NCBI GenBank assembly: GCA_963708025.1
Contig: CAVPSB010000031.1
Coordinates: 288,001-352,000 of the forward strand
Reading direction: 5' to 3'
Source: an uncultured Candidatus Rokubacteria bacterium
GTDB lineage: Bacteria; Methylomirabilota; Methylomirabilia; Rokubacteriales; DASRDR01
DNA length: 64,000 nt
How positions within the stretch are numbered: the first letter of the stretch is position 1; every line of letters begins with the position of its first letter. Positions 1 to 64,000 of the stretch are shown here, piece after piece. A program made the translations under genes and the position numbers. The notes beneath the pieces were generated by a model. The model had not been told where the DNA came from and searched no databases. It was given only the letters and a program-made list of their open reading frames with translations.

Positions 1-1797
1 GAGACGGGTCCCGACCTGTTCCGGCGTGATGGTCACCGGATCGACCCACCCGCCGGCCCGCTGCCGGGCCACCTTCCGGCAGAGGGACGCGATCTCCCGC
101 TCCAGGTTCCGGACGCCTGCCTCTCGGGTGTAGCTCCGCGCCAGGAGGCGCAGGGCGTCGTCGGTGAAGGCGATGTCCCGGTCGAGCGCGAGGCCGTGCT
201 CGCGCGCCTGCTTCGGACACAGGTGGCGGCGGGCGATCTGGATCTTCTCCTCCTCGGTATAGCCCGCCAGGTTGATCACCTCCATCCGGTCGCGCAGGGC
301 CGGCGGGATGGGATCCAGCAGGTTGGCCGTCGTGATGAAGAGGATCCGCGACAGGTCGAACGCCACGTCGAGGTAGTGGTCCCGGAACGTCGCGTTCTGC
401 TCGGGGTCCAGCACCTCGAGGAGGGCCGCCGCCGGGTCCCCCCGGAAGTCATGGCCCAGCTTGTCCACCTCGTCGAGCATGAAGACGGGGTTCCGCGATT
501 CGGCGCGGCGAACCCCCTGGATGATCTGACCCGGCAGCGCCCCGATGTACGTCCGCCGGTGCCCGCGGATCTCCGCCTCGTCGCGCATGCCGCCCAGCGA
601 GATCCGGTGGAACGTACGTCCAAGGGCACGGGCGATGGAGCGGCCGAGCGAGGTCTTCCCGACGCCCGGCGGACCCACGAAGCAGATGATCGGCTCCTTC
701 CCGTCCGGCCGGATCTTCCGCACCGCCAGGTGCTCGAGGATCCGGTCCTTGATCTTCTCCAGCCCCCAGTGGTCCTCGTCGAGCACGGCCCCGGCCCGCT
801 CGAGGTCGATCGCGTCGCCGGTCTCCTTCCGCCAGGGCAGGGAGACGAGCCACTCCAGATAGGTCCGGGCCACGGTGTACTCGGCGGCTGCCGGCGGCAT
901 CTTGGCGAGCCGGTCCAGCTCCCGGAGAGCCTCCCGATGGGCCTCTTCCGACATGCCGGCCGCCTCGACCTTCTGCCGCAGGTCCTCGAGCTCCTGGGTG
1001 CGCTCGTCGCCCTCCCCGAGCTCCTTCTGGATGGCCTTCATCTGCTCGCGGAGGTAGTACTCCCGCTGCGTCTTCGTCATCTCGCTCTGGATCTGGGACT
1101 GGATCCGGGATCCCAGCTCGAGGACTTCGGCCTCCTTGACCAGGGCCGCCACCAGGGTCTTGAGACGCACCTTGACCTCCGGCGTCTCGAGGAGCGCCTG
1201 CTTGCTCTCGGCGGTCAGGGAGGGCAGCACGGCCGCGATGGCGTCAGCCATCCGGCCGGCGTCCTCGGCTCCGGACACCAGCGTCACCAGCTCGTCGGCC
1301 AGCATCGGCGACAGCTCGACGATCCGCCGGAACAGGGACAGGGCCTGCCGGCCGAGCGCCTCGGCTTCGAGGTCATCGGGCGCCGGCACACGGCTTGGCA
1401 GCCGCTCGATCCGCGCCTTGAAATAGGGAACCGCCTGGGTGAACTCGGCGATCCGGAAGCGCTCCAGGCCCTGGACCACCAGCCGGACCGTGCCGTCCGG
1501 CTGCTTGAGCATCTTGTGGATCACCGCGACCGTCCCGATGGCGTGCAGCTCGTGCGCCGCCGGCGTCTCCTGGGCGGCGTCCCGCTGGGTCACCACGCCG
1601 ATCAGCCGCGGCCCCAGCACCGCCTCGTCCACCAGGTGGACCGACGAGGAGCGGGCGACCGCCAGCGGCAGCACCGCCTGCGGGAACAGCACGGTCTCCC
1701 GGAGCGGGAGGACCGGCAGCTCCTCGGGAGTGCCCAGGCGAACCTCGGGTGCGGCCTCGGCCTCTTTCGTCCGAATTGCGCTGCCCGGCTCGCTCAT
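1..1797 (-). CDS. lon: ATP-dependent Lon protease (3' end runs off the window)
   Basis: Read on the minus strand from ATG 1797: LPVLPLRETVLFP (Lon N-domain), Walker A GPPGVGKTS, HRRTYIGALPG, Walker B MLDEVDK, LEVLDPEQN. ATGA overlap with the upstream gene. Not in the ORF track because it is open at the edge. Confidence 0.95.
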   Translation of the reverse strand, partial: MSEPGSAIRTKEAEAAPEVRLGTPEELPVLPLRETVLFPQAVLPLAVARSSSVHLVDEAVLGPRLIGVVTQRDAAQETPAAHELHAIGTVAVIHKMLKQPDGTVRLVVQGLERFRIAEFTQAVPYFKARIERLPSRVPAPDDLEAEALGRQALSLFRRIVELSPMLADELVTLVSGAEDAGRMADAIAAVLPSLTAESKQALLETPEVKVRLKTLVAALVKEAEVLELGSRIQSQIQSEMTKTQREYYLREQMKAIQKELGEGDERTQELEDLRQKVEAAGMSEEAHREALRELDRLAKMPPAAAEYTVARTYLEWLVSLPWRKETGDAIDLERAGAVLDEDHWGLEKIKDRILEHLAVRKIRPDGKEPIICFVGPPGVGKTSLGRSIARALGRTFHRISLGGMRDEAEIRGHRRTYIGALPGQIIQGVRRAESRNPVFMLDEVDKLGHDFRGDPAAALLEVLDPEQNATFRDHYLDVAFDLSRILFITTANLLDPIPPALRDRMEVINLAGYTEEEKIQIARRHLCPKQAREHGLALDRDIAFTDDALRLLARSYTREAGVRNLEREIASLCRKVARQRAGGWVDPVTITPEQVGTRL

Positions 1798-2288
1798 GTC
1801 ACTTCTTCGGCCACGCTGCGGCTCCGGACGGCACCGATCTCCGGGCGGGACTGGTCGCGCTCCCACGCTTCCTGGCAACGGGTGCAGCGGACCGCGAACG
1901 GATGGGCGCGAAGCCGGAGGACGTTGATGGGCTCCTCGCACACCTCGCACCGCCCGTAGTTCCCCTCGTCCATCTTCTTCAGCGCGAGATTGATCTGACC
2001 CAGCATCGCGGCGCGCCGGTCGGCCACCGCGAACCCCATCTCGTCGTCGGGACTCAGCGCCGGTCGGTCCCCGAACGGGGTCCCCTCGATCTTTTCCCGC
2101 TGAGCGCCGTCCCGCCGACCTTCGCGCTCCTCGCGCAGCTTGGTGATCAGCTCGTCCCGCTTGCTCAGAAGCATCGCCCGGAGTTCGGCCTGGACCGCGG
2201 CCGGGCTCTTCGTCTCGGCCGGGGCTTTGGCCGTCCGGGATCCGGTCCGCGCGGGGGCCGAGCTCTTCACAGGACGTGATCGCGGCAT
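1794..2288 (-). CDS. TraR/DksA-family C4 zinc-finger transcription factor
   Basis: GNYGRCEVCEEPI..RLRAHPFAVRCTRCQ C4 finger after a coiled coil; GGAGGAGG SD before ATG 2288. Confidence 0.88.
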   Translation of the reverse strand: MPRSRPVKSSAPARTGSRTAKAPAETKSPAAVQAELRAMLLSKRDELITKLREEREGRRDGAQREKIEGTPFGDRPALSPDDEMGFAVADRRAAMLGQINLALKKMDEGNYGRCEVCEEPINVLRLRAHPFAVRCTRCQEAWERDQSRPEIGAVRSRSVAEEVT

Positions 2289-2337
2289 CGTGCCTCCTCC
2301 GTTGAGTCGTAGGCGTCCAGGGCGAAGGCGTGATCCA

Positions 2338-2721
2338 TCAGAAGACATCGAGCTTGCGCAGCCGTCGGTCGGCTACCCGCACGAGCGCCGCCTCCTGGGC
2401 GGGCTCGGTCCGCGGACCGGCTCCCGGCTGCTGCCGGACGTACGCCGCCAATTCCTCCAGCTCCTCCTGCATGGCCAGCATCTGACGCCTCATCCTTAAG
2501 ATGATCTCGACCCCTGCCAGATTCACGCCAAGGTCGCGAGTGAGGCGGAGGACCCGCCGAATGTCCTCCACATCCTCCTCCGAGTACATGCGCGTTCGCC
2601 CGACCGTCCGGCTCGGACGGATCAAGCCCTTCCGCTCGTGGAGCCGGAGCGTCTGGGGGTGAATCTTGAGCATGTCGGCCACCACTCCGATCAAGTACAG
2701 GGGCTTCCCCGGATCGCTCAT
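2338..2721 (-). CDS. hspR: MerR-family heat-shock repressor HspR
   Basis: YLIGVVADMLKIHPQTLRLHERKGLIRPSRTVGRTRMYS...GVNLAGVEIIL; directly downstream of dnaJ. Confidence 0.88.
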   Translation of the reverse strand: MSDPGKPLYLIGVVADMLKIHPQTLRLHERKGLIRPSRTVGRTRMYSEEDVEDIRRVLRLTRDLGVNLAGVEIILRMRRQMLAMQEELEELAAYVRQQPGAGPRTEPAQEAALVRVADRRLRKLDVF

Positions 2722-3731
2722 CGTTCGACTCCTCGGGCCCACAACGCCGCCCGTGGATCCTCGGGCAGCAGTCGCTGCAGGGCGCGCAGGACCTCTTCCA
2801 GGGTCGAGTCCGCGTTGCGGGGGATCGTGACCCGGGCCTCGACGAACAGGTCGCCCCGCCCGTCCCGGTCGAGCCGGGGACAGCCCTTCCCACGGAGCCG
2901 GAACACCTGGCCGCTCTGGGTGCCGGCCGGCATCGTGAGGATCGCCGGCCCCTCCAGGGTCGGCACCTGGATCCGCGCCCCCAGCGCCGCTTCCGGAATC
3001 GTGATCGGCACCTCGCAGTAGAGGTTGTCCCCCTTCCGGGTGAAGAACGGATGCGCGCGCACCCGCGTGATGACCAGCAGGTCTCCCGACAGTCCCGGGG
3101 ACCGCGCGGCGTGGCCCGCGCCGGGTACCCGGATCTGCGACCCGGTGTCAACGCCCGGTGGGATGTGGACCGTCACGCGGACCTCCCTGGGCACCGTGCC
3201 CCGGCCCGCGCATCCCGGGCAAGGTTCCGGAGCCTGCCAGCCCGCCCCGCCGCACGCTGCGCAGCGGATGGTCGAACGGCCTCCGGGCTCGATGGACCGG
3301 ACAGCCTGGCCACCGCACTCGCCGCAGCGGGTCATCCCGCGCCCCTCGACCCCGCCGGTTCCCTGGCAGCCTGGACACGGCGCCTGCCCGGTGACGTCCA
3401 CCACCGCCGAGATGCCGCGGAGGGCGTCCTCGAACTCGATCTCGACCGGACAATGCAGGTCGTCGCCGCGGAGGTCCCGCGCCGCGACCGGCTCGCTGGC
3501 GGCCTCGAACGCCCGATGGCCGAGGCGGTCGTACAGGGCTCGGGACGCCGGTTCGGCCAGCACCCGGTAGGCCTCGCTGATCTCCGCGAAGACCTCGCCC
3601 GCCCTATCGTCCCAGACGTTGATGTCGGGTGAGCACTGGCGGGCCAGGCGCCGGTACGCCTGCCGGATCACCTGACCCGTGGCCTCGCGTGGAACCCCGA
3701 GGATGTCGTAGTAATCTCGCTTCCGCATCAC
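2718..3731 (-). CDS. dnaJ: DnaJ-family co-chaperone (J domain with SPD instead of HPD, four CxxCxGxG-type motifs, C-terminal domain)
   Basis: KRDYYDILGV, CPGCQGTG/CGECGGQA/CAACGGAG/CPGCAGRG, IPPGVDTG, AALGARIQVPTLEG. Confidence 0.9.
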   Translation of the reverse strand: MMRKRDYYDILGVPREATGQVIRQAYRRLARQCSPDINVWDDRAGEVFAEISEAYRVLAEPASRALYDRLGHRAFEAASEPVAARDLRGDDLHCPVEIEFEDALRGISAVVDVTGQAPCPGCQGTGGVEGRGMTRCGECGGQAVRSIEPGGRSTIRCAACGGAGWQAPEPCPGCAGRGTVPREVRVTVHIPPGVDTGSQIRVPGAGHAARSPGLSGDLLVITRVRAHPFFTRKGDNLYCEVPITIPEAALGARIQVPTLEGPAILTMPAGTQSGQVFRLRGKGCPRLDRDGRGDLFVEARVTIPRNADSTLEEVLRALQRLLPEDPRAALWARGVER

Positions 3732-3820
3732 AACCGCCCCGGGATCTCCTCTCCCGACTCAACTCCCCAGGCTTCTCGCAATGCCTTGGCTCCCGGCCTC
3801 ACGGCCACGGCTCTCCACTC

Positions 3821-3886
3821 CGAGCCGCGGCTTCTCCGCGGCCTCCGAGGGGGGGGGCATCGGGGGGTCTTCCGAGACCCCCGAAG
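3821..3886 (+). repeat. REP-like double-hairpin element, family A, copy 1
   Basis: GCCGCGG-CTTCT-CCGCGGC ... GGGGGGTCT-TCCG-AGACCCCC; recurs at 52691, 55021 and 62336 (inverted). Confidence 0.85.
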
Positions 3887-3889
3887 AAC

Positions 3890-3983
3890 TCAGTTCGAGA
3901 CCTCCCGCCCACCCCCCAGCCCCCCTCCCCCACCCACCGGGGGGAGGGGGGAGCCGGAGGGACCCGATTCCTTCACGGCGCTC

Positions 3984-3987
<4 letters not shown>
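3890..3987 (-). mobile_element. Small MITE/REP-like element, family B, copy 1, bounded by CTGA direct repeats; one coincides with the dnaK stop codon
   Basis: Aligns by eye end to end with 57749-57866; internal CCCCCTCCCC...GGGGAGGGGG hairpin. Confidence 0.65.
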
Positions 3988-5897
<1,910 letters not shown>

Positions 5898-6024
5898 GTC
5901 TCCGCTCTCCTTCGTGGTCTGTCTCTGACTGCACTTCCAGGAGGTCACGGAAGGGATCCAGCAACTCGAGCCGAATCGGTCGCCAACGCTCCACGCCCAT
6001 TTGCGTCCTCCTGAGGAACTGAGT

Positions 6025-6045
6025 ATTGAGTCATCTGTACGTATA
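6025..6045. promoter_or_regulatory. Candidate HspR operator (HAIR-like) overlapping the dnaK -10 box
   Basis: ATTGAGT-N7-ACGTATA versus HAIR consensus CTTGAGT-N7-ACTCAAG; one good half-site, one poor. Confidence 0.45.
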
Positions 6046-6068
6046 TCAGGTGATATGGTGACTGTCAA
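6040..6068 (-). promoter_or_regulatory. sigma70-type promoter of the dnaK operon
   Basis: Minus strand TTGACA-17 nt-TATACG with an extended TGn. Confidence 0.7.
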
Positions 6069-6095
6069 GTCAGTGGTGATTCCGCATGTTGTGTC

Positions 6096-6124
6096 TTGAT
6101 TCGCTACGCTACGCGGGATATTGT
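6096..6124 (+). promoter_or_regulatory. Divergent sigma70-type promoter, probably giving a leaderless mRNA
   Basis: TTGATT-17 nt-TATTGT, 6 nt before GTG 6131, no SD. Confidence 0.5.
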
Positions 6125-6130
6125 GGGCCC

Positions 6131-6761
6131 GTGAAGCTCCGAGGGTCGGGGATTGCCGTACCTCTCCTGCTGGCTGGCCTGGCTGCGGTGGGCGGCGGAC
6201 TGCTGGCGATGCGCCTCCTGGCTCAGCCCGACGCGGGGCTGGTCTCGCCCGCCCCGGGATCTAGCGCGCGCGTCCAGCAGGCGCTCGGCGAGCTGGTGAT
6301 GCGGGCCACGGGGGTGTCGAGTCGCAGCGAGCCCCTGGTGCTGACCTCCGGTGACCTCAACGAGTTCCTGGCCCGGCACGTCGAAAGCCGGAGGCTGTCG
6401 CTCCGGCCGCTCCTGGTCCAGGCGGGGGAGGACGAGCTCCAGCTGACGGGTCGGACCTCCCTGGGGCAACTCACCGGTCGGTCCTGGATCCGGACGGTCC
6501 TCACGTGGCTCCCGGCCGGCGTCCGCGACCTCGATCTCTGGGTCTCGGTGCAGGGACGCCTCGTCGCTGCGTCAGGGGGAGCTGGAGTTCGCCGTCCAGC
6601 GAACCACGCTGGGGCGGCAGCCGGTGCCGCCCACCTGGCTATGGCAGGCTCTGGATTTCGACCCGCGGGAACAGCTTCGCTGGCGGTTGCCCCGGGTGGT
6701 CGAGCGGATCGAGGTCAGGCCGGGCCAGCTGGTCATCTATACCCGCCACCACGGCCGCTAA
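6131..6761 (+). CDS. Membrane-anchored hypothetical protein; apparent extra base in the G-run near 6575-6579 (probable sequencing indel)
   Basis: N-terminal TM. Removing one G joins ..RLVAASG to [40 protein letters not shown] at 6759-6761. Confidence 0.6.
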
Positions 6762-6799
6762 CGGGGCGGGGCAGCTCCGGGCGCCGGTCGAGAGCCGGG

Positions 6800-7216
6800 T
6801 TATCGGCCCGGGCGGCTCGCGCGGACGAACGCCATGCGCAGCGTGGCGAGGATCTCCTCGAGGACGCCCGACTCCTCGGGTGTCCGATTGCCCTCGGTCT
6901 TCTCCCGCAGCATGCCGAGCAGGTCGATGGTGAACTGAGCCTGCTCGAGATCGCGATGCGGCTGCCCCGTCACGGGATCGGGCACCTGGCCGAGATGCAC
7001 GAGGGCCTCGCTGTAGAGCATGACGAGGAACGAGGCCAGATCGGCCCGGGCGGGTCCGCCGGCCGGCGCGGCCGGCTCGGGGCGCGGTGGCGCGGTGGCG
7101 CTCGCGCGCGCCGACGGCGCGGCGGGGGGCGGACCCGGCGGCGCTGTCACCTCGTCCTCCGCGCGGCGCCGGCGATCGACGAAAGTGAATCCGGGCTCGG
7201 GCTCTCGATCCGGCAC
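6800..7216 (-). CDS. DUF1844-family protein
   Basis: GFTFVDRRR N-terminus; ALVHLGQVPDPVTG..DLEQAQFTIDLLGMLREKTEGNRTPEE; AGGAGG before GTG 7216. Confidence 0.85.
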   Translation of the reverse strand: MPDREPEPGFTFVDRRRRAEDEVTAPPGPPPAAPSARASATAPPRPEPAAPAGGPARADLASFLVMLYSEALVHLGQVPDPVTGQPHRDLEQAQFTIDLLGMLREKTEGNRTPEESGVLEEILATLRMAFVRASRPGR

Positions 7217-7414
7217 GCTGTACCTCCTGGAGGCAGGACGCCTGCGGGTGCGCTCGGCGCGGCGGTCTTCACCGTAGCACACGGCCTCCGGGACGGCAAG
7301 GAAGGCGGGATCCCCGGGTCATCCGCGATCCGGGACGCGGCTGGTCGCCCGGCGCCCACCGGCGCGGGCGCTGGTGGAGGCGGGCGGGGGGCTCCGAGTA
7401 TAATGGGGCCACCG

Positions 7415-8207
7415 ATGCGGAGCCCCGACGCCGGTCAGCGCTTCGTGGAGTTGCTCTCCCTCATGGCCCGGCTGCGGGGCGAGGGGGGATGCCCCTGGGA
7501 TCGGGAGCAGACACGGAAGACGCTCCGCCCTTTCCTCGTCGAGGAGACCTACGAAGTCCTCGAGGCCCTCGACACCGGCGAATCGGCCCGGATCATGGAG
7601 GAGTTGGGGGACCTGCTCTTTCAGGTCGTGTTCCATGTCGAGATCGCCCGAGAGCGCGCCGAGTTCTCGATGGCCGACCTGCTGGTCGCGCTCGTTCGAC
7701 AAGATGGTACGTCGCCACCCGCACGTCTTCGGCGACCGCACGGTCGGCAGCGCCAGTGAGGCCCTGACCCAGTGGGAGGCGATCAAGCAGGCCGAAGGGG
7801 GCCCGGGCCGCTCGGCGCTCCACGGGATCCCCAGGGGCCTGCCCGGTCTGCTGCGGGCCCAGCGGATCCAGCATCGTGCCTCGCGCGTCGGTTTCGATTG
7901 GCAAGACCCGATGGCCGCTCTGGACAAGGTCCGGGAAGAGGTGGGGGAGCTCGGGGCCGCGCTGCAGGAGGGTGACGACGCGGCGATCCAGCACGAGACG
8001 GGGGATCTCCTGTTCGCCGTCGTCAATGTGGCCCGCCTCGCTCAGGTGGATCCCGAAACGGCGCTGCAGGACGCCATCGAGCGGTTTCGCGCGCGGTTCC
8101 GGCACATGGAGGGCGCGGCGCAGGAAGGCGGCCGCGAGCTCCGCTCCCTGACCCTCGACGAGATGGAGCGGTTGTGGATGGAGGCCAAGGCCCAGGAGCC
8201 TCGCTGA
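7415..8207 (+). CDS. mazG: Nucleoside triphosphate pyrophosphohydrolase MazG; apparent extra base near 7695 (probable indel)
   Basis: [33 protein letters not shown] in one frame; [30 protein letters not shown] in the next; TATAAT at 7399-7404. Confidence 0.88.
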
Positions 8208-8322
8208 CCGGCGAGGGCAATCGGCGGCTCTCCATTCCCGGCGGCTTTCGACTGCCCGACTAGGACGAGTCGAGGGCAATCCCGAGCCGCACACCAGCCC
8301 AGGAGGTCTGAGGAGAGGCGGG

Positions 8323-8868
8323 ATGAAGGTCAGGGTCGGCCAGACGGACGTCATCCTCGATCGCGGGGACATCACCGAGTACGAGGTGGACGCCATCGTC
8401 AATGCCGCGAACAACCAACTCTGGATGGGCGCCGGGGTGGCCGGCGCGATCAAGCGGAAGGGCGGCACCATCATCGAGGAGGACGCCGTCCGACAAGGGC
8501 CGATCGAGGTCGGCGAGGCGGTGGTGACGACGGCCGGCAACCTGCCGGCCAGCTATGTCATCCACGCCGCCGTCATGGGCCAGGATCTCGCCTCGAGTCC
8601 GGAAATCGTGCGGCAGGCGACGCTGGCCGCCCTGCGCCGGGCCGAGGAGATGCGGCTCGGGAGCGTCGCCTTTCCGGCCTTCGGCACCGGCGTCGGACGC
8701 ATGGCGCCCAAGGACTCGGCCGAGGCGATGGTCGCCGGACTCCGGACGCACCTCATCGAGGTTCCCGGCTCCAGCCTGCGTCGCGTGCACATCGTCCTGT
8801 TCCAGGACGACATCCTGCGGGCCTTCATGGCGGCCCTCGGCCTCGGCGGCGCCCGGCGCGCCGGGTGA
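8323..8868 (+). CDS. Macro domain protein (ADP-ribose binding/hydrolase, YmdB-like)
   Basis: [45 protein letters not shown]. Confidence 0.93.
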
Positions 8869-8873
8869 CCGCG

Positions 8874-8889
8874 TGGCACAGCGGTTGCA
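8874..8889 (+). promoter_or_regulatory. sigma54 (-24/-12) promoter of the REC-pilB-pilT-pilC operon
   Basis: TGGCACAGCGGTTGCA, near-perfect match to TGGCAC-N5-TTGCW. Confidence 0.8.
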
Positions 8890-8972
8890 TCGGCCCCGGG
8901 AGGTGGCCGGCGCGAAAAAGACTACCTCCCCCCGCCAGGTGGCGGCGAAGATGAGGGCCACGCTGATTTCCC

Positions 8973-9350
8973 ATGGCTAAGATCCTCGTTGCCGACGACG
9001 CTCCGGCGGTCCTGGACGTCCTCCACGATGCTCTCAGCAACGCGGGGCATCAAGTTGTTCGGGCGGCGAGCGGGGGCGAGGCGCTCCGGAAGTTCCAGGA
9101 TGCGCGGCCCGAGCTCGCCGTGATCGACATCATGATGCCGGACATGGACGGGCTGGTGGTTCTCGAGGGGATCCGCAGGATCGACGGCGAGGTTCCGGTG
9201 ATCCTGATCACGGGGATCGTCGGGGAAGGGGTCACGCGGCAGGTCGAGCATTACCGTTCCGTGGCGTTCTTCGAGAAGGGAACGGGACTCGATCGGTTCG
9301 TCGAACTGGTCAACAAAACGCTTGGTGTACCCGGCAGGCCCGGGTCATAA
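8973..9350 (+). CDS. Single-domain response regulator (REC)
   Basis: KILVADD, DIMMPDMDG, ITG, conserved K. Confidence 0.9.
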   Translation: MAKILVADDAPAVLDVLHDALSNAGHQVVRAASGGEALRKFQDARPELAVIDIMMPDMDGLVVLEGIRRIDGEVPVILITGIVGEGVTRQVEHYRSVAFFEKGTGLDRFVELVNKTLGVPGRPGS

Positions 9351-9408
9351 TGCCCCCCTTTCCGCTCAGAACTGCCGTCGGTGAACGGGGAGGGGTCCGC
9401 TAGCTGCC

Positions 9409-11115
9409 ATGAACCCGCGTCTGCTCGAGCTGCTCGTCAAGGAGAATCTGCTGACCGCCGACGACGCCCAGAAGGCGACGGCGGAGCAGCGTCGGTCGAA
9501 CGAGCGTCTCGGCACCGTCCTCCGGCGTCTCGGCTTTCTGAGCGACGAGGACCTCCTCGATTTCCTGAGCCGCAAGTACGGCATCCCGGTCATCAACCTG
9601 CAGCGGGTGGAGGTGACCGAAGAGATCATCCGGCTCGTCAGGAAGGAGATCGTTCAGAAATACCAGGTGTTCCCGGTCCGCAAGGTCGGCAATACCCTGA
9701 CGCTCGCGCTCTCCGACCCCACCGTCGTCCTCGCCATCGACGACGTCCAGTTCGCCACCGGACTCCACGTGATTCCGGTCCTGGCCTCCGAGGCGGCCAT
9801 CAAGGAGGCCATCGACAAGTCGTACACCGACAGCACCGCCAAGCTCGACGAGCTGCTCCAGAAGGAGCAGCAGGTCGGCGCCGATGCCCTCGAGCTGGTC
9901 GACCGCTCCTCGTCCAAGGTCGATATCAGCGAGCTGGGAGAGGAGGCTGGCGAGGCGCCGGTCATCCGGTTCGTCAACCTGATCCTTGCCGACGCCATCC
10001 GCAAGCGGGGCTCGGACATCCACCTGGAACCCTACGAGAAGGTGTTCCGGGTGCGGTACCGCATCGACGGGGTGCTGCACGACGTGATGGCGCCGCCCAA
10101 GCAGATGGAGGCGGCGATCCTCTCCCGGGTCAAGATCATGGCGAACATGGACATCGCCGAGCGACGCCTGCCACAGGACGGGCGCATCTCGGTGAAGTTC
10201 TCGAACAAGGAGGTCGACCTCCGCGTCTCCTCGCTCCCGACGATCTTCGGCGAGAAGATCGTCATGCGCATCCTCGACAAGTCGGGCGTCGTGCTCGATC
10301 TCCAGAAGCTGGGCTTCGAGGCGGACGACCTGGAGCGCTTCAGCAAGATCATCCAGACGCCGTACGGGATGATCCTCGTCACGGGTCCCACCGGCAGCGG
10401 CAAGTCGACCACCCTCTACGCCGCGGTCTCGACCATCAACTCGGCCGAGATCAACATCATGACCGCGGAGGACCCGGTCGAGTACAACCTGCCCGGGGTC
10501 AACCAGGTTCACGTGCGGGACGACATCGGGATGAGCTTCCAAGTCGCCCTGCGCTCCTTCCTCCGGCAGGACCCGGACGTGATCCTGGTCGGTGAGATGC
10601 GCGACACGGAAACCGCGTCCATCGCCATCCGCGCCGCGCTGACCGGCCACCTGGTTTTTTCCACCCTCCACACGAACGATGCGCCGAGCACGGTGACGCG
10701 GCTCCTCGACATGGGCATCGTGCCCTTCCTCGTCTCCTCGTCGCTGCTGCTGGTGGTGGCCCAGCGTCTCTGCCGCCGGATCTGCGTCGAGTGCCGCGAG
10801 CAGATCGAGCTGCCGCTGTCGGTGCTGCTCGACGTCGGGTTCAAGCCGGAGGAGGCGGAAGGGATCAAGGTCTACAAGGGCCTGGGCTGCGGGAACTGCG
10901 CCAACACCGGGTACCGGGGCCGGATGGCGATCCACGAGATCCTCTACATCAACGCGGAGCTCCAGGAAGCGATCGTCAAGCTGCGGCCCGCGAACGAGCT
11001 CAAGGAAATCGCGACGAAGCACGGCATGCGGACCTTGCGCCAGGCCGGTCTGCGAAAAGTCGCGCTGGGCATGACCACCCTGGACGAGATCATCCGGGTG
11101 ACGTTCGCCGACTGA
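9409..11115 (+). CDS. pilB: Type IVa pilus extension ATPase PilB
   Basis: SDIHLEP, DIAERRLPQDG, GPTGSGKST, EDPVE, LRQDPD, tetracysteine motif, MshEN-like N-terminus. Confidence 0.96.
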   Translation: MNPRLLELLVKENLLTADDAQKATAEQRRSNERLGTVLRRLGFLSDEDLLDFLSRKYGIPVINLQRVEVTEEIIRLVRKEIVQKYQVFPVRKVGNTLTLALSDPTVVLAIDDVQFATGLHVIPVLASEAAIKEAIDKSYTDSTAKLDELLQKEQQVGADALELVDRSSSKVDISELGEEAGEAPVIRFVNLILADAIRKRGSDIHLEPYEKVFRVRYRIDGVLHDVMAPPKQMEAAILSRVKIMANMDIAERRLPQDGRISVKFSNKEVDLRVSSLPTIFGEKIVMRILDKSGVVLDLQKLGFEADDLERFSKIIQTPYGMILVTGPTGSGKSTTLYAAVSTINSAEINIMTAEDPVEYNLPGVNQVHVRDDIGMSFQVALRSFLRQDPDVILVGEMRDTETASIAIRAALTGHLVFSTLHTNDAPSTVTRLLDMGIVPFLVSSSLLLVVAQRLCRRICVECREQIELPLSVLLDVGFKPEEAEGIKVYKGLGCGNCANTGYRGRMAIHEILYINAELQEAIVKLRPANELKEIATKHGMRTLRQAGLRKVALGMTTLDEIIRVTFAD

Positions 11116-11150
11116 GTCGCCGGCTGCTGCGACAGGGGGAGGGCTGATCC

Positions 11151-12230
11151 GTGACAATGCGGGATCTGCTGGTGGCGATGGCCGAGCGCAATGCCTCGGA
11201 CCTCCACATCACGTCCGGCACGCCACCGACCCTGCGCGTGCACGGCCACCTGATGCCGCTGGAGTATCCGCCCCTCACCCCGGACCAGACCAAGGCGCTC
11301 GCCTACAGCCTGATCACGACCGAGCAGCGGGAGCGGTTCGAGGCCAACCACGAGCTGGACTTCTCCTACGGAATCACCGGGCTGTCCCGCTATCGCGTGA
11401 ACGTCTACCAGCAGAAGAACGCGGTCGGCATCGCCATTCGCTCGATTCCCCACCAGCCGAAGACGTTCGAGGAGCTGGGCCTGCCGGCCGAGATCTGCAA
11501 CAACCTGATCAGCAAGACCAAGGGGCTCATCCTGGTCACCGGGCCCACCGGGCACGGCAAGACGACCACGATGGCGGCGATGATCGACAAGATCAACAAG
11601 ACCCGCGACGTCCACATCGTCACCGTCGAGGATCCGCTCGAGTACCTGCACGAGCACCAGAAGGCGCTGGTGAACCAGCGGGAGGTCGGTCAGGACACCC
11701 ACTCGTTTCCGGCGGCCCTCAAGTACGTCCTCCGTCAGGACCCCGACGTGGTCCTCATCGGTGAGATGCGGGACCTGGAGACGATCCAGGCGGCCCTGAC
11801 CATCGCCGAGACAGGGCATCTGACCTTCGCCACCCTGCACACCAACTCCTGCGCCCAGTCGATCGACCGCATCATCGACGTGTTCCCGCCCCACCAGCAG
11901 TCCCAGGTGCGGGCCCAGCTCGCGCTGGTCCTGGAGGCGGTGTTCAACCAGCTCCTCATCCCCCGGAAGGACGGGCGGGGCCGGATGCTGGCGATGGAAA
12001 TCTTGGTCGCCACGCCGGCCATCCGGAATATGATCCGGGAGGAGAAGGTGCACCAGATCTACTCGGCGATGCAGGCCGGCCAGAAGTTCGCGATGCAGAC
12101 GATGAACCAGGCACTGGCGAATGTGTACCTGCGGGGACAGATCACCCGGCAGGAGGCGATCTCGCGGAGCCTGTATCCGGACGAGCTGCTCCGCCTCATC
12201 GAGCAGCCTGCCCAGATGGCGTCGCGATAG
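11151..12230 (+). CDS. pilT: Type IV pilus retraction ATPase PilT
   Basis: ASDLH, GPTGHGKTT, EDPLE, LRQDPD, ETGHL, AIRNMIRE. Confidence 0.96.
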   Translation: MTMRDLLVAMAERNASDLHITSGTPPTLRVHGHLMPLEYPPLTPDQTKALAYSLITTEQRERFEANHELDFSYGITGLSRYRVNVYQQKNAVGIAIRSIPHQPKTFEELGLPAEICNNLISKTKGLILVTGPTGHGKTTTMAAMIDKINKTRDVHIVTVEDPLEYLHEHQKALVNQREVGQDTHSFPAALKYVLRQDPDVVLIGEMRDLETIQAALTIAETGHLTFATLHTNSCAQSIDRIIDVFPPHQQSQVRAQLALVLEAVFNQLLIPRKDGRGRMLAMEILVATPAIRNMIREEKVHQIYSAMQAGQKFAMQTMNQALANVYLRGQITRQEAISRSLYPDELLRLIEQPAQMASR

Positions 12231-12251
12231 GGGCTCGACAGGGAGGGAACC

Positions 12252-13481
12252 ATGCCGACGTTCACGTACAAGGGCCTCAAGTCCGACGGCGGCGCCGTCG
12301 CCGCCGAGATCACGGCGGCGGACGAGCGGGCCGCGGCCCGCCAGCTGCGGTCCCAGGGGATCACGGTCCAGACCCTGGCCGCCAAGCGGGCCGCCGCCGG
12401 CAGCTTCGATCTCGCGAACCTCCCGGTCGTGGGGTCGCTCCTGGGCGGGGTCCGGAGCCGGGACGTCTCCGTGTTCACCCGGCAGTTCGCCACGATGATC
12501 AGCGCCGGGTTGCCGCTGGTCCAGTGCCTGCAGGCGCTCGGACAGCAGGCCGAGCGGAAGCGCTTCCAGGACATCATCGCCCGGGTCGCCGCCGACGTAG
12601 AGGGCGGGGCCACGCTCTCCGAGGCGATGTCGCGGCACCCGAAGGTGTTCGACGAGCTGTACGTCAACCTGGTCCACGTCGGCGAGATCGGCGGCGTCCT
12701 GGACTCGATGCTGGCCCGGCTCGCCATCTACATGGAGAAGTCCGAGGCCCTGAAGCACCGGGTGCGGACGGCTCTGGTATACCCGATCCTCGTCATCACC
12801 GTGGCGCTGGGCGTCGTGACCTTCCTGCTGATCTTCATCATCCCGATCTTCACCCGGTTCTACGATCAGGCCGGCGTGCCCCTGCCGCCGCCGACGCAGT
12901 TCGTCGTGAGCTTATCCAGGTTCGTCGTCACCTACTGGTACGGCCTGCTCATCGGGGCGGCCGCGATCTTCGTCGGGTTCCGCTGGTGGTACAAGACCGA
13001 GGCCGGGCGGCTCACGGTGGACCGCTTCCTCCTGCGGGCGCCCATCTTCGGCGTCCTGTTGCGGAAGATCGCGGTCGCCCGCTTCACCCGGACGCTGTCC
13101 GCGCTCATCAGCGGCGGCGTTCCGATCCTGGACGCCCTGCGGATCACCGCCAAGACCGCCGGCAACCGGATCGTCGAGAACGCCGTCATGGACGCCCGCG
13201 AGCGCGTGACCGCCGGCCAGACCCTGGCCGAGCCCTTGCGCCAGAGCAAGGTGTTCCCGGCGATGGTCGTCCAGATGGTGTCGGTGGGTGAGCAGACCGG
13301 CGCCCTGGACAACATGCTCGGCAAGGTCGCCGACTACTACGAAGACGAGGTGGACGTCGCCGTCTCCGGTCTGACGTCCCTGCTGGAGCCGATCATGATC
13401 GTGTTCCTCGGCATCGTGGTCGGCGGCATCGTCATCTCGATGTACCTGCCGATCTTCCAGGTGATCACGCTCGTGAAGTAG
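12252..13481 (+). CDS. pilC: Type IV pilus platform protein PilC
   Basis: FTRQFATMISAGLP, GEIGGVLD, GEQTGALD, MYLPIF. Confidence 0.96.
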   Translation: MPTFTYKGLKSDGGAVAAEITAADERAAARQLRSQGITVQTLAAKRAAAGSFDLANLPVVGSLLGGVRSRDVSVFTRQFATMISAGLPLVQCLQALGQQAERKRFQDIIARVAADVEGGATLSEAMSRHPKVFDELYVNLVHVGEIGGVLDSMLARLAIYMEKSEALKHRVRTALVYPILVITVALGVVTFLLIFIIPIFTRFYDQAGVPLPPPTQFVVSLSRFVVTYWYGLLIGAAAIFVGFRWWYKTEAGRLTVDRFLLRAPIFGVLLRKIAVARFTRTLSALISGGVPILDALRITAKTAGNRIVENAVMDARERVTAGQTLAEPLRQSKVFPAMVVQMVSVGEQTGALDNMLGKVADYYEDEVDVAVSGLTSLLEPIMIVFLGIVVGGIVISMYLPIFQVITLVK

Positions 13482-13508
13482 CGACAGCCGGGCGAACCGG
13501 CGGCCGCC

Positions 13509-15167
13509 ATGGCCCCGCGCACCGAGACCGACAACGCCGTCCGCTGGCTCATCATCATGCGGGCGGGCGTGACGACCCTCCTGCTGGTCTCCGCGGGCGG
13601 GGTCTACATCTGGGGGTACCTGCCGTTCGGCTTCAAGCCGTTCGCGGCGGTGGTGGCCGCCAGCTACGGGTTGTCCGCCGTCTCGTGGATCGCGGCCCGC
13701 TGGCTCGGTGGGTCCCTCCGGTTCGCCGAGATCCAGATCTACCTCGACATCCTGCTGGAGACCGCTCTCATCTACGTCACCGGCGGGATCTTCAGCCTCT
13801 TCGCGTTCATCTACCTCTTCTCCATCATGGCGACCAGCATCGTGGTCGCCCCCCGCAAGAGCTTCGTGACCGCGACCGTGAGCGTCCTCGCCCACGGCTT
13901 CCTGCTCGACCTGCAGTTCTACCGGGTGTTGCCGCCGATCGGCGACTTCGCGGCCCGCCAGGACGTCCTCGCCGAGGGGAGCTTCACCATTCTGCTGATC
14001 TCGGCCAACGCGTGCGCCTCGTTCACGGTGGCCTACCTGGCCACCTACCTCGCCGAGCAGCTGCGCCAGGTGCGGTTCCAGGCCCGGCGCACCGAAGCGA
14101 GCCTGGTTGAGCTGCAAGTCCTGCACGAGGACATCGTCCAGAGCGTGTCCAGCGGGCTGGTCACCTTCGACCGCGACGGCCGACTCCTGACGGCGAACCG
14201 GACGGTCGAGGCGCTGGATGGGCGCTCCCAGGCCGAGCTGCGCCGGACGCCGTGGGATCGAATCTTCCAGCAGGCCCTGTCGTTCCCCCAGCTCTGGCGG
14301 ACTCTGCACGACCGGATGCGGGGGCCCCATCGGTTCTCGGCGATGCTGGTCCGGGGCGACGGCAGCACGATTCCCATCGGCGTGAGCGCGTCGGTGCTCC
14401 GGCGCGGCTCCGGGGAGCCGGTCGGCGTCATCTGCTCGTTTCAGGACCTGTCCGAGATCAAGCGCATGGAGGCTCAGATGCGACATGCCGATCGCCTGGC
14501 GGCGATCGGGCGGCTGGCCGCCGGGCTGGCGCACGAGATCCGGAACCCGATCGCCTCCATCCGGGGCGCGGTCGAGGTGCTCCGGCAGAATCTCAAGCCG
14601 CAAGGCGCCGACCGGCGTCTCATGGACATCGTCCTGCGTGAGTCGGACCGGCTGGACGGCACGATCACCGAGTTCCTGGAGTTCTCGCGACCACGCCGGC
14701 TCCAGCCAGCCCTGACCGACGTGACCCAGATGATCGACGAGGTCCTGCTGTTGATCGGCCAGAGCGGTCAAGGCGTGCGGATCGTCAAGGAGTACCCTGA
14801 CGGGACGGTGAAGGCGTACGTCGATGCCGCGCAGGTCCGGCAGGCGCTGTGGAACCTCTGCCGGAACTCGCTCGACGCCATGCCCCAGGGTGGCGACCTC
14901 CGGGTGGTCGCGCGGCTCGCCCCCGCCGAGGGTCGGGAGCAGCGAACCCTGATCGAGATCCTCGTGGAGGATTCCGGTCCCGGCATCTCCTCCGAACATC
15001 TGCCGAACATCTTCGAGCCCTTCTTCACCACCAAGCCCGACGGGACCGGCCTGGGGCTGGCCATCGTGCACCGGATCATCCAGGAGCACGAGGGCGACAT
15101 CCGGGTCGAGACCGCCCGGAGCGGGGGGGCCCGGTTCGTGATCCTGCTTCCGAACGTGGAGGCCTGA
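13509..15167 (+). CDS. pilS: Sensor histidine kinase PilS (multi-TM, PAS, HisKA, HATPase)
   Basis: About 6 TMs, AHEIRNP, NLCRN, DSGPG, PFFTTK, GTGLGL; lies between pilC and pilR. Confidence 0.9.
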   Translation: MAPRTETDNAVRWLIIMRAGVTTLLLVSAGGVYIWGYLPFGFKPFAAVVAASYGLSAVSWIAARWLGGSLRFAEIQIYLDILLETALIYVTGGIFSLFAFIYLFSIMATSIVVAPRKSFVTATVSVLAHGFLLDLQFYRVLPPIGDFAARQDVLAEGSFTILLISANACASFTVAYLATYLAEQLRQVRFQARRTEASLVELQVLHEDIVQSVSSGLVTFDRDGRLLTANRTVEALDGRSQAELRRTPWDRIFQQALSFPQLWRTLHDRMRGPHRFSAMLVRGDGSTIPIGVSASVLRRGSGEPVGVICSFQDLSEIKRMEAQMRHADRLAAIGRLAAGLAHEIRNPIASIRGAVEVLRQNLKPQGADRRLMDIVLRESDRLDGTITEFLEFSRPRRLQPALTDVTQMIDEVLLLIGQSGQGVRIVKEYPDGTVKAYVDAAQVRQALWNLCRNSLDAMPQGGDLRVVARLAPAEGREQRTLIEILVEDSGPGISSEHLPNIFEPFFTTKPDGTGLGLAIVHRIIQEHEGDIRVETARSGGARFVILLPNVEA

Positions 15168-15168
15168 C

Positions 15169-16545
15169 GTGGCCGAGCGCCTCCTGATCGTCGACGACGA
15201 GCAGAGCATGCGCGAGTGGCTCAGCATCGCGCTGTCCCAGGATGGCTTCGAGGTGGAGAGCGCCGGCAGCGGTGAAGAGGGGCTCAAGGTCCTCGAGCGG
15301 ACCCCGGTCGACCTGGCCCTGGTGGACCTGCGCATGCCGGGGATGGACGGGCTGGAGACGCTCCGCCGCATCAAGCAGCTCGACGAGGGCATCTCGGTCG
15401 TGATCATGACCGCCTACGCGACCGCCGAGACCGCGGTGCAGGCCCTCAAGGAAGGGGCCTACGACTACATCATCAAGCCGTTCAAGGTGGACGAGCTGCG
15501 CCACCTCCTCCAGAAGGCGCTCGAGGAGCGGCGACTCCGGGGCGAGAACCTGCGGCTCCGGCGCGAGATCGAGCTGCGCTACCACTTCGGGAACCTGATC
15601 GGCAAGAGCCCCAAGATGCAGGAGGTGTTCTCGACGATCGGGCGCCTCGGGGACAGCAAGGCCACCGTGCTCGTGACCGGGGAGAGCGGGACGGGCAAGG
15701 AGCTGGTGGCCAAAGCCGTCCACTTCAACTCCAATCGGAAGGACCGGGCTTTCGTGACGGTCAACTGCGGGGCGATCCCGCAGGAGCTGATGGAGTCCGA
15801 GCTGTTCGGGCACGTCAAGGGCGCTTTCACCGGGGCGGTGGCCGCCAAGCAGGGGCTCTTCGAGGTGGCGGACGGGGGCACGCTGTTCCTGGACGAGGTG
15901 AGCGAGCTGCCTCTGCACCTCCAGGTCAAGCTGCTCCGGGTGCTGGAGGATCCGGAGATCCGACCCGTCGGCGGCGTGAAGCCGGTCTGGGTGGACGTCC
16001 GGATCGTCGCCGCCACCAACCGGGACCTGCCCCAGGCCATCGCCGCCCGGACCTTCCGGGAGGACCTCTTCTACCGCCTGAACGTCATTTCGCTGCACAT
16101 CCAGCCGCTCCGGGAGCGGCGCGAGGACATCCCGCTCCTGGTGAGCCACTTCCTGCAGAAGTTCGCTGGTTCCGGCAACCCTCCCAAGCTGATCTCGCCC
16201 GACGCCCTCGCCGCGCTCGAGCGCTTCCCCTGGCCCGGCAACGTGCGGGAGCTCGAGAACGTCATCGAGCGGGCGACGACCCTGGAGGCCGGCCCGGTGC
16301 TGCGCGTGGAGAGCCTGCCGGAATCCGTCCAGGGACCTCAGACCCCCGACTTCGGCGGCGGCATCGTCTTGCCCGCCGAGGGGCTCGATCTCGACGAGCT
16401 CATGGAGCGCATCGAGCGCGATCTGCTCCGGCAGGCGTTGCGTCGGGCTGAGGGCATCCAGAACCGGGCCGCCCAGCTCCTCCGGACGAGCTTCCGGTCC
16501 TTCCGGTATCGCCTCCAGAAGTACGGTCTCGACCGGGCCGACTGA
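15169..16545 (+). CDS. pilR: sigma54-dependent response regulator PilR (NtrC family)
   Basis: REC, GESGTGKE, GAFTGA, FLDEV, FREDLFYRL, WPGNVREL, C-terminal HTH. Confidence 0.93.
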   Translation: MAERLLIVDDEQSMREWLSIALSQDGFEVESAGSGEEGLKVLERTPVDLALVDLRMPGMDGLETLRRIKQLDEGISVVIMTAYATAETAVQALKEGAYDYIIKPFKVDELRHLLQKALEERRLRGENLRLRREIELRYHFGNLIGKSPKMQEVFSTIGRLGDSKATVLVTGESGTGKELVAKAVHFNSNRKDRAFVTVNCGAIPQELMESELFGHVKGAFTGAVAAKQGLFEVADGGTLFLDEVSELPLHLQVKLLRVLEDPEIRPVGGVKPVWVDVRIVAATNRDLPQAIAARTFREDLFYRLNVISLHIQPLRERREDIPLLVSHFLQKFAGSGNPPKLISPDALAALERFPWPGNVRELENVIERATTLEAGPVLRVESLPESVQGPQTPDFGGGIVLPAEGLDLDELMERIERDLLRQALRRAEGIQNRAAQLLRTSFRSFRYRLQKYGLDRAD

Positions 16546-16560
16546 CAATTCTTGTCAGTC
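16540..16560. promoter_or_regulatory. Inverted repeat, candidate PilR upstream activating site
   Basis: GACTGACAA-TTC-TTGTCAGTC perfect 9-bp inverted repeat about 160 bp upstream of the pilin sigma54 promoter. Confidence 0.55.
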
Positions 16561-16715
16561 GGCTACTCCTTTTCGGCTGAGTGGGCAGATCATCAACGAC
16601 GGCAGGCACTTAGAGCCAGCAGGGCCCGACGGCGCCCGCCCGATGCTGGTCAGCCTGGAGCCGCCGTTCCCCCGGGATGATGTCTAAGTCATCGTCGATT
16701 ATCACTTTCCGGCGC

Positions 16716-16731
16716 GGGCACGACCATTGCT
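16716..16731 (+). promoter_or_regulatory. sigma54 promoter of the major pilin genes
   Basis: GGGCACGACCATTGCT (GG-N10-GC). Confidence 0.82.
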
Positions 16732-16797
16732 ACTCTCCTTGGCGCGCGCGGCGTGGTGCCGGGCGTGCGAAACCAACCCAAACAGGAGGAGGTCCTC

Positions 16798-17130
16798 ATG
16801 ACGTTCCGACGCTTGAAGAACCAGCGCGGTGTGACGCTGGTCGAGCTCATGGTCGTCGTCGCGATCATCGCCATCATCGCGGCCATCGCCATCACGCTCT
16901 ACCAGGACGTCCAGAAGAAGGCCCGGCTGGCCGCCGACAACGGCACGATCGCCGCGCTCCGCTCGGCCAGCGCGATCTACTACGGCAAGAACGACGGCAC
17001 CTTCCCGACCCAGGGCACGCTCCAGACGCTGGTCCAGGGCTTCGCGCTCCAGTGCCCGGGCGCAAACTGGGCGGCGGACGCCACCAACGGGAAGATCACG
17101 TACAACCCGAACGACATCAGCGCCTGCTAA
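16798..17130 (+). CDS. pilA: Type IV major pilin 1 (99-aa mature)
   Basis: AGGAGGAGG SD; leader MTFRRLKNQRG|VTLVELMVVVAII; E5; C-terminal Cys pair. Confidence 0.9.
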   Translation: MTFRRLKNQRGVTLVELMVVVAIIAIIAAIAITLYQDVQKKARLAADNGTIAALRSASAIYYGKNDGTFPTQGTLQTLVQGFALQCPGANWAADATNGKITYNPNDISAC

Positions 17131-17153
17131 CCACGTAGGAACGGACAGGTGAG

Positions 17154-17211
17154 GCGGAGGAGGGCGCCGAGGTGATCTCGAAAGCGGACCACCTCGGCGT
17201 CCTCGATCCGC
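17154..17211 (+). other. Stable RNA hairpin between the two pilin genes
   Basis: GAGGGCGCCGAGGTG (17160-17174) pairs with CACCTCGGCGTCCTC (17190-17204); extended by GCGGA/TCCGC. Confidence 0.6.
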
Positions 17212-17276
17212 GGACGAGGACGAACATGAACGCGAACAGAACTCCGGGAGGCCGGGTCGGGGAGGGGGGATCCACC

Positions 17277-17606
17277 ATGCGGCGACGGCTCCGCAACCAG
17301 CAGGGTGTCACGCTCGTCGAGCTCATGGTCGTGGTGGCGATCATTGCCATCATCGCGGCCATCGCGATCACGCTCTACCAGGACGTCCAGAAGAAGGCCC
17401 GGCTGGCCGCCGACAACGGCACCATCGCGGCGGTGCGCTCGGCCAGCGCCATCTACTTCGGCAAGAACGACGGCACCTTCCCGACGCAAGGCACGCTCCA
17501 GACGCTGGTCCGGGTTTTCCAGCTCCAGTGTCCGGGGGCGACGTGGGCGACGGACGTCACCAACGGGAAGGTCACGTACAGCCCGAACGACATCTCCGCG
17601 TGCTAG
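17277..17606 (+). CDS. pilA: Type IV major pilin 2 (paralog; alternative in-frame start at 17226)
   Basis: MRRRLRNQQG|VTLVEL; 89/99 mature residues identical to pilin 1. Confidence 0.88.
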   Translation: MRRRLRNQQGVTLVELMVVVAIIAIIAAIAITLYQDVQKKARLAADNGTIAAVRSASAIYFGKNDGTFPTQGTLQTLVRVFQLQCPGATWATDVTNGKVTYSPNDISAC

Positions 17607-17613
17607 GACGGCG

Positions 17614-18588
17614 ATGACGGCGATCGAGCGGCAGGCGACGAGACCGGGAAGCCGGGTCGAGATCTCGGTAGTGGTCCCGATTCTCGACGAGATCGAGAGC
17701 CTGCCCACGCTCTACCGGGAGCTCAGCGAGGTGCTGGAGACGCTCGGTCGCCCGTACGAGCTGGTGTTCGTGGACGACGGCAGCCGGGACGGGTCGTTCC
17801 ACACGCTCGAGAAGCTGCACCGGAGTGACGACCGGGTCCGCGTCATCCAGCTTCGCCGGAACTTCGGGAAGGCGGCCGCGCTGGCGGTCGGGTTCCGGGC
17901 GAGCCGTGGCGATGTCATCGTGACGCTGGATGCGGATCTTCAAGATTCTCCGTCGGAGCTGCCGCGGCTCCTGCAGCGACTGGAGGACGGCTACGACCTG
18001 GTGTCGGGCTGGAAGCAGGACCGCCAGGATCCCCTGTCGAAGACGCTGCCGTCACGGCTCTTCAACCGGGTGACCGCCTGGCTCACCGGCCTTCCGCTCC
18101 GGGACTTCAACTCCGGCTTCAAGGCGTACCGCCGGGAGGTCGTCGAGGAGCTGAGGCTGTACGGCGAGCTGCACCGGTTCATCCCGGCGCTGGCGGCGTG
18201 GCGCGGGTTCCGGGTCGACGAGGTCCCGGTCCACCACCGGCCCCGGCGGTTCGGGCGGTCGAAGTACGGCTCCGCGCGGTTCTGGCGCGGGTCGCTCGAC
18301 CTGCTCACCGTGCTCTTCCTGACCCGCTACACGCGGCGCCCGCTCCACCTGTTCGGGGGACTCGGACTCCTGGCCTGGGCGGGCGGCGGCGTCGTGAACC
18401 TCTATCTGGTCGGCCTCTGGCTGGCGGGCGTGCGACCGATCGGGAATCGCCCCCTCCTGGCCTTCGGCATCCTGAGCATGGTGGTCGGGCTCCAGTTCTT
18501 CTGCCTGGGACTCCTCAGCGAGCTGGTCCTCAGCTACCAGACTGCCCGCGGCGCCGACGACACTTCGATTCGGTGTCAGCTGAACTGA
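17614..18588 (+). CDS. GT2 polyprenyl-phosphate glycosyltransferase (ArnC/Dpm1-like)
   Basis: SVVVP, VDDGSRD, RNFGKAAAL, LDADLQD, DFNSGFKAY, two C-terminal TMs. Confidence 0.9.
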   Translation: MTAIERQATRPGSRVEISVVVPILDEIESLPTLYRELSEVLETLGRPYELVFVDDGSRDGSFHTLEKLHRSDDRVRVIQLRRNFGKAAALAVGFRASRGDVIVTLDADLQDSPSELPRLLQRLEDGYDLVSGWKQDRQDPLSKTLPSRLFNRVTAWLTGLPLRDFNSGFKAYRREVVEELRLYGELHRFIPALAAWRGFRVDEVPVHHRPRRFGRSKYGSARFWRGSLDLLTVLFLTRYTRRPLHLFGGLGLLAWAGGGVVNLYLVGLWLAGVRPIGNRPLLAFGILSMVVGLQFFCLGLLSELVLSYQTARGADDTSIRCQLN

Positions 18589-19196
18589 GGGCCGACCGGC
18601 CGGTCGGGGCGGCGCGCAGTGACAACGAGGGTAAGTACCGCTCGTCGAATCCTGTCGTTCGACGGCTGGTGGCGCGGTTCCTGGAGTGCGTGGGCGATCT
18701 GGTCGAGGCTCAGCAGCCCCGCCGGATCCTCGAGGTCGGGTGCGGTGAAGGAATCGTCATCGAGTACCTGTCGGCGCGCGTGCCCGGCGCCCGTTTCGAG
18801 GGGATCGAGCTGGATCCCGGCGCCCTCGCCCGCGGCCGCGTCCGCTGTCCGGCGGCGGCCCTCCTGCAGGGCGACGCGTACGACCTACCCTTCGCGCGGA
18901 GCAGCTACGACCTCGTGCTCTGCCTCGAGGTGCTGGAACACCTCCGGGAGCCCGGCCGGGCCCTCCAGGAGATCCGGCGCGTCGCCCGGGCCGGGTGCCT
19001 GCTGAGCGTTCCCCATGAACCCTTCTTCCGGCTCGGTAACCTCTTCCGCGGCAAGAACCTCGGCCGCCTCGGAAACCCGACCGACCACGTCCAGCACTGG
19101 GGCGCCCGTGGCTTCGCCGCGTTCTGTGCCCGGGAGCTGGCCGTCCGGACCGCCACTCGCTCCTTCCCCTGGCTCATCGTCCACGGGACCGTCTGA
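18573..19196 (+). CDS. Class I SAM-dependent methyltransferase
   Basis: ILEVGCGEG, GDAYDLPF, YDLVLCLEVLEHL. Confidence 0.88.
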   Translation: MSAELRADRPVGAARSDNEGKYRSSNPVVRRLVARFLECVGDLVEAQQPRRILEVGCGEGIVIEYLSARVPGARFEGIELDPGALARGRVRCPAAALLQGDAYDLPFARSSYDLVLCLEVLEHLREPGRALQEIRRVARAGCLLSVPHEPFFRLGNLFRGKNLGRLGNPTDHVQHWGARGFAAFCARELAVRTATRSFPWLIVHGTV

Positions 19197-20919
19197 GCGG
19201 ACGGTCCTGCTGCTCCTGGGGGCGCTGCTCCTGGTGGGGGCGGTCGTCCGCATCTGGGGCAACGACTACGGCCTGCCGCACACCTATCACCCGGACGAGG
19301 GGCACATCGTCAACCGGGCCATCCGGTTCCACGGTGGCGACCTCGACCCGAAGTTCTTCAACTGGCCGAGCCTGTACATGTACCTCCTCTCCGCCGTCTA
19401 CGGCGTGGTCTTTGGCCTGCGCGGCGTCGTCGAGTCGTTCAGCCAGGACCCGGTCCCGTTTTACCTCATCGGGCGGACGCTGACCGCGCTCATGGGCACG
19501 GCCACCATCGCCGTGCTCTACGTGCTCGCCGCCGAGCTGTACGGCGCGACCGTCGGCCTGCTGGCGGGCCTGTTCCTGACCGTCAATCTGCTCCACATCC
19601 GCGACTCGCACTACATCACGACCGACGTCCCGCTCACGTTCCTCATCACGGTCGCCCTCCTGTTCGTCTTCCGCTACTGGCGCGCCGGCCGGGGCCGCGA
19701 CGCGCTCTGGGCCGGCCTCTTCGCCGGGCTGGCCGCCTCGATGAAGTATCCGGGGGGGCTCGTGCTGCTTCCGCTGGCTCTGGCGCATCTGCTTCGCGAG
19801 CGGCCGCCGGGAGGGATCGTGCGGTGGGTGGTGAGCCCGACCATGATCCTGGCCGGGGTCCTGGCCGTAGTGGGCTTCCTGATCGGCACCCCCTACGCGG
19901 TGCTGACTCCGGTGGCGTTCGCCCGCGGGGTGTTCAGCGAGCTCCGGGAAGTGAACACCGTACAGTTCGGCAACGAGGCCGACATGAACGCCTATCTCTT
20001 CCACCTCCTCCATTCGTTCCCGGAGGGGATGGGCGTGCCGCTCTTGCTCCTGGCCCTGGTCGGCGTCGTCCTGACGGTCCTCCGTCAGGGCCGTCGCGAG
20101 GTGATCCTGCTGGCGTTCCCGTTGCCGTACTTCCTGGTGATCGGCAGCTGGAGCTCCCGCTTCGAGCGCTACACGCTTCCGCTCCTTCCGTTCCTCACGC
20201 TGCTGGCCGCCCTCGGCCTGGTCGCCATCGCCAGCTGGCTCCACGAGCGTGCGGCCCGGTGGTCCGGGCGGGTCACCGCCACCTGGTGGCCGGGGCTGGC
20301 GCTCGCGCTCGCCGTGGCCCTCCTGGTCGGCCCCGAGGTGGCGCGGGGGATCCACTGGCACCGGCTCCTGGCCCGGCCGGACACGCGGGCGGTGGCGGGG
20401 GAGTGGATCGAGCGGGAGATTCCGGCCGAAGCCCGGATCGCGATGGAGCCCTACTCCCCGGCCATCCGCCTCTCCCGCGCCATGGTGCGGGCCGAGCGGG
20501 AGCGTCTCGGCAACAGCGTGGCGGACACGATCACCCGGAATCGATACGATCAATTCCTGGCGAGCCAGGTTCCACCGACCGAGCGGGGGTACTGGCTCTT
20601 CCGCCTGAACCGGTACGATCTCGACCGGCTGCTCGGCGAGAAAGTCGAGTACGTGGTCCTGTCCGGCTTCACCTACCAGCGCTACCAGCGCGCCTGCGAT
20701 CGATACGCGGAAGCCTGCCGCTTCTACCGGGAGCTCGAGCGGCGTGGCACCCTGATCTACGCCATCGAGCCGGGTGCCGACGGACAGGCTCTCTGGGTCG
20801 GGGACATCTACTCGCCGCTGACCCGGCTCACCGAGCGCACTCGTCCGGGCCCGCCCATCAGGATCTACCGGCTCCTGGTGACCGGGCCCGCCGCCGGCCC
20901 GCCGCCGGGACGAGGCTGA
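19183..20919 (+). CDS. GT-C (PMT/ArnT-like) membrane glycosyltransferase; start uncertain (ACG 19183 or GTG 19234)
   Basis: HPDEG luminal motif after TM1, SHYITTD, MKYPG, ERYTLP, many TMs, soluble C-terminal domain. Confidence 0.8.
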   Translation, partial: TGPSERTVLLLLGALLLVGAVVRIWGNDYGLPHTYHPDEGHIVNRAIRFHGGDLDPKFFNWPSLYMYLLSAVYGVVFGLRGVVESFSQDPVPFYLIGRTLTALMGTATIAVLYVLAAELYGATVGLLAGLFLTVNLLHIRDSHYITTDVPLTFLITVALLFVFRYWRAGRGRDALWAGLFAGLAASMKYPGGLVLLPLALAHLLRERPPGGIVRWVVSPTMILAGVLAVVGFLIGTPYAVLTPVAFARGVFSELREVNTVQFGNEADMNAYLFHLLHSFPEGMGVPLLLLALVGVVLTVLRQGRREVILLAFPLPYFLVIGSWSSRFERYTLPLLPFLTLLAALGLVAIASWLHERAARWSGRVTATWWPGLALALAVALLVGPEVARGIHWHRLLARPDTRAVAGEWIEREIPAEARIAMEPYSPAIRLSRAMVRAERERLGNSVADTITRNRYDQFLASQVPPTERGYWLFRLNRYDLDRLLGEKVEYVVLSGFTYQRYQRACDRYAEACRFYRELERRGTLIYAIEPGADGQALWVGDIYSPLTRLTERTRPGPPIRIYRLLVTGPAAGPPPGRG

Positions 20920-21095
20920 GGGGCGACGGTGGGCGCCGTCGGGATCGCGTCGCCGCCGGCGCACGCCTGAGGCCCACCTTTTAAGCGTCGGCGGCAGCGG
21001 CTGGCTCGGTTAGGATGCCGTGAAAACGGAGCGCGAGAGAGGCGACCAATGCGACACGAGTGCGAGAGCTACGTAGGGCGGCGGCGACGGACGCC

Positions 21096-23423
21096 ATGAA
21101 GCAGGTCGGCACCGATCGAAGCATCGCCGTCCCGACGACGCTCGTGCGGGCCGCGGCGGCCGATCCAGCCACGGCCCACGCCCTCGCCGTGCTCGCGATG
21201 GTCGCGATAGCCGGCGGCGCGGCGCTGTCCTGGGAAGTGGTCTGGCAGCTCCACGCCTCGCTGGCGCTCGGCGCGTCGGCCAAGGCCGCCGCGGTCGTGC
21301 TGGTCGCGACCATGGCCGGGATGACGGTGGGTTCCATGTTGATGGGCAGAGCGCTCCGCGGGCGGTGGGCGGACGCCCCGCTTCGGGTGTACGGCACCCT
21401 CGAGCTGGTCGTCGGGTTGTCGGGGCTGTGCCTGGCCGGCGGCTTCCGCGTGCTCGAGGGGCTCGACGGCGCGCTGTTCCTGGACGCGCCGGGGTCCAGC
21501 ATCGCCGCCCGTCTCGCGGGCATCCTGGTGCTGCTCGGTCCGCCCACGGTCGCCATGGGGGCGAGCATCCCGGTGTTCGGGCTGCTGGCGCGCAGGTCGC
21601 GACGCTCCATCGCGGCCCTGTACGCCGCCAACACGGCGGGGGCGGCGGCCGGGGCGCTGGTGGTGGCGCTGGTGCTCCTTCCCGAACTCGGCGTGGCGCT
21701 GACGACGCGCGCACTCGCCGCGCTCGACATGCTCGTGTGCGCGGTCGCCTGGCTGATTCGCCTGCCCGACCCGCCGCCAGCCGCCACCACCGAGACGACA
21801 CCACCGGAGACCGGGGAACCGGCCGACTCTCGACTCGAGCCGGCCGGGCCGATCGCCCGAGCTCCGGCAATGGCGTGGGCAGTGGTGTTCTGCACCGGCG
21901 TCGTCACCTTCGCCCTGGAGGTGGCGTGGTTCCGCTCGCTCCGCGCGGCGTTCCAGAGCACGACGGACACGTTTGCCATCATGCTGGCGTCGGTCCTGCT
22001 GCCGCTGGCCGCCGGCGCCCGCCTGGCCCCGTGGCTGCGCGCCCGGCGGGTGGAGCTTGGCACGATCCTGGGGGGCGCGGCCATCGCGACACTGCTGGCG
22101 ACGCCGGTAGTGGAACGCTTCGACGTCATCACCGGCATCGAGAGCCGCTACTGGGTGTTCATGGGGACGTGGTTCGCGACCTCGCTCGCCGTGCTGGGTC
22201 CGCCGATCCTGCTCCTGGGGGTGGCGCTGCCCTGGCTCCTGGAGGAGCAGCGGTCTCCCGTCCGCTGGGGACAGCTGTACGCGGTGAACACTCTCGGCGC
22301 CATCGTCGGCTCGGTCGGTGCGGCATGGATGCTGCTCCCGGTGGTCGGGGCGACCGCGACGGCGTGGATCGCCGGCGCGGTGCTGCTGGTCGCGGCCACC
22401 GGCGTCTCGACCGGGCGTGCCCGGCGGGTGGTACTGGTCGCGGGCGTGATCGCGCTGGGGCTGGCGGTGTCCGCCGCGTCCGGTGTGGGGAGGATGCGGG
22501 TGCAGGGAAGGCTGCGGTTCCCTGTGCAACGGGTCCTCGGACACCACGAGACGCCCGATGCCACGGTGGCCGCGGTGGAATACGAGGGCGGCTCGCGGGC
22601 GCTGGTCGTGGACGGCTTCGTCGCCGCGCTGGAGCACTCCAGCGCCCACTACATGGAATGGATGGGGCGGCTGCCGATGATCCTGCATCCGTCGCCACGC
22701 CGCGCCCTCGTCATCGCCTTCGGCACCGGCCAGACCGCCAACGGCGTGCGCGTGGAAGGACCGGCCGCGCTCGACATCGTGGATCTCAACGAGGCCGTGT
22801 TCCGGCTTGCCCCGTTCTTCCCGACGAATCAGGGCGTCCTGCGCGACCCGCGCGTGCACCCGGTGGTGATGGACGGCCGGGCCTGGCTCCGGCGCACCCA
22901 GGAGAGCTACGACGTCGTGACCCTGGAGCCCATGCCGCCCTACTTCGCCGGAGTCAACTCGCTGTACTCCCTGGAGTTCTACCGTCTGGCGGCCGCTCGG
23001 ATGAACCCGGGCGCCGTCATCGCGCAATGGCTCCCGTTCCACCTCCTGCCGCCTCACCATGCGGTCGCGGTGGCGGCGACGTTCCGCGCGGTGTTCCCCG
23101 ACTCGATCGTCTGGATCGACCCGGTCGGGCGGACCGGGATCCTCCTGGGACGGCGCGAGCACGGCACGCCGCCGCTCGGCCTCGAGTGGCCGGGCCTCCA
23201 GCGCCCGGCGCCGGGACGCCTGCAAGCCCAGGTGATCGCGGACGCGGTCGCGCTGGATACCGCCGGGCTGGCCCGGTACGCGGCGCTCGGCAGTCTGGTG
23301 ACCGACGACAACCAGTTGCTCGCCTACGGCCGCGCCCGGCAGCAGATGGCCGACTATGGCACCGGCATGGAACAGTTCAACCTCTTGCTGGTGACCGCGG
23401 CCCGGGAGGGGCGGCTGCCGTGA
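21096..23423 (+). CDS. Fused multi-TM (MFS-like)/spermidine synthase-like protein
   Basis: Repeated LYAANTAGA/LYAVNTLGA TM units; C-terminal ALVIAFGTG, DGRAWL, YDVVTLEP, LYSLEFY, TDDN. Confidence 0.82.
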   Translation: MKQVGTDRSIAVPTTLVRAAAADPATAHALAVLAMVAIAGGAALSWEVVWQLHASLALGASAKAAAVVLVATMAGMTVGSMLMGRALRGRWADAPLRVYGTLELVVGLSGLCLAGGFRVLEGLDGALFLDAPGSSIAARLAGILVLLGPPTVAMGASIPVFGLLARRSRRSIAALYAANTAGAAAGALVVALVLLPELGVALTTRALAALDMLVCAVAWLIRLPDPPPAATTETTPPETGEPADSRLEPAGPIARAPAMAWAVVFCTGVVTFALEVAWFRSLRAAFQSTTDTFAIMLASVLLPLAAGARLAPWLRARRVELGTILGGAAIATLLATPVVERFDVITGIESRYWVFMGTWFATSLAVLGPPILLLGVALPWLLEEQRSPVRWGQLYAVNTLGAIVGSVGAAWMLLPVVGATATAWIAGAVLLVAATGVSTGRARRVVLVAGVIALGLAVSAASGVGRMRVQGRLRFPVQRVLGHHETPDATVAAVEYEGGSRALVVDGFVAALEHSSAHYMEWMGRLPMILHPSPRRALVIAFGTGQTANGVRVEGPAALDIVDLNEAVFRLAPFFPTNQGVLRDPRVHPVVMDGRAWLRRTQESYDVVTLEPMPPYFAGVNSLYSLEFYRLAAARMNPGAVIAQWLPFHLLPPHHAVAVAATFRAVFPDSIVWIDPVGRTGILLGRREHGTPPLGLEWPGLQRPAPGRLQAQVIADAVALDTAGLARYAALGSLVTDDNQLLAYGRARQQMADYGTGMEQFNLLLVTAAREGRLP

Positions 23424-23454
23424 TCGACCCGCGGGGGCCGGACCCGTCGGCGCG

Positions 23455-25392
23455 ATGCGCCGGCACGTGCGCCCGATGAGCGGGGCCCGGGCGTCGATGG
23501 CGGGTCGGCTGGCCGGCCTGGCGGCGCCGCGGACGGGTGCTTGGCCCCGGCTCGTGGCGCCGACGCTGATCCTGGTCGTCGCGGCTGCCTGCCTCCCCGC
23601 CGCCTTCTACGGGATGTTCAGCGGCTTCCGCGACTACGACGACGAGGGCTACCTGCTCATCTCCCTGCGGGACTACGCGCGAGGGGGGGTTCTGTACGAC
23701 CAGGTCTACACGCAGTACGGTCCCGTCTACTATCAGCTGCTGACCGCCGTCTTCGGGCTGCTCGGTCTCGAGTTCACCCATACCGCCGGGCGGGCGTTCG
23801 TCCTGGCCCTGTGGGTCGCGGTGCCCGCCCTCTGTGCCTTCGCCACGTATCGGCTGACGCGCAACCTCGCCGTCACGCTGGCCACGCAGCTCCTGGTGTT
23901 CCTGGCGCTGGTTCCGCTCCGCGACGAGCCGCCGCACCCGGGCGGCCTCCTCACGCTCCTCGTCAGCGCCGTCGTGGTGGCCGGCACCTTTCTGCAGACT
24001 CGGGGCCGGCCGGTGGCGATCGCCCTCATCGGGGCCTTCCTGGGGGCCGCGACCCTGATGAAGGTCAACGTCGGCCTCTTCGGGGTCGCCTCGACCGTCT
24101 TCGTCTTGCTGATGGCGGCCCACCCCGCGCCGGGCCGTCGGCTGTTGAGAGCGGCCGCCGGGGCGGGCCTGCTGCTGACGCCGGCCGTCCTGATGATCGG
24201 CCAGGCGGCGATGCCACTGGTGCGCACCTACCTCGTGGTCGGCGTGCTGTCCGCGCTGGCGGTCGTCCTGGTGGCGTGGACGGTCGCCCCTCGAGCGTTC
24301 GGGTGGAGGGACGTCGCGCTGTGCGGTGCGGCCTTCGTGACGACGCTGGGGGCGTCCTGCGCCTGGGAGCTGGCCCGGGGTACGACACCGGCGGCGCTGG
24401 CTCGGGGAATCCTGCTGGCGCCGCTCGATCAACCCGGCACTCTCCTGCTGTTGCTGCCGATCCCTCCTTCGGCCGTCTGGTGGGCGCTGGCGGCCGTGGC
24501 CTTCGCGGCGCTGCTCGGCGTCGCCCGCCGCCGGGGGCTGATCGCGCAGCCCCTCGTGACCGGCCTTCACGGGATCGGCCAGATCCTGGCGGGGCTCTTC
24601 ATCTGGCTGGTGGCCGACGAGCGGCTGCCCGTCGGGCCACTGGCGCCGTGGGCGCTCCTGTGGCTAGCATTGGCGCCACCTCGAGCGGATGGAGATCAGG
24701 AGCGGGGGGTCGGAACATTCCTGCTGGTCGCCATCGCTCTGCTTCAGGCGCTCCATGCCTATCCGGTCGCGGGCAGCCAGGTGTCCTGGGCGACCTTCCT
24801 CTTCATCCCGGTGGGCGCCGTCCTGATTGCCGATGGCTGGCGGGTGGTGGTCGCCACCGGGGTGACGAGCCGCTGGCGCCTGCTGGTCCCCGCCCTGGCC
24901 ACCGCGACGCTCGCCCTGTCCATGGCCTCCGCGTTCGCGACCGGCCAGCTTCTCCGGTCCGCCTATCGCGAGGGCGTCCCCCTGGGCCTGCCGGGAGCCG
25001 AGACCATCCGGGTCACGCCCCGCCAGGCCGCGCGCTATCGGCTGCTGACGCAGAATCTCGCTCGCTGCACGACGTTCGTCACGTTGCCGGGTCTCAACAG
25101 CCTCTACCTGTTCAGCCAGGTGGAGCCGCCCACGATGATGAACACTACGGCATGGGTCACGCTGCTGAGTCGAGGTCAGCAGCTCGAGATCGTGGAGCGC
25201 GTGTCGCACATGCCCAATCCCGTGTGCGCCGTCCGGATCCGTGACGCGGCGCTGGACCGGTTCGACACTCCGCTGATCCGGTACATCAGAGACGAGTTCG
25301 TTCCCGTCTTCAGCGTGGACGACTACGCGTTCATGGTCGAGCGACGGCCGCACGCGCGACTCGGCGGATCCCATGGGCCTGCGAGCGCCTGA
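23455..25392 (+). CDS. GT-C-like polytopic membrane protein (start approximate)
   Basis: DYDDEGY acidic motif after TM1, YGP, KVNVG, about 14 hydrophobic segments. Confidence 0.7.
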   Translation: MRRHVRPMSGARASMAGRLAGLAAPRTGAWPRLVAPTLILVVAAACLPAAFYGMFSGFRDYDDEGYLLISLRDYARGGVLYDQVYTQYGPVYYQLLTAVFGLLGLEFTHTAGRAFVLALWVAVPALCAFATYRLTRNLAVTLATQLLVFLALVPLRDEPPHPGGLLTLLVSAVVVAGTFLQTRGRPVAIALIGAFLGAATLMKVNVGLFGVASTVFVLLMAAHPAPGRRLLRAAAGAGLLLTPAVLMIGQAAMPLVRTYLVVGVLSALAVVLVAWTVAPRAFGWRDVALCGAAFVTTLGASCAWELARGTTPAALARGILLAPLDQPGTLLLLLPIPPSAVWWALAAVAFAALLGVARRRGLIAQPLVTGLHGIGQILAGLFIWLVADERLPVGPLAPWALLWLALAPPRADGDQERGVGTFLLVAIALLQALHAYPVAGSQVSWATFLFIPVGAVLIADGWRVVVATGVTSRWRLLVPALATATLALSMASAFATGQLLRSAYREGVPLGLPGAETIRVTPRQAARYRLLTQNLARCTTFVTLPGLNSLYLFSQVEPPTMMNTTAWVTLLSRGQQLEIVERVSHMPNPVCAVRIRDAALDRFDTPLIRYIRDEFVPVFSVDDYAFMVERRPHARLGGSHGPASA

Positions 25393-26431
25393 CCGGGGCG
25401 CGGAAGCATCCGGCGGCTCCGACGATCGGGATCGTCGGTCCGTTCCCGGCCCGGACGCGGCCCCCCTCGTCATCCTCATGCCGCTCTACAACGACTGGGC
25501 CGCCCTGCCCATTCTGCTCGAGCGGCTCGACAAGGCGCTGGGCGGCGCGGGTCTCCCCGCCGAGGTCGTGGTGGTCAACGATGGCTCGTCCTCGATTCCG
25601 GATGATCGGGAGTGGCTCGATGCCCGGGGATACGGCCAGATCACGTCGGTGACCACGCTCCATCTCGGTCGAAACGTCGGCCATCAGCGTGCCATCGCGA
25701 TCGGGCTGGCGTACGTGCACGCGCACCGGCCGTGCCGGGCGGTGGTCGTCATGGATGCCGACGGGGAAGACGACCCCGAGGACGTTCCCCGGCTCGTCGC
25801 GGCGTGCGGGGTCGAGCATCCGGCCCTGGTGTTCGCGCACCGGGCGGAACGATCGGAAGGACCGGTTTTCCGGGCCCTGTATCGTCTCTACCGACTCGCC
25901 TATCGGCTGCTCACGGGCTCGACCATCTCGTTCGGCAACTTCAGCGTCGTCCCGACCCGCCTGCTGACCCGCCTCGTTCTGCTGTCGGAGCTCTGGAACC
26001 ACTACCCCTCGGCGGTGGTGAAGGCGCGCCTTCCCTTCGCGACGATCCCCGTCCAGCGCGCCCACCGCCTGGCCGGCCGGTCGCACATGAACCTGGTGTC
26101 GCTCGTCCTGCACGGGCTGGGCGGGATCGCGGTTCACGGCGACGTCATCGGCGTTCGGGCGCTGCTCGGCACGCTGGTCGCGATCGTGGCGTGCGTGATC
26201 GGCATCGCGGTGGTGGTCGCGATCCGGGTCGCCACCACCCTGGCGATTCCCGGCTGGGCCACCTACGTGGTCGGTCTCCTCGTGGCGATCCTCCTGCAAG
26301 CCGTCCTGCTGTCGCTCGTGTTCATCTTCATGATCCTGAACAGCCGGAACTACTCGACGGTCATCCCGCGGCGGGACTATGGCGACTACATCGCGAGCGT
26401 GGTGGAGCGCCGGGTCGAGCGACATGACTGA
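25373..26431 (+). CDS. GT2 glycosyltransferase with C-terminal TMs (second paralog)
   Basis: ILMPLYND, VNDGS, RNVGHQRAI, MDADGED. Confidence 0.88.
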   Translation: MGLRAPDRGAEASGGSDDRDRRSVPGPDAAPLVILMPLYNDWAALPILLERLDKALGGAGLPAEVVVVNDGSSSIPDDREWLDARGYGQITSVTTLHLGRNVGHQRAIAIGLAYVHAHRPCRAVVVMDADGEDDPEDVPRLVAACGVEHPALVFAHRAERSEGPVFRALYRLYRLAYRLLTGSTISFGNFSVVPTRLLTRLVLLSELWNHYPSAVVKARLPFATIPVQRAHRLAGRSHMNLVSLVLHGLGGIAVHGDVIGVRALLGTLVAIVACVIGIAVVVAIRVATTLAIPGWATYVVGLLVAILLQAVLLSLVFIFMILNSRNYSTVIPRRDYGDYIASVVERRVERHD

Positions 26432-26539
26432 AGCCTGTGAAGCCATTCAGTTCCTCCGGCCCCCCTCCGGCGTCCGCTCGGGGAGCCGAATCCGAGCGTC
26501 GCGATCCCGGCGCCGGCCCGTCTGCTAGGGAGGATCCCC

Positions 26540-28012
26540 ATGGTCAGGTGGCGTGGAGCCGCGGTGACGGCCGCGGTCCTAGTGGGGATCGGGGTGGTCA
26601 TGCTGTATCCCATCGACGATCTGGACGTCTGGTGGCTCCTGCGCTCGGGCGCGTACATGCTGGAGACCCGATCGTTCCCGACGGTCAACCCGTTCTCCGG
26701 GCCGGCGCGCGGGGCGCCGTGGGTGAATCACGCGTGGGCCTTCGAGCTGGTGCTCTACGGCGTCTACCGGCTGACCGGCACCACCGGGCTCATCCTTCTC
26801 CAGGCCGCGTTCGCGGTCGCGACGTTCGCCGTGCTCTATGGACTCCTCCGCCGGGAGGGCGCCGCCCGCGGATGGGCGCTGGCCGTCATCGCGGCTGGCG
26901 CCCTCGCCAGCCGGGGCTTCTGGGCGCCGCGGCCGCAGCTCGTGACCTATCTCGGCCTGGCCGTGTTCTGGGCGATCCTGCGCGACTGGCGGGACGGCCG
27001 TAACCGCCGGCTCTGGTGGCTGCCCCTCATCACGGTCGTCTGGGCCAACTTCCACGGCGGGTACATGGTGGGGCCGGTGCTGATCGGGCTCACCCTCGTC
27101 GGCGAGCTGTGGGATCGCGTGTTCGGGGTGCCGGCCGGCGGGGTGACGTCGCCCAGCCGCGAACCGGGGCGACTGGCGGTCGTCCTGGGCGCTTCGCTGC
27201 TGGCGACCGTCCTCACGCCCTTCCACTACCACGCCGTGCTCTTCCCGTTCCAGGTGCTGGGCGACCAGCTCGCCCAGGCCTTCATCATCGAGTGGACCTC
27301 GCCGCCGTTCCAGTACGGGGCGATCCGCCTGGTCGAGGGCCTGGTCCTCCTGACCCTGGGTCTTCTCCTCGCCGGCTCGCGGCGCTGCCCGGCCGCCGAC
27401 GTCGTCGTGCTGGCCGCCTTCCTCCACTTCGGGCTCCAGGCCCTCCGAAACATCCCGCTGCTGATCGTGGTCCTGCTGCCGATCCTGATGCGGGCGCTGA
27501 CCCACGTGCTGACCGACCGGGTCCCGGTGCTGATCGCGGCGAGCGGCCTCCCTCCGCGGCGGCTCGGAGCCGCGCTGGCGGCGGTCGCGCTCGCGTTCGC
27601 GGTCTGGTGGAACTTTCCGTCCCGGGGTGTCCGGGACGTCCTCCCGCGCGTCGGCGTGGCGGACATCTTTCCCGCCGGCGCCGTCGAGTTCCTGCAGCGG
27701 ACCCGTCCGCCGGGGCCGCTGTTCAACGACTACGGCTGGGGCGGGTACCTGATCTGGCGGCTCTATCCGGACTACGCGGTCTCCATCGACGGCCGGATGG
27801 CGGTGCACGGGCCGAAGCGCTTCGCCGACCATCTCGAGGTGACCGAGGTCCGGCCCCGGTGGCGGGAGACGCTCGAGCGGTCGGGCGCTCGGCTCACCCT
27901 CATCCCGGCGCGCTCGCCCCTGGCCATCGTCCTGCGGGCGTCCTCCGACTGGGACGTGCTGTACGAGGACCGGGTGTCGGTCCTGTTCGGCAAGCGGGGA
28001 CCGGCCTCGTGA
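26540..28012 (+). CDS. GT-C-like membrane protein (paralog of 28009)
   Basis: DLDVWWLLRSG..NPFS..PWVNHAW, RPQ, WANFHGG, EW, FNDYGWGGYL, IDGR. Confidence 0.72.
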   Translation: MVRWRGAAVTAAVLVGIGVVMLYPIDDLDVWWLLRSGAYMLETRSFPTVNPFSGPARGAPWVNHAWAFELVLYGVYRLTGTTGLILLQAAFAVATFAVLYGLLRREGAARGWALAVIAAGALASRGFWAPRPQLVTYLGLAVFWAILRDWRDGRNRRLWWLPLITVVWANFHGGYMVGPVLIGLTLVGELWDRVFGVPAGGVTSPSREPGRLAVVLGASLLATVLTPFHYHAVLFPFQVLGDQLAQAFIIEWTSPPFQYGAIRLVEGLVLLTLGLLLAGSRRCPAADVVVLAAFLHFGLQALRNIPLLIVVLLPILMRALTHVLTDRVPVLIAASGLPPRRLGAALAAVALAFAVWWNFPSRGVRDVLPRVGVADIFPAGAVEFLQRTRPPGPLFNDYGWGGYLIWRLYPDYAVSIDGRMAVHGPKRFADHLEVTEVRPRWRETLERSGARLTLIPARSPLAIVLRASSDWDVLYEDRVSVLFGKRGPAS

Positions 28013-29832
28013 CACGGTCCGGCCTCGCGGTCGCCGTCCTGTACGGGCTGACGCTCCTGGCGGTCTTCACCCTCGCCCTGTCATCGCTCACCGAGTTCGA
28101 CTTCTGGTGGTACCTGGCGTCCGGTGAAAGGATCCTGGCGACCCGCTCCGTCCCCGCCACCGATCCGTTCTCCTACACGGCTCAGGGCCGGCCGTGGATC
28201 AACCACATGTGGGCCAGCCAGGTCCTCGTCCTCGAGCTCTGGCAGGCCGGCGGCCGCATCGCGCTGGTCGTCCTCAAGGGATTGATCGTGACGGCGACGT
28301 TCGGGGTGGTCCTCCTCACGATGCGCCGGCGGGGCGTCCATCCGATCCTGGCCTCCCTGGTGACGCTCGTCGCGGCGTGGGCGGGCTGGGAGTTCTGGGA
28401 CGTGCGCCCGCAGATCGTCACCTACCTGCTCCTGGCGGTGTTCCTCTACCTCCTGCGCGAGGGCTGGGAGACGCGCCCCCGCACCCTGGTGTGGCTCCCC
28501 CTGCTCATGGTCCCGTGGGCGAACCTCCACGCCGGCTTCGTCACCGGGATCGCCATCATCGGGCTGGTCGGCGTCGGGACGGCGGTGCCCTCCCTCGCCG
28601 GCCAGGAGCGGCGCCGGGCGGGCTGGCGGGTGCTGGGCCTGGCCACCGGCGTGGGCGCGGTCACCGGGCTGGCGAGCCTCGTCAACCCGTATGGCCTCCG
28701 GGCGGTCCTCTTCCCCCTCGAGGTGGTCAACACCCGGCTGTTCATGTCGTCCACGGCGGAGTGGTTCTCCCCGAACTTCCACAACCCGGTCTACCGGGGA
28801 TTCGAGCTGATGCTGCTGCTGCTCGTCCCGGCGTTCGCCTGGGGCCGCGGCCGCCTCGGCGTCACCGACGCGCTGGTCGGCCTGACTTTCGCGCATCTTG
28901 GCCTGTCCTCGGCTCGTCACGTCCCGCTCTTCGCGGTGGCGGTGGCGCCCCTCCTTGCCGACGGCCTCCAGGGCGCGGTACAGGAGGCATGGTCGCGCCG
29001 GCCCCGGGCGTGGGATCTGGCCGGCCGCCTGCGGCGAGCGCTACCGTCGTTCTGGCCCATCGTGACCTCCGCGCGGACCCCCGTGGCCGTCGTCGCCTTC
29101 GGCCTCCTGGTCGGCGTCGCCGCCGGGTGGATTGGCTTCCTCGATCCCATCGCCAACCCGTTCCTGCAGGACCTGAACGAGCGCCGCTATCCTCAGGACA
29201 CGATAGCCTTCATCAAGGGGGAGGGGCTTCCGGCGCCGCTGTTCAACGCCTACGCCTGGGGCGGCTACGAGCTGTGGCGGCTCTACCCCGAGTACCGGGT
29301 CTTCATGGACGGGCGGACCCACGTCTACGGCCGGGAGGTGCTGCAGGACTTCCTGGAAGTCAGCACCCTGGGCCGGCGCTGGCGCGCCGTCCTCGACAAG
29401 TGGGGGATCCAGACCGTGCTGGCGCAGCGGCCCTCGCAGCTGGCCCAGGTGCTCCTGGCCGTGGGCGGGTGGCGGCTTGTCTTCGTCGAGCGCGAGGCCG
29501 CCGTGTTCGTCCGGGAGAGCGAGGGGAACCAGGCGCTGCTGGAGCGGCTACCGCCGGTGAGCCTGTGGCCGCCGATCCCCGAGGTCGTGACCGCGCTGGT
29601 CGCCGGCCTGTCGGCGGTGGAGGCCGGCGACGACGAGCGCGCCGTCCGCCACTACCGGGAAGCTCTGGCGGTGGCCCCGGACCATCCGGTGGCCCTGATG
29701 AGCCTCGGCATCCTCCAGGAGAAGCGCGGCCGGACGGCCGAAGCGCGGGCGCTGTTCGAGCGGATCGTCGAGCTGTATGGGGAGGGGGAGCTCGTGGACA
29801 AGGCCAAGGGCCGGCTCCGGGGTCTCCCGTGA
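28009..29832 (+). CDS. GT-C-like membrane protein with C-terminal TPR
   Basis: EFDFWWYLASG..DPFS..PWINHMW, RPQ, WANLHAG, FNAYAWGGYE, MDGR; AVRHYREALAVAPDHP TPR; GTGA overlap. Confidence 0.72.
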   Translation: MTRSGLAVAVLYGLTLLAVFTLALSSLTEFDFWWYLASGERILATRSVPATDPFSYTAQGRPWINHMWASQVLVLELWQAGGRIALVVLKGLIVTATFGVVLLTMRRRGVHPILASLVTLVAAWAGWEFWDVRPQIVTYLLLAVFLYLLREGWETRPRTLVWLPLLMVPWANLHAGFVTGIAIIGLVGVGTAVPSLAGQERRRAGWRVLGLATGVGAVTGLASLVNPYGLRAVLFPLEVVNTRLFMSSTAEWFSPNFHNPVYRGFELMLLLLVPAFAWGRGRLGVTDALVGLTFAHLGLSSARHVPLFAVAVAPLLADGLQGAVQEAWSRRPRAWDLAGRLRRALPSFWPIVTSARTPVAVVAFGLLVGVAAGWIGFLDPIANPFLQDLNERRYPQDTIAFIKGEGLPAPLFNAYAWGGYELWRLYPEYRVFMDGRTHVYGREVLQDFLEVSTLGRRWRAVLDKWGIQTVLAQRPSQLAQVLLAVGGWRLVFVEREAAVFVRESEGNQALLERLPPVSLWPPIPEVVTALVAGLSAVEAGDDERAVRHYREALAVAPDHPVALMSLGILQEKRGRTAEARALFERIVELYGEGELVDKAKGRLRGLP

Positions 29833-29866
29833 GCGGCCCGGGCCGGGGCCCGTCGCCCCGGGTCGT

Positions 29867-30073
29867 CCGTTCATCCCGGCCGGGCCGCGGACGTCCCGGC
29901 CTCCGGGGTCGTCGGCAGGCCTCCCAGAAGGGAGCGACGTCCCGAGGGCCGCAGGCCCGAGGCGTCGCGACCAGATGGACGTATGCGGCATGCGTCTCGG
30001 CCCACCTCACCGTCCATCCCGGCCGGGCCGCGCTCGGCCTCCGGCCTTGCGGCCGTCCCGGCCTCGGGGCGTC
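29867..30073. repeat. Imperfect intergenic direct repeat (two copies)
   Basis: CATCCCGGCCGGGCCGCG...CGTCCCGGCCTC(C)GGGG at about 29872-29908 and 30015-30069; the second copy has an inserted GGCCTCCGGCC hairpin. Confidence 0.55.
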
Positions 30074-30143
30074 CTACCGGGGCTCGGGCCGCGGCCCGGT
30101 ACACTTCCATGCAGGTTGCCATGTCTGACCCGAGGATAGACCC

Positions 30144-31505
30144 GTGAGCGGCGCCGTCGCCGATCTCCGGGCCTCGGCCTCCAGCCCGGCGCTGCGGACC
30201 GGGGCGGCGATCGTCGGCTCCCGCTCGCGGCGGGCGGCGTGGCTGCTCGTCCTGGCCAGCCTGGTCGTCTACAACGCGAACCTGCGCGAGGTCAGCTCGG
30301 CCGACACGATCGCCACCCGCCTGGTGCCGGTCGCGCTCATCCAGGAGCAGCGGCTGACCCTGGACCGCTACTTCCGCGACGACCCGGCCGTGCCGTACTG
30401 GGTGCAGCGGGTGGGCGATCACTACGTCTCGTCGTACCCGATCGTGCCCGGCGTCCTGGCGGTTCCGGTCTATCTCCTGCCCATTCTGGTGCTGGGCGAC
30501 GGCTCGTGGGCGCTCATCAACGGGCTGGCGAAGCTGAGCGCGTCGCTGATGGCCGCGCTCTCGGTGCTGTTCGTCTACCTGGCGGCGCGCCGGCTCGCCC
30601 TGGAGTCGGTGGCCGTCCCGATCGCCCTCGTCTACGCCTTCGGGACCGCGACGTGGTCGGTCTCCAGCCAGGGGCTCTGGGGCCACGCCCCCGCCCAGCT
30701 CTTCATGGCCGTGGCCATCTATTGCCTCCTGCGGGGCGCCGACGACCGGCGTCACCTCCTCTACGGCGGGCTGGCCACCGGCGTGATGGTGGCGAGCCGG
30801 CCGACCACCGCCGTCGTGGCGGCCGCGCTCCTCGCGTGCGGGCTCGCCCGTGACGGCGGCCCGGGCATCCGGATCGTCGTGGGCGTCCTGGCCATCACGG
30901 CGCCGGTCGCGCTCCACAATCTCTGGCAGTTCGGCTCGCTCCAGGGGGGCTACGCGAAGCTCCACGCCACCCACGCCACCTACCACGGCGTGGCCGACGC
31001 GTGGACAGGCTCGGTCGCCCAGGGGCTGGCCGGACTCCTGGTGAGCCCGAGCCGCGGGCTCCTCGTCTACTCCCCCGTCCTCCTCTTCGCTCTGGGAGGC
31101 GCCGTCCTGGCCTTCGGGGACCGCCGGCGGCCGCTGCTTCGCTGGCTCGCGGGGGCGGCCGCCGCCACCGTGCTGATGCTGGGCGGCTTCTCGGTCTGGT
31201 GGGGCGGCCATTCATTCGGGCCGCGGCTGCTCGCCGACGTGCTCCCCCTCCTGGCCCTGCTCCTGGTTCCGGTCTGGCCCCGGCTGCAGGGGGCACGATC
31301 CCTGCGGGCCGCCTTCGTCGTCCTGCTGGCGCTGTCGGTCGCCGTCCAGGTCGTCGGCGCCTTCTACCATCCATCGTCACGGTCGCTCGACTGGAACACG
31401 AGCCCGCGCGACGTGGACGAGGCGCACGACCGGCTGTGGGACTGGACGGACCCGCAGATCCTGCGGCTCCTGCGGAACGGACCGCACGCTCCGGGGTTCG
31501 AATGA
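30144..31505 (+). CDS. GT-C-like polytopic membrane protein
   Basis: SADT after TM1, SYPIVP, QGLWGH, SPSRGLLVYSP, WWGGHSFGPR. Confidence 0.7.
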   Translation: MSGAVADLRASASSPALRTGAAIVGSRSRRAAWLLVLASLVVYNANLREVSSADTIATRLVPVALIQEQRLTLDRYFRDDPAVPYWVQRVGDHYVSSYPIVPGVLAVPVYLLPILVLGDGSWALINGLAKLSASLMAALSVLFVYLAARRLALESVAVPIALVYAFGTATWSVSSQGLWGHAPAQLFMAVAIYCLLRGADDRRHLLYGGLATGVMVASRPTTAVVAAALLACGLARDGGPGIRIVVGVLAITAPVALHNLWQFGSLQGGYAKLHATHATYHGVADAWTGSVAQGLAGLLVSPSRGLLVYSPVLLFALGGAVLAFGDRRRPLLRWLAGAAAATVLMLGGFSVWWGGHSFGPRLLADVLPLLALLLVPVWPRLQGARSLRAAFVVLLALSVAVQVVGAFYHPSSRSLDWNTSPRDVDEAHDRLWDWTDPQILRLLRNGPHAPGFE

Positions 31506-31581
31506 CGTCCGGCGCCCCGCCCCGTCGCCCCGGAGGGCGCCGCCGCGGCCTCGATTTGCGGCCGGCTCCGTACGCCTCCTT

Positions 31582-31590
31582 TGCTAGAAT
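31582..31590 (+). promoter_or_regulatory. Extended -10 promoter upstream of the hypothetical-pilD-DGC unit
   Basis: TGcTAGAAT. Confidence 0.45.
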
Positions 31591-31686
31591 GCTCGCCGGG
31601 GCGCCCAACCCCAGGCGGGACGCGGGGCCGGGCGGGCCGGGACCGGGGCTCGCCGGTGGGCTCCGAGGCGTCCGCCGAGGACCGGG

Positions 31687-31986
31687 ATGAGACAGCTGAT
31701 CGAGGCCGTCGCGCTCGAAGGCCAGAGCGTCCGCGTGACCGCGCGCGACCCGCTGCCCGTGGATCTCCGCGCGCTTGCCGTGGCGGCGGCCATCCGCGTC
31801 CTCGAGCGGTATCCCGCCCTCGACGGCCTCACGCTGACCGTGGGGAATCAGGAGATCACCCTCTCCCGCCAGGACGTCGATCGCCTGCTCGGCCCTGACG
31901 GATTCGCGCGGCTGAAGGACCGGGAGGCCGCCCGGGAGCTCCTCGAGCGTGCTATTCGCGACTTCACCCGGGACGGAACGGCGTGA
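31687..31986 (+). CDS. Hypothetical protein
   Basis: GAGGA SD, GC3-biased codons, GTGA overlap with pilD. Confidence 0.7.
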   Translation: MRQLIEAVALEGQSVRVTARDPLPVDLRALAVAAAIRVLERYPALDGLTLTVGNQEITLSRQDVDRLLGPDGFARLKDREAARELLERAIRDFTRDGTA

Positions 31987-32768
31987 CGGTCGACAATCCC
32001 GGCCTGCCGCCGGCCATCCTGTGGCCGGTGGCGCTGGCGCTGGCCGCGATGCTCGGTAGCTTCCTGAATGTCTGCATCTCGCGCCTGCCCCGGGGCGAGA
32101 GCATCGTCTCGCCCCCGTCGCACTGCCCGCGGTGCGACACGGCGATCCGCGCCTATGACAACATCCCCCTCGTCTCGTTCGCGGCGCTCGGCGGTCGCTG
32201 CCGGGCTTGCCGGGCTCCGATCTCCTGGCGGTACCCGCTCGTCGAGGCCCTGGCCGTCGCCGCCGGCGCCCTGGTGCTGTGGCAGCTCGGCCCGACCTGG
32301 GACGGCCTCCGGGCGTTCGTGCTCCTGCTGGCGCTGATCGCCATCACCTTCACCGACCTCGAGCACCACATCATCCCGGACTGGATCACGTTGCCGGGCA
32401 TCCTGGTGGGGCTGGCCTTCCAGCTCTACCCGTCGCCCCGGGCCGTGATCGACGGCCTCCTCGGCTGTCTGCTCGGCGGCGGGATCTTCTACCTGATCGC
32501 GTGGCTCAGCCCGAAGGTCTTCGGTCAGGAAGGAATGGGCGGGGGCGACATCAAGCTCGCCGCGATGATGGGCGCCTTCCTGGGCTGGAAAGTCGTGCTC
32601 GTCGCCATCTACGTGGCGGTCCTGGTCGGCGGCGTCGGCGGCGCGCTCCTCCTCCTGCTCCGACTCAAGCGGCTGGGGCAGCACCTGGCCTTCGGTCCCT
32701 TCCTGGCCCTGGGTGGCGTCGTCGCCGCGCTGTGGGGGCGCCCTTTCCTGGGCTGGTACTTCGGGTAG
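31983..32768 (+). CDS. pilD: Prepilin peptidase/N-methyltransferase PilD
   Basis: GSFLNVCI, SHCPRC..CRAC, TDLEH..PD, GMGGGDIKL, FGPFL. Confidence 0.95.
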   Translation: MTVDNPGLPPAILWPVALALAAMLGSFLNVCISRLPRGESIVSPPSHCPRCDTAIRAYDNIPLVSFAALGGRCRACRAPISWRYPLVEALAVAAGALVLWQLGPTWDGLRAFVLLLALIAITFTDLEHHIIPDWITLPGILVGLAFQLYPSPRAVIDGLLGCLLGGGIFYLIAWLSPKVFGQEGMGGGDIKLAAMMGAFLGWKVVLVAIYVAVLVGGVGGALLLLLRLKRLGQHLAFGPFLALGGVVAALWGRPFLGWYFG

Positions 32769-32774
32769 CCGGCG

Positions 32775-33785
32775 GTGGCTGAGCATTCCCAGCGGGGCTC
32801 GCGGCCCGCGGCTCCTCCACCGCCCGCCGGCTCGAGGTGGGCGCGCCGCGACCTGACCCTGGCCCTCGTCCTCGCGACCCTCATCCCGGCCGTGTCGGCC
32901 GGCCACCTGGCGCTCTCCTATCTCGTCCGCGACGGCGCCCGGAGCCCGGTCTACGGGGCCAGCCTGCCGGTCCTCCTGCTGGGCAACCTCGTGCTCGGCC
33001 TTCTCCTGCTCGTCATGCTGTACCGGTCACGGCGGCGCCTCGAGACGCCGACCCCGGTCACGCCGCCCCGGTCGGCCAGCGACGCCCCCGGTCAGTCCGG
33101 GCAGCCCGGCGAGGGCCTCCAGGCCCTCCTCGCCTCCGAGCGGACCGACGAGGTGGGCGCGCTCATGCGCGAGTTCACCCGCATCCTCGAGGTGCTCCAG
33201 GAGCAGGCCTCCCAGGTCCAGGACTACGCGGGGCGCTTCGAGGCGATCAACGAGGAGCTGCGGAACGCCAACCTCCGCCTGCGGGAGCTGTCTCTGACCG
33301 ACGAGCTGACCGAGGTCGGCAACCGGCGCAACTTCGACGTCCGGATCCGGGAGGAGATCAACCGGTCCACCCGGTTCGGCCACGCCTTCAGCCTGCTCCT
33401 CCTGGACATCGATCAGTTCAAGGCGTTCAACGACGAGTTCGGTCATCCCCAGGGCGACGCGGTGCTCCGTGGCCTGGGCGCCCTGATGCGGTCGATGTCG
33501 CGGGAGGGCGACGTGCCGTGCCGGATCGGCGGCGAGGAGTTCGCCTTCATCTTGCCGGAGACGCTCAAGGCGGACGCCCTGGCCTTCGCGGAGCGCATGC
33601 GCCGCGGGGTCGAGGCGACCATCATGGCGCCCGACCGGAAGCGCCCCATCACGATCAGCATCGGGCTCGCCGCCTTTCCCGAGGACGGGAAGTCGCCGGA
33701 GGACCTCCTCCGGTCGGCCGACGAAGCCCTCTACGAGTCCAAGCGCACCGGGCGCAACCGGGTCACCGCCTACCTGCGGAAGTGA
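32775..33785 (+). CDS. Membrane diguanylate cyclase (two TMs, coiled coil, GGEEF)
   Basis: TDELT..NRR, DIDQFK..ND..GH..GD, REGD I-site, GGEEF, ADEALY..K..GRN. Confidence 0.92.
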   Translation: MAEHSQRGSRPAAPPPPAGSRWARRDLTLALVLATLIPAVSAGHLALSYLVRDGARSPVYGASLPVLLLGNLVLGLLLLVMLYRSRRRLETPTPVTPPRSASDAPGQSGQPGEGLQALLASERTDEVGALMREFTRILEVLQEQASQVQDYAGRFEAINEELRNANLRLRELSLTDELTEVGNRRNFDVRIREEINRSTRFGHAFSLLLLDIDQFKAFNDEFGHPQGDAVLRGLGALMRSMSREGDVPCRIGGEEFAFILPETLKADALAFAERMRRGVEATIMAPDRKRPITISIGLAAFPEDGKSPEDLLRSADEALYESKRTGRNRVTAYLRK

Positions 33786-33800
33786 TCGGTGGTCCCGCCG

Positions 33801-33857
33801 CCCAGTTTCGTTCCGGGGCGGAGCCCAGTTTTGGCCGACGGCGGCCAATTTTCGGGC
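33801..33857. promoter_or_regulatory. Three phased CCA(G/A)TTT motifs, candidate enhancer sites
   Basis: CCCAGTTTCG, CCCAGTTTTGG and GCCAATTTTCGG, 20-23 bp apart, about 90-140 bp upstream of the sigma54 box. Confidence 0.4.
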
Positions 33858-33941
33858 GGGCCCCGCGGACCGGCGATCCCAGGCGAGAGATGCCGGCGCG
33901 GAACTCCGCGTCCGTGTTGCCTTTCCCAGATCGCCGCTGTA

Positions 33942-33957
33942 TGGCCTTCCGTTTGCA
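33942..33957 (+). promoter_or_regulatory. sigma54 promoter of minor-pilin cassette 1
   Basis: TGGCCTTCCGTTTGCA. Confidence 0.7.
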
Positions 33958-34150
33958 CTCTCCTCCCGGTTCCGCGCCGAACGGGCGCAACGCAGAAGTT
34001 GACAGGGAGAAGACGGCTGCGAGATCCTGACCGGTCCAAACGGCCCTGGGTGGCTCGAGAGAAGAGACGAGCGAGAAGCGAGATGAGGCAGCGCAGTCAG
34101 CCGAAACCGACCATCGTCGAGTGGGTCGCGACCACTGAGGAGGAGGCTCG

Positions 34151-34690
34151 ATGAACGGTCTGCAAGGGCGAGCACGAGAAACGGATCACGGATCCATTCG
34201 GGCCGGGCGGCGGTCGATGGTGTCCCGGCTCCGGAGCCAGGACGGCGTCACGCTCGTCGAGATGTTCGTCATCGTGAGCATCATCGGGCTCCTGGCGGCG
34301 GCGACGCTGCCCCTGGTGGGCTCGGCGGTCGGCGACGCGCGGGTGCGGGGGGCGGCGGAGCAGGTGGGGAGCGCGGCGCGCCGGGCCCGGCAGGCGGCGC
34401 TGGCGGCGGCGACGACCTACCGGTTCACCCTGAACGGGACGACCGTCGCGCTGGCCTGCATCGTGGACACCCCGCCGGGCAACGTCTGCCCGGCGAACCG
34501 GGTGCCCGACTACACCGAGCCGATGTCCGGGGATGTCGCGATCTCGCCGGTCCCCCTCACGCTGACCTTCGACGCGACCGGCGGCGCCTCGCCGGCCACG
34601 TTCACGATCAGCCACGGCAGCTCCCCCAACTATCAGGTGGCGGTCAACGCCGCCGGGAGGGTCCGGGTATGCACGCCCAGCTGCCCGTAA
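34151..34690 (+). CDS. FimT/FimU-like minor pilin (alternative start 34217)
   Basis: GAGGAGGAGG SD; RSQDG|VTLVEM; AARRARQAA; TFDATG; VNAAGRVR. Confidence 0.82.
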   Translation: MNGLQGRARETDHGSIRAGRRSMVSRLRSQDGVTLVEMFVIVSIIGLLAAATLPLVGSAVGDARVRGAAEQVGSAARRARQAALAAATTYRFTLNGTTVALACIVDTPPGNVCPANRVPDYTEPMSGDVAISPVPLTLTFDATGGASPATFTISHGSSPNYQVAVNAAGRVRVCTPSCP

Positions 34691-35112
34691 CGCTGCGCTC
34701 GAACGCCGGCGTCTCCCTGATCGAGGTCATGGTCTCGCTGCTGCTCCTGTCCGTCGCGATCGCCGGGCTGGCGGTGGGCTTTCCGATCAGCCGGACCGCG
34801 GTGACGACGAGCAGCCAGATCAGCGCCGCCATCAGCCTGGCGCGCCAGACCCTGGAGGACATGCGTAACCGGGAGTACAGCTCGACGATAGACCAGATCA
34901 CGACGGCGAACTTCCCGAATCAGGGATACGGCGGCATCCCGAACTTCCCCCGGCACCGGCGCAGCATCTCCATCCAGGACGGGGTGCCGGTGGCCATCTG
35001 CGTGCCGCCCCCGGGCTCGCCGTGCATGAAGACGGTGACCGTCACCGTCTTCTACCGGGACGACAAGGGGCTGGAGCGCGGGATTCCCCTCACGAGCATC
35101 TTCGTCCGATGA
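34669..35112 (+). CDS. PilV-like minor pilin
   Basis: RSNAG|VSLIEVMVSLLLL; LARQTLE; KTVTVTV. Confidence 0.8.
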   Translation: MHAQLPVTLRSNAGVSLIEVMVSLLLLSVAIAGLAVGFPISRTAVTTSSQISAAISLARQTLEDMRNREYSSTIDQITTANFPNQGYGGIPNFPRHRRSISIQDGVPVAICVPPPGSPCMKTVTVTVFYRDDKGLERGIPLTSIFVR

Positions 35113-35129
35113 CGGGGGAGGGCCATCTC

Positions 35130-35831
35130 ATGACCGGCACACTCAGACAGGAACGCGGCGTCACCCTCGTGGAGCTGATGGTCAGCCTGGCCCTGACGGC
35201 CTTGCTGGCGGTCGGGGTGCTGACCATCTGGGGACAGACCCAGCAGGCGTACCTGGACGGCGCCGAGGCGTCCGACGCGCAGCAGCGGGTCCGGATCGCG
35301 ATGGACCAGATCGTCCGCACGATCCAAATGGCAGGCGCGAACCCGCGCAACCAGATCTACGCGGGCCCGGTGACGAACGATCCGGCCTTCACGGCGTTCC
35401 GGGCAGCCGGCGCGAACTGCATGCGTCTCTACTCCGACCTGAACGGGGACGGCAACGTCCAGGGGGTCCAGGAGAACGTGAGCTTCGACTGGGTCGGCGT
35501 CGGATCCCCGATCACCCAGGAGCTGGGCGGCGGCCCCGACCTGGGCCAGCCGTGGGTCGCGGCCAGCCTCGGCATCCAGGAGCTATCGCTCGACATCGTC
35601 GCCAATCCGGGCGGCACCCCGATGTTCCAGTACTTCACGGGGCCCAACGCCGCGCTGCCGAATAGCCCGATTCCCGTCGTGGCAACCCCGGTGTGTGCCA
35701 ATGCCATGACCAACCCCAACCGGACGACCATCGGCCGGGTGCTGATCACGATTACCGCGCGGGGAACGGTCGGGAGCCAGACTTTCACCCGGACCCTCGT
35801 GTCCGAGGCCCGGCCTCGGAACGTGCCTTGA
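35130..35831 (+). CDS. PilW-like minor pilin
   Basis: RQERG|VTLVELMVSL; AQQRVRIAMDQI..IQMAG; C-terminal RPRN. Confidence 0.85.
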   Translation: MTGTLRQERGVTLVELMVSLALTALLAVGVLTIWGQTQQAYLDGAEASDAQQRVRIAMDQIVRTIQMAGANPRNQIYAGPVTNDPAFTAFRAAGANCMRLYSDLNGDGNVQGVQENVSFDWVGVGSPITQELGGGPDLGQPWVAASLGIQELSLDIVANPGGTPMFQYFTGPNAALPNSPIPVVATPVCANAMTNPNRTTIGRVLITITARGTVGSQTFTRTLVSEARPRNVP

Positions 35832-35844
35832 GAGGAGGCCCGTC

Positions 35845-37959
35845 ATGAAACCCGACGTCATTCCGCTCGGCGCGCCGCTCCACAACCAGCGCGGCGCCAC
35901 CCTGTTCGCGGCGATCCTCGCGCTCCTGCTGCTCAGCACGATGACCGTCGCCTTCACCCTGGTCGCGCGGGACGAGGCCTTCATCGGCCAGAACACGCGG
36001 GAGGCGGTGCAGGCGGAGTTCTCCGCCGAAGGCGGGGCGAGCCACGGGCGCTGGCTGCTCGCCCAGCGCCTCCGGGTCGACCTCCCCCGGGAGGTGGCCA
36101 ACACCCTCCGCACCACGATGATCAACGACCTCCAGACCCGCTACAACACCTCGGGGGGCGCCGCGCTGTTCCTTCTGGAGAAGGCGATTCCCCAGGGCGT
36201 CGGCCCGACGTTCTCGCTCTGCTCCACCTCCGGCGGCTGTCTGGATCCCGTCTACAGCCCGGTCGGGGAGATCCCGGACGCCCAGCAGGTGGTCATGACC
36301 GTCAACAGCACCAATCCGGCCTACACGGGCCGGATCATCGTCGGGGTGCCGCCGGGGGCGCCTCCGGTGATCACGAACGGGGGCACCGGCGCCATCTTCA
36401 ACTTCATGTGGCGGGTCGACAGCACGGGCACCGCCGGCCGGTCCACTCAGCTCATCAGCCACGACTCGGTCATCGCGACCTTGCCGGGCGGGACGTTCAC
36501 CATCGCCCTGAACTCGAACTTCGTCCAGTACGCCCACTTCATCGACCAGATGGACGACACCCAGGCGTGGATCAGCTTCCGGCACATCTACACCGGGCCC
36601 GTCCACACCAACACCCGCTTCAACATCCTGGGCAACCCGACCGGGCCCACGTTCCGGAGCGAGGCGACCCAGACGCTCAACACCACGCGCTTCAACAACA
36701 GCGGCTCGGCGACGACCGTGTCCAAGGACAGCACGGCCAACGACTGGCCGCTCCTGGGGCCGACGCCGGGGGTTCTCTGCAAGTCGGTCGACTGCACCGG
36801 CTTCACCCGGAACTACGACTTCGACCCGTCCACCCCGGCCGTCGATCCGATCCCGTTCCCGGGCGGGCCCAACCCGCCCGATCGGACGGCCGAGATCAAC
36901 CTGGCCAAGGGCCCGAACTACGTCGCCGGTCTTCCGGTCTGGGTGGCCAATGACGGGGGCCTCGCGGCGGCCGGCACCCTGAATGGCGGCATCTACATCA
37001 TCGGCGGCGTCGTGGACCTGCGGCTCGACGCCACCGCCACCGGGCAGCACATCCTCATCCAAACCGACGCCAACCACCGCACCGACATCCTGGAGAATCG
37101 GCCGCTCAACCAGACGATCGTGACCCGCCAGTGCCGGAAGACGATTAACACTGCGGTGGCCCCGTGCGTGAACGGCCAGCCCAACTGGAACATTGACGTC
37201 AACCTCGTCCCGGCGACCGCGCAGGTCCAGACCTTGACCGGCAAGTTCACCCCGGACTTCGGGACGCCGCCACCGAACAACGTCGACTTGGGCGTTATCT
37301 TCGTCGAGGGCGCGATCGGCCAGGCCGGCGCCTCTCTGAACGGGCTTCGCCAGACCCCTGGTCCCGCGAGTACTGCCGCGATCTACCAGGACCCCCTGAA
37401 CCCCAACGCCGGCTCCCGGATCACGATCGCGGCCAACGGCAACATCTTCATCACCGGGCACCTGCGGTACCAGACGGACTCGCGCGGCCTGGACGGGGTC
37501 TACGGCTCCCCGGTGGGCAGCGGCGACGACCAGCTCCTGGTCCAGAACGTCCTCGGCGTCGTCTCCTGGGGCGGAGGCATCCGCCTGGCGAGCGGGCTGA
37601 ATCAGGTCGTCCTGGCTGCGAACTACCCAGCCGTGCCCGGAACCGACCTGATTCTCCAAGGCATGTTCATGGCGCCCAACATCGCGAACGCCGCCGAGCC
37701 GATCGGCCAGATCAGCTTCGACGACCCCAACGGGGCGTATCGCGGCTTCGCCAAGCTACTGGGCGGCGTCGTCCAGAAGACGATGGGGACCTTCGGCTCG
37801 CCGGGCACCCCGGGGACCGGGTACGCGCGGGACTGGGTCTACGACGAGCGCTTCCGCCAGAATGGCCTGGCGCCGCCGCTGTTCCCCGGGTTCCCCAAGT
37901 TCACCGCGAGCACCTCGCTGGGCATCGACGACTACACCTGGCGGATGGGGAGGTTCTGA
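35845..37959 (+). CDS. Large PilX-like minor pilin/putative tip protein (704 aa, DUF4900-like C-terminus)
   Basis: HNQRG|ATLFA (no E5), AEFSAEGG, GPVHTN, GYARDWVYDERF..PPLFP. Confidence 0.8.
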   Translation: MKPDVIPLGAPLHNQRGATLFAAILALLLLSTMTVAFTLVARDEAFIGQNTREAVQAEFSAEGGASHGRWLLAQRLRVDLPREVANTLRTTMINDLQTRYNTSGGAALFLLEKAIPQGVGPTFSLCSTSGGCLDPVYSPVGEIPDAQQVVMTVNSTNPAYTGRIIVGVPPGAPPVITNGGTGAIFNFMWRVDSTGTAGRSTQLISHDSVIATLPGGTFTIALNSNFVQYAHFIDQMDDTQAWISFRHIYTGPVHTNTRFNILGNPTGPTFRSEATQTLNTTRFNNSGSATTVSKDSTANDWPLLGPTPGVLCKSVDCTGFTRNYDFDPSTPAVDPIPFPGGPNPPDRTAEINLAKGPNYVAGLPVWVANDGGLAAAGTLNGGIYIIGGVVDLRLDATATGQHILIQTDANHRTDILENRPLNQTIVTRQCRKTINTAVAPCVNGQPNWNIDVNLVPATAQVQTLTGKFTPDFGTPPPNNVDLGVIFVEGAIGQAGASLNGLRQTPGPASTAAIYQDPLNPNAGSRITIAANGNIFITGHLRYQTDSRGLDGVYGSPVGSGDDQLLVQNVLGVVSWGGGIRLASGLNQVVLAANYPAVPGTDLILQGMFMAPNIANAAEPIGQISFDDPNGAYRGFAKLLGGVVQKTMGTFGSPGTPGTGYARDWVYDERFRQNGLAPPLFPGFPKFTASTSLGIDDYTWRMGRF

Positions 37960-37960
37960 C

Positions 37961-38314
37961 ATGGCGAGCGAGCGCGGCGGTCGGGGCCCCACTCGCGGAA
38001 CGAGACCGACGAGACCGACGGGCAAGGCGGGGCCGGGATCGGCCCCGCCGGCCCGGCGACGATGGCGGCCGTCGGCGCTGGAAGCCGTCGTGCTGCTGGT
38101 CCTCCTGCTGGTCGGCCTGAATTTCCTCTCTTCGCGCTCGGCGCCGGATGCCTCCGCGCCGGGCCCGGTGGCCTCCGTGGCGACGGAGGCGGCGTCGCCT
38201 CCTCCACCCCCGGCGGAAGAGCCGGTCGAGATCGAGCCGACGTCGAGCTTCCCGTCCCTGCAGTCCGTCGGCGGCGTCCTCCGAACGCAGAACGGCGCCG
38301 CGTTCAACGACTGA
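37961..38314 (+). CDS. Small single-TM hypothetical protein
   Basis: GGGAGG SD; basic N-terminus, one TM, Pro/Ala-rich linker. Confidence 0.6.
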   Translation: MASERGGRGPTRGTRPTRPTGKAGPGSAPPARRRWRPSALEAVVLLVLLLVGLNFLSSRSAPDASAPGPVASVATEAASPPPPPAEEPVEIEPTSSFPSLQSVGGVLRTQNGAAFND

Positions 38315-38323
38315 GACCCTGGG

Positions 38324-38358
38324 AGCGGGTCGGGGTGGCGGAGCCACCCCGACCCGCT
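38324..38358 (+). terminator. Perfect 16-bp hairpin closing minor-pilin cassette 1 (no U-tract)
   Basis: AGCGGGTCGGGGTGGC-GGA-GCCACCCCGACCCGCT. Confidence 0.6.
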
Positions 38359-38511
38359 GGCCGAAGCACCCGGGAGTGAGGGCGGTCACCTGACCGCCGC
38401 CCGCGAGACGGCCTTCCTTCCCCCTTCCCGACCAGCGTTCGCGACCTGCCGCCCACCCCCCGGTCCCCCGGGCTCAGCGTCCCCCGTCCCCCGCCCGGCC
38501 CGGCCCTGACA

Positions 38512-38527
38512 GGGCGCCGATCTTGCA
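38512..38527 (+). promoter_or_regulatory. sigma54 promoter of minor-pilin cassette 2
   Basis: GGGCGCCGATCTTGCA (GG-N10-GC). Confidence 0.6.
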
Positions 38528-38731
38528 CCCCTCCGCGGCGAGATGAACGTCGTGGAGGTCGGGGGCATGAGCCGTTCACCCCTCGGGAGCGTGCGCGGAA
38601 GGCGGCAGGGAGCGCGTTTTCGGCTGGCCGGCGCGGGCCGGGGATCGGGCCGACGGGTGCGTCGAGGAGTGACGGGGTGTGACCATTCCGATGCGGGGCG
38701 GCGGCCAGGCGCCGGTACCGGCGGGCGGGCC

Positions 38732-39112
38732 ATGAGCCACCTCGACGGGCGCGGCGCCACCCTGGTCGAGCTGCTGGTCGCCGTCATGCTGCTGGCGATC
38801 GCGCTGACCGGCCTGGCCGGATCCTACCCCCTCGCGATGCAAGCGGTCACGAGTGGAGGCCACCGGACCACCGCGACGCTGCTGGCGCAGCAGTGCATCG
38901 AGCTGGCGAAGAGCACACCCTACGATCGCCTCCCGATCGACCTGGCCCCGAGCTGTTCGGTCCACCCCGCCGGGTATGCGGCCTTCACCCGCACGCTCAC
39001 CGTGGCGCCGGGACGACCGACCGGGACGACGACGACCGTCACCGTCGAGGTCGGCTACCGGAACGGGCCGGGGGCGAACCGGGCCACCGTGGCCACCATC
39101 CTGTCGCAGTGA
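38732..39112 (+). CDS. PilV-like minor pilin, cassette 2
   Basis: MSHLDGRG|ATLVELLVAVMLL; LAQQCIE; TVTVEVGY. Confidence 0.8.
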   Translation: MSHLDGRGATLVELLVAVMLLAIALTGLAGSYPLAMQAVTSGGHRTTATLLAQQCIELAKSTPYDRLPIDLAPSCSVHPAGYAAFTRTLTVAPGRPTGTTTTVTVEVGYRNGPGANRATVATILSQ

Positions 39113-39120
39113 GGGGTGTC

Positions 39121-39909
39121 GTGCGGCCCGGATTCGGCGATCCTGTCGGCGATGCGCGCGGCGTCACCCTGGCGGAGCTGGCGGTGACTCTCGGGTTGCT
39201 GGGGTTGATCATGGCCGGGGTCGTGACGACCTGGTCGACGGCTCAGGAAGCGTACTTCGTGGGGTCGGAGGCCGCCGAGGTTCAGCAGAACATCCGGGCG
39301 GCGATGGACTTCATGGTCCGCGAGCTGCGGGCGACGGGCCGGGATGTCACCGTGTGCGCCTTCGACTACGCCGGCGCCGCCAGCCGGGACTGCACGGCGG
39401 CCAAGGCGTCCCGGTGTCAGGCGAAGCTCGGCGGCGGGTACGTGAGCTGCTCGAACGTCTTCGCCATCCCGTTCGCCGGCGCGCGGGCCACCGGGCTCCA
39501 GATCCGTTCCGACCGGAATGACAGCGGCACGATCGCCGGCACCCCCGGCGCCGGCGCGAGTGACGCCGCCGAAGAGGACGTCGTCTACGCCCTCGCCCAC
39601 GGCGCGCCCCCCTGCCCGGCGGGAGTGACCGCCTGCGTCACCCGGGACGATGGCCAGGGGTCGGTGGCGATGGTGGCGGTCGACATTCAGGGGCTCTCGT
39701 TCACCTACTACCCACGGCCGGGCTATCCGCCCTGCGACGCGGTGCCCTCCTCGGCCCCGTGCCCGCCCTTCACCCTGCCGCTGGTGAGTCAGTCCCAGGC
39801 CGACAACGTCGGGCGGATCCGGATCAGCCTCACGTCACAGACGGTGATCGGCGGTCGGCCGATCACCCGACGATTGGAGACGGACGTCCACCTGAAGAAC
39901 CGGGGATAG
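39121..39909 (+). CDS. PilW-like minor pilin, cassette 2 (Cys-rich)
   Basis: DARG|VTLAELAV; VQQNIRAAMDFMVRELRATG; C-terminal VHLKN; 8 Cys. Confidence 0.82.
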   Translation: MRPGFGDPVGDARGVTLAELAVTLGLLGLIMAGVVTTWSTAQEAYFVGSEAAEVQQNIRAAMDFMVRELRATGRDVTVCAFDYAGAASRDCTAAKASRCQAKLGGGYVSCSNVFAIPFAGARATGLQIRSDRNDSGTIAGTPGAGASDAAEEDVVYALAHGAPPCPAGVTACVTRDDGQGSVAMVAVDIQGLSFTYYPRPGYPPCDAVPSSAPCPPFTLPLVSQSQADNVGRIRISLTSQTVIGGRPITRRLETDVHLKNRG

Positions 39910-39923
39910 CCACGGAGGCGGCG

Positions 39924-41627
39924 ATGCGGGCGACGGTGAGGAGCCAGCAGGGGTCGGCGGTCCTCCTGGCCGTGATGGCGATGCTGGTCATGGGAGTCCT
40001 GAGCGTCTCCTTCTGGCTCCTCGCCGACGTCGAGTCGCGGGCCGGCGTGAGCCACGAGCAGCTGGCGCAGGCCGAGGCGGCCGCCGACGCCGGGCTCGAG
40101 CACGGGGGGGACCTGGTCCGGGCCGCGGCGACGGCCAGTGGCGGGTTCACGGACTGGCTCAACGGCGTCAGGGCGACCCACATGCTGATCGCCGGGGGGA
40201 CCCTGAATGGCGCGACGTACTGGGCGCGGATCGACAACGACTGCCCACCGGCGGTCCCGAGCGCGATCCGGGAGGGCGCCGACCGGTCGCCGGCTCCGGT
40301 GTGCAACCGGGAGACCGACGCCAACGGCGTCGCCGTCATCACGGCGTGGGCGGTGGCGGGGGCCGGGCGCTCCCGCGCCCGCGTCATCGTCACGGTGGAC
40401 AGCCCCTGGCAGCACGTCTGCGCCCGCGCCCGGCCGGACGACGGCCCGCACTGCAACGAGCCGGGCGATGGGAACGGAACGCCCGCGGTGAGCCCGTCGG
40501 ACCCCAACGACCCGAACGGACCGCAGGGCTATGCCGATCTGCCCCGGCCCTACCTCGGCTGCTCCCGCGTCGCGGCAGGCCTCCACAAGGCGGCGGGCGT
40601 CACCGACGCGGAGCAGCACGCGAGGTGCTACCCGCCCCTCGGCGCCTGGCAAGGGGTGTACGCCTATCCCTACCCCACCGGCCCCGGCCCGCGGATGGTG
40701 ATGATGGGCGGGCTGCCGGGGCCGGCCGGGGGCTTCCCGAGGTCCTGCCACGACGAGCCCGCCGGTGGGAACGGCAACCGGTACTTCGGCCACTTCGACT
40801 GCGCCGTGACGACCTACTGCCGGCCGGCCGAGGGCGACGTCTGTCCGGCCGGCGCCACCCGGGTCGGCTGCCTGCGCGGGCCGCTGTTCGCCGCCCGGTT
40901 CGGTGGCCTGCCCGACACGCGGGTGGTTCCCGGCCATCCGAACCAGGTCGCTTCCAACAACCCGATCGGCACCCGGTGGGTGGAGTACGATCCGGCCGCC
41001 GGGACGTGCTCCGGCGGCCACACCGGTATGGTGTGGACGGGCCCCGCCACCTTCAACACCGATGTCGGGTCACCGACGAAGCAGCTCGACGTTTACGTCA
41101 TGGGCCACTGGGGCCAGGGAAGCAACCTGAAGTTCTACGGGACGCTGGCCGTGGAGGGCACGACCGCCGGCGGCCCGGTCTTCTCGGTCGGCAACGGCGC
41201 CACCGCCGAGCTCTGGTCCGGGCCGAGCACGGCGGCCGCTGCCGGCTGGGGGTTCAGCCGCACGTACGGGTACCCGCTCGTCGCGGTCGTCTACAACCCG
41301 GCGCTGCCTCCGCCGACCATCCAGCCGACCTACGGCCCGCAGCCCCTGACGGCCGACTTCGGGACCGGGACCCCCCGGATCCACGGCATCATCTACTCCG
41401 GCGGCCGCGTCCAGTTCGGACCGCTCACCCTCGACGGCAGCGTGGTGGCCTTCGAGATCCAGACCCGGGGCGGCGCGAGCTACACCTACAACGCCACGTA
41501 CGGCGACGACACGCCGCCATCGGGCTTCCCGCCCGGCGCCGGCAACCGGGTCTCCGTCATCCGGAAATCATTCGTGGCGTGCTCGGGCTACAACGACGAC
41601 AGCGGCGGGCCGACCCCCTGCAACTAG
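39924..41627 (+). CDS. Large Cys-rich PilX-like protein, cassette 2 (567 aa)
   Basis: GGAGG SD; RSQQG|SAVLL (no E5); AEAAADAGLE; about 14 Cys. Confidence 0.78.
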   Translation: MRATVRSQQGSAVLLAVMAMLVMGVLSVSFWLLADVESRAGVSHEQLAQAEAAADAGLEHGGDLVRAAATASGGFTDWLNGVRATHMLIAGGTLNGATYWARIDNDCPPAVPSAIREGADRSPAPVCNRETDANGVAVITAWAVAGAGRSRARVIVTVDSPWQHVCARARPDDGPHCNEPGDGNGTPAVSPSDPNDPNGPQGYADLPRPYLGCSRVAAGLHKAAGVTDAEQHARCYPPLGAWQGVYAYPYPTGPGPRMVMMGGLPGPAGGFPRSCHDEPAGGNGNRYFGHFDCAVTTYCRPAEGDVCPAGATRVGCLRGPLFAARFGGLPDTRVVPGHPNQVASNNPIGTRWVEYDPAAGTCSGGHTGMVWTGPATFNTDVGSPTKQLDVYVMGHWGQGSNLKFYGTLAVEGTTAGGPVFSVGNGATAELWSGPSTAAAAGWGFSRTYGYPLVAVVYNPALPPPTIQPTYGPQPLTADFGTGTPRIHGIIYSGGRVQFGPLTLDGSVVAFEIQTRGGASYTYNATYGDDTPPSGFPPGAGNRVSVIRKSFVACSGYNDDSGGPTPCN

Positions 41628-41870
41628 TCGGCGGGGCCGGTGAGCGTCGCAACGCTCCGCCTGGTCGTGACGCGCTCGGCCTACGGCCCCGCCCCCGGGA
41701 AGGACGCATCTGCCATGAGTTTAGCCCTTCGAGGCTCCTCGGTCGTTCCGGACGGGGCCGCGCCGTCCCCGGGGGGCGAGGGGGCTGGCTCCGATCCTCG
41801 CCCGTCTTTCCCTTGGGGTCGGGTCCGGGCCCTCCTGGGAAGACCCTCTCTTCCCGGCGGGTGGGCTGCG

Positions 41871-41876
41871 TATAAT
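41871..41876 (+). promoter_or_regulatory. Perfect -10 box, probably near-leaderless promoter of the repeat kinase
   Basis: TATAAT 8 nt before ATG 41885. Confidence 0.6.
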
Positions 41877-41884
41877 AGGGGGCC

Positions 41885-44557
41885 ATGGCGTCGCCGTCTG
41901 CCGACACCACCGTTCGGCTGGGGCTGGTCGGGACCGGAGCGGAACTGGTCAAGGCCATCGAGGCCCTCAAGGGCATTTCGACCATCGAGATCGCCGTCGT
42001 CGCCGACGCCAGCGATCGCTCGGAGGGCGCCAAGCTCGCGCACAGCCTCAAGCTTCCCCTCGTGAAGAACGCGATGGAGGTCTTCCGCTCCAAGGCCAAC
42101 ATCGTCCTCGAGGTGAACGGGGACGAGCGCCAGTACGAGCGTCTGCTCTCCATCAAGCCGCCCGGCACCGAGGTCATGAGCGTCAAGGGCGCTCGCCTCC
42201 TGATCAACCTCCTCAAGCAGAGCGGCAGCGGCAACGCGGGGGCCGAGGCGCCGGCCCGGGAAATCATCAAGGAGGTCCCGGTCGAGGTCATCAAGGAAGT
42301 CGTCCGGGAAATCGTGAAGGAGGTCCCGGTCGAGGTCCCGGTCGAGGTCGTCCGGGAGGTGGTGAGAGAGGTCCCGGTGGAGGTCATCCGGGAGGTGGTG
42401 AGAGAGGTCCCGGTGGAGGTCGTCCGGGAGGTGGTGAGAGAGGTCCCGGTCGAAGTCATCCGGGAGGTCGTGCAGGAGGTTCCAGTCGAGGTCATCCGGG
42501 AGGTGGTGAAAGAGGTCCCGGTGGAGGTCGTCCGGGAGGTGGTGAAAGAGGTCCCGGTCGAAGTCATCCGGGAGGTCGTGCAGGAGGTTCCGGTCGAAGT
42601 CATCCGGGAGGTGGTGAGAGAGGTCCCGGTGGAGGTCGTCCGGGAGGTCGTCAAGGAGATCCCGATCGAGGTGATCAAGGAGGTCGTCCGGGAAGTACCC
42701 CTGGAGGTGATCCGCGAGGTCGTCAAGGAAGTGCCGAGAGAAGTGATCAGGGAGATCATCCGGGAAGTCCCGGTCGAGGTGATCAAAGAGATCATCCGGG
42801 AAGTTCCGGTCGAGGTCCCGGTCGAGGTCCCGGTCGAGATCGTGCGGGAAATCGAGGTCGTCAAAGAGGTCATCAAGGAAGTTCCGGTCGAGGTCATCAA
42901 GGAGGTCGTCCGGGAGGTTCCGGTCGAGGTTCCCGTCGAAGTCATTCGCCGGATGGACACCGTCAAGGTCGAAAAGGTCGAGGTGCCGGTCGAGGTCATC
43001 AAGGAAGTCGAGGTGATCAAGGAGATCATCAAGGAGGTGCCGGTCGAGGTCATCAAGGAGGTCGAGGTCATCAAGGAAGTCGTCCGGGAGATCCCGGTCG
43101 AGGTGATCAAGGAGGTCATCAAGGAGGTGCCGGTCGAGGTCATCAAGGAAGTCGAGGTGATCAAGGAGGTCATCAAGGAAGTTCCGGTCGAGGTGATCAA
43201 GGAAGTCGTCAAGGAAGTTCCGGTCGAGGTCATCAAGGAAGTCGTCCGGGAGGTCCCGGTCGAGGTGATCAAGGAGGTCATCAAGGAAGTCCCCTTCGAG
43301 GTCGTCAAGGAAGTGGTCAAGGAGGTCCCCGTCGAGGTGGTTCGGGAGATGACCCACGTCGACGAAGAGGAGATGCAGCGGCTCCGACGGCGCCTGGAAG
43401 AGCTGCAGACCCAGTACGATCAGCTCGCCACGATGTCCGGGCGGGTGCCGGTGGACGAGAAGATGCAAGCGCTGGTCACCATGGCCAGCGGCGTCGGCCA
43501 CATCTTCAACAACGTACTGGCCGGGATCCTGGGGCGGACCCAGCTTCTCCTGAAGAAGGCCGAGCGGGAAAAGGCCAAGGACCTGGTGGCGGGGCTCAAC
43601 GAGATCGAGTCGGCGACCCGAACCGGCATCGACGCCCTGACCCGGATCCAGGAGTTCAGCCGGGCTCGGCCATCGGAGGCGCTCGCGCGAGTCGACCTCA
43701 ATGACGTCGTGCAGCGAGCGATCGAGCAGACCCGGCCCAAGTGGCGCGACGAGCCGGCCACCAAGGGCGTGCGGATCGAGCTGATCACGCACTTCGGCGC
43801 CCACGCCCCGGTCCTGGGCGTCGAGAGCGAGTTGCTCGAAGCCCTCACCCAGCTCATCGTCAACGCCGTAGACGCCATGCCCCGCGGCGGTATCATCACC
43901 GTTCGCACCGGGAACGAGCCGGGCCGGGGCTTCATGGCGGTGTCGGACACCGGCACCGGCATGGCGGAGAATATCAAGAGCCGCGCCCTGGAGCCGTTCT
44001 TCTCGACCAAGGGCGAGACGGGCCTGGGCCTGGGGCTCTCGGTGGTGTACGGGATCATGGTGCGCCACGGGGGCGACGCCGTGATCGAGAGCGAAGCCGG
44101 CAAGGGGACGACCCTGACGCTTCGCCTCCCGACGGCCGGCGAGGGAGCTCCGACGCCGCTGACGGCCGCCGAGGCCGACCAAGCCCAGGTGCTCGTCGTC
44201 GACGACGACGAGACGGTGCGGACCGCTCTGGGGGACATGCTGCGCGGCGCCGGCTACGCGGTGACCCTGGCGGCTTCCGGTCTCGAAGGCATCGCCAAGG
44301 TCCGGGAGCGCGAGGGGCCGTTCCACCTCGTCGTGACCGACCTCGGCATGCCGGACGTGCCCGGCTGGGAAGTCGTGGAGGCGGTGAAGCAGATCGAGAC
44401 CGCGACACCGGTCGTCATCATGTCGGGCTTCGACCGCGCCCGCGCCACACGTCGCGCCAAGGAGCTGGGCGTCGATCTCGTCATCTCCAAGCCGTTCGAC
44501 CTGCAGGACTTCCTGAACGCGGTTCGCGGCCTGCTGCTGGGTCGGAAGCGCACCTGA
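41885..44557 (+). CDS. Soluble hybrid histidine kinase: Rossmann-like N-domain, about 360-aa VPVE repeat, coiled coil, HisKA-HATPase, REC
   Basis: GHIFNN H-box, QLIVNAVDAM, DTGTGM, PFFSTKG, GLGLGL, VLVVDDD..TDLGMP..KPF. Confidence 0.9.
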   Translation: MASPSADTTVRLGLVGTGAELVKAIEALKGISTIEIAVVADASDRSEGAKLAHSLKLPLVKNAMEVFRSKANIVLEVNGDERQYERLLSIKPPGTEVMSVKGARLLINLLKQSGSGNAGAEAPAREIIKEVPVEVIKEVVREIVKEVPVEVPVEVVREVVREVPVEVIREVVREVPVEVVREVVREVPVEVIREVVQEVPVEVIREVVKEVPVEVVREVVKEVPVEVIREVVQEVPVEVIREVVREVPVEVVREVVKEIPIEVIKEVVREVPLEVIREVVKEVPREVIREIIREVPVEVIKEIIREVPVEVPVEVPVEIVREIEVVKEVIKEVPVEVIKEVVREVPVEVPVEVIRRMDTVKVEKVEVPVEVIKEVEVIKEIIKEVPVEVIKEVEVIKEVVREIPVEVIKEVIKEVPVEVIKEVEVIKEVIKEVPVEVIKEVVKEVPVEVIKEVVREVPVEVIKEVIKEVPFEVVKEVVKEVPVEVVREMTHVDEEEMQRLRRRLEELQTQYDQLATMSGRVPVDEKMQALVTMASGVGHIFNNVLAGILGRTQLLLKKAEREKAKDLVAGLNEIESATRTGIDALTRIQEFSRARPSEALARVDLNDVVQRAIEQTRPKWRDEPATKGVRIELITHFGAHAPVLGVESELLEALTQLIVNAVDAMPRGGIITVRTGNEPGRGFMAVSDTGTGMAENIKSRALEPFFSTKGETGLGLGLSVVYGIMVRHGGDAVIESEAGKGTTLTLRLPTAGEGAPTPLTAAEADQAQVLVVDDDETVRTALGDMLRGAGYAVTLAASGLEGIAKVREREGPFHLVVTDLGMPDVPGWEVVEAVKQIETATPVVIMSGFDRARATRRAKELGVDLVISKPFDLQDFLNAVRGLLLGRKRT
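42257..43348 (+). repeat. Coding tandem repeat, basic unit 36 bp (EVPVEVIREVVR), about 30 Pro-centred units
   Basis: Directly visible GAGGTCCCGGTCGAGGTCATCCGGGAGGTGGTG.. array with synonymous variation. Confidence 0.95.
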
Positions 44558-44707
44558 TTCTCCCGCAAGGGAGGCCTCGCCCCCCTCCGCGCCGCGCGCG
44601 CGGCACTCCGCAGCGGCAGAGCCCGCGCTCGAGACGCTGCGAACGCGATCCCGCGAGCGATCGGCCCCACCCGCCGCCTCCGAAACAGGGTCCGAGGTCC
44701 AATTTTC

Positions 44708-44737
44708 TTGACTCTCGGCCGACCACCGCCCTATACT
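44708..44737 (+). promoter_or_regulatory. sigma70 promoter of pilMNOPQ
   Basis: TTGACT-18 nt-TATACT. Confidence 0.65.
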
Positions 44738-44871
44738 CGCGCCTCACGAACTACTGCTAAGAGCTGCAAAAACCGGGGGTTACGACAGGGGGACCCCCAC
44801 CCTGAATTTTTCTTGGGTTTCCGGGCCCCTGTGCAGGATAGTGGCCGCTGTTGCGAGAGAGGTGACAGAGC

Positions 44872-45924
44872 ATGGCGTTGTTCAAGCGCAAGAAGCGACC
44901 GCAGGTGGTGGGACTCGACATCGGCTCGAGCTTCGTGAAAGCCGTCGAGTTGCGTCCGGTCGGAAACGACTACGAGCTGGTCGGGTTCGGGATGGGGCCG
45001 GTGCCGCCCGGGGCCATCGAGCAGAGCGAGATCAAGCAGCCCGCGGCCGTGCAGTCGGCGATCCGTCAGGCCCTCGAGCAGGGGCGCATCCAGGCGACCG
45101 ACGCCGCGATCAGCATGTCCGGCGGCTCCGTCATCGCCAAGCGGGTGACGCTGCCGAAGATGTCGGAGGCCGAGCTGGCCGAGTCCATCCGGTGGGAGGC
45201 CGAGCAGCACATCCCGTTCGACATCGAAGACGTGGAGCTCGACTTCCAGATACTGCGCCAGCAAGGTCCGCAGCTCGAGGTGATGCTGGTGGCCGTGAAG
45301 AAGGGCAAGGTCCAGAGCTACGTGGACGCGGTGGCGGAGGCCGGCCTCGGCGTGGTGATCGTGGACGTGGACGTGTTCGCCCTCGAGACCCAGTACGAGT
45401 ACAACTTCTCGGGTGACACGGAGGTCGTGGCCCTGGTCAACATCGGCCACGAGACGACCAACACGAACATCCTCCAGGGCGGCGTCAACGTCTATGCTCG
45501 CGACGTCTTCGTCGGCGGCAAGCAGTACTCTTCCACGATCGCTCAGCGCTTCGACCTGACCCCGTCCGACGCCGACGCCCTCGTCCGGGGGAAGCAGGGG
45601 GCGGTGAGCTGGGCCGAGATCGAGCCGGTGCTCGACCTCGTCTCCCAGGAGCTGGGGCAGGAGATCCAGCGCACGCTGGACTACTTCGGGACCACCGCCG
45701 AGCACGAGCGGATCCAGCGCATCTTCCTGTCGGGCGGCTGCGCGCTGATTCCGGGGCTCCAGGACTTCCTCTCGTCGCAGTGGGGAATCGAGGTCCAGCC
45801 GGCCGATCCCTTCAAGCGGGTCAAGCTGGGGCAGGGCCTCAACGCCGACGTGGTGCACAAGCTGGCCCCGCTGGCGGCCGTCGCGACGGGGCTGGCCATG
45901 CGCTATCCGGACGACCGGAAATAA
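44872..45924 (+). CDS. pilM: Type IV pilus assembly protein PilM
   Basis: VGLDIGSS, EAEQHIPF, VNIGHETT, GG, LSGGCA, ATGLAMR. Confidence 0.96.
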   Translation: MALFKRKKRPQVVGLDIGSSFVKAVELRPVGNDYELVGFGMGPVPPGAIEQSEIKQPAAVQSAIRQALEQGRIQATDAAISMSGGSVIAKRVTLPKMSEAELAESIRWEAEQHIPFDIEDVELDFQILRQQGPQLEVMLVAVKKGKVQSYVDAVAEAGLGVVIVDVDVFALETQYEYNFSGDTEVVALVNIGHETTNTNILQGGVNVYARDVFVGGKQYSSTIAQRFDLTPSDADALVRGKQGAVSWAEIEPVLDLVSQELGQEIQRTLDYFGTTAEHERIQRIFLSGGCALIPGLQDFLSSQWGIEVQPADPFKRVKLGQGLNADVVHKLAPLAAVATGLAMRYPDDRK

Positions 45925-45936
45925 GGACACCGAGCC

Positions 45937-46698
45937 GTGGCGATCAAAGTCAACGTCCTTCGTCGCGAAGGTTCGAAGAAGGGCGCGGGTCTCTCCAGCC
46001 TCCCCAGCGTGTCGATGCCGAAGGTGGCGATCGGCGGCGGGGGGCTGATGAAGGGGGCCGTCGCCCTCCTGGTCCTGGTGCTCCTGGCCCTGGGCTTCAT
46101 GGGCTGGCGGGCCCACGCCGAGAAGGTGGACAACGAGAGGAAGATCACCCAGCTCAAGGCCCAGGACGCCGACCTCCAGCGCCAGCTCGTCGAGCTACGG
46201 GTGGCCGAGGCGGCCAAGCGGGAGATCCAGCGGCGCCTGGACATCATCGGCCGCGTGGCCAAGAGCCAGAAGGTCCCGGTCGAGATGATGGCCGGCGTGC
46301 TGAAGTCGGTGCCGCAAGGCATCTGGCTCACGTCGCTGGACGTGAGGCCGCAGGAGGTGAAGGTCAAGGTGGAGGCCAACCGGCAGGCCATCACCTACTC
46401 CAGCGAGACGCTCAAGGCCCTCAACGACAAGCGGGAACAGGAGGAGGCGGCGGCGGCCGCGTCCCAGGCCAGCCCCCGCCCGGCGGCGCCGGTGGCCACC
46501 AAGGAAGTCACCGAGATCCACGGCTTCTCCGTGGTGATCAAGGGCATGGCCTTCAACAACTTCCAGGTGGCCGAGTTCATGGAGAACCTCAAGAAGATCG
46601 GCGTCTTCGCGGACGTGGACTTCACGGTGACCCAGGCCACGAACGTCGAGTCGGTCCGGGTCATGGACTTCGAAGTCACCGCCACCGTGAAGCTATAG
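45937..46698 (+). CDS. pilN: Type IV pilus assembly protein PilN
   Basis: IKVNVL PilM-binding N-terminus, TM, coiled coil, PQGIWLTSL, VAEFMENL. Confidence 0.9.
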   Translation: MAIKVNVLRREGSKKGAGLSSLPSVSMPKVAIGGGGLMKGAVALLVLVLLALGFMGWRAHAEKVDNERKITQLKAQDADLQRQLVELRVAEAAKREIQRRLDIIGRVAKSQKVPVEMMAGVLKSVPQGIWLTSLDVRPQEVKVKVEANRQAITYSSETLKALNDKREQEEAAAAASQASPRPAAPVATKEVTEIHGFSVVIKGMAFNNFQVAEFMENLKKIGVFADVDFTVTQATNVESVRVMDFEVTATVKL

Positions 46699-46708
46699 GC
46701 CAAGAGCC

Positions 46709-47353
46709 ATGGAACGAGCAGAGCTGAAGAACCTAGTCCTGATCGGGCTCCTGATTCTCGCCCTCGCCTACGTCGGGTGGAACGGCTTCACCGCCATGGG
46801 CTGGCGCGGTGTGGCCGCGTTCCGGGCCGACGCGGCCAAGTCAGTCGCTCAGCGAGAGAAGCTCGAGACCAGCGTCAAGAACGCCAAGGCCCAGGTCGCG
46901 AACCTCGACAAGATCAAGAAGGAACGGGAAGCGCTGGAGGTGCAGCTCAAGGAGATCACCCGACGGCTGCCGGGTGAGCGCGAGTCGGCCGAGGTGCTCC
47001 GGAGCGTCGAGAGCCTGGCCGGCCGGTCGGGGTTGACGCTGGCGGCGGTCCGGCGTCGAACGCCCCGCACCCAGGAGCTGTACGTCGAGCTGCCCATGGA
47101 GGTCGGACTGGGGGGCGGGTACCACGAGATGGTGCGCTTCGCCGACCAGCTCTCCCAGCTCGACCGGCTGGTGACGCTGAACGAGTTCCAGGTGAACCGC
47201 CCGATGGCCGCCACGGGCCAGCCGGCCACCGCGGCCGTCACGCCCGGCACGGTCAGGGCGCAGATGGTGGCCGTGGTCTTCCAGGCGCTGCCCGAGCCGA
47301 CGCTGACGCTCCCGGGAGTGCCGGCGACAGGCGCGGCGACCCCCGCCCGGTAA
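46709..47353 (+). CDS. pilO: Type IV pilus assembly protein PilO
   Basis: TM, coiled coil, LP, YVELP, GGYH..F..LDRLV. Confidence 0.9.
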   Translation: MERAELKNLVLIGLLILALAYVGWNGFTAMGWRGVAAFRADAAKSVAQREKLETSVKNAKAQVANLDKIKKEREALEVQLKEITRRLPGERESAEVLRSVESLAGRSGLTLAAVRRRTPRTQELYVELPMEVGLGGGYHEMVRFADQLSQLDRLVTLNEFQVNRPMAATGQPATAAVTPGTVRAQMVAVVFQALPEPTLTLPGVPATGAATPAR

Positions 47354-47366
47354 CCGGAGGTCCCTG

Positions 47367-47906
47367 ATGCGCAACGTCAACGCTGCCCGCGCGCTTCGCC
47401 GGATCGCCTGGCTGGCGCTGGCCGTCTGTCTGGCGATCCCGGCCACGCTGTTCGCCCAGGCCACCACGAAGCCGCCGACCTCGCTCCCGGTGCCCAAGGC
47501 CGTCCCGAAGCCCGAGGTGCCGGAGATCGCCCGGCCGCTCCAGCCGGCCCCGTCATCGGCGCCGGCCCCGGCCCCGCCGGCCCCCGCCAGCCCGGCGCCG
47601 GCAGCGGGTCAGACGGACGGCCGCGATCCGTTCACACCCCTCATCACCAAGGCGCCGGAGGGCGAGAACCGGCCGTCGCTGTCCGGCCTCCGACTGGTCG
47701 GCGTGATGTGGGATCCAGTGCGGCGCGATCAGGTCCGGGCCCTCGTCGAGACCCCGGACGGGCTGGGCTACTACGTCCGCCTCAACGAAGAAAAGTTCGG
47801 CGGAAGGGTCGTCGCAATCGAGCGGGACCGCGTGCGGTTCTCCGTCCGCGAGCAGGACCCGACCGGGCAGGCCCGGGTGCGGACGGTCGAGCTGAAACTA
47901 AACTAG
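47367..47906 (+). CDS. pilP: PilP-like protein
   Basis: GRDPF, LRLVGVMW, ALVETPDG; lies between pilO and pilQ. Confidence 0.8.
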   Translation: MRNVNAARALRRIAWLALAVCLAIPATLFAQATTKPPTSLPVPKAVPKPEVPEIARPLQPAPSSAPAPAPPAPASPAPAAGQTDGRDPFTPLITKAPEGENRPSLSGLRLVGVMWDPVRRDQVRALVETPDGLGYYVRLNEEKFGGRVVAIERDRVRFSVREQDPTGQARVRTVELKLN

Positions 47907-49721
47907 GTGGAATCCATAGGCAGAGGGAGGAGCGGCGTGGCTAGACGAGGAGTTGTGATGCTCCTGGGCTGTGCCTGGACCCTGGCGGTGGCGGTCCCCG
48001 CGTGGGCGGCCGATCGTCCCACCGACCAGCCCATCCTGGTGGCGCAGGCGAGGGTGCCGGTTCTCGCGCAGACGGCGACGCAACCGCCGCGACAGCAGCC
48101 GCGCCTCATCTCGCTCGACTTCAAGGATGCCGACATCAACAACATCCTGCGCATCCTGGCGGAGTTCAGCGGTCTGAACATCGTGTCGAGCGACGACGTC
48201 AAGGGCAAGGTGACGGTGAAGCTCCAGAACGTCCCCTGGCAGCAGGCCCTCGACTCCGTCGTGCGGGCGGCGAAGCTCGGCTACGTGCAGGAAGGCAACA
48301 TCATCCGCGTCAACAAGCTGGAGAACCTGACCAAGGAGGCCGAGGCCCAGTTCAAGGCCGAGCAGCGCGAGGTCGAGATCCAGCAGCGGCGCAAGGAGGC
48401 CGAGCTGCGCGTCGCGGCCCAGGAGGGCGAGAAGAAGCTGGCCGACCAGCGCCGCGACTTCGAGCTGGCGCCACTGGCCGAGGAGATCATCGCGCTGAAG
48501 TACGCGCACGTCGGCGTCCGCCGGGTCAACGTGCTCAACTTCCTGACCGACCAGGTCAGCTCCGAGGAGCGCCGGGGGGTCGAGGAAGCGATCACGGGCG
48601 GCGCCAAGAAGGAGCCGGGCAAGCCGGCCGGCCTGCTCTCCGCCCGCGGCGAGCTCACCGTCGACCAGCGGACCAACTCGGTCATCGTGCGGGACGTGGA
48701 GGGGAACGTCCAGCGGATCAAGGAGTTCATCGGCCGGCTCGACAAGGCGATCCCGGCCGTCCAGATCGAGGCGCGAATCGTCGAGATCACCAAGGACGAT
48801 GCCCGGCGGCTGGGGGTCGTGTGGGGCGGCGTCTTCACGCCTCGCGCGGGTCCCAATTCCCCGATCGCCGTCGTCGGTGGTGGCGCCGGTCCGCGGGCCG
48901 TCCGGGGTGGCGACGCGCCGCCAGCCATCCCGCCGTCGACCGCCGCCAACTTCCCTACGGCACCGGTCAACGCTCCGTTCACGAACGGCAACCTCTTCGG
49001 GCTGGCCTTCGGCTGGCTGGCGTCGAACCTGGCCCTGGACATCTCGCTGTCGGCCCTCGAGGGTGAGAACCGGGTGCGCATCCTCTCCACGCCCAGCCTG
49101 ATGACCCTGGAGAACGAGCCGGCGACCATCGCCAGTGGCCAGAAGATCCCGATCATCAGCGTCGTCGTCGTCGCCGGGGCGCCCCAGGCCTCCGTCACCT
49201 ACTCGGACGTGACGACGCGCCTCCAGGTGGTGCCCCGCGTGGCCGCCGAGGACGGGCGGCTCGTGCTGACCATCGCCGTGAAGCGCGACACGCTGCTCAA
49301 CACCATCACCGCGGCCGGCCTGACGGCGCCCGTCATCGGGACGCGGCAGACGATCACCCAGGTCCGGATCCCGGACGGGGGAACCGTCGTGCTGAGCGGT
49401 CTGCGGGAGGACAGCGCGACCGGGCGCACCGAGGGGCTGCCCTGGGTGAAGAACATCCCGGTCCTCGGCTGGCTCTTCAAGAACGAGCTGACGGACGCGA
49501 GCCGGACCGAGCTGATGGTGTTCCTGACCGCCAAGGTGGTGGAGAGCCCCGGGGAGGCCGCCGTCAGCCCCCAGGACCTGCCGGCCGCACCGGGCGCCCC
49601 CGCGCCCCCGGGCCGCACCGGCCAGGCGCCGGCCGCGCCGCTTCCCGCGGTGTCGTCGGCGGCTCCGGTCCCCGCCGCCGCCCGTCCGACTCCGGTCCAA
49701 GCGGAGGCCATGAGCCGATGA
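47907..49721 (+). CDS. pilQ: Type IV pilus secretin PilQ (start may be 47937)
   Basis: ISLDFKDADI, VPWQQALD, DQRTNS, QIEARIVE, IPVLGWLFK, ELMVFLT. Confidence 0.95.
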   Translation: MESIGRGRSGVARRGVVMLLGCAWTLAVAVPAWAADRPTDQPILVAQARVPVLAQTATQPPRQQPRLISLDFKDADINNILRILAEFSGLNIVSSDDVKGKVTVKLQNVPWQQALDSVVRAAKLGYVQEGNIIRVNKLENLTKEAEAQFKAEQREVEIQQRRKEAELRVAAQEGEKKLADQRRDFELAPLAEEIIALKYAHVGVRRVNVLNFLTDQVSSEERRGVEEAITGGAKKEPGKPAGLLSARGELTVDQRTNSVIVRDVEGNVQRIKEFIGRLDKAIPAVQIEARIVEITKDDARRLGVVWGGVFTPRAGPNSPIAVVGGGAGPRAVRGGDAPPAIPPSTAANFPTAPVNAPFTNGNLFGLAFGWLASNLALDISLSALEGENRVRILSTPSLMTLENEPATIASGQKIPIISVVVVAGAPQASVTYSDVTTRLQVVPRVAAEDGRLVLTIAVKRDTLLNTITAAGLTAPVIGTRQTITQVRIPDGGTVVLSGLREDSATGRTEGLPWVKNIPVLGWLFKNELTDASRTELMVFLTAKVVESPGEAAVSPQDLPAAPGAPAPPGRTGQAPAAPLPAVSSAAPVPAAARPTPVQAEAMSR

Positions 49722-50339
49722 TCAGCCAACGCGCGCGCCTCGCGATTGTCGTCGCCCTCGGCCTGGTCCTGGCCTGGACGTCGGCGGCGGATGCCCAGGA
49801 ATGGAAGATCTACGTCAAGGGGAAGGTCGAGCCGATCGTGGCGAACTTCTACGCCGAGGAGGCTCCCTGGATCTTCTACCGGGACGACGAGAGCATGTAC
49901 ACGTTCGCCCTCGGCTGCAACCGGGTCGACCGCGTCGAGCGCGGCGGCGCCCCGATCCCGGCGCCGGCCTGCCCGGTCGAGGCGCTGCCCACCACGACGC
50001 CTCGCATCCTGGTCAACATCATGGATCTGGAATCCAAGCGGCTCGACGACGGGATCGCCAAGCTCCGCGAGCAGACCCGCGCGTACGCCGACGCCGTGAT
50101 CGGCAGCGTCGTGTCCGCCCGGGGCATTCTGGTGGCCGGCGGCTCCGAGAGCCAGGCCGAGCAGCAGCTCCGCCAGGACGTCGGCGCGGTGTCGTTTCTC
50201 CGCAACCAGATCGAGGACACCCTGTTCGACATCCGGCTGACCGAGCGGCGGGTGAGGGCGCTCACCGAGGCGGCGAAGGGCTTCCCGAAGGCTGCCCGCC
50301 CAAGCTGCGCGCACTCGCTACTTCTTCGCGCCCCGGTAG
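49718..50339 (+). CDS. Exported hypothetical protein; likely ends at TAG 50337-50339 after a one-base indel near 50300-50315
   Basis: Signal peptide ..SAADA|QE, beta-rich N-domain, coiled coil. As read, the frame runs about 435 nt into aroB; the shifted frame gives RYFFAPR*. Confidence 0.6.
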
Positions 50340-50355
50340 CACAGGGAACGGCCCC

Positions 50356-51465
50356 GTGCGGACCATCACCGTCCACCTCGGCTCGCGGACCTACCCGGTC
50401 CACGTGGGCGCCGGCCTGCTCGGCGAGGTCGGGCGGGAGTGCGCCCGGCTCGGCCTGGGCCGGAAGGTGGCGGTGGTCAGCCAGCGCGCGATCGCGAGCC
50501 ATGCCCGGACCGTCCTGGCGAGTCTGCAGGGCGCCGGGTTCACACCGGCGCTCGTCGAGATCGCCGAGGGCGAAGCGGCCAAGTCGATCGAGCAGGCCGG
50601 TGCCCTCTGGGAGGCCTTCCTCGGCCATGGGCTCGACCGCGGCTCGGTGGTCGTCGCGGTGGGGGGTGGGGTGGTCGGTGACCTGGCCGGTTTTGCCGCC
50701 GCCGGCTACATGCGGGGCGTCGGGCTCGTGCAGGTGCCGACGTCGCTCCTGGCCCAGGTGGACGCGTCGATCGGCGGCAAGGTGGCGGTGAACCACCCGC
50801 GGGCGAAGAACCTGATCGGGACGTTCCATCAGCCCCGGCTCGTGGTCATCGACCCGGGAACGCTCTCGACGCTTTCCGAGCGCGAGTACCGGTCCGGACT
50901 GGCCGAGGTCATCAAGACCGGCGTTGCCCTCAACGCCGAGCTGTTCACCACCCTGGAGGCGAGCGTCCCCGCCATCCGGGGCCGGGACCCCGAGCTGCTC
51001 GAGCGGGTGATCGCGACCTGCTGCGCCGAGAAGGCGACCATCGTCGAGCAGGACGAGCGCGAGGAAAGCGGTCTCCGCATGGTCCTGAACTACGGCCACA
51101 CGGTCGGCCATGCCCTCGAAGCGCTGAGCGGGTACGGGGTGTGGCTGCACGGCGAGGCGGTCGCGGTGGGGATGATGGTGGCCGGACAGCTGTCGAACCA
51201 CCTGCGGCTCGTCAACGCCCGGACCACGGAGCGGCAGGCGGCGCTGCTGAGCGCCGTGGGGCTGCCCACCCGCTTCGAGGCGCCGGCGCCGCCGGCGGTG
51301 TGGGACGCGCTCCGGCACGACAAGAAGGCGCGCGAGGGCCGGGTGCCGTTCGTGCTGCTGAAGGCGCTCGGGCGTGCGGAAGTCTGTTTCGACGTGCAGG
51401 CAGATATGGTCCTGCAGGCTCTGGAAGAGGTTCACCGAGGTCACGTGCCCGGCCGCGGGCAATAG
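50356..51465 (+). CDS. aroB: 3-dehydroquinate synthase
   Basis: GEAAKS, GGGVVGDLAGF, PTSLLAQVDASIGGK, KNLIG, LNYGHT, HGEAVA, DKK. Confidence 0.96.
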   Translation: MRTITVHLGSRTYPVHVGAGLLGEVGRECARLGLGRKVAVVSQRAIASHARTVLASLQGAGFTPALVEIAEGEAAKSIEQAGALWEAFLGHGLDRGSVVVAVGGGVVGDLAGFAAAGYMRGVGLVQVPTSLLAQVDASIGGKVAVNHPRAKNLIGTFHQPRLVVIDPGTLSTLSEREYRSGLAEVIKTGVALNAELFTTLEASVPAIRGRDPELLERVIATCCAEKATIVEQDEREESGLRMVLNYGHTVGHALEALSGYGVWLHGEAVAVGMMVAGQLSNHLRLVNARTTERQAALLSAVGLPTRFEAPAPPAVWDALRHDKKAREGRVPFVLLKALGRAEVCFDVQADMVLQALEEVHRGHVPGRGQ

Positions 51466-51476
51466 AGGGGAAGCCG

Positions 51477-51908
51477 ATGCGAAGGACGCTCTGGCGAGCC
51501 ATCTCGGTAGTGTTCGTCGTGGTCGTGGCCCTCGTTGGTTGCAACGGCCCGAACCGCAGCCAACAGCCCAGCTCGGCTTCGGGATTCAACATCGACGTCC
51601 AGATCTCCCCGAATGTTCTTCGCGGAGCCACCGCGGGGACCAACGAGGCGCAAGGGGGTTGCGGCACCGTCACCGCCGCCGTGTTCGACACCAACGGGCG
51701 GGTCATCGACGGCGCCCTCGTCAACCTCAGCACCACCCTGGGTCGCTTCCCGCCGACCGCGACGCGTCAGGAGTCCGTCGCGGTGTCGGGATTCACGGTC
51801 CGCGGGGTCTACACCGACGTGCTGTGCGCCAAGGCCGAGCGGGGGACGGGGACCGTGACGGGCAGCGTCGAAAATGCGGTGTCGGCCGCGCTGTTCACCG
51901 TCTTCTAG
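51477..51908 (+). CDS. Lipoprotein with an Ig-like (Big_1/invasin-type) domain
   Basis: Lipobox LVGC; VTAAVFDTNGRVIDGALVNLSTTLG; GTGTVTG. Confidence 0.65.
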   Translation: MRRTLWRAISVVFVVVVALVGCNGPNRSQQPSSASGFNIDVQISPNVLRGATAGTNEAQGGCGTVTAAVFDTNGRVIDGALVNLSTTLGRFPPTATRQESVAVSGFTVRGVYTDVLCAKAERGTGTVTGSVENAVSAALFTVF

Positions 51909-51921
51909 GGGGCGTGACGAC

Positions 51922-52404
51922 ATGGGAGCGACATTGAGACGTATAGCGACCGGCAGCACCGGATCCTGGCGATCGATCGGGGTGCTCGCCGTCCTCCTCC
52001 TGGTCGGCGCGCTCTTCGCGGCATGCTCGAACCAGAGCTCGTCCAACGGTCCGGCCAATCCGGCCGGCACGGCCGGGCACGCCGATACCGCGAGCCAGCT
52101 GATCGTTCGGGTGGCCATCCACCGGGCCCAGGTCGACGTCGGCGACCGCGTCGGGATCACGGTGCTGGTCACCAACCTCAACGGCCGGCCCCTCGAGGGG
52201 CGTCACGTGCAGCTCGGGATCTCCAACAGCGGGCCCGGGCGCCTGGACCAGGTGAACGGGTTCACCGACCCGGACGGCAAGTTCACGACTTTCCTCTTCT
52301 GCAACTTCGACGGCGACGTGGAGATCACCGCGTTCGTCGAGGGCGCCTTCGCCATCGGCACCTGCCACTGCGGGGCGCCCACCACCGAGGGACGACCACG
52401 GTAG
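51922..52404 (+). CDS. Lipoprotein with an Ig-like domain (may extend to TAG 52434-52436 if a G is missing near 52390)
   Basis: Lipobox FAAC; ITVLVTNLNGRPLEG..V; TDPDGKFT; ITAFV. Confidence 0.65.
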   Translation: MGATLRRIATGSTGSWRSIGVLAVLLLVGALFAACSNQSSSNGPANPAGTAGHADTASQLIVRVAIHRAQVDVGDRVGITVLVTNLNGRPLEGRHVQLGISNSGPGRLDQVNGFTDPDGKFTTFLFCNFDGDVEITAFVEGAFAIGTCHCGAPTTEGRPR

Positions 52405-52462
52405 CGACCCCGACCGCGACGACGGGACGCCCGTAGGCGGCACCGACCTCTTCGCCGTCACC

Positions 52463-52499
52463 GCGACGCCCGGGGGAGGACACCTCTCCCGGGCGTCGT
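52463..52499. terminator. Hairpin between convergent genes
   Basis: GCGACGCCCGGG...CCCGGGCGTCGT. Confidence 0.45.
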
Positions 52500-52690
52500 G
52501 CTCGGTTCGGCAGCTCCCGCCCCCCCCCGCCCTACGGGTGGAGGGGGATGGGACCCATTGCTTCCCACGGTCTCAGACTTCGGCTCACGCCGATGCCCGC
52601 GGCCACCGTCGACGGACCGCCGGTCGGGAGGGGCGTGTCGCAGAGACCGCAACCCTCTGACTCTGGCCACGCGGCCGTGGCGTTACACTT

Positions 52691-52757
52691 CGAGCCGTGG
52701 CTTCGCCGCAGCGTCCGAGAGGGGGCATCGGGGGGGTCTTCCGAGACCCCCCCGACG
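52691..52757 (+). repeat. REP-like element family A, copy 2
   Basis: GCCGTGG-CTTCG-CCGCAGC ... GGGGGGGTCT-TCCG-AGACCCCCCC. Confidence 0.85.
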
Positions 52758-52760
52758 ATC

Positions 52761-54056
52761 CTACGGGTCGATCTCGCCCTCGCCCGGCCCGTCGGATCCC
52801 TCCGCCGGGGACGGGGGCGCCCCGCTCATCTCGTGGAGCAGGTCCAGGTAGCGGGCGTTGCGCCCGTCGCCCACCGGGCGGGCGAGCCCCAGCCGGATCA
52901 GCTCGGCGTTGAGCATGCGACCGTTCGGCAGGAAGACGTAGGCCAGCCAGTTGCCGTCCGCGTCGTAGCGCTGTCGATCGAACTCGAGGTAGACGATGCT
53001 GCCCGGCTCGAGCTGCCGCCACGGGCTCTCGGCCGTCCAGGTTCCGCTGAGCGACTCGACGCCCACCAGTCGGACCCGGCGATGACCGCTGCGGACGCTC
53101 ACCTCGAGGAGATCCGGCTCCACCCGCTGGACGTACCGCACCGGGGTCCGGCCGCGGACCGGCGCGATCTCCTCCGGAAAGAGTCGCATCACCTCGTTCA
53201 CGGCGACCCCGATGATTCCGCCGAAGCGCCGGAACCGGAACTCCCCGTCTTCCACCCAGAACCCCTCGACCCGCATGAGCTGGCCGTTCGCCAGGCGGAG
53301 GAAGTGCGGCCGATCGGAGCTCTCGTAGGGCACCCGGGGATCGGGGGTCACCGGGAGCGGAGCGGCGCCGGTGGCGGCCCGATCCTCGGCGTCGGTCACC
53401 AGCACCGAGAGCCACGCCTCGGGGATCTCGGTGCCCGGCGGGACGCGGACCACGCTGACGATCTCCGACCGCGGCACCGTGAACGACCCGTTCGACACCG
53501 CGACGCGGACCCGGTCGCCTTCCGGCGTGAGGCTCGCGACCCGCAGGTCGTTGCCGCCCCGCATCGTGACGTAGAGGTCGGACTCCGGCTGGAGGGGGGC
53601 GCCACCGGTGTCCGTACGGACCGGTACCGGCGGCAGGTTGGCGGTGCGCTCGGCGGGATGTGCGGTGTCGGGGACGATCCTGAAAATCTCGTAGGTCGGG
53701 ATGCGAACCGAGCCGCCGTACTTCTCGAACACGATCTGGCCGTGCTCCTCGACGTAGCGTGAGACCACGATCGGGTCGCCGCCGTCGATCAGGTAGATGA
53801 GGAAGCCGCGCGGCGGGGCGGGTGGGCGGGCGGCGGGGACATCGGGTGGAGGGGGCGCCAGCCAGCGCGGAGGCCGCGCGGCGGGTCGTGGCGCCGGAAG
53901 GACGGGAGCGCGGCCTCCGTCTCCGGATCCCGACTGACTCCTCTGATTCGCTGCCGATCCCGGCGCGGCCGCGGCCCCGTCGAGGTGTCCGACGGCCAGG
54001 ACGGCGAGCGCGAGAGAGGCCCCGAGGGCGGACCCCCGCCCCGGTCGCGCCTTCAT
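52761..54056 (-). CDS. Exported protein with three tandem beta-rich modules and a degenerate thermonuclease (SNase) domain
   Basis: Signal peptide; VRLVGV..YLEFD..D.DGNWLAYV.LPNGRMLNAELIRLGLA SNase pattern; TATAGT 6 nt upstream. Confidence 0.72.
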   Translation of the reverse strand: MKARPGRGSALGASLALAVLAVGHLDGAAAAPGSAANQRSQSGSGDGGRAPVLPAPRPAARPPRWLAPPPPDVPAARPPAPPRGFLIYLIDGGDPIVVSRYVEEHGQIVFEKYGGSVRIPTYEIFRIVPDTAHPAERTANLPPVPVRTDTGGAPLQPESDLYVTMRGGNDLRVASLTPEGDRVRVAVSNGSFTVPRSEIVSVVRVPPGTEIPEAWLSVLVTDAEDRAATGAAPLPVTPDPRVPYESSDRPHFLRLANGQLMRVEGFWVEDGEFRFRRFGGIIGVAVNEVMRLFPEEIAPVRGRTPVRYVQRVEPDLLEVSVRSGHRRVRLVGVESLSGTWTAESPWRQLEPGSIVYLEFDRQRYDADGNWLAYVFLPNGRMLNAELIRLGLARPVGDGRNARYLDLLHEMSGAPPSPAEGSDGPGEGEIDP

Positions 54057-54112
54057 GGCCGTACTATAGCGCAACCCTCGACCCTGCTTACTCTTTTTGG
54101 ATGAGCGCGACA

Positions 54113-54142
54113 TTGACAAGGGTCGCCACCGGCCCGTATAGT
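54113..54142 (+). promoter_or_regulatory. sigma70 promoter of the TPR-efp-acc unit
   Basis: TTGACA-18 nt-TATAGT. Confidence 0.7.
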
Positions 54143-54325
54143 AGCGTCCATCCGAGCGCCGTCCCTCGACCCCGTTCCGTATCCGAGGGGCCGCCCGGGC
54201 GACATCGTCGTGAGCATGGTGTTCGAGTCTGGGGGGCGGCAGGCCCCGGTCGTTCGCTGAGGAGCGAGCGGCCCGGCCTTGCCGGGAGGCCACCGAGGGG
54301 GGCGCAGCCCTTCTCCGAAGTCGTT

Positions 54326-54958
54326 TTGGCGACCGCCGAGGACATCCGCCATCACGAGGCCCGGCTGGCTCGGGAGCCCAGCTCCCAGGCATACGCCGCG
54401 CTGGCCGAGGCGTACCGGCGGGGCGGCCGGTTGGACGAGGCGGTCCGCGTCTGCCGCCTGGGTCTCCAGCGGTACCCCACGTATTCGACCGCGCGGTTCG
54501 TCCTGGCCAAGGCGCTGCTGGACCAGGACCAGGTGTCCGAGGCGCGGACCGAGGTGGAGCGCTTTCTCCAGGCCGAACCCGACCACGAGCCGGCGCTCCG
54601 GATCGCCGCCGAGTGCGCGCTGCGCCTGGCCGATCCCCGGGGAGCGCTGGGTCATCTCCGCCGGCTCGGAGTGCTCGACCCGGAGGACCGGGGGATGCAG
54701 GGACAGCTCCGGGCTCTGGAGGTCGCATCCGGGCGTGACCGGGGACGGGCCGAGTCTGGCGGCCTGTGGCCGGTTCTCGCGGACGACACGTACGCCACCG
54801 TGACCTTCGGCGACCTCTGCGTCGCCCAGGGCCTCCTGGACGAGGCGACGGCGGTGTTCAGCCGCATCGTTCTGCGGAGCCCTGACCACGCCGTCGCCCG
54901 CGCGCGTCTGGCCGACCTCGGTCGCGCGAGGATCCAGGCGCGGCGGCCACGAAACTGA
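54326..54958 (+). CDS. Tetratricopeptide repeat protein (TTG start, approximate)
   Basis: EPSSQAYAALAEAYRRGG..EA..C..GL..YP; TVTFGDLCVAQG..EA. Confidence 0.75.
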   Translation: MATAEDIRHHEARLAREPSSQAYAALAEAYRRGGRLDEAVRVCRLGLQRYPTYSTARFVLAKALLDQDQVSEARTEVERFLQAEPDHEPALRIAAECALRLADPRGALGHLRRLGVLDPEDRGMQGQLRALEVASGRDRGRAESGGLWPVLADDTYATVTFGDLCVAQGLLDEATAVFSRIVLRSPDHAVARARLADLGRARIQARRPRN

Positions 54959-55020
54959 ATTTGGAGCCCGTCGGAGCAAGTCATCCTGCGGGCGTTGTGA
55001 CGTGAGCCATCAAGGCCCTC

Positions 55021-55087
55021 CGAGCGGCGGCTTTGCCGCCGCCACGACGGGGGGGCATCGGGGGGGTCTTCCGAGACCCCCCCGAAG
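55021..55087 (+). repeat. REP-like element family A, copy 3
   Basis: GCGGCGG-CTTTG-CCGCCGC (compensatory change) plus GGGGGGGTCT-TCCG-AGACCCCCCC. Confidence 0.82.
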
Positions 55088-55121
55088 GACCTAGGATTCC
55101 TCGAAGCGGGAGCACACTGAG

Positions 55122-55682
55122 ATGCCGGTTTCGACCGCGGAGTTTCGCAAGGGTCTCAAGATCGAGTTGGACGGCAACCCCTACACCATCGTCGACTTCC
55201 AGCACGTCAAGCCGGGCAAAGGGGGGGCCTTCGTTCGCACGAAGCTCAAGCACCTCAAGCTCGGCACCGTCGTGGACCGGACCTTCCGGTCGGGTGAGAA
55301 GTTCGAGCTGGTGGACTTCGAGCAGCAGCCGATGCAGTTCATGTATCGGGACGACCTCTTTCACTTCATGAACCTGGAGACGTACGAGCAGATCGCGCTC
55401 TCGCGGGTCGAGGTCGGCGAGGCAGCGGACTATCTGAAGGACAACATGGAGGTGGAGGTCGCCTACATCAATGGCCAGCCCTCGGCGGTCGAGCTGCCGA
55501 CCTTCGCCGAGCTGCGAGTGGTGAAGACCGACCCCGGCCTGCGCGGCGACACCGCGTCGGGCGGGTCGAAGCCGGCGACCCTGGAGACCGGCGCGGTCGT
55601 GTCGGTCCCGCTGTTCATCAACGAGGGCGACGTCCTCAAGATCGACACCCGCACCGGCGCCTACATCGAGCGCGCCGGGTAG
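55122..55682 (+). CDS. efp: Elongation factor P
   Basis: [30 protein letters not shown]. Confidence 0.98.
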
Positions 55683-55743
55683 CGCACGGGTCGGCCGTGG
55701 AGATCACGCTCGTACGGTGGCCGCGCGCCAGGAAAGACGACGC

Positions 55744-56202
55744 ATGAATCTCAAGGAGATTCGCGCCCTTCTCGAGCTGCTCCGGGAATACGGGTTGACC
55801 GAGGTCGAGATCGAGAAGAGCGGCGAGCGGGTCCGGATCCGGCGCGAGGCGACGGCGGCCGCCCCGCCGGGCCCGGCGCCGGCGGGCGCGGCGCCCGCGA
55901 TGGCGGTGCCGGCCAGCCAGACGGCGCCGGCCGCCGGTGCGCCCCCCGACGAGCGCCCGCGACACCTGGTGACGGTGGAGGCGCCGATGGTGGGCACCTT
56001 CTACCGGGCATCCTCGCCGGATGCCGACCCCTACGTCCGCGAGGGGGACGCCATCAAGGAGGGGCAGGTGCTCTGCATCATCGAAGCGATGAAGCTGATG
56101 AACGAGATCGAGTCCAAGGTCTCGGGTCGGGTCATCCGCGTCCTCGCCGAGAACGGGCAGCCCGTCGAGTATGGCCAGCCGCTGTTCCTGATCGAGCCCT
56201 GA
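55744..56202 (+). CDS. accB: Acetyl-CoA carboxylase biotin carboxyl carrier protein
   Basis: [26 protein letters not shown]. Confidence 0.97.
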
Positions 56203-56237
56203 CGTCTCCGCCATGAGCGCTGGAGCGAGATAGCCCC

Positions 56238-57752
56238 GTGTTCTGCCGATCGTGCTGGAGCAACATCGCCGATGGCAGCTCGGAATGCCCTCGGTGCCAC
56301 GCCGACCCCGGGGCGGCCCCGGCTGCGGCGACCCCGGCCGCGGCGGCTCCGCCGCCGGCGGGCCGCGTCCCCGACGAGCCGTCCCCGAAGAGGAAGGGCG
56401 ACCGCCAGAACCGGCTCATCGCGCTGGTCGCCCTCCTCGTGCTCGTCCTGATCGCCGGCCCGCCGGCCGTGGAGTGGGCGATGCGCCGCTGGCGCGGCGA
56501 GCCGGCCGGAGGGGCCCCGGGCTCCTCCGAGCGCCCACCCCTCGAGACGACCGCGTCCACCTCGGATCCGACCCGGCCGTCGGCTGACGACGGCCCCGAC
56601 GCGGCGGCGCTGCGCGAGGCCTACGAGCTCTATCAGCAGGGGAAGGTGACCGAGGCCTGCGACCGGTACCGCGACGTCGCCAACCGGCTGGGGACCCAGT
56701 CGGTGCGGCGCAACCTCGCGTCTTGCCTGGCGCGGCTCGGCCGGGAGGCCCAGCAGGCCAATCTTTCCGAGCAGGCGGCCGACTACTATCGACGCGCTCT
56801 GGACGTTGCTCCGGACGACGGGAGCATCTGGGTTGCCCTCGCCCTCGCCCACGCGCAGGCGCGAGACCTCGGTCGAGCCCAGGGCGTCCTCGAACAGGCG
56901 GCGGCGCGCTTCCCCGACGACCCCGACATCCTCTATCTGCTGGCCGAGATGCAGGAGCGGCAGGGACGCTCGCGCGAGGCGGCCGAGACGCTCCGCCAGC
57001 TGCTGGCCCGGCGTCCCGGCCATGCCAAGGGTACCCAGCTGCTGGCCGCTATCGAGAAGGAGCAAAAGGTCGAGGGGTCCTACTGGAGCCAGGAGAGCCG
57101 GCACTTCGTGGTGCGGTACGAGGGCGCGGGCGGGATCGACCTCGGGCGCTCGGTCGTCGACTACCTCGAGGAGGCGTACGAGACCGTCGGCCGGGCACTC
57201 GGCTACTTCCCCGAGCACCGGGTCCAGGTCAGCATCTACAGCCAGGAGGTTCTGGGCGAGGTCAGTCGGGTCCCGGCCCATTTCGTTCGCGGCGTGTTCG
57301 AAGGGGACACCCGGAAGATCCGGCTGAACTTCGCGAAGTCCGTCGCCTACACGAACGACCTGTCCCAGCTGGTCCGCCACGAGTACACCCACGCCGTCAT
57401 CCACGAGGTGAGCAACGGCAAGGCGACGGTCTGGGTGCACGAAGGGCTGGCCCAGGTGATGGAGGGCCGCGCCCCCTGGCCCCTCCCCGCCAGCGTCCCG
57501 CGTCAATACCTGACGCTGGCCGGGATCGACCAGCTGGCCCGGGCCGGGAACGCGGTGGCCGCCATCTCCGGGTACGTGCTCGCCCACGTCGCCATGCAGC
57601 ACCTGGTGGACCAGGGCGGCATGCCGAAAGTCGCCGAGTTCCTGCGGCGCCTCGGGCAGGGCGACACCATCGAGCAGGCGCTCCGTCAGGCCTTCGGCTT
57701 CGGATCCGAGGACGTGGAAGCGCGGATCTTGGCCGTCGCCGGCCGGAGCTGA
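56238..57752 (+). CDS. Zinc-ribbon/TM/TPR protein with C-terminal zincin (MA) metallopeptidase domain
   Basis: CRSC..CPRC, TM, TPRs, HEYTH..WVHEGLA. Confidence 0.82.
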   Translation: MFCRSCWSNIADGSSECPRCHADPGAAPAAATPAAAAPPPAGRVPDEPSPKRKGDRQNRLIALVALLVLVLIAGPPAVEWAMRRWRGEPAGGAPGSSERPPLETTASTSDPTRPSADDGPDAAALREAYELYQQGKVTEACDRYRDVANRLGTQSVRRNLASCLARLGREAQQANLSEQAADYYRRALDVAPDDGSIWVALALAHAQARDLGRAQGVLEQAAARFPDDPDILYLLAEMQERQGRSREAAETLRQLLARRPGHAKGTQLLAAIEKEQKVEGSYWSQESRHFVVRYEGAGGIDLGRSVVDYLEEAYETVGRALGYFPEHRVQVSIYSQEVLGEVSRVPAHFVRGVFEGDTRKIRLNFAKSVAYTNDLSQLVRHEYTHAVIHEVSNGKATVWVHEGLAQVMEGRAPWPLPASVPRQYLTLAGIDQLARAGNAVAAISGYVLAHVAMQHLVDQGGMPKVAEFLRRLGQGDTIEQALRQAFGFGSEDVEARILAVAGRS

Positions 57753-57866
57753 GAGCGTATGAAGGAATCGAGTCCTCCGACTCCCCCCTCCCCCCAGTGG
57801 GTGGGGGAGGGGGGCCAAAGGCCGAAGGCCGTCGAAGGATCGGGTGGGCGGGAGGTCCCGAACTGA
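57749..57866 (+). mobile_element. Small MITE/REP-like element family B, copy 2, bounded by CTGA direct repeats
   Basis: Matches the reverse complement of 3890-3987; first CTGA contains the stop of the TPR-peptidase gene, second lies 1 nt before the accC GTG. Confidence 0.65.
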
Positions 57867-57867
57867 C

Positions 57868-59202
57868 GTGTTCGGCAAGATCCTCATTGCCAACCGCGGG
57901 GAGATCGCCCTCCGCATCCTCCGGACCTGCCGGGAGATGGGGATCCGCACGGTGGTGGCCCACTCCAAGGTGGACGCGGACTCGCTGCCGGTGCTGCTCG
58001 CCGACGAGAGCGTGTGCGTCGGCCCCGATGAGAGCGCCCAGAGCTACCTGAACATCCCGAGCCTCATCTCGGCGGCCGAGGTCACCGACGCCGAGGCGAT
58101 CCATCCCGGCTACGGCTTCCTCGCCGAGAACGCCACGTTCGCGGAGATCTGCCGGGCCTGCTCGATCCGCTTCATCGGGCCGGGTCCCGACGCCATCCGC
58201 CTCCTCGGCGACAAGGTGCGGGCCCGGGAGCTCGCCCGGAAGTGCGAGGTGCCGCTCCTCCCCGGCAGCGAGGGCGGGGTCCGGGACGAGGCCGAGGCCC
58301 TGGCGTGCGCCGAGGCGATCGGCTTCCCGGTCCTGCTCAAGGCCGCCCTCGGCGGCGGCGGGCGCGGCATGCGCGTCGTCCGCGATCGGGAGGGCCTGGC
58401 CGCCGCCGTCCAGACGTGCCAGAAGGAGGCATCCGCGGCCTTCGGCTCGTCGGAGATCTACATCGAGAAGTTCGTGGAGGTCGCCCGCCACGTCGAGGTC
58501 CAGGTGCTGGCCGACGCTCACGGGCACCTGATCCATCTGGGCGAGCGCGAGTGCTCGATCCAGCGCCGGCACCAGAAGCTCCTCGAGGAGTCGCCGTCGC
58601 CAGCCGTGACGGAGGCGATCCGCGGCGAGTTGACGGCGGCTGCCCTGCGCCTGTGCCGGGCGGCCGGGTACGAGAGCGCCGGGACCGTCGAGTTCATCCT
58701 GGACGGCACGGGCCGCTTCTATTTCCTGGAGGTCAACACCCGGATCCAGGTCGAGCACCCGGTGACCGAGATGGTGACCGGCGTCGATCTCGTCCGCGAG
58801 CAGATCCGGATCGCCGCCGGCGAGCCGATGAGCGTCACCCAGGAGACGCTCCGCTCTTCGGGGCACGCGATCGAGTGCCGGATCACCGCCGAAGACCCGG
58901 TGACCTTCACGCCCAGCCCCGGCCGGATCTCGACCTACCTGCCCCCGGGTGGGTTCGGGGTGCGGGTGGACAGCCACTGCTTCAGCGGCTACACGGTGCC
59001 GCCCCACTACGACTCGCTGGTGGCCAAGGTCATCGCCCACGGCGACAGCCGGGCGGAGGCGATCGCGCGCATGCGGCGGGCGCTGGCCGAGTTCCTCCTC
59101 GAAGGGATCAAGACCACGATCCCCTTTCACAGCCGGCTCCTGGCCGACCCGCGTTTCGTCGAGGGAGCGTATTCCACCGCATTCCTCGAAACCCACGTCT
59201 GA
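57868..59202 (+). CDS. accC: Acetyl-CoA carboxylase biotin carboxylase subunit
   Basis: [53 protein letters not shown]. Confidence 0.97.
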
Positions 59203-61192
59203 TCGGCGCCGGTTCCCCTGGCTCTGGATCGCCGTCGGCGCGCTGGCCCTGACCCTCGTCGTCACCTGGCCGCTCGCGCGCTGCCTGGACTCCTGCCTCG
59301 GCGAGCCGCCGGATCCGCTCCTGTCGGTCTACTTCCTGGCCTGGGTCGCTCATGCCCTCACCACGCCGGGGGTGCGGCTCGTCGACGCCAGCCTCTTCGC
59401 GCCCTATCCCGGGACGCTCGCCCTCGGCGAGTACATGCCCGGCTACGCGCCGCTGGCCGTCCCCGTCATCGCGTTGACCGGCAACCCGGTCCTCGCTCAC
59501 AACCTGCTGCTCGTCCTCTCGTACGCCCTGGCCGCGCTCGGCGCCGCCGCCCTCGTCTTTTCCCTCACGGGCGCGCTCGGTCCGGCGGTCGTGGCCGGCG
59601 CCGCCTTCGCGTACGCGCCGCGCCTCCTCGACCAGGCCTACAACGTCCAGACCCTGGCCGTCTTCTGGGTGCCGTGGCTCCTGCTCGCCCTGGAGCGGTT
59701 CCTGGCGCGGCCGACCTGGCCCGGCGCGGCCCTGGTGGCCGGGCTCTGGGTCGCCCTCGCGCTCTCGTGCCTGAACGTCTTCGTCTACGCCACCGTGCTC
59801 GGGGCCCTCTTCCTGGCTGCCGCCGTGACCGTGGGCGGCCGGCAGCTCCGCGGAGCCCACCTCGTCCGCCTGGCCGGCGCGGGGGTCGTCGCGGGCGCCG
59901 TCGTCTTGACGTACCTGGCGCCCAATCGGGTGCTGGCGCGAGAGTGGGGGCTCGGGCGGGCCCTGGCGGAGGTCGAGCGCCACTCGGCCACGCTCAGCCA
60001 TCTGATCGGCGTGCCGCGCGAGTCCCTGCTCCGGCGTCTCGCCGGCCTGCCGGATCCCTCCGGCCACGAGGGGCTCGTCCCGGGGCTGGTGGTCAGCGTC
60101 CTGGCCGTGGCAGGGCTGCTGGCCGTCTTCCGCGACCGCGACGGCCTCCGGTCGAAGCTGGCCCCGTACGTGGCGGTGACGGCGGCGGCGGTCGTCCTCG
60201 CGCTGGGGCCGACCGCCGCGACGCCGTGGGGACCGTTGCCCCTCCCGTACCGCGCCCTGTACCTGGCCGTGCCGGGGTTCGACGCCATCCGGACGCCGGC
60301 CCGGTTCGTCGTCTTCCTCGACCTCGGCGTCGCCGTCCTGGCGGGCGTCGGCGCGGCCTGGTGGCTCGCGCGGCGGGCGCCGGCAACGCGGCCGTGGCTG
60401 GCCGGGGGCCTGACGGCCGCGGTCCTCCTCGAGTCGGTGGCCGTGCCGTACCCGGGCGCGGTCCCGCGTCTGGCTCCCGGCTCGGTCCCGGCGGTGTACC
60501 GGTGGCTCGGCCAGCAGGACCAGCGCACGCTGGCCCTCGGCATCCCGATGGGAGACTGGGTCAACGTGGCCGCGGCCGCGTTCCACCTGCGGCCGACGGT
60601 GAACGGCTGGTCGAGCTACTGGCCCCCACGGTATCCCGAGCTGGTCGAGGCCATGGAGCGGTTTCCCGACGCGCGCTCCCTGGCCCTGGTCCAGGGGCTC
60701 GGGGTGGACCTCGTCCTCGTCGACGGCGCATGGCTGAACCCCGCGCGCGCCGCCGCGCTGGCCGGGTTCCCCGCCATCCTGCGCCCCGAGCGCGCCTTTC
60801 CCACGCACCTCGTCTACCGCATCGCCCGCGCCGGGCCGGCGGCCCGGCCGGCGCTCGAGGAGGTCGAGGCCACGGCCCGCGTCATGCCGCCCGGGGACGG
60901 GCGGTCGTGGCAGGGCTGCGTCACGCTCCGGAACGCGGGTCCCCACTTCGTGCCGCTCTACCCCCTCCATCGTCTCCACCTTCGGGCCGAGGGCGCCGCG
61001 GTCACGACCGTCCGCTGGCTTCCCCTCGACCTCGCCCCGGGCGCCGCTCACACCGCCTGTCTCCCGCTGACCGGGCGACCTGGGCGGTTCGACGTCCAGG
61101 GCGAGGTCGAGGACGGGGTGCGGCGCCATCGCTTCGCCCTCGGCACCGAGGACGCGGTGGGACGCCTGGAGCCGGCCGGAGGCCGACCGTGA
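59195..61192 (+). CDS. GT-C/YfhO-like polytopic membrane protein; no canonical start (ACG 59195 proposed)
   Basis: PDPLL..LAW after TM1, [29 protein letters not shown] overlap with thiE. Confidence 0.7.
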
Positions 61193-61863
61193 CCGCCAGC
61201 CCGCGGCCGCCGCTCGACCTGTACGTGATCCTCGACCCGACGGTCGCGGGGGGTCGGGACCTGGTCGCTCTCGCCGACGCCGTGCTCGCCGCGGGCGTCC
61301 GGTGGCTCCAGCTCCGCGACAAGGACGCGACCACGCGCGACCTGGCGGCCCTGGCCCGTCGGCTCCTGGCGCGTGCTCGCACCGCCGGTGGAGTGCTCAT
61401 CGTCAACGACCGGCTGGACGTGGCCCTGGCGGTCGGGGCCCACGGGGTGCACCTCGGTCAGGACGACCTGCCCGCGGCCGACGCTCGCCGGCTGGCCCCG
61501 GGGCTGGTGATCGGCGTCTCCACCCACAGCGTGGAGCAGGCACGTCAGGCCGGGGGAGACGGCGCCGACTACGTCGCCCTGGGCTCGATCTACCCGACGG
61601 GCACCAAGCCCCGCTTCGAGCTGGTCGGCGTGGAGGCCCTGCGGCGGGTTCGCCCCCACGTGCGAGGGCCGCTCGTGGCCATCGGGGGGATCACCGCCGA
61701 GCGCGTGCCCGAGCTGCTGGCGGCGGGCGCCGACGGGGTGGCGGTCATCTCCGCCGTCGGGGCCGCCCGCGATCCCGGCGCCGCGGCCGCGGCGTTCCTG
61801 ACAGCCTTCCGGGTCTCCCGGGTGCCACCCAACGAGAATGGGGCCGGGTCCGTCCAGCCCTGA
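61189..61863 (+). CDS. thiE: Thiamine-phosphate synthase
   Basis: LYVI, QLRDK, IVNDRLDVA, GVHLGQDD, GVSTH, YPTGTK, AIGGI. Confidence 0.96.
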   Translation: MTASPRPPLDLYVILDPTVAGGRDLVALADAVLAAGVRWLQLRDKDATTRDLAALARRLLARARTAGGVLIVNDRLDVALAVGAHGVHLGQDDLPAADARRLAPGLVIGVSTHSVEQARQAGGDGADYVALGSIYPTGTKPRFELVGVEALRRVRPHVRGPLVAIGGITAERVPELLAAGADGVAVISAVGAARDPGAAAAAFLTAFRVSRVPPNENGAGSVQP

Positions 61864-61917
61864 TACCCTGAGAGGCCACCGCGGGTAGCCTCCCGAACCC
61901 GCGGTCAGGAGGCTCAC

Positions 61918-62331
61918 ATGAGACTGGCACTCGGGCTGGTCGTCGTCCTCGCGGTCACGCTCGCGGAAGCCGCACCGCTGCAGGCCCAGTCGCTCGACCC
62001 GGCGTCCGCCGCGGCTCTGGCCGCGACGCTCCGACTCCTCCAGGATCCCGGGCAGCGGGGCCCGGCGATCGCCGGCAATCCGCAGGCCGCCGCCGTCGAC
62101 AAGCAGATGCAAGCGGTGCTCGGCTCCCCCGAGCTGCAACAGGAGTTCTACACGCTCGCCGCCGACGTCTTCGCCGAGCTGGCCCAGAGCGTCGGGGGTG
62201 ACGTGGGCAAGATGACCCAGGCTCTCGAGGCCGGGCGGGCCGATCCCGCGGGGTTCGCGGCGACGTTGAGCCCGCGGACGCTCGAGCGCTTGCGCGCGCT
62301 CTCCAGCAAGATCGCCGACCGCATGCGCTGA
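61918..62331 (+). CDS. Exported hypothetical helical protein
   Basis: AGGAGG SD, signal peptide, GC3-biased codons. Confidence 0.75.
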   Translation: MRLALGLVVVLAVTLAEAAPLQAQSLDPASAAALAATLRLLQDPGQRGPAIAGNPQAAAVDKQMQAVLGSPELQQEFYTLAADVFAELAQSVGGDVGKMTQALEAGRADPAGFAATLSPRTLERLRALSSKIADRMR

Positions 62332-62335
62332 AGAT

Positions 62336-62401
62336 CTTCGGGGGGGTCTCGGAAGACCCCCCCGATCCCCCCCTCGGAGGCCGCGGCGAAGCCGCGGCTC
62401 G
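62336..62401 (-). repeat. REP-like element family A, copy 4 (inverted)
   Basis: Reverse complement reads CGAGCCGCGG-CTTCG-CCGCGGCCTCCGAGG...GGTCT-TCCG-AGACCCCCCCGAAG. Confidence 0.85.
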
Positions 62402-62502
62402 AAGCGGAACACCAGGGCCGCGCGGCCGAACCCGAGGGCAGCGAGAAACCGACGGGCCGCGAAGGGGGAACCGACAGGCGGGAGGGCGAGGGTGGCGGTT
62501 CT

Positions 62503-62940
62503 TCACCGGCGGGGCTGATCGGCGGTGCACCGAAGTGATGGCGCCCGCGCCGTCGCCTCGGCGAGCGGGGATCCGGATGCGGAGGCGCGTGTCCCGGGCC
62601 GTCACCGCGAAGACGTGGTAGCCGCGCGGGTCCCGCACGTGGGTGAGGCTGGGGGCGACTGGAAAGGCTTCGGCCACGCAGCCGGCCGGCATGGCGAAGC
62701 TGATGCCCTGGAGGCCCTCCGGTTGGACAGCGCCACCACCAGCTCACCCCCGTCGCGCGAGAACGAGTACTCGGTCTTGACGAACCGGTCCACGAAGTCG
62801 GCAAAGTACGCCATGGTCTCGACCGTGAGGGCTCCCGCCTGCTCCAGCTCCTCGGCGCGGTCCACGAAGCGTCGGAAGGCCTCCCGCGAGGACGGGTTCA
62901 GCATGTCGTAGGACCTCAGCCGGATGGTCCGCTCGGCCAC
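62503..62940 (-). pseudogene. Probable gene fragment or frameshifted hypothetical protein
   Basis: Coding-like stretch (FRRFVDRAEELEQAGALTVETMAYFADFVDRF..) continuing across apparent indels near 62722 and 62570; no clear start or SD. Confidence 0.35.
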
Positions 62941-62977
62941 GATGTAGTCGAGGTCGACCCGAGCGCGGGGCTCCGGC

Positions 62978-63007
62978 TTGACAGCTTCCGAGGCCCCGGC
63001 CGATAAT
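62978..63007 (+). promoter_or_regulatory. sigma70 promoter of the liv-type binding protein gene
   Basis: TTGACA-18 nt-GATAAT. Confidence 0.65.
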
Positions 63008-63129
63008 GGCGACCAATTCCGGTGCCATCCGGGAACGCGGTCACCCCCAAGGAGACGGGTGGTGAGGGCGCGTTCGAGTCGGATGGCCATGAATTTCCTA
63101 CCTCGTTCCCCTCGGAAAGGAGCGTGTCG

Positions 63130-64000
63130 ATGCGCGGAAAGCTCGTACGGATGGTCTCCCTCCTGGCCGTCCTGGCCCTGGTGCTGCCCCTCGCCGCGGA
63201 GGCGCAGGGCAAGGGCACCATCAAGATCGCGACCCAGAGCCCGCTGTCCGGCTCGCTGGCGGCCCTCGGTGAAGGCATCAAGCTCGGCACCCAGCTGGCG
63301 GTCGAGAAGTTCAAGGGCCCCGTCGAGAAGGCCGGCTTCAAGGTGGAGCTGGTGCCGTTCGACGACCAGGCCAAGCCTGACGTGGGCGTCGCCAACGCCA
63401 AGAACATCATCAACGACAAGGACATCCTGGTGGTGATCGGCCACCTGAACTCCGGCGTCGCCATCCCGTCGTCCGAGGTCTACAAGGAAGTCAGCCTGGT
63501 GATGATCTCGCCCGCCAACACCAACCCGCTCATCACGGACCGCATGCTGCCCAACGTGAACCGCGTGTGCGGGCGGGATGACGTGCAAGGCGCGGTGGGA
63601 GCCGAGTTCGCGCGCGACGTCCTCAAGGTGAAGAGCGTCTACATCGTCCACAACAAGAACCAGTACGGGCAGGGCATCGCCGAGTTCTTCCAGGAGACCT
63701 CCAAGAAGGCCGGCGTGGCGGTGATGGGCTTCGAGGGGACGGAGGAGCAGGCCAACTTCGACCCGATCCTGACGCCCATCAAGGCCAAGAACCCCGACCT
63801 GATCTACTTCGGCGGCGAGTATCCGCAGGCCGCCCCGATGTTCCGGCAGGCCCGGGAGAAGGGCATCAAGGCCAAGTTCATGGGGCCGGACGGCCTGGAC
63901 TCGACGGAGCTGCTCAAGCTGGGCGGCGACGCGCTGATGGGGATGCACTTCACCACCGTGGCCGGCGGCGTGAACGAGTACCCGAAGGCCAAGGAGTTCG
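63130..64000 (+). CDS. Branched-chain amino acid ABC transporter substrate-binding protein (LivJ/LivK family; 3' end runs off the window)
   Basis: AAAGGAG SD; signal peptide; IKIATQSPLSG, DDQAKP, VIGHLNSGV, SPANTNP, RVCGRDDVQG, YGQGIA. Confidence 0.93.
   Translation, partial: MRGKLVRMVSLLAVLALVLPLAAEAQGKGTIKIATQSPLSGSLAALGEGIKLGTQLAVEKFKGPVEKAGFKVELVPFDDQAKPDVGVANAKNIINDKDILVVIGHLNSGVAIPSSEVYKEVSLVMISPANTNPLITDRMLPNVNRVCGRDDVQGAVGAEFARDVLKVKSVYIVHNKNQYGQGIAEFFQETSKKAGVAVMGFEGTEEQANFDPILTPIKAKNPDLIYFGGEYPQAAPMFRQAREKGIKAKFMGPDGLDSTELLKLGGDALMGMHFTTVAGGVNEYPKAKEF

Follow-up and report, generated by a model that had tools for sequence, protein, structure and literature searches.

Histidine kinases usually relay the signal of their sensor to the DHp through short, rigid helical linkers. 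In cytoplasmic hybrid kinases of the CckA or HisKA 'HxFNN' type, the histidine lies in a GHxFNNxL box of the DHp, with HATPase_c and a C-terminal receiver following. Long acidic low-complexity repeats, in turn, are found in the FimV/HubP polar hubs, which organise pilus or polar machinery, and in titin PEVK, which acts as a spring.

Tandem 12-residue units rich in V and P, with VPV motifs and a V/E/I/K/P composition, belong to the articulins, plateins and alveolins (IMCp) of protist membrane skeletons, collectively called epiplastins (PMC4303705, PMC2120578). Their acid/base dyads lie in register and the repeats stand between a non-repetitive head and tail (PMC6212826, PMC12465100); the epiplastin medial domain is predicted to be beta-strand or random coil (PMC6212826). 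Recombinant articulin p60 assembled into filaments (PMC2120578). Alveolin domains, whose consensus heptad is EKIVEVP, were modelled as disordered singly and as beta-ribbons when paired (PMC12465100). Caulobacter 'articulins' are also mentioned (PMC6212826).

A hybrid kinase gene upstream of pilM

The window, a 64,000-nucleotide stretch of genomic DNA from an uncultured Candidatus Rokubacteria bacterium, carries a repeat of this kind inside a histidine kinase. Rokubacteria are an uncultured, globally abundant soil phylum. We read the protein, with a probability of about 0.55, as a cytoplasmic hybrid kinase that serves as an accessory regulator of the pilus locus and contains a convergent, length-variable VPE spacer or tether.

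The hybrid histidine kinase gene (41885..44557, + strand) encodes 890 residues (P0001) in a frame that is open throughout, and was assigned by translation, Pfam and NCBIfam. This frame was taken as the coding one because its GC3 is 0.90; an 881-residue minus-strand ORF (41681..44326) was discarded as a high-GC shadow frame. A Kyte-Doolittle scan of the whole protein in 19-residue windows found no membrane segment. The top mean, 1.42, falls in a strand and helix of the Rossmann-like domain, in line with the preliminary description, which had reported neither a transmembrane segment nor a signal peptide. The gene has its own TATAAT −10 box (41871..41876, +), as also reported there, placed 8 nt 5′ of the ATG. 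An exact TATAAT lies 7–10 nt ahead of the start codon in 11 of the 13 orthologous loci having upstream sequence. A consensus scan found no −35 partner for this box, which is why it is absent from the two-hexamer scan output. The box is a probable promoter, and the mRNA made from it would be leaderless or nearly so.

The kinase gene sits where it was first placed, between minor-pilin-type genes and pilMNOPQ. Upstream lies a cassette (34151..41627, +) of prepilin-type N_methyl proteins, recognised by Pfam, and large family-less proteins of 704, 338 and 622 residues, the latter two of which are conserved 5′ of the kinase in relatives. Downstream, pilM, pilN, pilO, pilP and pilQ occupy 44872..49721 (+), with pilM starting at 44872; Pfam matches are PilM_2 (3e-72), PilN, PilO and Secretin, with PilP weak. 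A consensus scan places a terminator-like hairpin at 44688-44700 (+), then a promoter-like site for pilM, TTGACT-18-TATACT, at 44708-44737.

The synteny check proposed with the preliminary description was borne out: the kinase gene lies directly 5′ of pilM in all 14 loci fetched from Rokubacteria/Methylomirabilota relatives. Five genomes of the same family lack the kinase, and four of these also lack a pilM match. One relative keeps the whole pilus locus with the kinase gene absent. The kinase is one accessory gene of the pilus locus, and its position suggests pilus regulation as its output. The term 'new system', under which the gene had been put forward, was an overstatement, because that relative retains the locus without the kinase and because orthologues with arrays of 20–50 residues exist. 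A conserved GGDEF gene after pilD was considered as a cognate partner and rejected, as the N-terminus of its product is hydrophobic and a receiver domain is lacking.

Putative input domain and kinase core

The domain order first proposed, a Rossmann-like N-domain, the repeat and then HisKA-HATPase-REC, holds by Pfam, NCBIfam, AF2/Foldseek and catalytic residues. The N-domain (residues 1–118; 41885..42238, +) was assigned as NAD(P)-Rossmann-like from an AF2 model, Foldseek and alignment. Its model (pLDDT 90.6) gave 18 Foldseek matches to structures at E<=1e-3, and those displayed were NAD(P)-binding enzymes with TMq 0.54–0.63. These matches included 1nvm_D (E 1.6e-4, TMq 0.62), and Gfo/Idh/MocA and PYCR1 were also matched. 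As modelled, the domain has a beta-alpha-beta fold resembling NAD(P)-binding domains of the Gfo/Idh/MocA- and DapB_N-like kind. A PDB sequence search with the N-domain gave no match below E 0.04, and a Pfam search with the domain alone gave no significant match. Only the structure comparison and weak Pfam matches of distant relatives revealed the fold; 4 of 21 such relatives matched DapB_N, CoA_binding or GFO_IDH_MocA.

The glycine loop of the N-domain is degenerate (G16-T-G18-A-E-L21), with D41 conserved, and each of the 27 aligned family members has L, M or V at position 21. By alignment, GxGxxG is missing from the kinase N-domain, whereas distant relatives do have it. Nucleotide binding by this N-domain is doubtful because the loop reads G16-x-G18-x-x-L21 and not GxGxxG. 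Distant relatives of the domain are N-terminal in cytoplasmic signalling proteins, of which 15 of the 21 scanned are histidine kinases and two contain GGDEF. Uncharacterised Rossmann-like sensor kinases and GGDEF proteins (P0146-P0181) share the same small N-terminal domain at 25–35% identity; next come GAF or PAS, and then HisKA-HATPase-REC or GGDEF. They differ from the window's protein in that the canonical GxGxxG loop is retained, the VPE array is missing and the domain directly abuts GAF or DHp. In some of the distant relatives the domain lies about 17 residues from HisKA, so that the array is an insertion into a sensor-kinase design. A GAF domain follows the N-domain in most orthologues and is absent from the window's protein.

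The array is followed by a coiled-coil helix and DHp (residues 486–594; 43340..43666, +), located by NCBIfam and by AF2 helices at residues 486–517, 525–561 and 565–594, with H539 in GVGHIFNNVL. The HATPase_c catalytic domain (residues 646–750; 43820..44134, +; Pfam E 5e-19) has its N, G1, F and G2 boxes (NAVDA 660, DTGTGM 688, EPFFST 703 and GLGLGLS 713). The receiver domain (residues 769–881; 44189..44527, +; Pfam E 8e-23) has DD774-775, the phospho-acceptor D819, S847 and K869 all present. The HisKA match in Pfam was weak (E 0.49). NCBIfam CckA-type models (CckA, PRK13557) align over about residues 523–887, with scores far under their equivalog cut-offs (139 vs 1000 bits). Judged by its H-box histidine, HATPase_c boxes and receiver residues, the protein is predicted to be a hybrid histidine kinase. 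It resembles the CckA or 'HxFNN' type in its GHxFNNxL box, HATPase_c and C-terminal receiver, but has no PAS or transmembrane input, and its Rossmann-like input lies a 360-residue repeat away from the core. A literature search, part of it judged by title, returned no description of this architecture in a kinase, in agreement with the original claim that no characterised kinase was known to have it.

In the signalling route that we propose, the small NAD(P)-Rossmann-like module at the N-terminus would be the input, possibly by ligand sensing. H539 is predicted from its sequence context to autophosphorylate and to hand the phosphate on to D819 in the receiver of the same protein; an unlinked Hpt or response regulator would be the next acceptor. 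There is no Hpt domain on this contig, and the genome has seven Hpt matches elsewhere. Across the 27 aligned family members, 23 have His at the phospho-acceptor position and four have Gln. The Gln-for-His subclade is also located upstream of pilM and, because it keeps this position, phosphotransfer may not be the conserved function.

Sequence, evolution and occurrence of the VPE array

The VPE repeat array (residues 130–489; 42272..43351, +) was delimited by unit parsing, self-identity and composition. It consists of 30 Pro-centred units built on the basic 12-mer EVPVEV(I/V)(R/K)EVV(R/K). Nineteen units have 12 residues, five have 18, four have 4 and one has 16, and the last has 10; self-identity is maximal at lag 12 (0.63). 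Glutamates are spaced four residues apart in 85 of 91 intervals, and six residues account for 97% of the composition (V 37, E 25, I 11, P 8.4, K 8.4 and R 7.6%). These values match the preliminary estimate of about 30 Pro-centred units with Glu at every fourth residue and almost only E, V, I, K, R and P. The net charge is −35, with a charged-residue fraction of 0.41 and charges well mixed.

Over 171 pairs of 12-mers, dS was 0.96 and dN/dS 0.145; the units are therefore old and their peptide pattern is under selection. This type of array was found once in the 8.17-Mb genome. Array length ranges from 20 to 367 residues across 39 family sequences, that of the window's protein being the longest; three loci that failed the motif filter (L020, L031 and L032) are omitted from this count, and the values for L025 and L026 are lower bounds from truncated frames. 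Close relatives, with N-domains 86–91% identical, have arrays of 133–223 residues vs 367 in the window's protein, and some orthologues carry just 20–50. This wide variation implies that a fixed structure is not required. We propose that the array gains and loses units quickly and that selection maintains the peptide pattern.

An assembly artefact behind the long array, or decay of the gene, is hardly credible. Three of the 14 orthologous loci are indeed broken inside the array, L025 and L026 being frameshifted and L032 interrupted by an N-run. There is also a 108-nt higher-order repeat, at which offset the best 150-nt windows of array DNA are 96.7% identical, and contamination of the genome bin is 8%. 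However, the 890 codons are open with a GC3 of 0.90, the longest exact DNA repeat within the assembled array is 50 nt and the units differ chiefly at synonymous sites. The catalytic residues are all intact, and arrays of 125–280 residues recur in many independent assemblies.

Searches with the array also reached proteins unrelated to the kinase. Of the best 120 matches, 30 have HATPase_c and REC and 90 have other domains or none. Among these 90 are PTS_EIIC_2 (9), DnaJ (6), collagen-binding adhesins (6), CarboxypepD_reg (5), Mcp5_PH (4), and PadR, OmpA, SBP_bac_5 and CAP-Gly (3 each). The array stands between two other modules in all eight sequences read. Near-identical KEVPVEVIKEV units, placed between two functional modules, occur in a PadR-TM protein (P0029), a PTS EIIC (P0040), a Cna-type LPXTG adhesin (P0070), an OmpA protein (P0090) and a receiver-like/ParA-type ATPase (P0105). 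The five differ from the window's protein in having unrelated flanking domains and compartments; none is a kinase, and no link to pili is known for any of them. In four of the six unrelated proteins measured (P0029, P0030, P0040 and P0105) prolines most often lie 12 residues apart, and in P0070 this spacing ties with 10.

Because the same array appears in so many unrelated bacterial and eukaryotic proteins, convergent low complexity is the simpler account of its resemblance to protist repeats. The VPE 12-mer array is most likely a recurrent, convergent low-complexity module and not an alveolin homologue. As a spacer or tether, it would hold the dimeric kinase core at a distance from the N-terminal module. 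Counting against this reading, the strong purifying selection on the 12-mer and the recurrence of the 12-residue unit in unrelated proteins argue that the array would have a defined conformation or binding property, unlike a featureless linker. The functions first proposed for the repeat, a scaffold, ruler or polar anchor, find no support in the present data. A charged V/P/E repeat of 20–367 residues between input and core departs from the short-linker scheme of histidine kinases, and this discrepancy points to control through tethering, reach or clustering.

Array conformation and likeness to articulins

AF2 gave the array no confident fold (pLDDT 27–69, under 50 for about half of it). At residues 190–300 it drew 8-residue helices joined by 4-residue turns (pLDDT 55–69). 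Pfam MgtE_N (PF03448) matched the array alone with 63 bits (cut-off 25.9; E 3.6e-17) across four low-complexity stretches. It was rejected as a domain assignment, being a match of periodicity and composition with no CBS or MgtE membrane domain. Sequence matches of the array in the PDB were designed armadillo repeat proteins (E 3e-11 for 4rv1, and 7e-6) and a leucine-rich repeat variant (E 0.39); these are matches of low-complexity periodic sequence, with a poor alignment accuracy of 0.37. Together the MgtE_N and armadillo matches and the modelled helices hint at a folded alpha-solenoid. The corresponding rod, serving as a rigid ruler for the distance between N-domain and kinase core or as a long binding surface for pilus proteins, would agree with the conserved unit length of 12 residues. 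We consider it unlikely, given the low pLDDT and the 48% of beta-branched residues, which is unusual in helices. The 18-fold variation of array length among orthologues is also a poor fit to a fixed ruler.

An elastic, disordered entropic spring like titin PEVK, through which the kinase would sense load between an anchored N-domain and its core, would account for a composition of nearly all P, E, V, K/R and I. A titin-like protein (P0076, E 8e-14) is among the array matches, and the well-mixed charges and missing confident fold are of the expected kind. Such a spring is highly unlikely here, as neither end has a known anchor, the protein has no physical link to the pilus motor and some orthologues are nearly array-free. 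FimV and HubP share the long acidic low-complexity character of the array but are membrane-anchored and not kinases.

The preliminary description had likened the repeat to articulins and alveolins. This stands for the pattern, namely 25 VPV motifs, the 12-mer and the composition, but not for family membership. The 12-residue tandem periodicity, by which alveolins are characterised (PMC4303705), is present in 19 of the 30 units, and the VPV count far exceeds the more than three given for articulins (PMC6212826). As in epiplastins, acid/base dyads occur (15 per 100 residues) and the repeats lie between a head and a tail, although a sensor domain here forms the head and a kinase the tail, and the bacterial host has no epiplast. 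The sub-period is four residues (E-V-x-x) rather than an alternating V-x-V. Four of the seven defined positions of the articulin consensus VPVP--V-V-V- (Marrs & Bouck; Huttenlauch et al.) are matched (V1, P2, V3 and V9). In all 19 12-mers P4 is replaced by E, and V7 and V11 by R/K. The EKIVEVP heptad is absent from the array both exactly and with one substitution, and 11 instances were found with two. The IMCp profile (PF12314), with which a comparison had been proposed, gave no match to the whole kinase protein at E<=1, nor at E<=10 to the array alone, to four whole orthologues or to the six-frame genome translation. In the ESM Atlas, the clusters nearest to the array (0.80–0.84) were haptophyte and ciliate hypotheticals, and an IMCp cluster came sixth (0.80). 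These are a lead only, since the scores are under the level that shuffled sequences also reach.

The array could nevertheless be a true articulin-type self-assembling module, forming beta-ribbons between kinase dimers and a lattice or cluster at the pilus base, with the (pseudo)kinase as scaffold component. The VPV motifs, 12-mer, dyads and 48% V+I are defining features of articulins and epiplastins (PMC2120578, PMC6212826), and the filaments of recombinant p60 (PMC2120578) and the paired beta-ribbons modelled for alveolins (PMC12465100) offer precedents. The purifying selection on the peptide pattern and the retained pil position of the His-to-Gln subclade point the same way. We nonetheless regard such assembly as improbable. 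The IMCp profile failed to match in three tests, some orthologues have 20–50 residues of array and AF2 draws short helices in place of strands, though at low confidence. The same array type also separates modules in an OmpA protein, in a PTS permease and in an adhesin anchored to the cell wall, where filament assembly is unlikely. A three-copy complex prediction over residues 174–305 scored 0.00 with the partner fold uncertain, and is neutral on self-association.

The more specific proposal of a bacterial articulin/alveolin counterpart, a skeleton element first and a kinase second whose intermolecular beta-ribbons would form the lattice at the pilus base, is distinctly unlikely. Were the lattice to exist, the His-less subclade at pilM would be its scaffold-only form, and the many unrelated bacterial proteins sharing the 12-mer would indicate that 'epiplastin-like' assemblies form a class widespread among prokaryotes and so far overlooked. 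Since the 12-residue VPE unit is found in unrelated bacterial proteins, in protist skeleton-type repeats and between the modules of adhesins and OmpA, it offers a tractable bacterial route to the conformation of articulin and alveolin repeats and to the repeated selection of a 12-residue unit. A literature search with peptide strings returned a 1995 articulin paper as its sole biological match.

Domain architecture and the input module

The kinase gene (41885..44557, + strand) comprises 890 codons without a stop, and its third-position GC of 0.90, in DNA that is here 70% GC, identifies this ORF as a true reading frame. In the encoded protein, 30 Pro-centred units stand in tandem at aa 130–489 (42272..43351), followed by a long helix that precedes the DHp domain (H539 within GVGHIFNNVL), and then by HATPase_c (aa 646–750) and a receiver (aa 769–881, D819). 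Kyte-Doolittle means over 19 residues stay at or below 1.42 throughout, so the kinase lacks a membrane segment or signal peptide. The preliminary description of these features was correct in every checkable detail. Family members carry generic public names ('response regulator', 'signal transduction histidine kinase'), and a literature search found no description of this kinase architecture.

A profile-free HMMER search of 1.84 billion representatives with the N-domain (aa 1–118) returned only 56 clusters at E≤1e-3. Close matches were orthologues; the distant ones, 25–35% identical, are cytoplasmic signalling proteins in which the domain is N-terminal. The 21 distant relatives scanned included 15 histidine kinases, most of which also contain GAF or PAS and a receiver, and two GGDEF proteins. 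About 17 residues separate the N-domain end from HisKA in some of these distant relatives (P0146, P0161). Foldseek placed the AF2 model of the N-domain (pLDDT 90.6, 40-row alignment) among NAD(P)-binding Rossmann domains, led by acetaldehyde dehydrogenase 1nvm (E 1.6e-4, TMq 0.62) and followed by Gfo/Idh/MocA enzymes, PYCR1 and biliverdin reductase. Distant relatives have a GxGxxG loop, whereas all 27 aligned pilus-linked family members have G16-x-G18-x-x-L/M/V; D41 after strand 2 is retained in the latter. The modelled fold, the distant-relative loop and D41 together identify a predicted input domain of Rossmann ancestry. This fold and its decayed glycine loop are new findings, and dinucleotide binding in the pilus-linked family is doubtful. 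One of the 15 distant kinases, P0149, has the order PilZ-Rossmann-like-HisKA-HATPase-REC, putatively linking this N-domain type to c-di-GMP signalling elsewhere.

The pilus locus and the kinase promoter

The window is a single large type IV pilus region. Genes pilB, pilT, pilC, pilS and pilR are followed by two pilin genes, a glycosyltransferase block, pilD with a GGDEF gene, prepilin-type genes with large family-less proteins, the kinase, and then pilM, N, O, P, Q and aroB. The block between the pilin genes and pilD (19015–28012) encodes a PMT_2-type glycosyltransferase, a spermine-synthase-like protein, GT2 and family-less genes, and may be a pilin glycosylation cassette. The GGDEF protein directly 3' of pilD (32775–33785) has a hydrophobic N-terminal half; eight of nine relatives' loci that extend this far keep its gene, as does the G012 locus discussed below.

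An orthologous N-domain (E≤1e-42) occurs in 15 of 31 related genomes, the window's included, and public records assign the relatives to Rokubacteria or Methylomirabilota. The pilM linkage noted in the preliminary description recurs there, the kinase lying immediately 5' of pilM in 14/14 loci fetched from other genomes. Five same-family genomes lack the kinase; a pilM match was likewise missing from four. The fifth, G012 (locus L035, G012:C1:56000-75900), retains the complete locus in its normal order (pilD, GGDEF, minor pilins, the 338- and 622-aa genes, pilMNOPQ), but with a clean loss of the kinase gene from between the 622-aa gene and pilM. By gene order this is a natural deletion, newly found here. 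Together, the adjacency, the joint absences and the G012 locus indicate that the kinase gene travels with the pilus machine yet is dispensable for keeping it.

TATAAT at 41871–41876 ends 8 nt 5' of the kinase ATG, too close for a Shine-Dalgarno site to fit before the start. Eleven of 13 orthologous loci (L020–L032) have the exact hexamer 7–10 nt before the kinase start. Its retention in DNA this GC-rich suggests that the kinase gene has a promoter of its own and that its transcript is probably leaderless; from this newly found conserved promoter, leaderless transcription would be a conserved trait of the group. Between the kinase and pilM lie a terminator-like hairpin and, separately, a promoter-like site.

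Composition of the array and its likenesses

The array comprises nineteen 12-mers of the form EVPVEV(I/V)(R/K)EVV(R/K), five 18-mers, four EVPV 4-mers, one 16-mer and a final 10-mer. Six amino acids (V, E, I, P, K and R) account for 97% of array residues, Glu-Glu spacing is 4 in 85 of 91 intervals, and self-identity is maximal at lag 12. In the DNA, TRF gave periods of 36, 108 and 90 nt (matches 81–90%); a higher-order repeat of 108 nt is 96.7% identical over 150 nt, and the longest exact repeat is 50 nt. A search of the window's genome found no such array elsewhere. Across 42250–43450, GC drops from ~0.72 to 0.56, and the skew climbs to +0.37. The first half has Arg-type units (CGG) and the second Lys-type units (AAG/AAA), a switch that would mark two sub-arrays differing in age or origin.

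The repeat had been likened to articulins and alveolins. PMC4303705 and PMC2120578 describe 12-residue V/P-rich tandem units in articulins, plateins and alveolins. In PMC6212826 the defining feature of epiplastins is a medial domain rich in V/E/I/K/P and bearing acid/base dyads; articulins are the subclass in which VPV motifs number more than three. To judge from sequence, the array is of this type in pattern, with V/P-rich 12-mers, 25 VPV motifs and 54 acid/base dyads, but not by homology tests. The alveolin profile IMCp, proposed as a check, matched neither the whole kinase protein at E≤1, nor the array and four orthologues, nor a six-frame search of the genome (both E≤10). The EKIVEVP heptad was not found in the array with up to one mismatch, and the articulin consensus VPVP--V-V-V- agrees at only 4 of 7 defined positions.

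With the array as query, a word-seeded search returned 281 matches. Among the best 120, 30 belong to the kinase family and the rest are unrelated proteins, among them PadR, PTS EIIC, DnaJ, Cna-type adhesins, OmpA, solute-binding and CAP-Gly proteins, from Clostridia, Bacilli, mycoplasmas, Patescibacteria, dinoflagellates, haptophytes, gregarines and fungi. Two modules flank the array in all eight proteins inspected (for example DNA-binding domain and membrane region, adhesin domains and LPXTG anchor, or receiver-like domain and ParA-type ATPase). The commonest Pro spacing was 12 in four of six unrelated proteins measured and tied with 10 in a fifth, a newly found spacing common to unrelated bacterial proteins. 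The simplest account is that one favoured low-complexity unit evolved repeatedly and convergently, for use as an inter-module segment. In P0029, P0030, P0040, P0070, P0090 and P0105, arrays of almost identical KEVPVEVIKEV units, in most cases with Pro every 12 residues, join unrelated modules in PadR-TM, PTS EIIC, LPXTG adhesin, OmpA and receiver-like/ParA ATPase contexts of Clostridia, Bacilli, Patescibacteria and others; they form a widespread class of bacterial repeats, seemingly little described.

Variation, selection and a proposed role

The repeat also recurs in relatives, at 20–367 aa across 39 family sequences, the window's being longest; relatives with N-domains 86–91% identical have arrays of 133–223 aa. 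Unit flavours differ by lineage, with 5–7 PVDRE units per protein in three members of one clade and zero in the window's kinase. The frame is interrupted within the array in 3 of 14 relatives' loci, by frameshifts at different places (L025, L026) and a run of N (L032). These breaks are probably assembly or sequencing problems, so array lengths from assemblies need read support. That the window's array is itself an assembly artefact is hardly credible, as newly found synonymous divergence of its units speaks against recent or artefactual expansion. Its 19 twelve-residue units differ mainly synonymously (dS 0.96, dN 0.14, dN/dS 0.145), and even with 171 non-independent pairs and synonymous choice restricted by GC3 bias, these values argue for old units whose peptide pattern is subject to selection. 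Such purifying selection suggests a defined conformation or binding property.

A folded alpha-solenoid, acting as a ruler or binding surface, is unlikely. AF2 of the full-length kinase (mean pLDDT 60.5, 27-row alignment) gave the array 8-residue helices and 4-residue turns, with pLDDT 55–69 at aa 190–300 and <50 in much of the remainder. A spring, by analogy with PEVK, is very improbable. Pfam MgtE_N (63 bits) and designed armadillo proteins also follow the array periodicity; both were rejected as domain assignments, the matches reflecting periodic, biased sequence.

We favour, with a probability of about 0.55, an accessory hybrid kinase specific to the pilus locus, its input module spaced from the core by a VPE spacer or tether, with a phosphorelay to an unlinked partner. 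The Rossmann-derived module, joined by GAF in most relatives, would sense a ligand; the length-variable array would hold it away from a CckA-type dimeric core; and H539 would hand phosphate to D819, from which it would reach an unlinked Hpt or receiver, with pilus regulation the presumed outcome. Seven Hpt matches were found in the genome, none on this contig. The analysis itself established the architecture, the key residues, the N-domain fold, the synteny and the array's variability and recurrence; the spacer role, the pilus output and ligand sensing are inferences.

An articulin-like self-assembling scaffold is rather improbable given the negative homology tests; in modelling presented in PMC12465100, alveolin domains are disordered as monomers and form beta-ribbons as pairs. 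Two results count against the favoured spacer reading and keep a scaffold in play: the purifying selection on the unit, and five sequences with Gln at the phospho-acceptor position (P0007, P0009, P0027, P0028 and the frame at L030), of which some may be one and the same protein. L030, the only one with locus context, still lies upstream of pilM. This newly found His-to-Gln subclade has short arrays (~35 aa) and a GAF domain, P0027 additionally carries Asn instead of the receiver Asp, and its members are possible pseudokinases.
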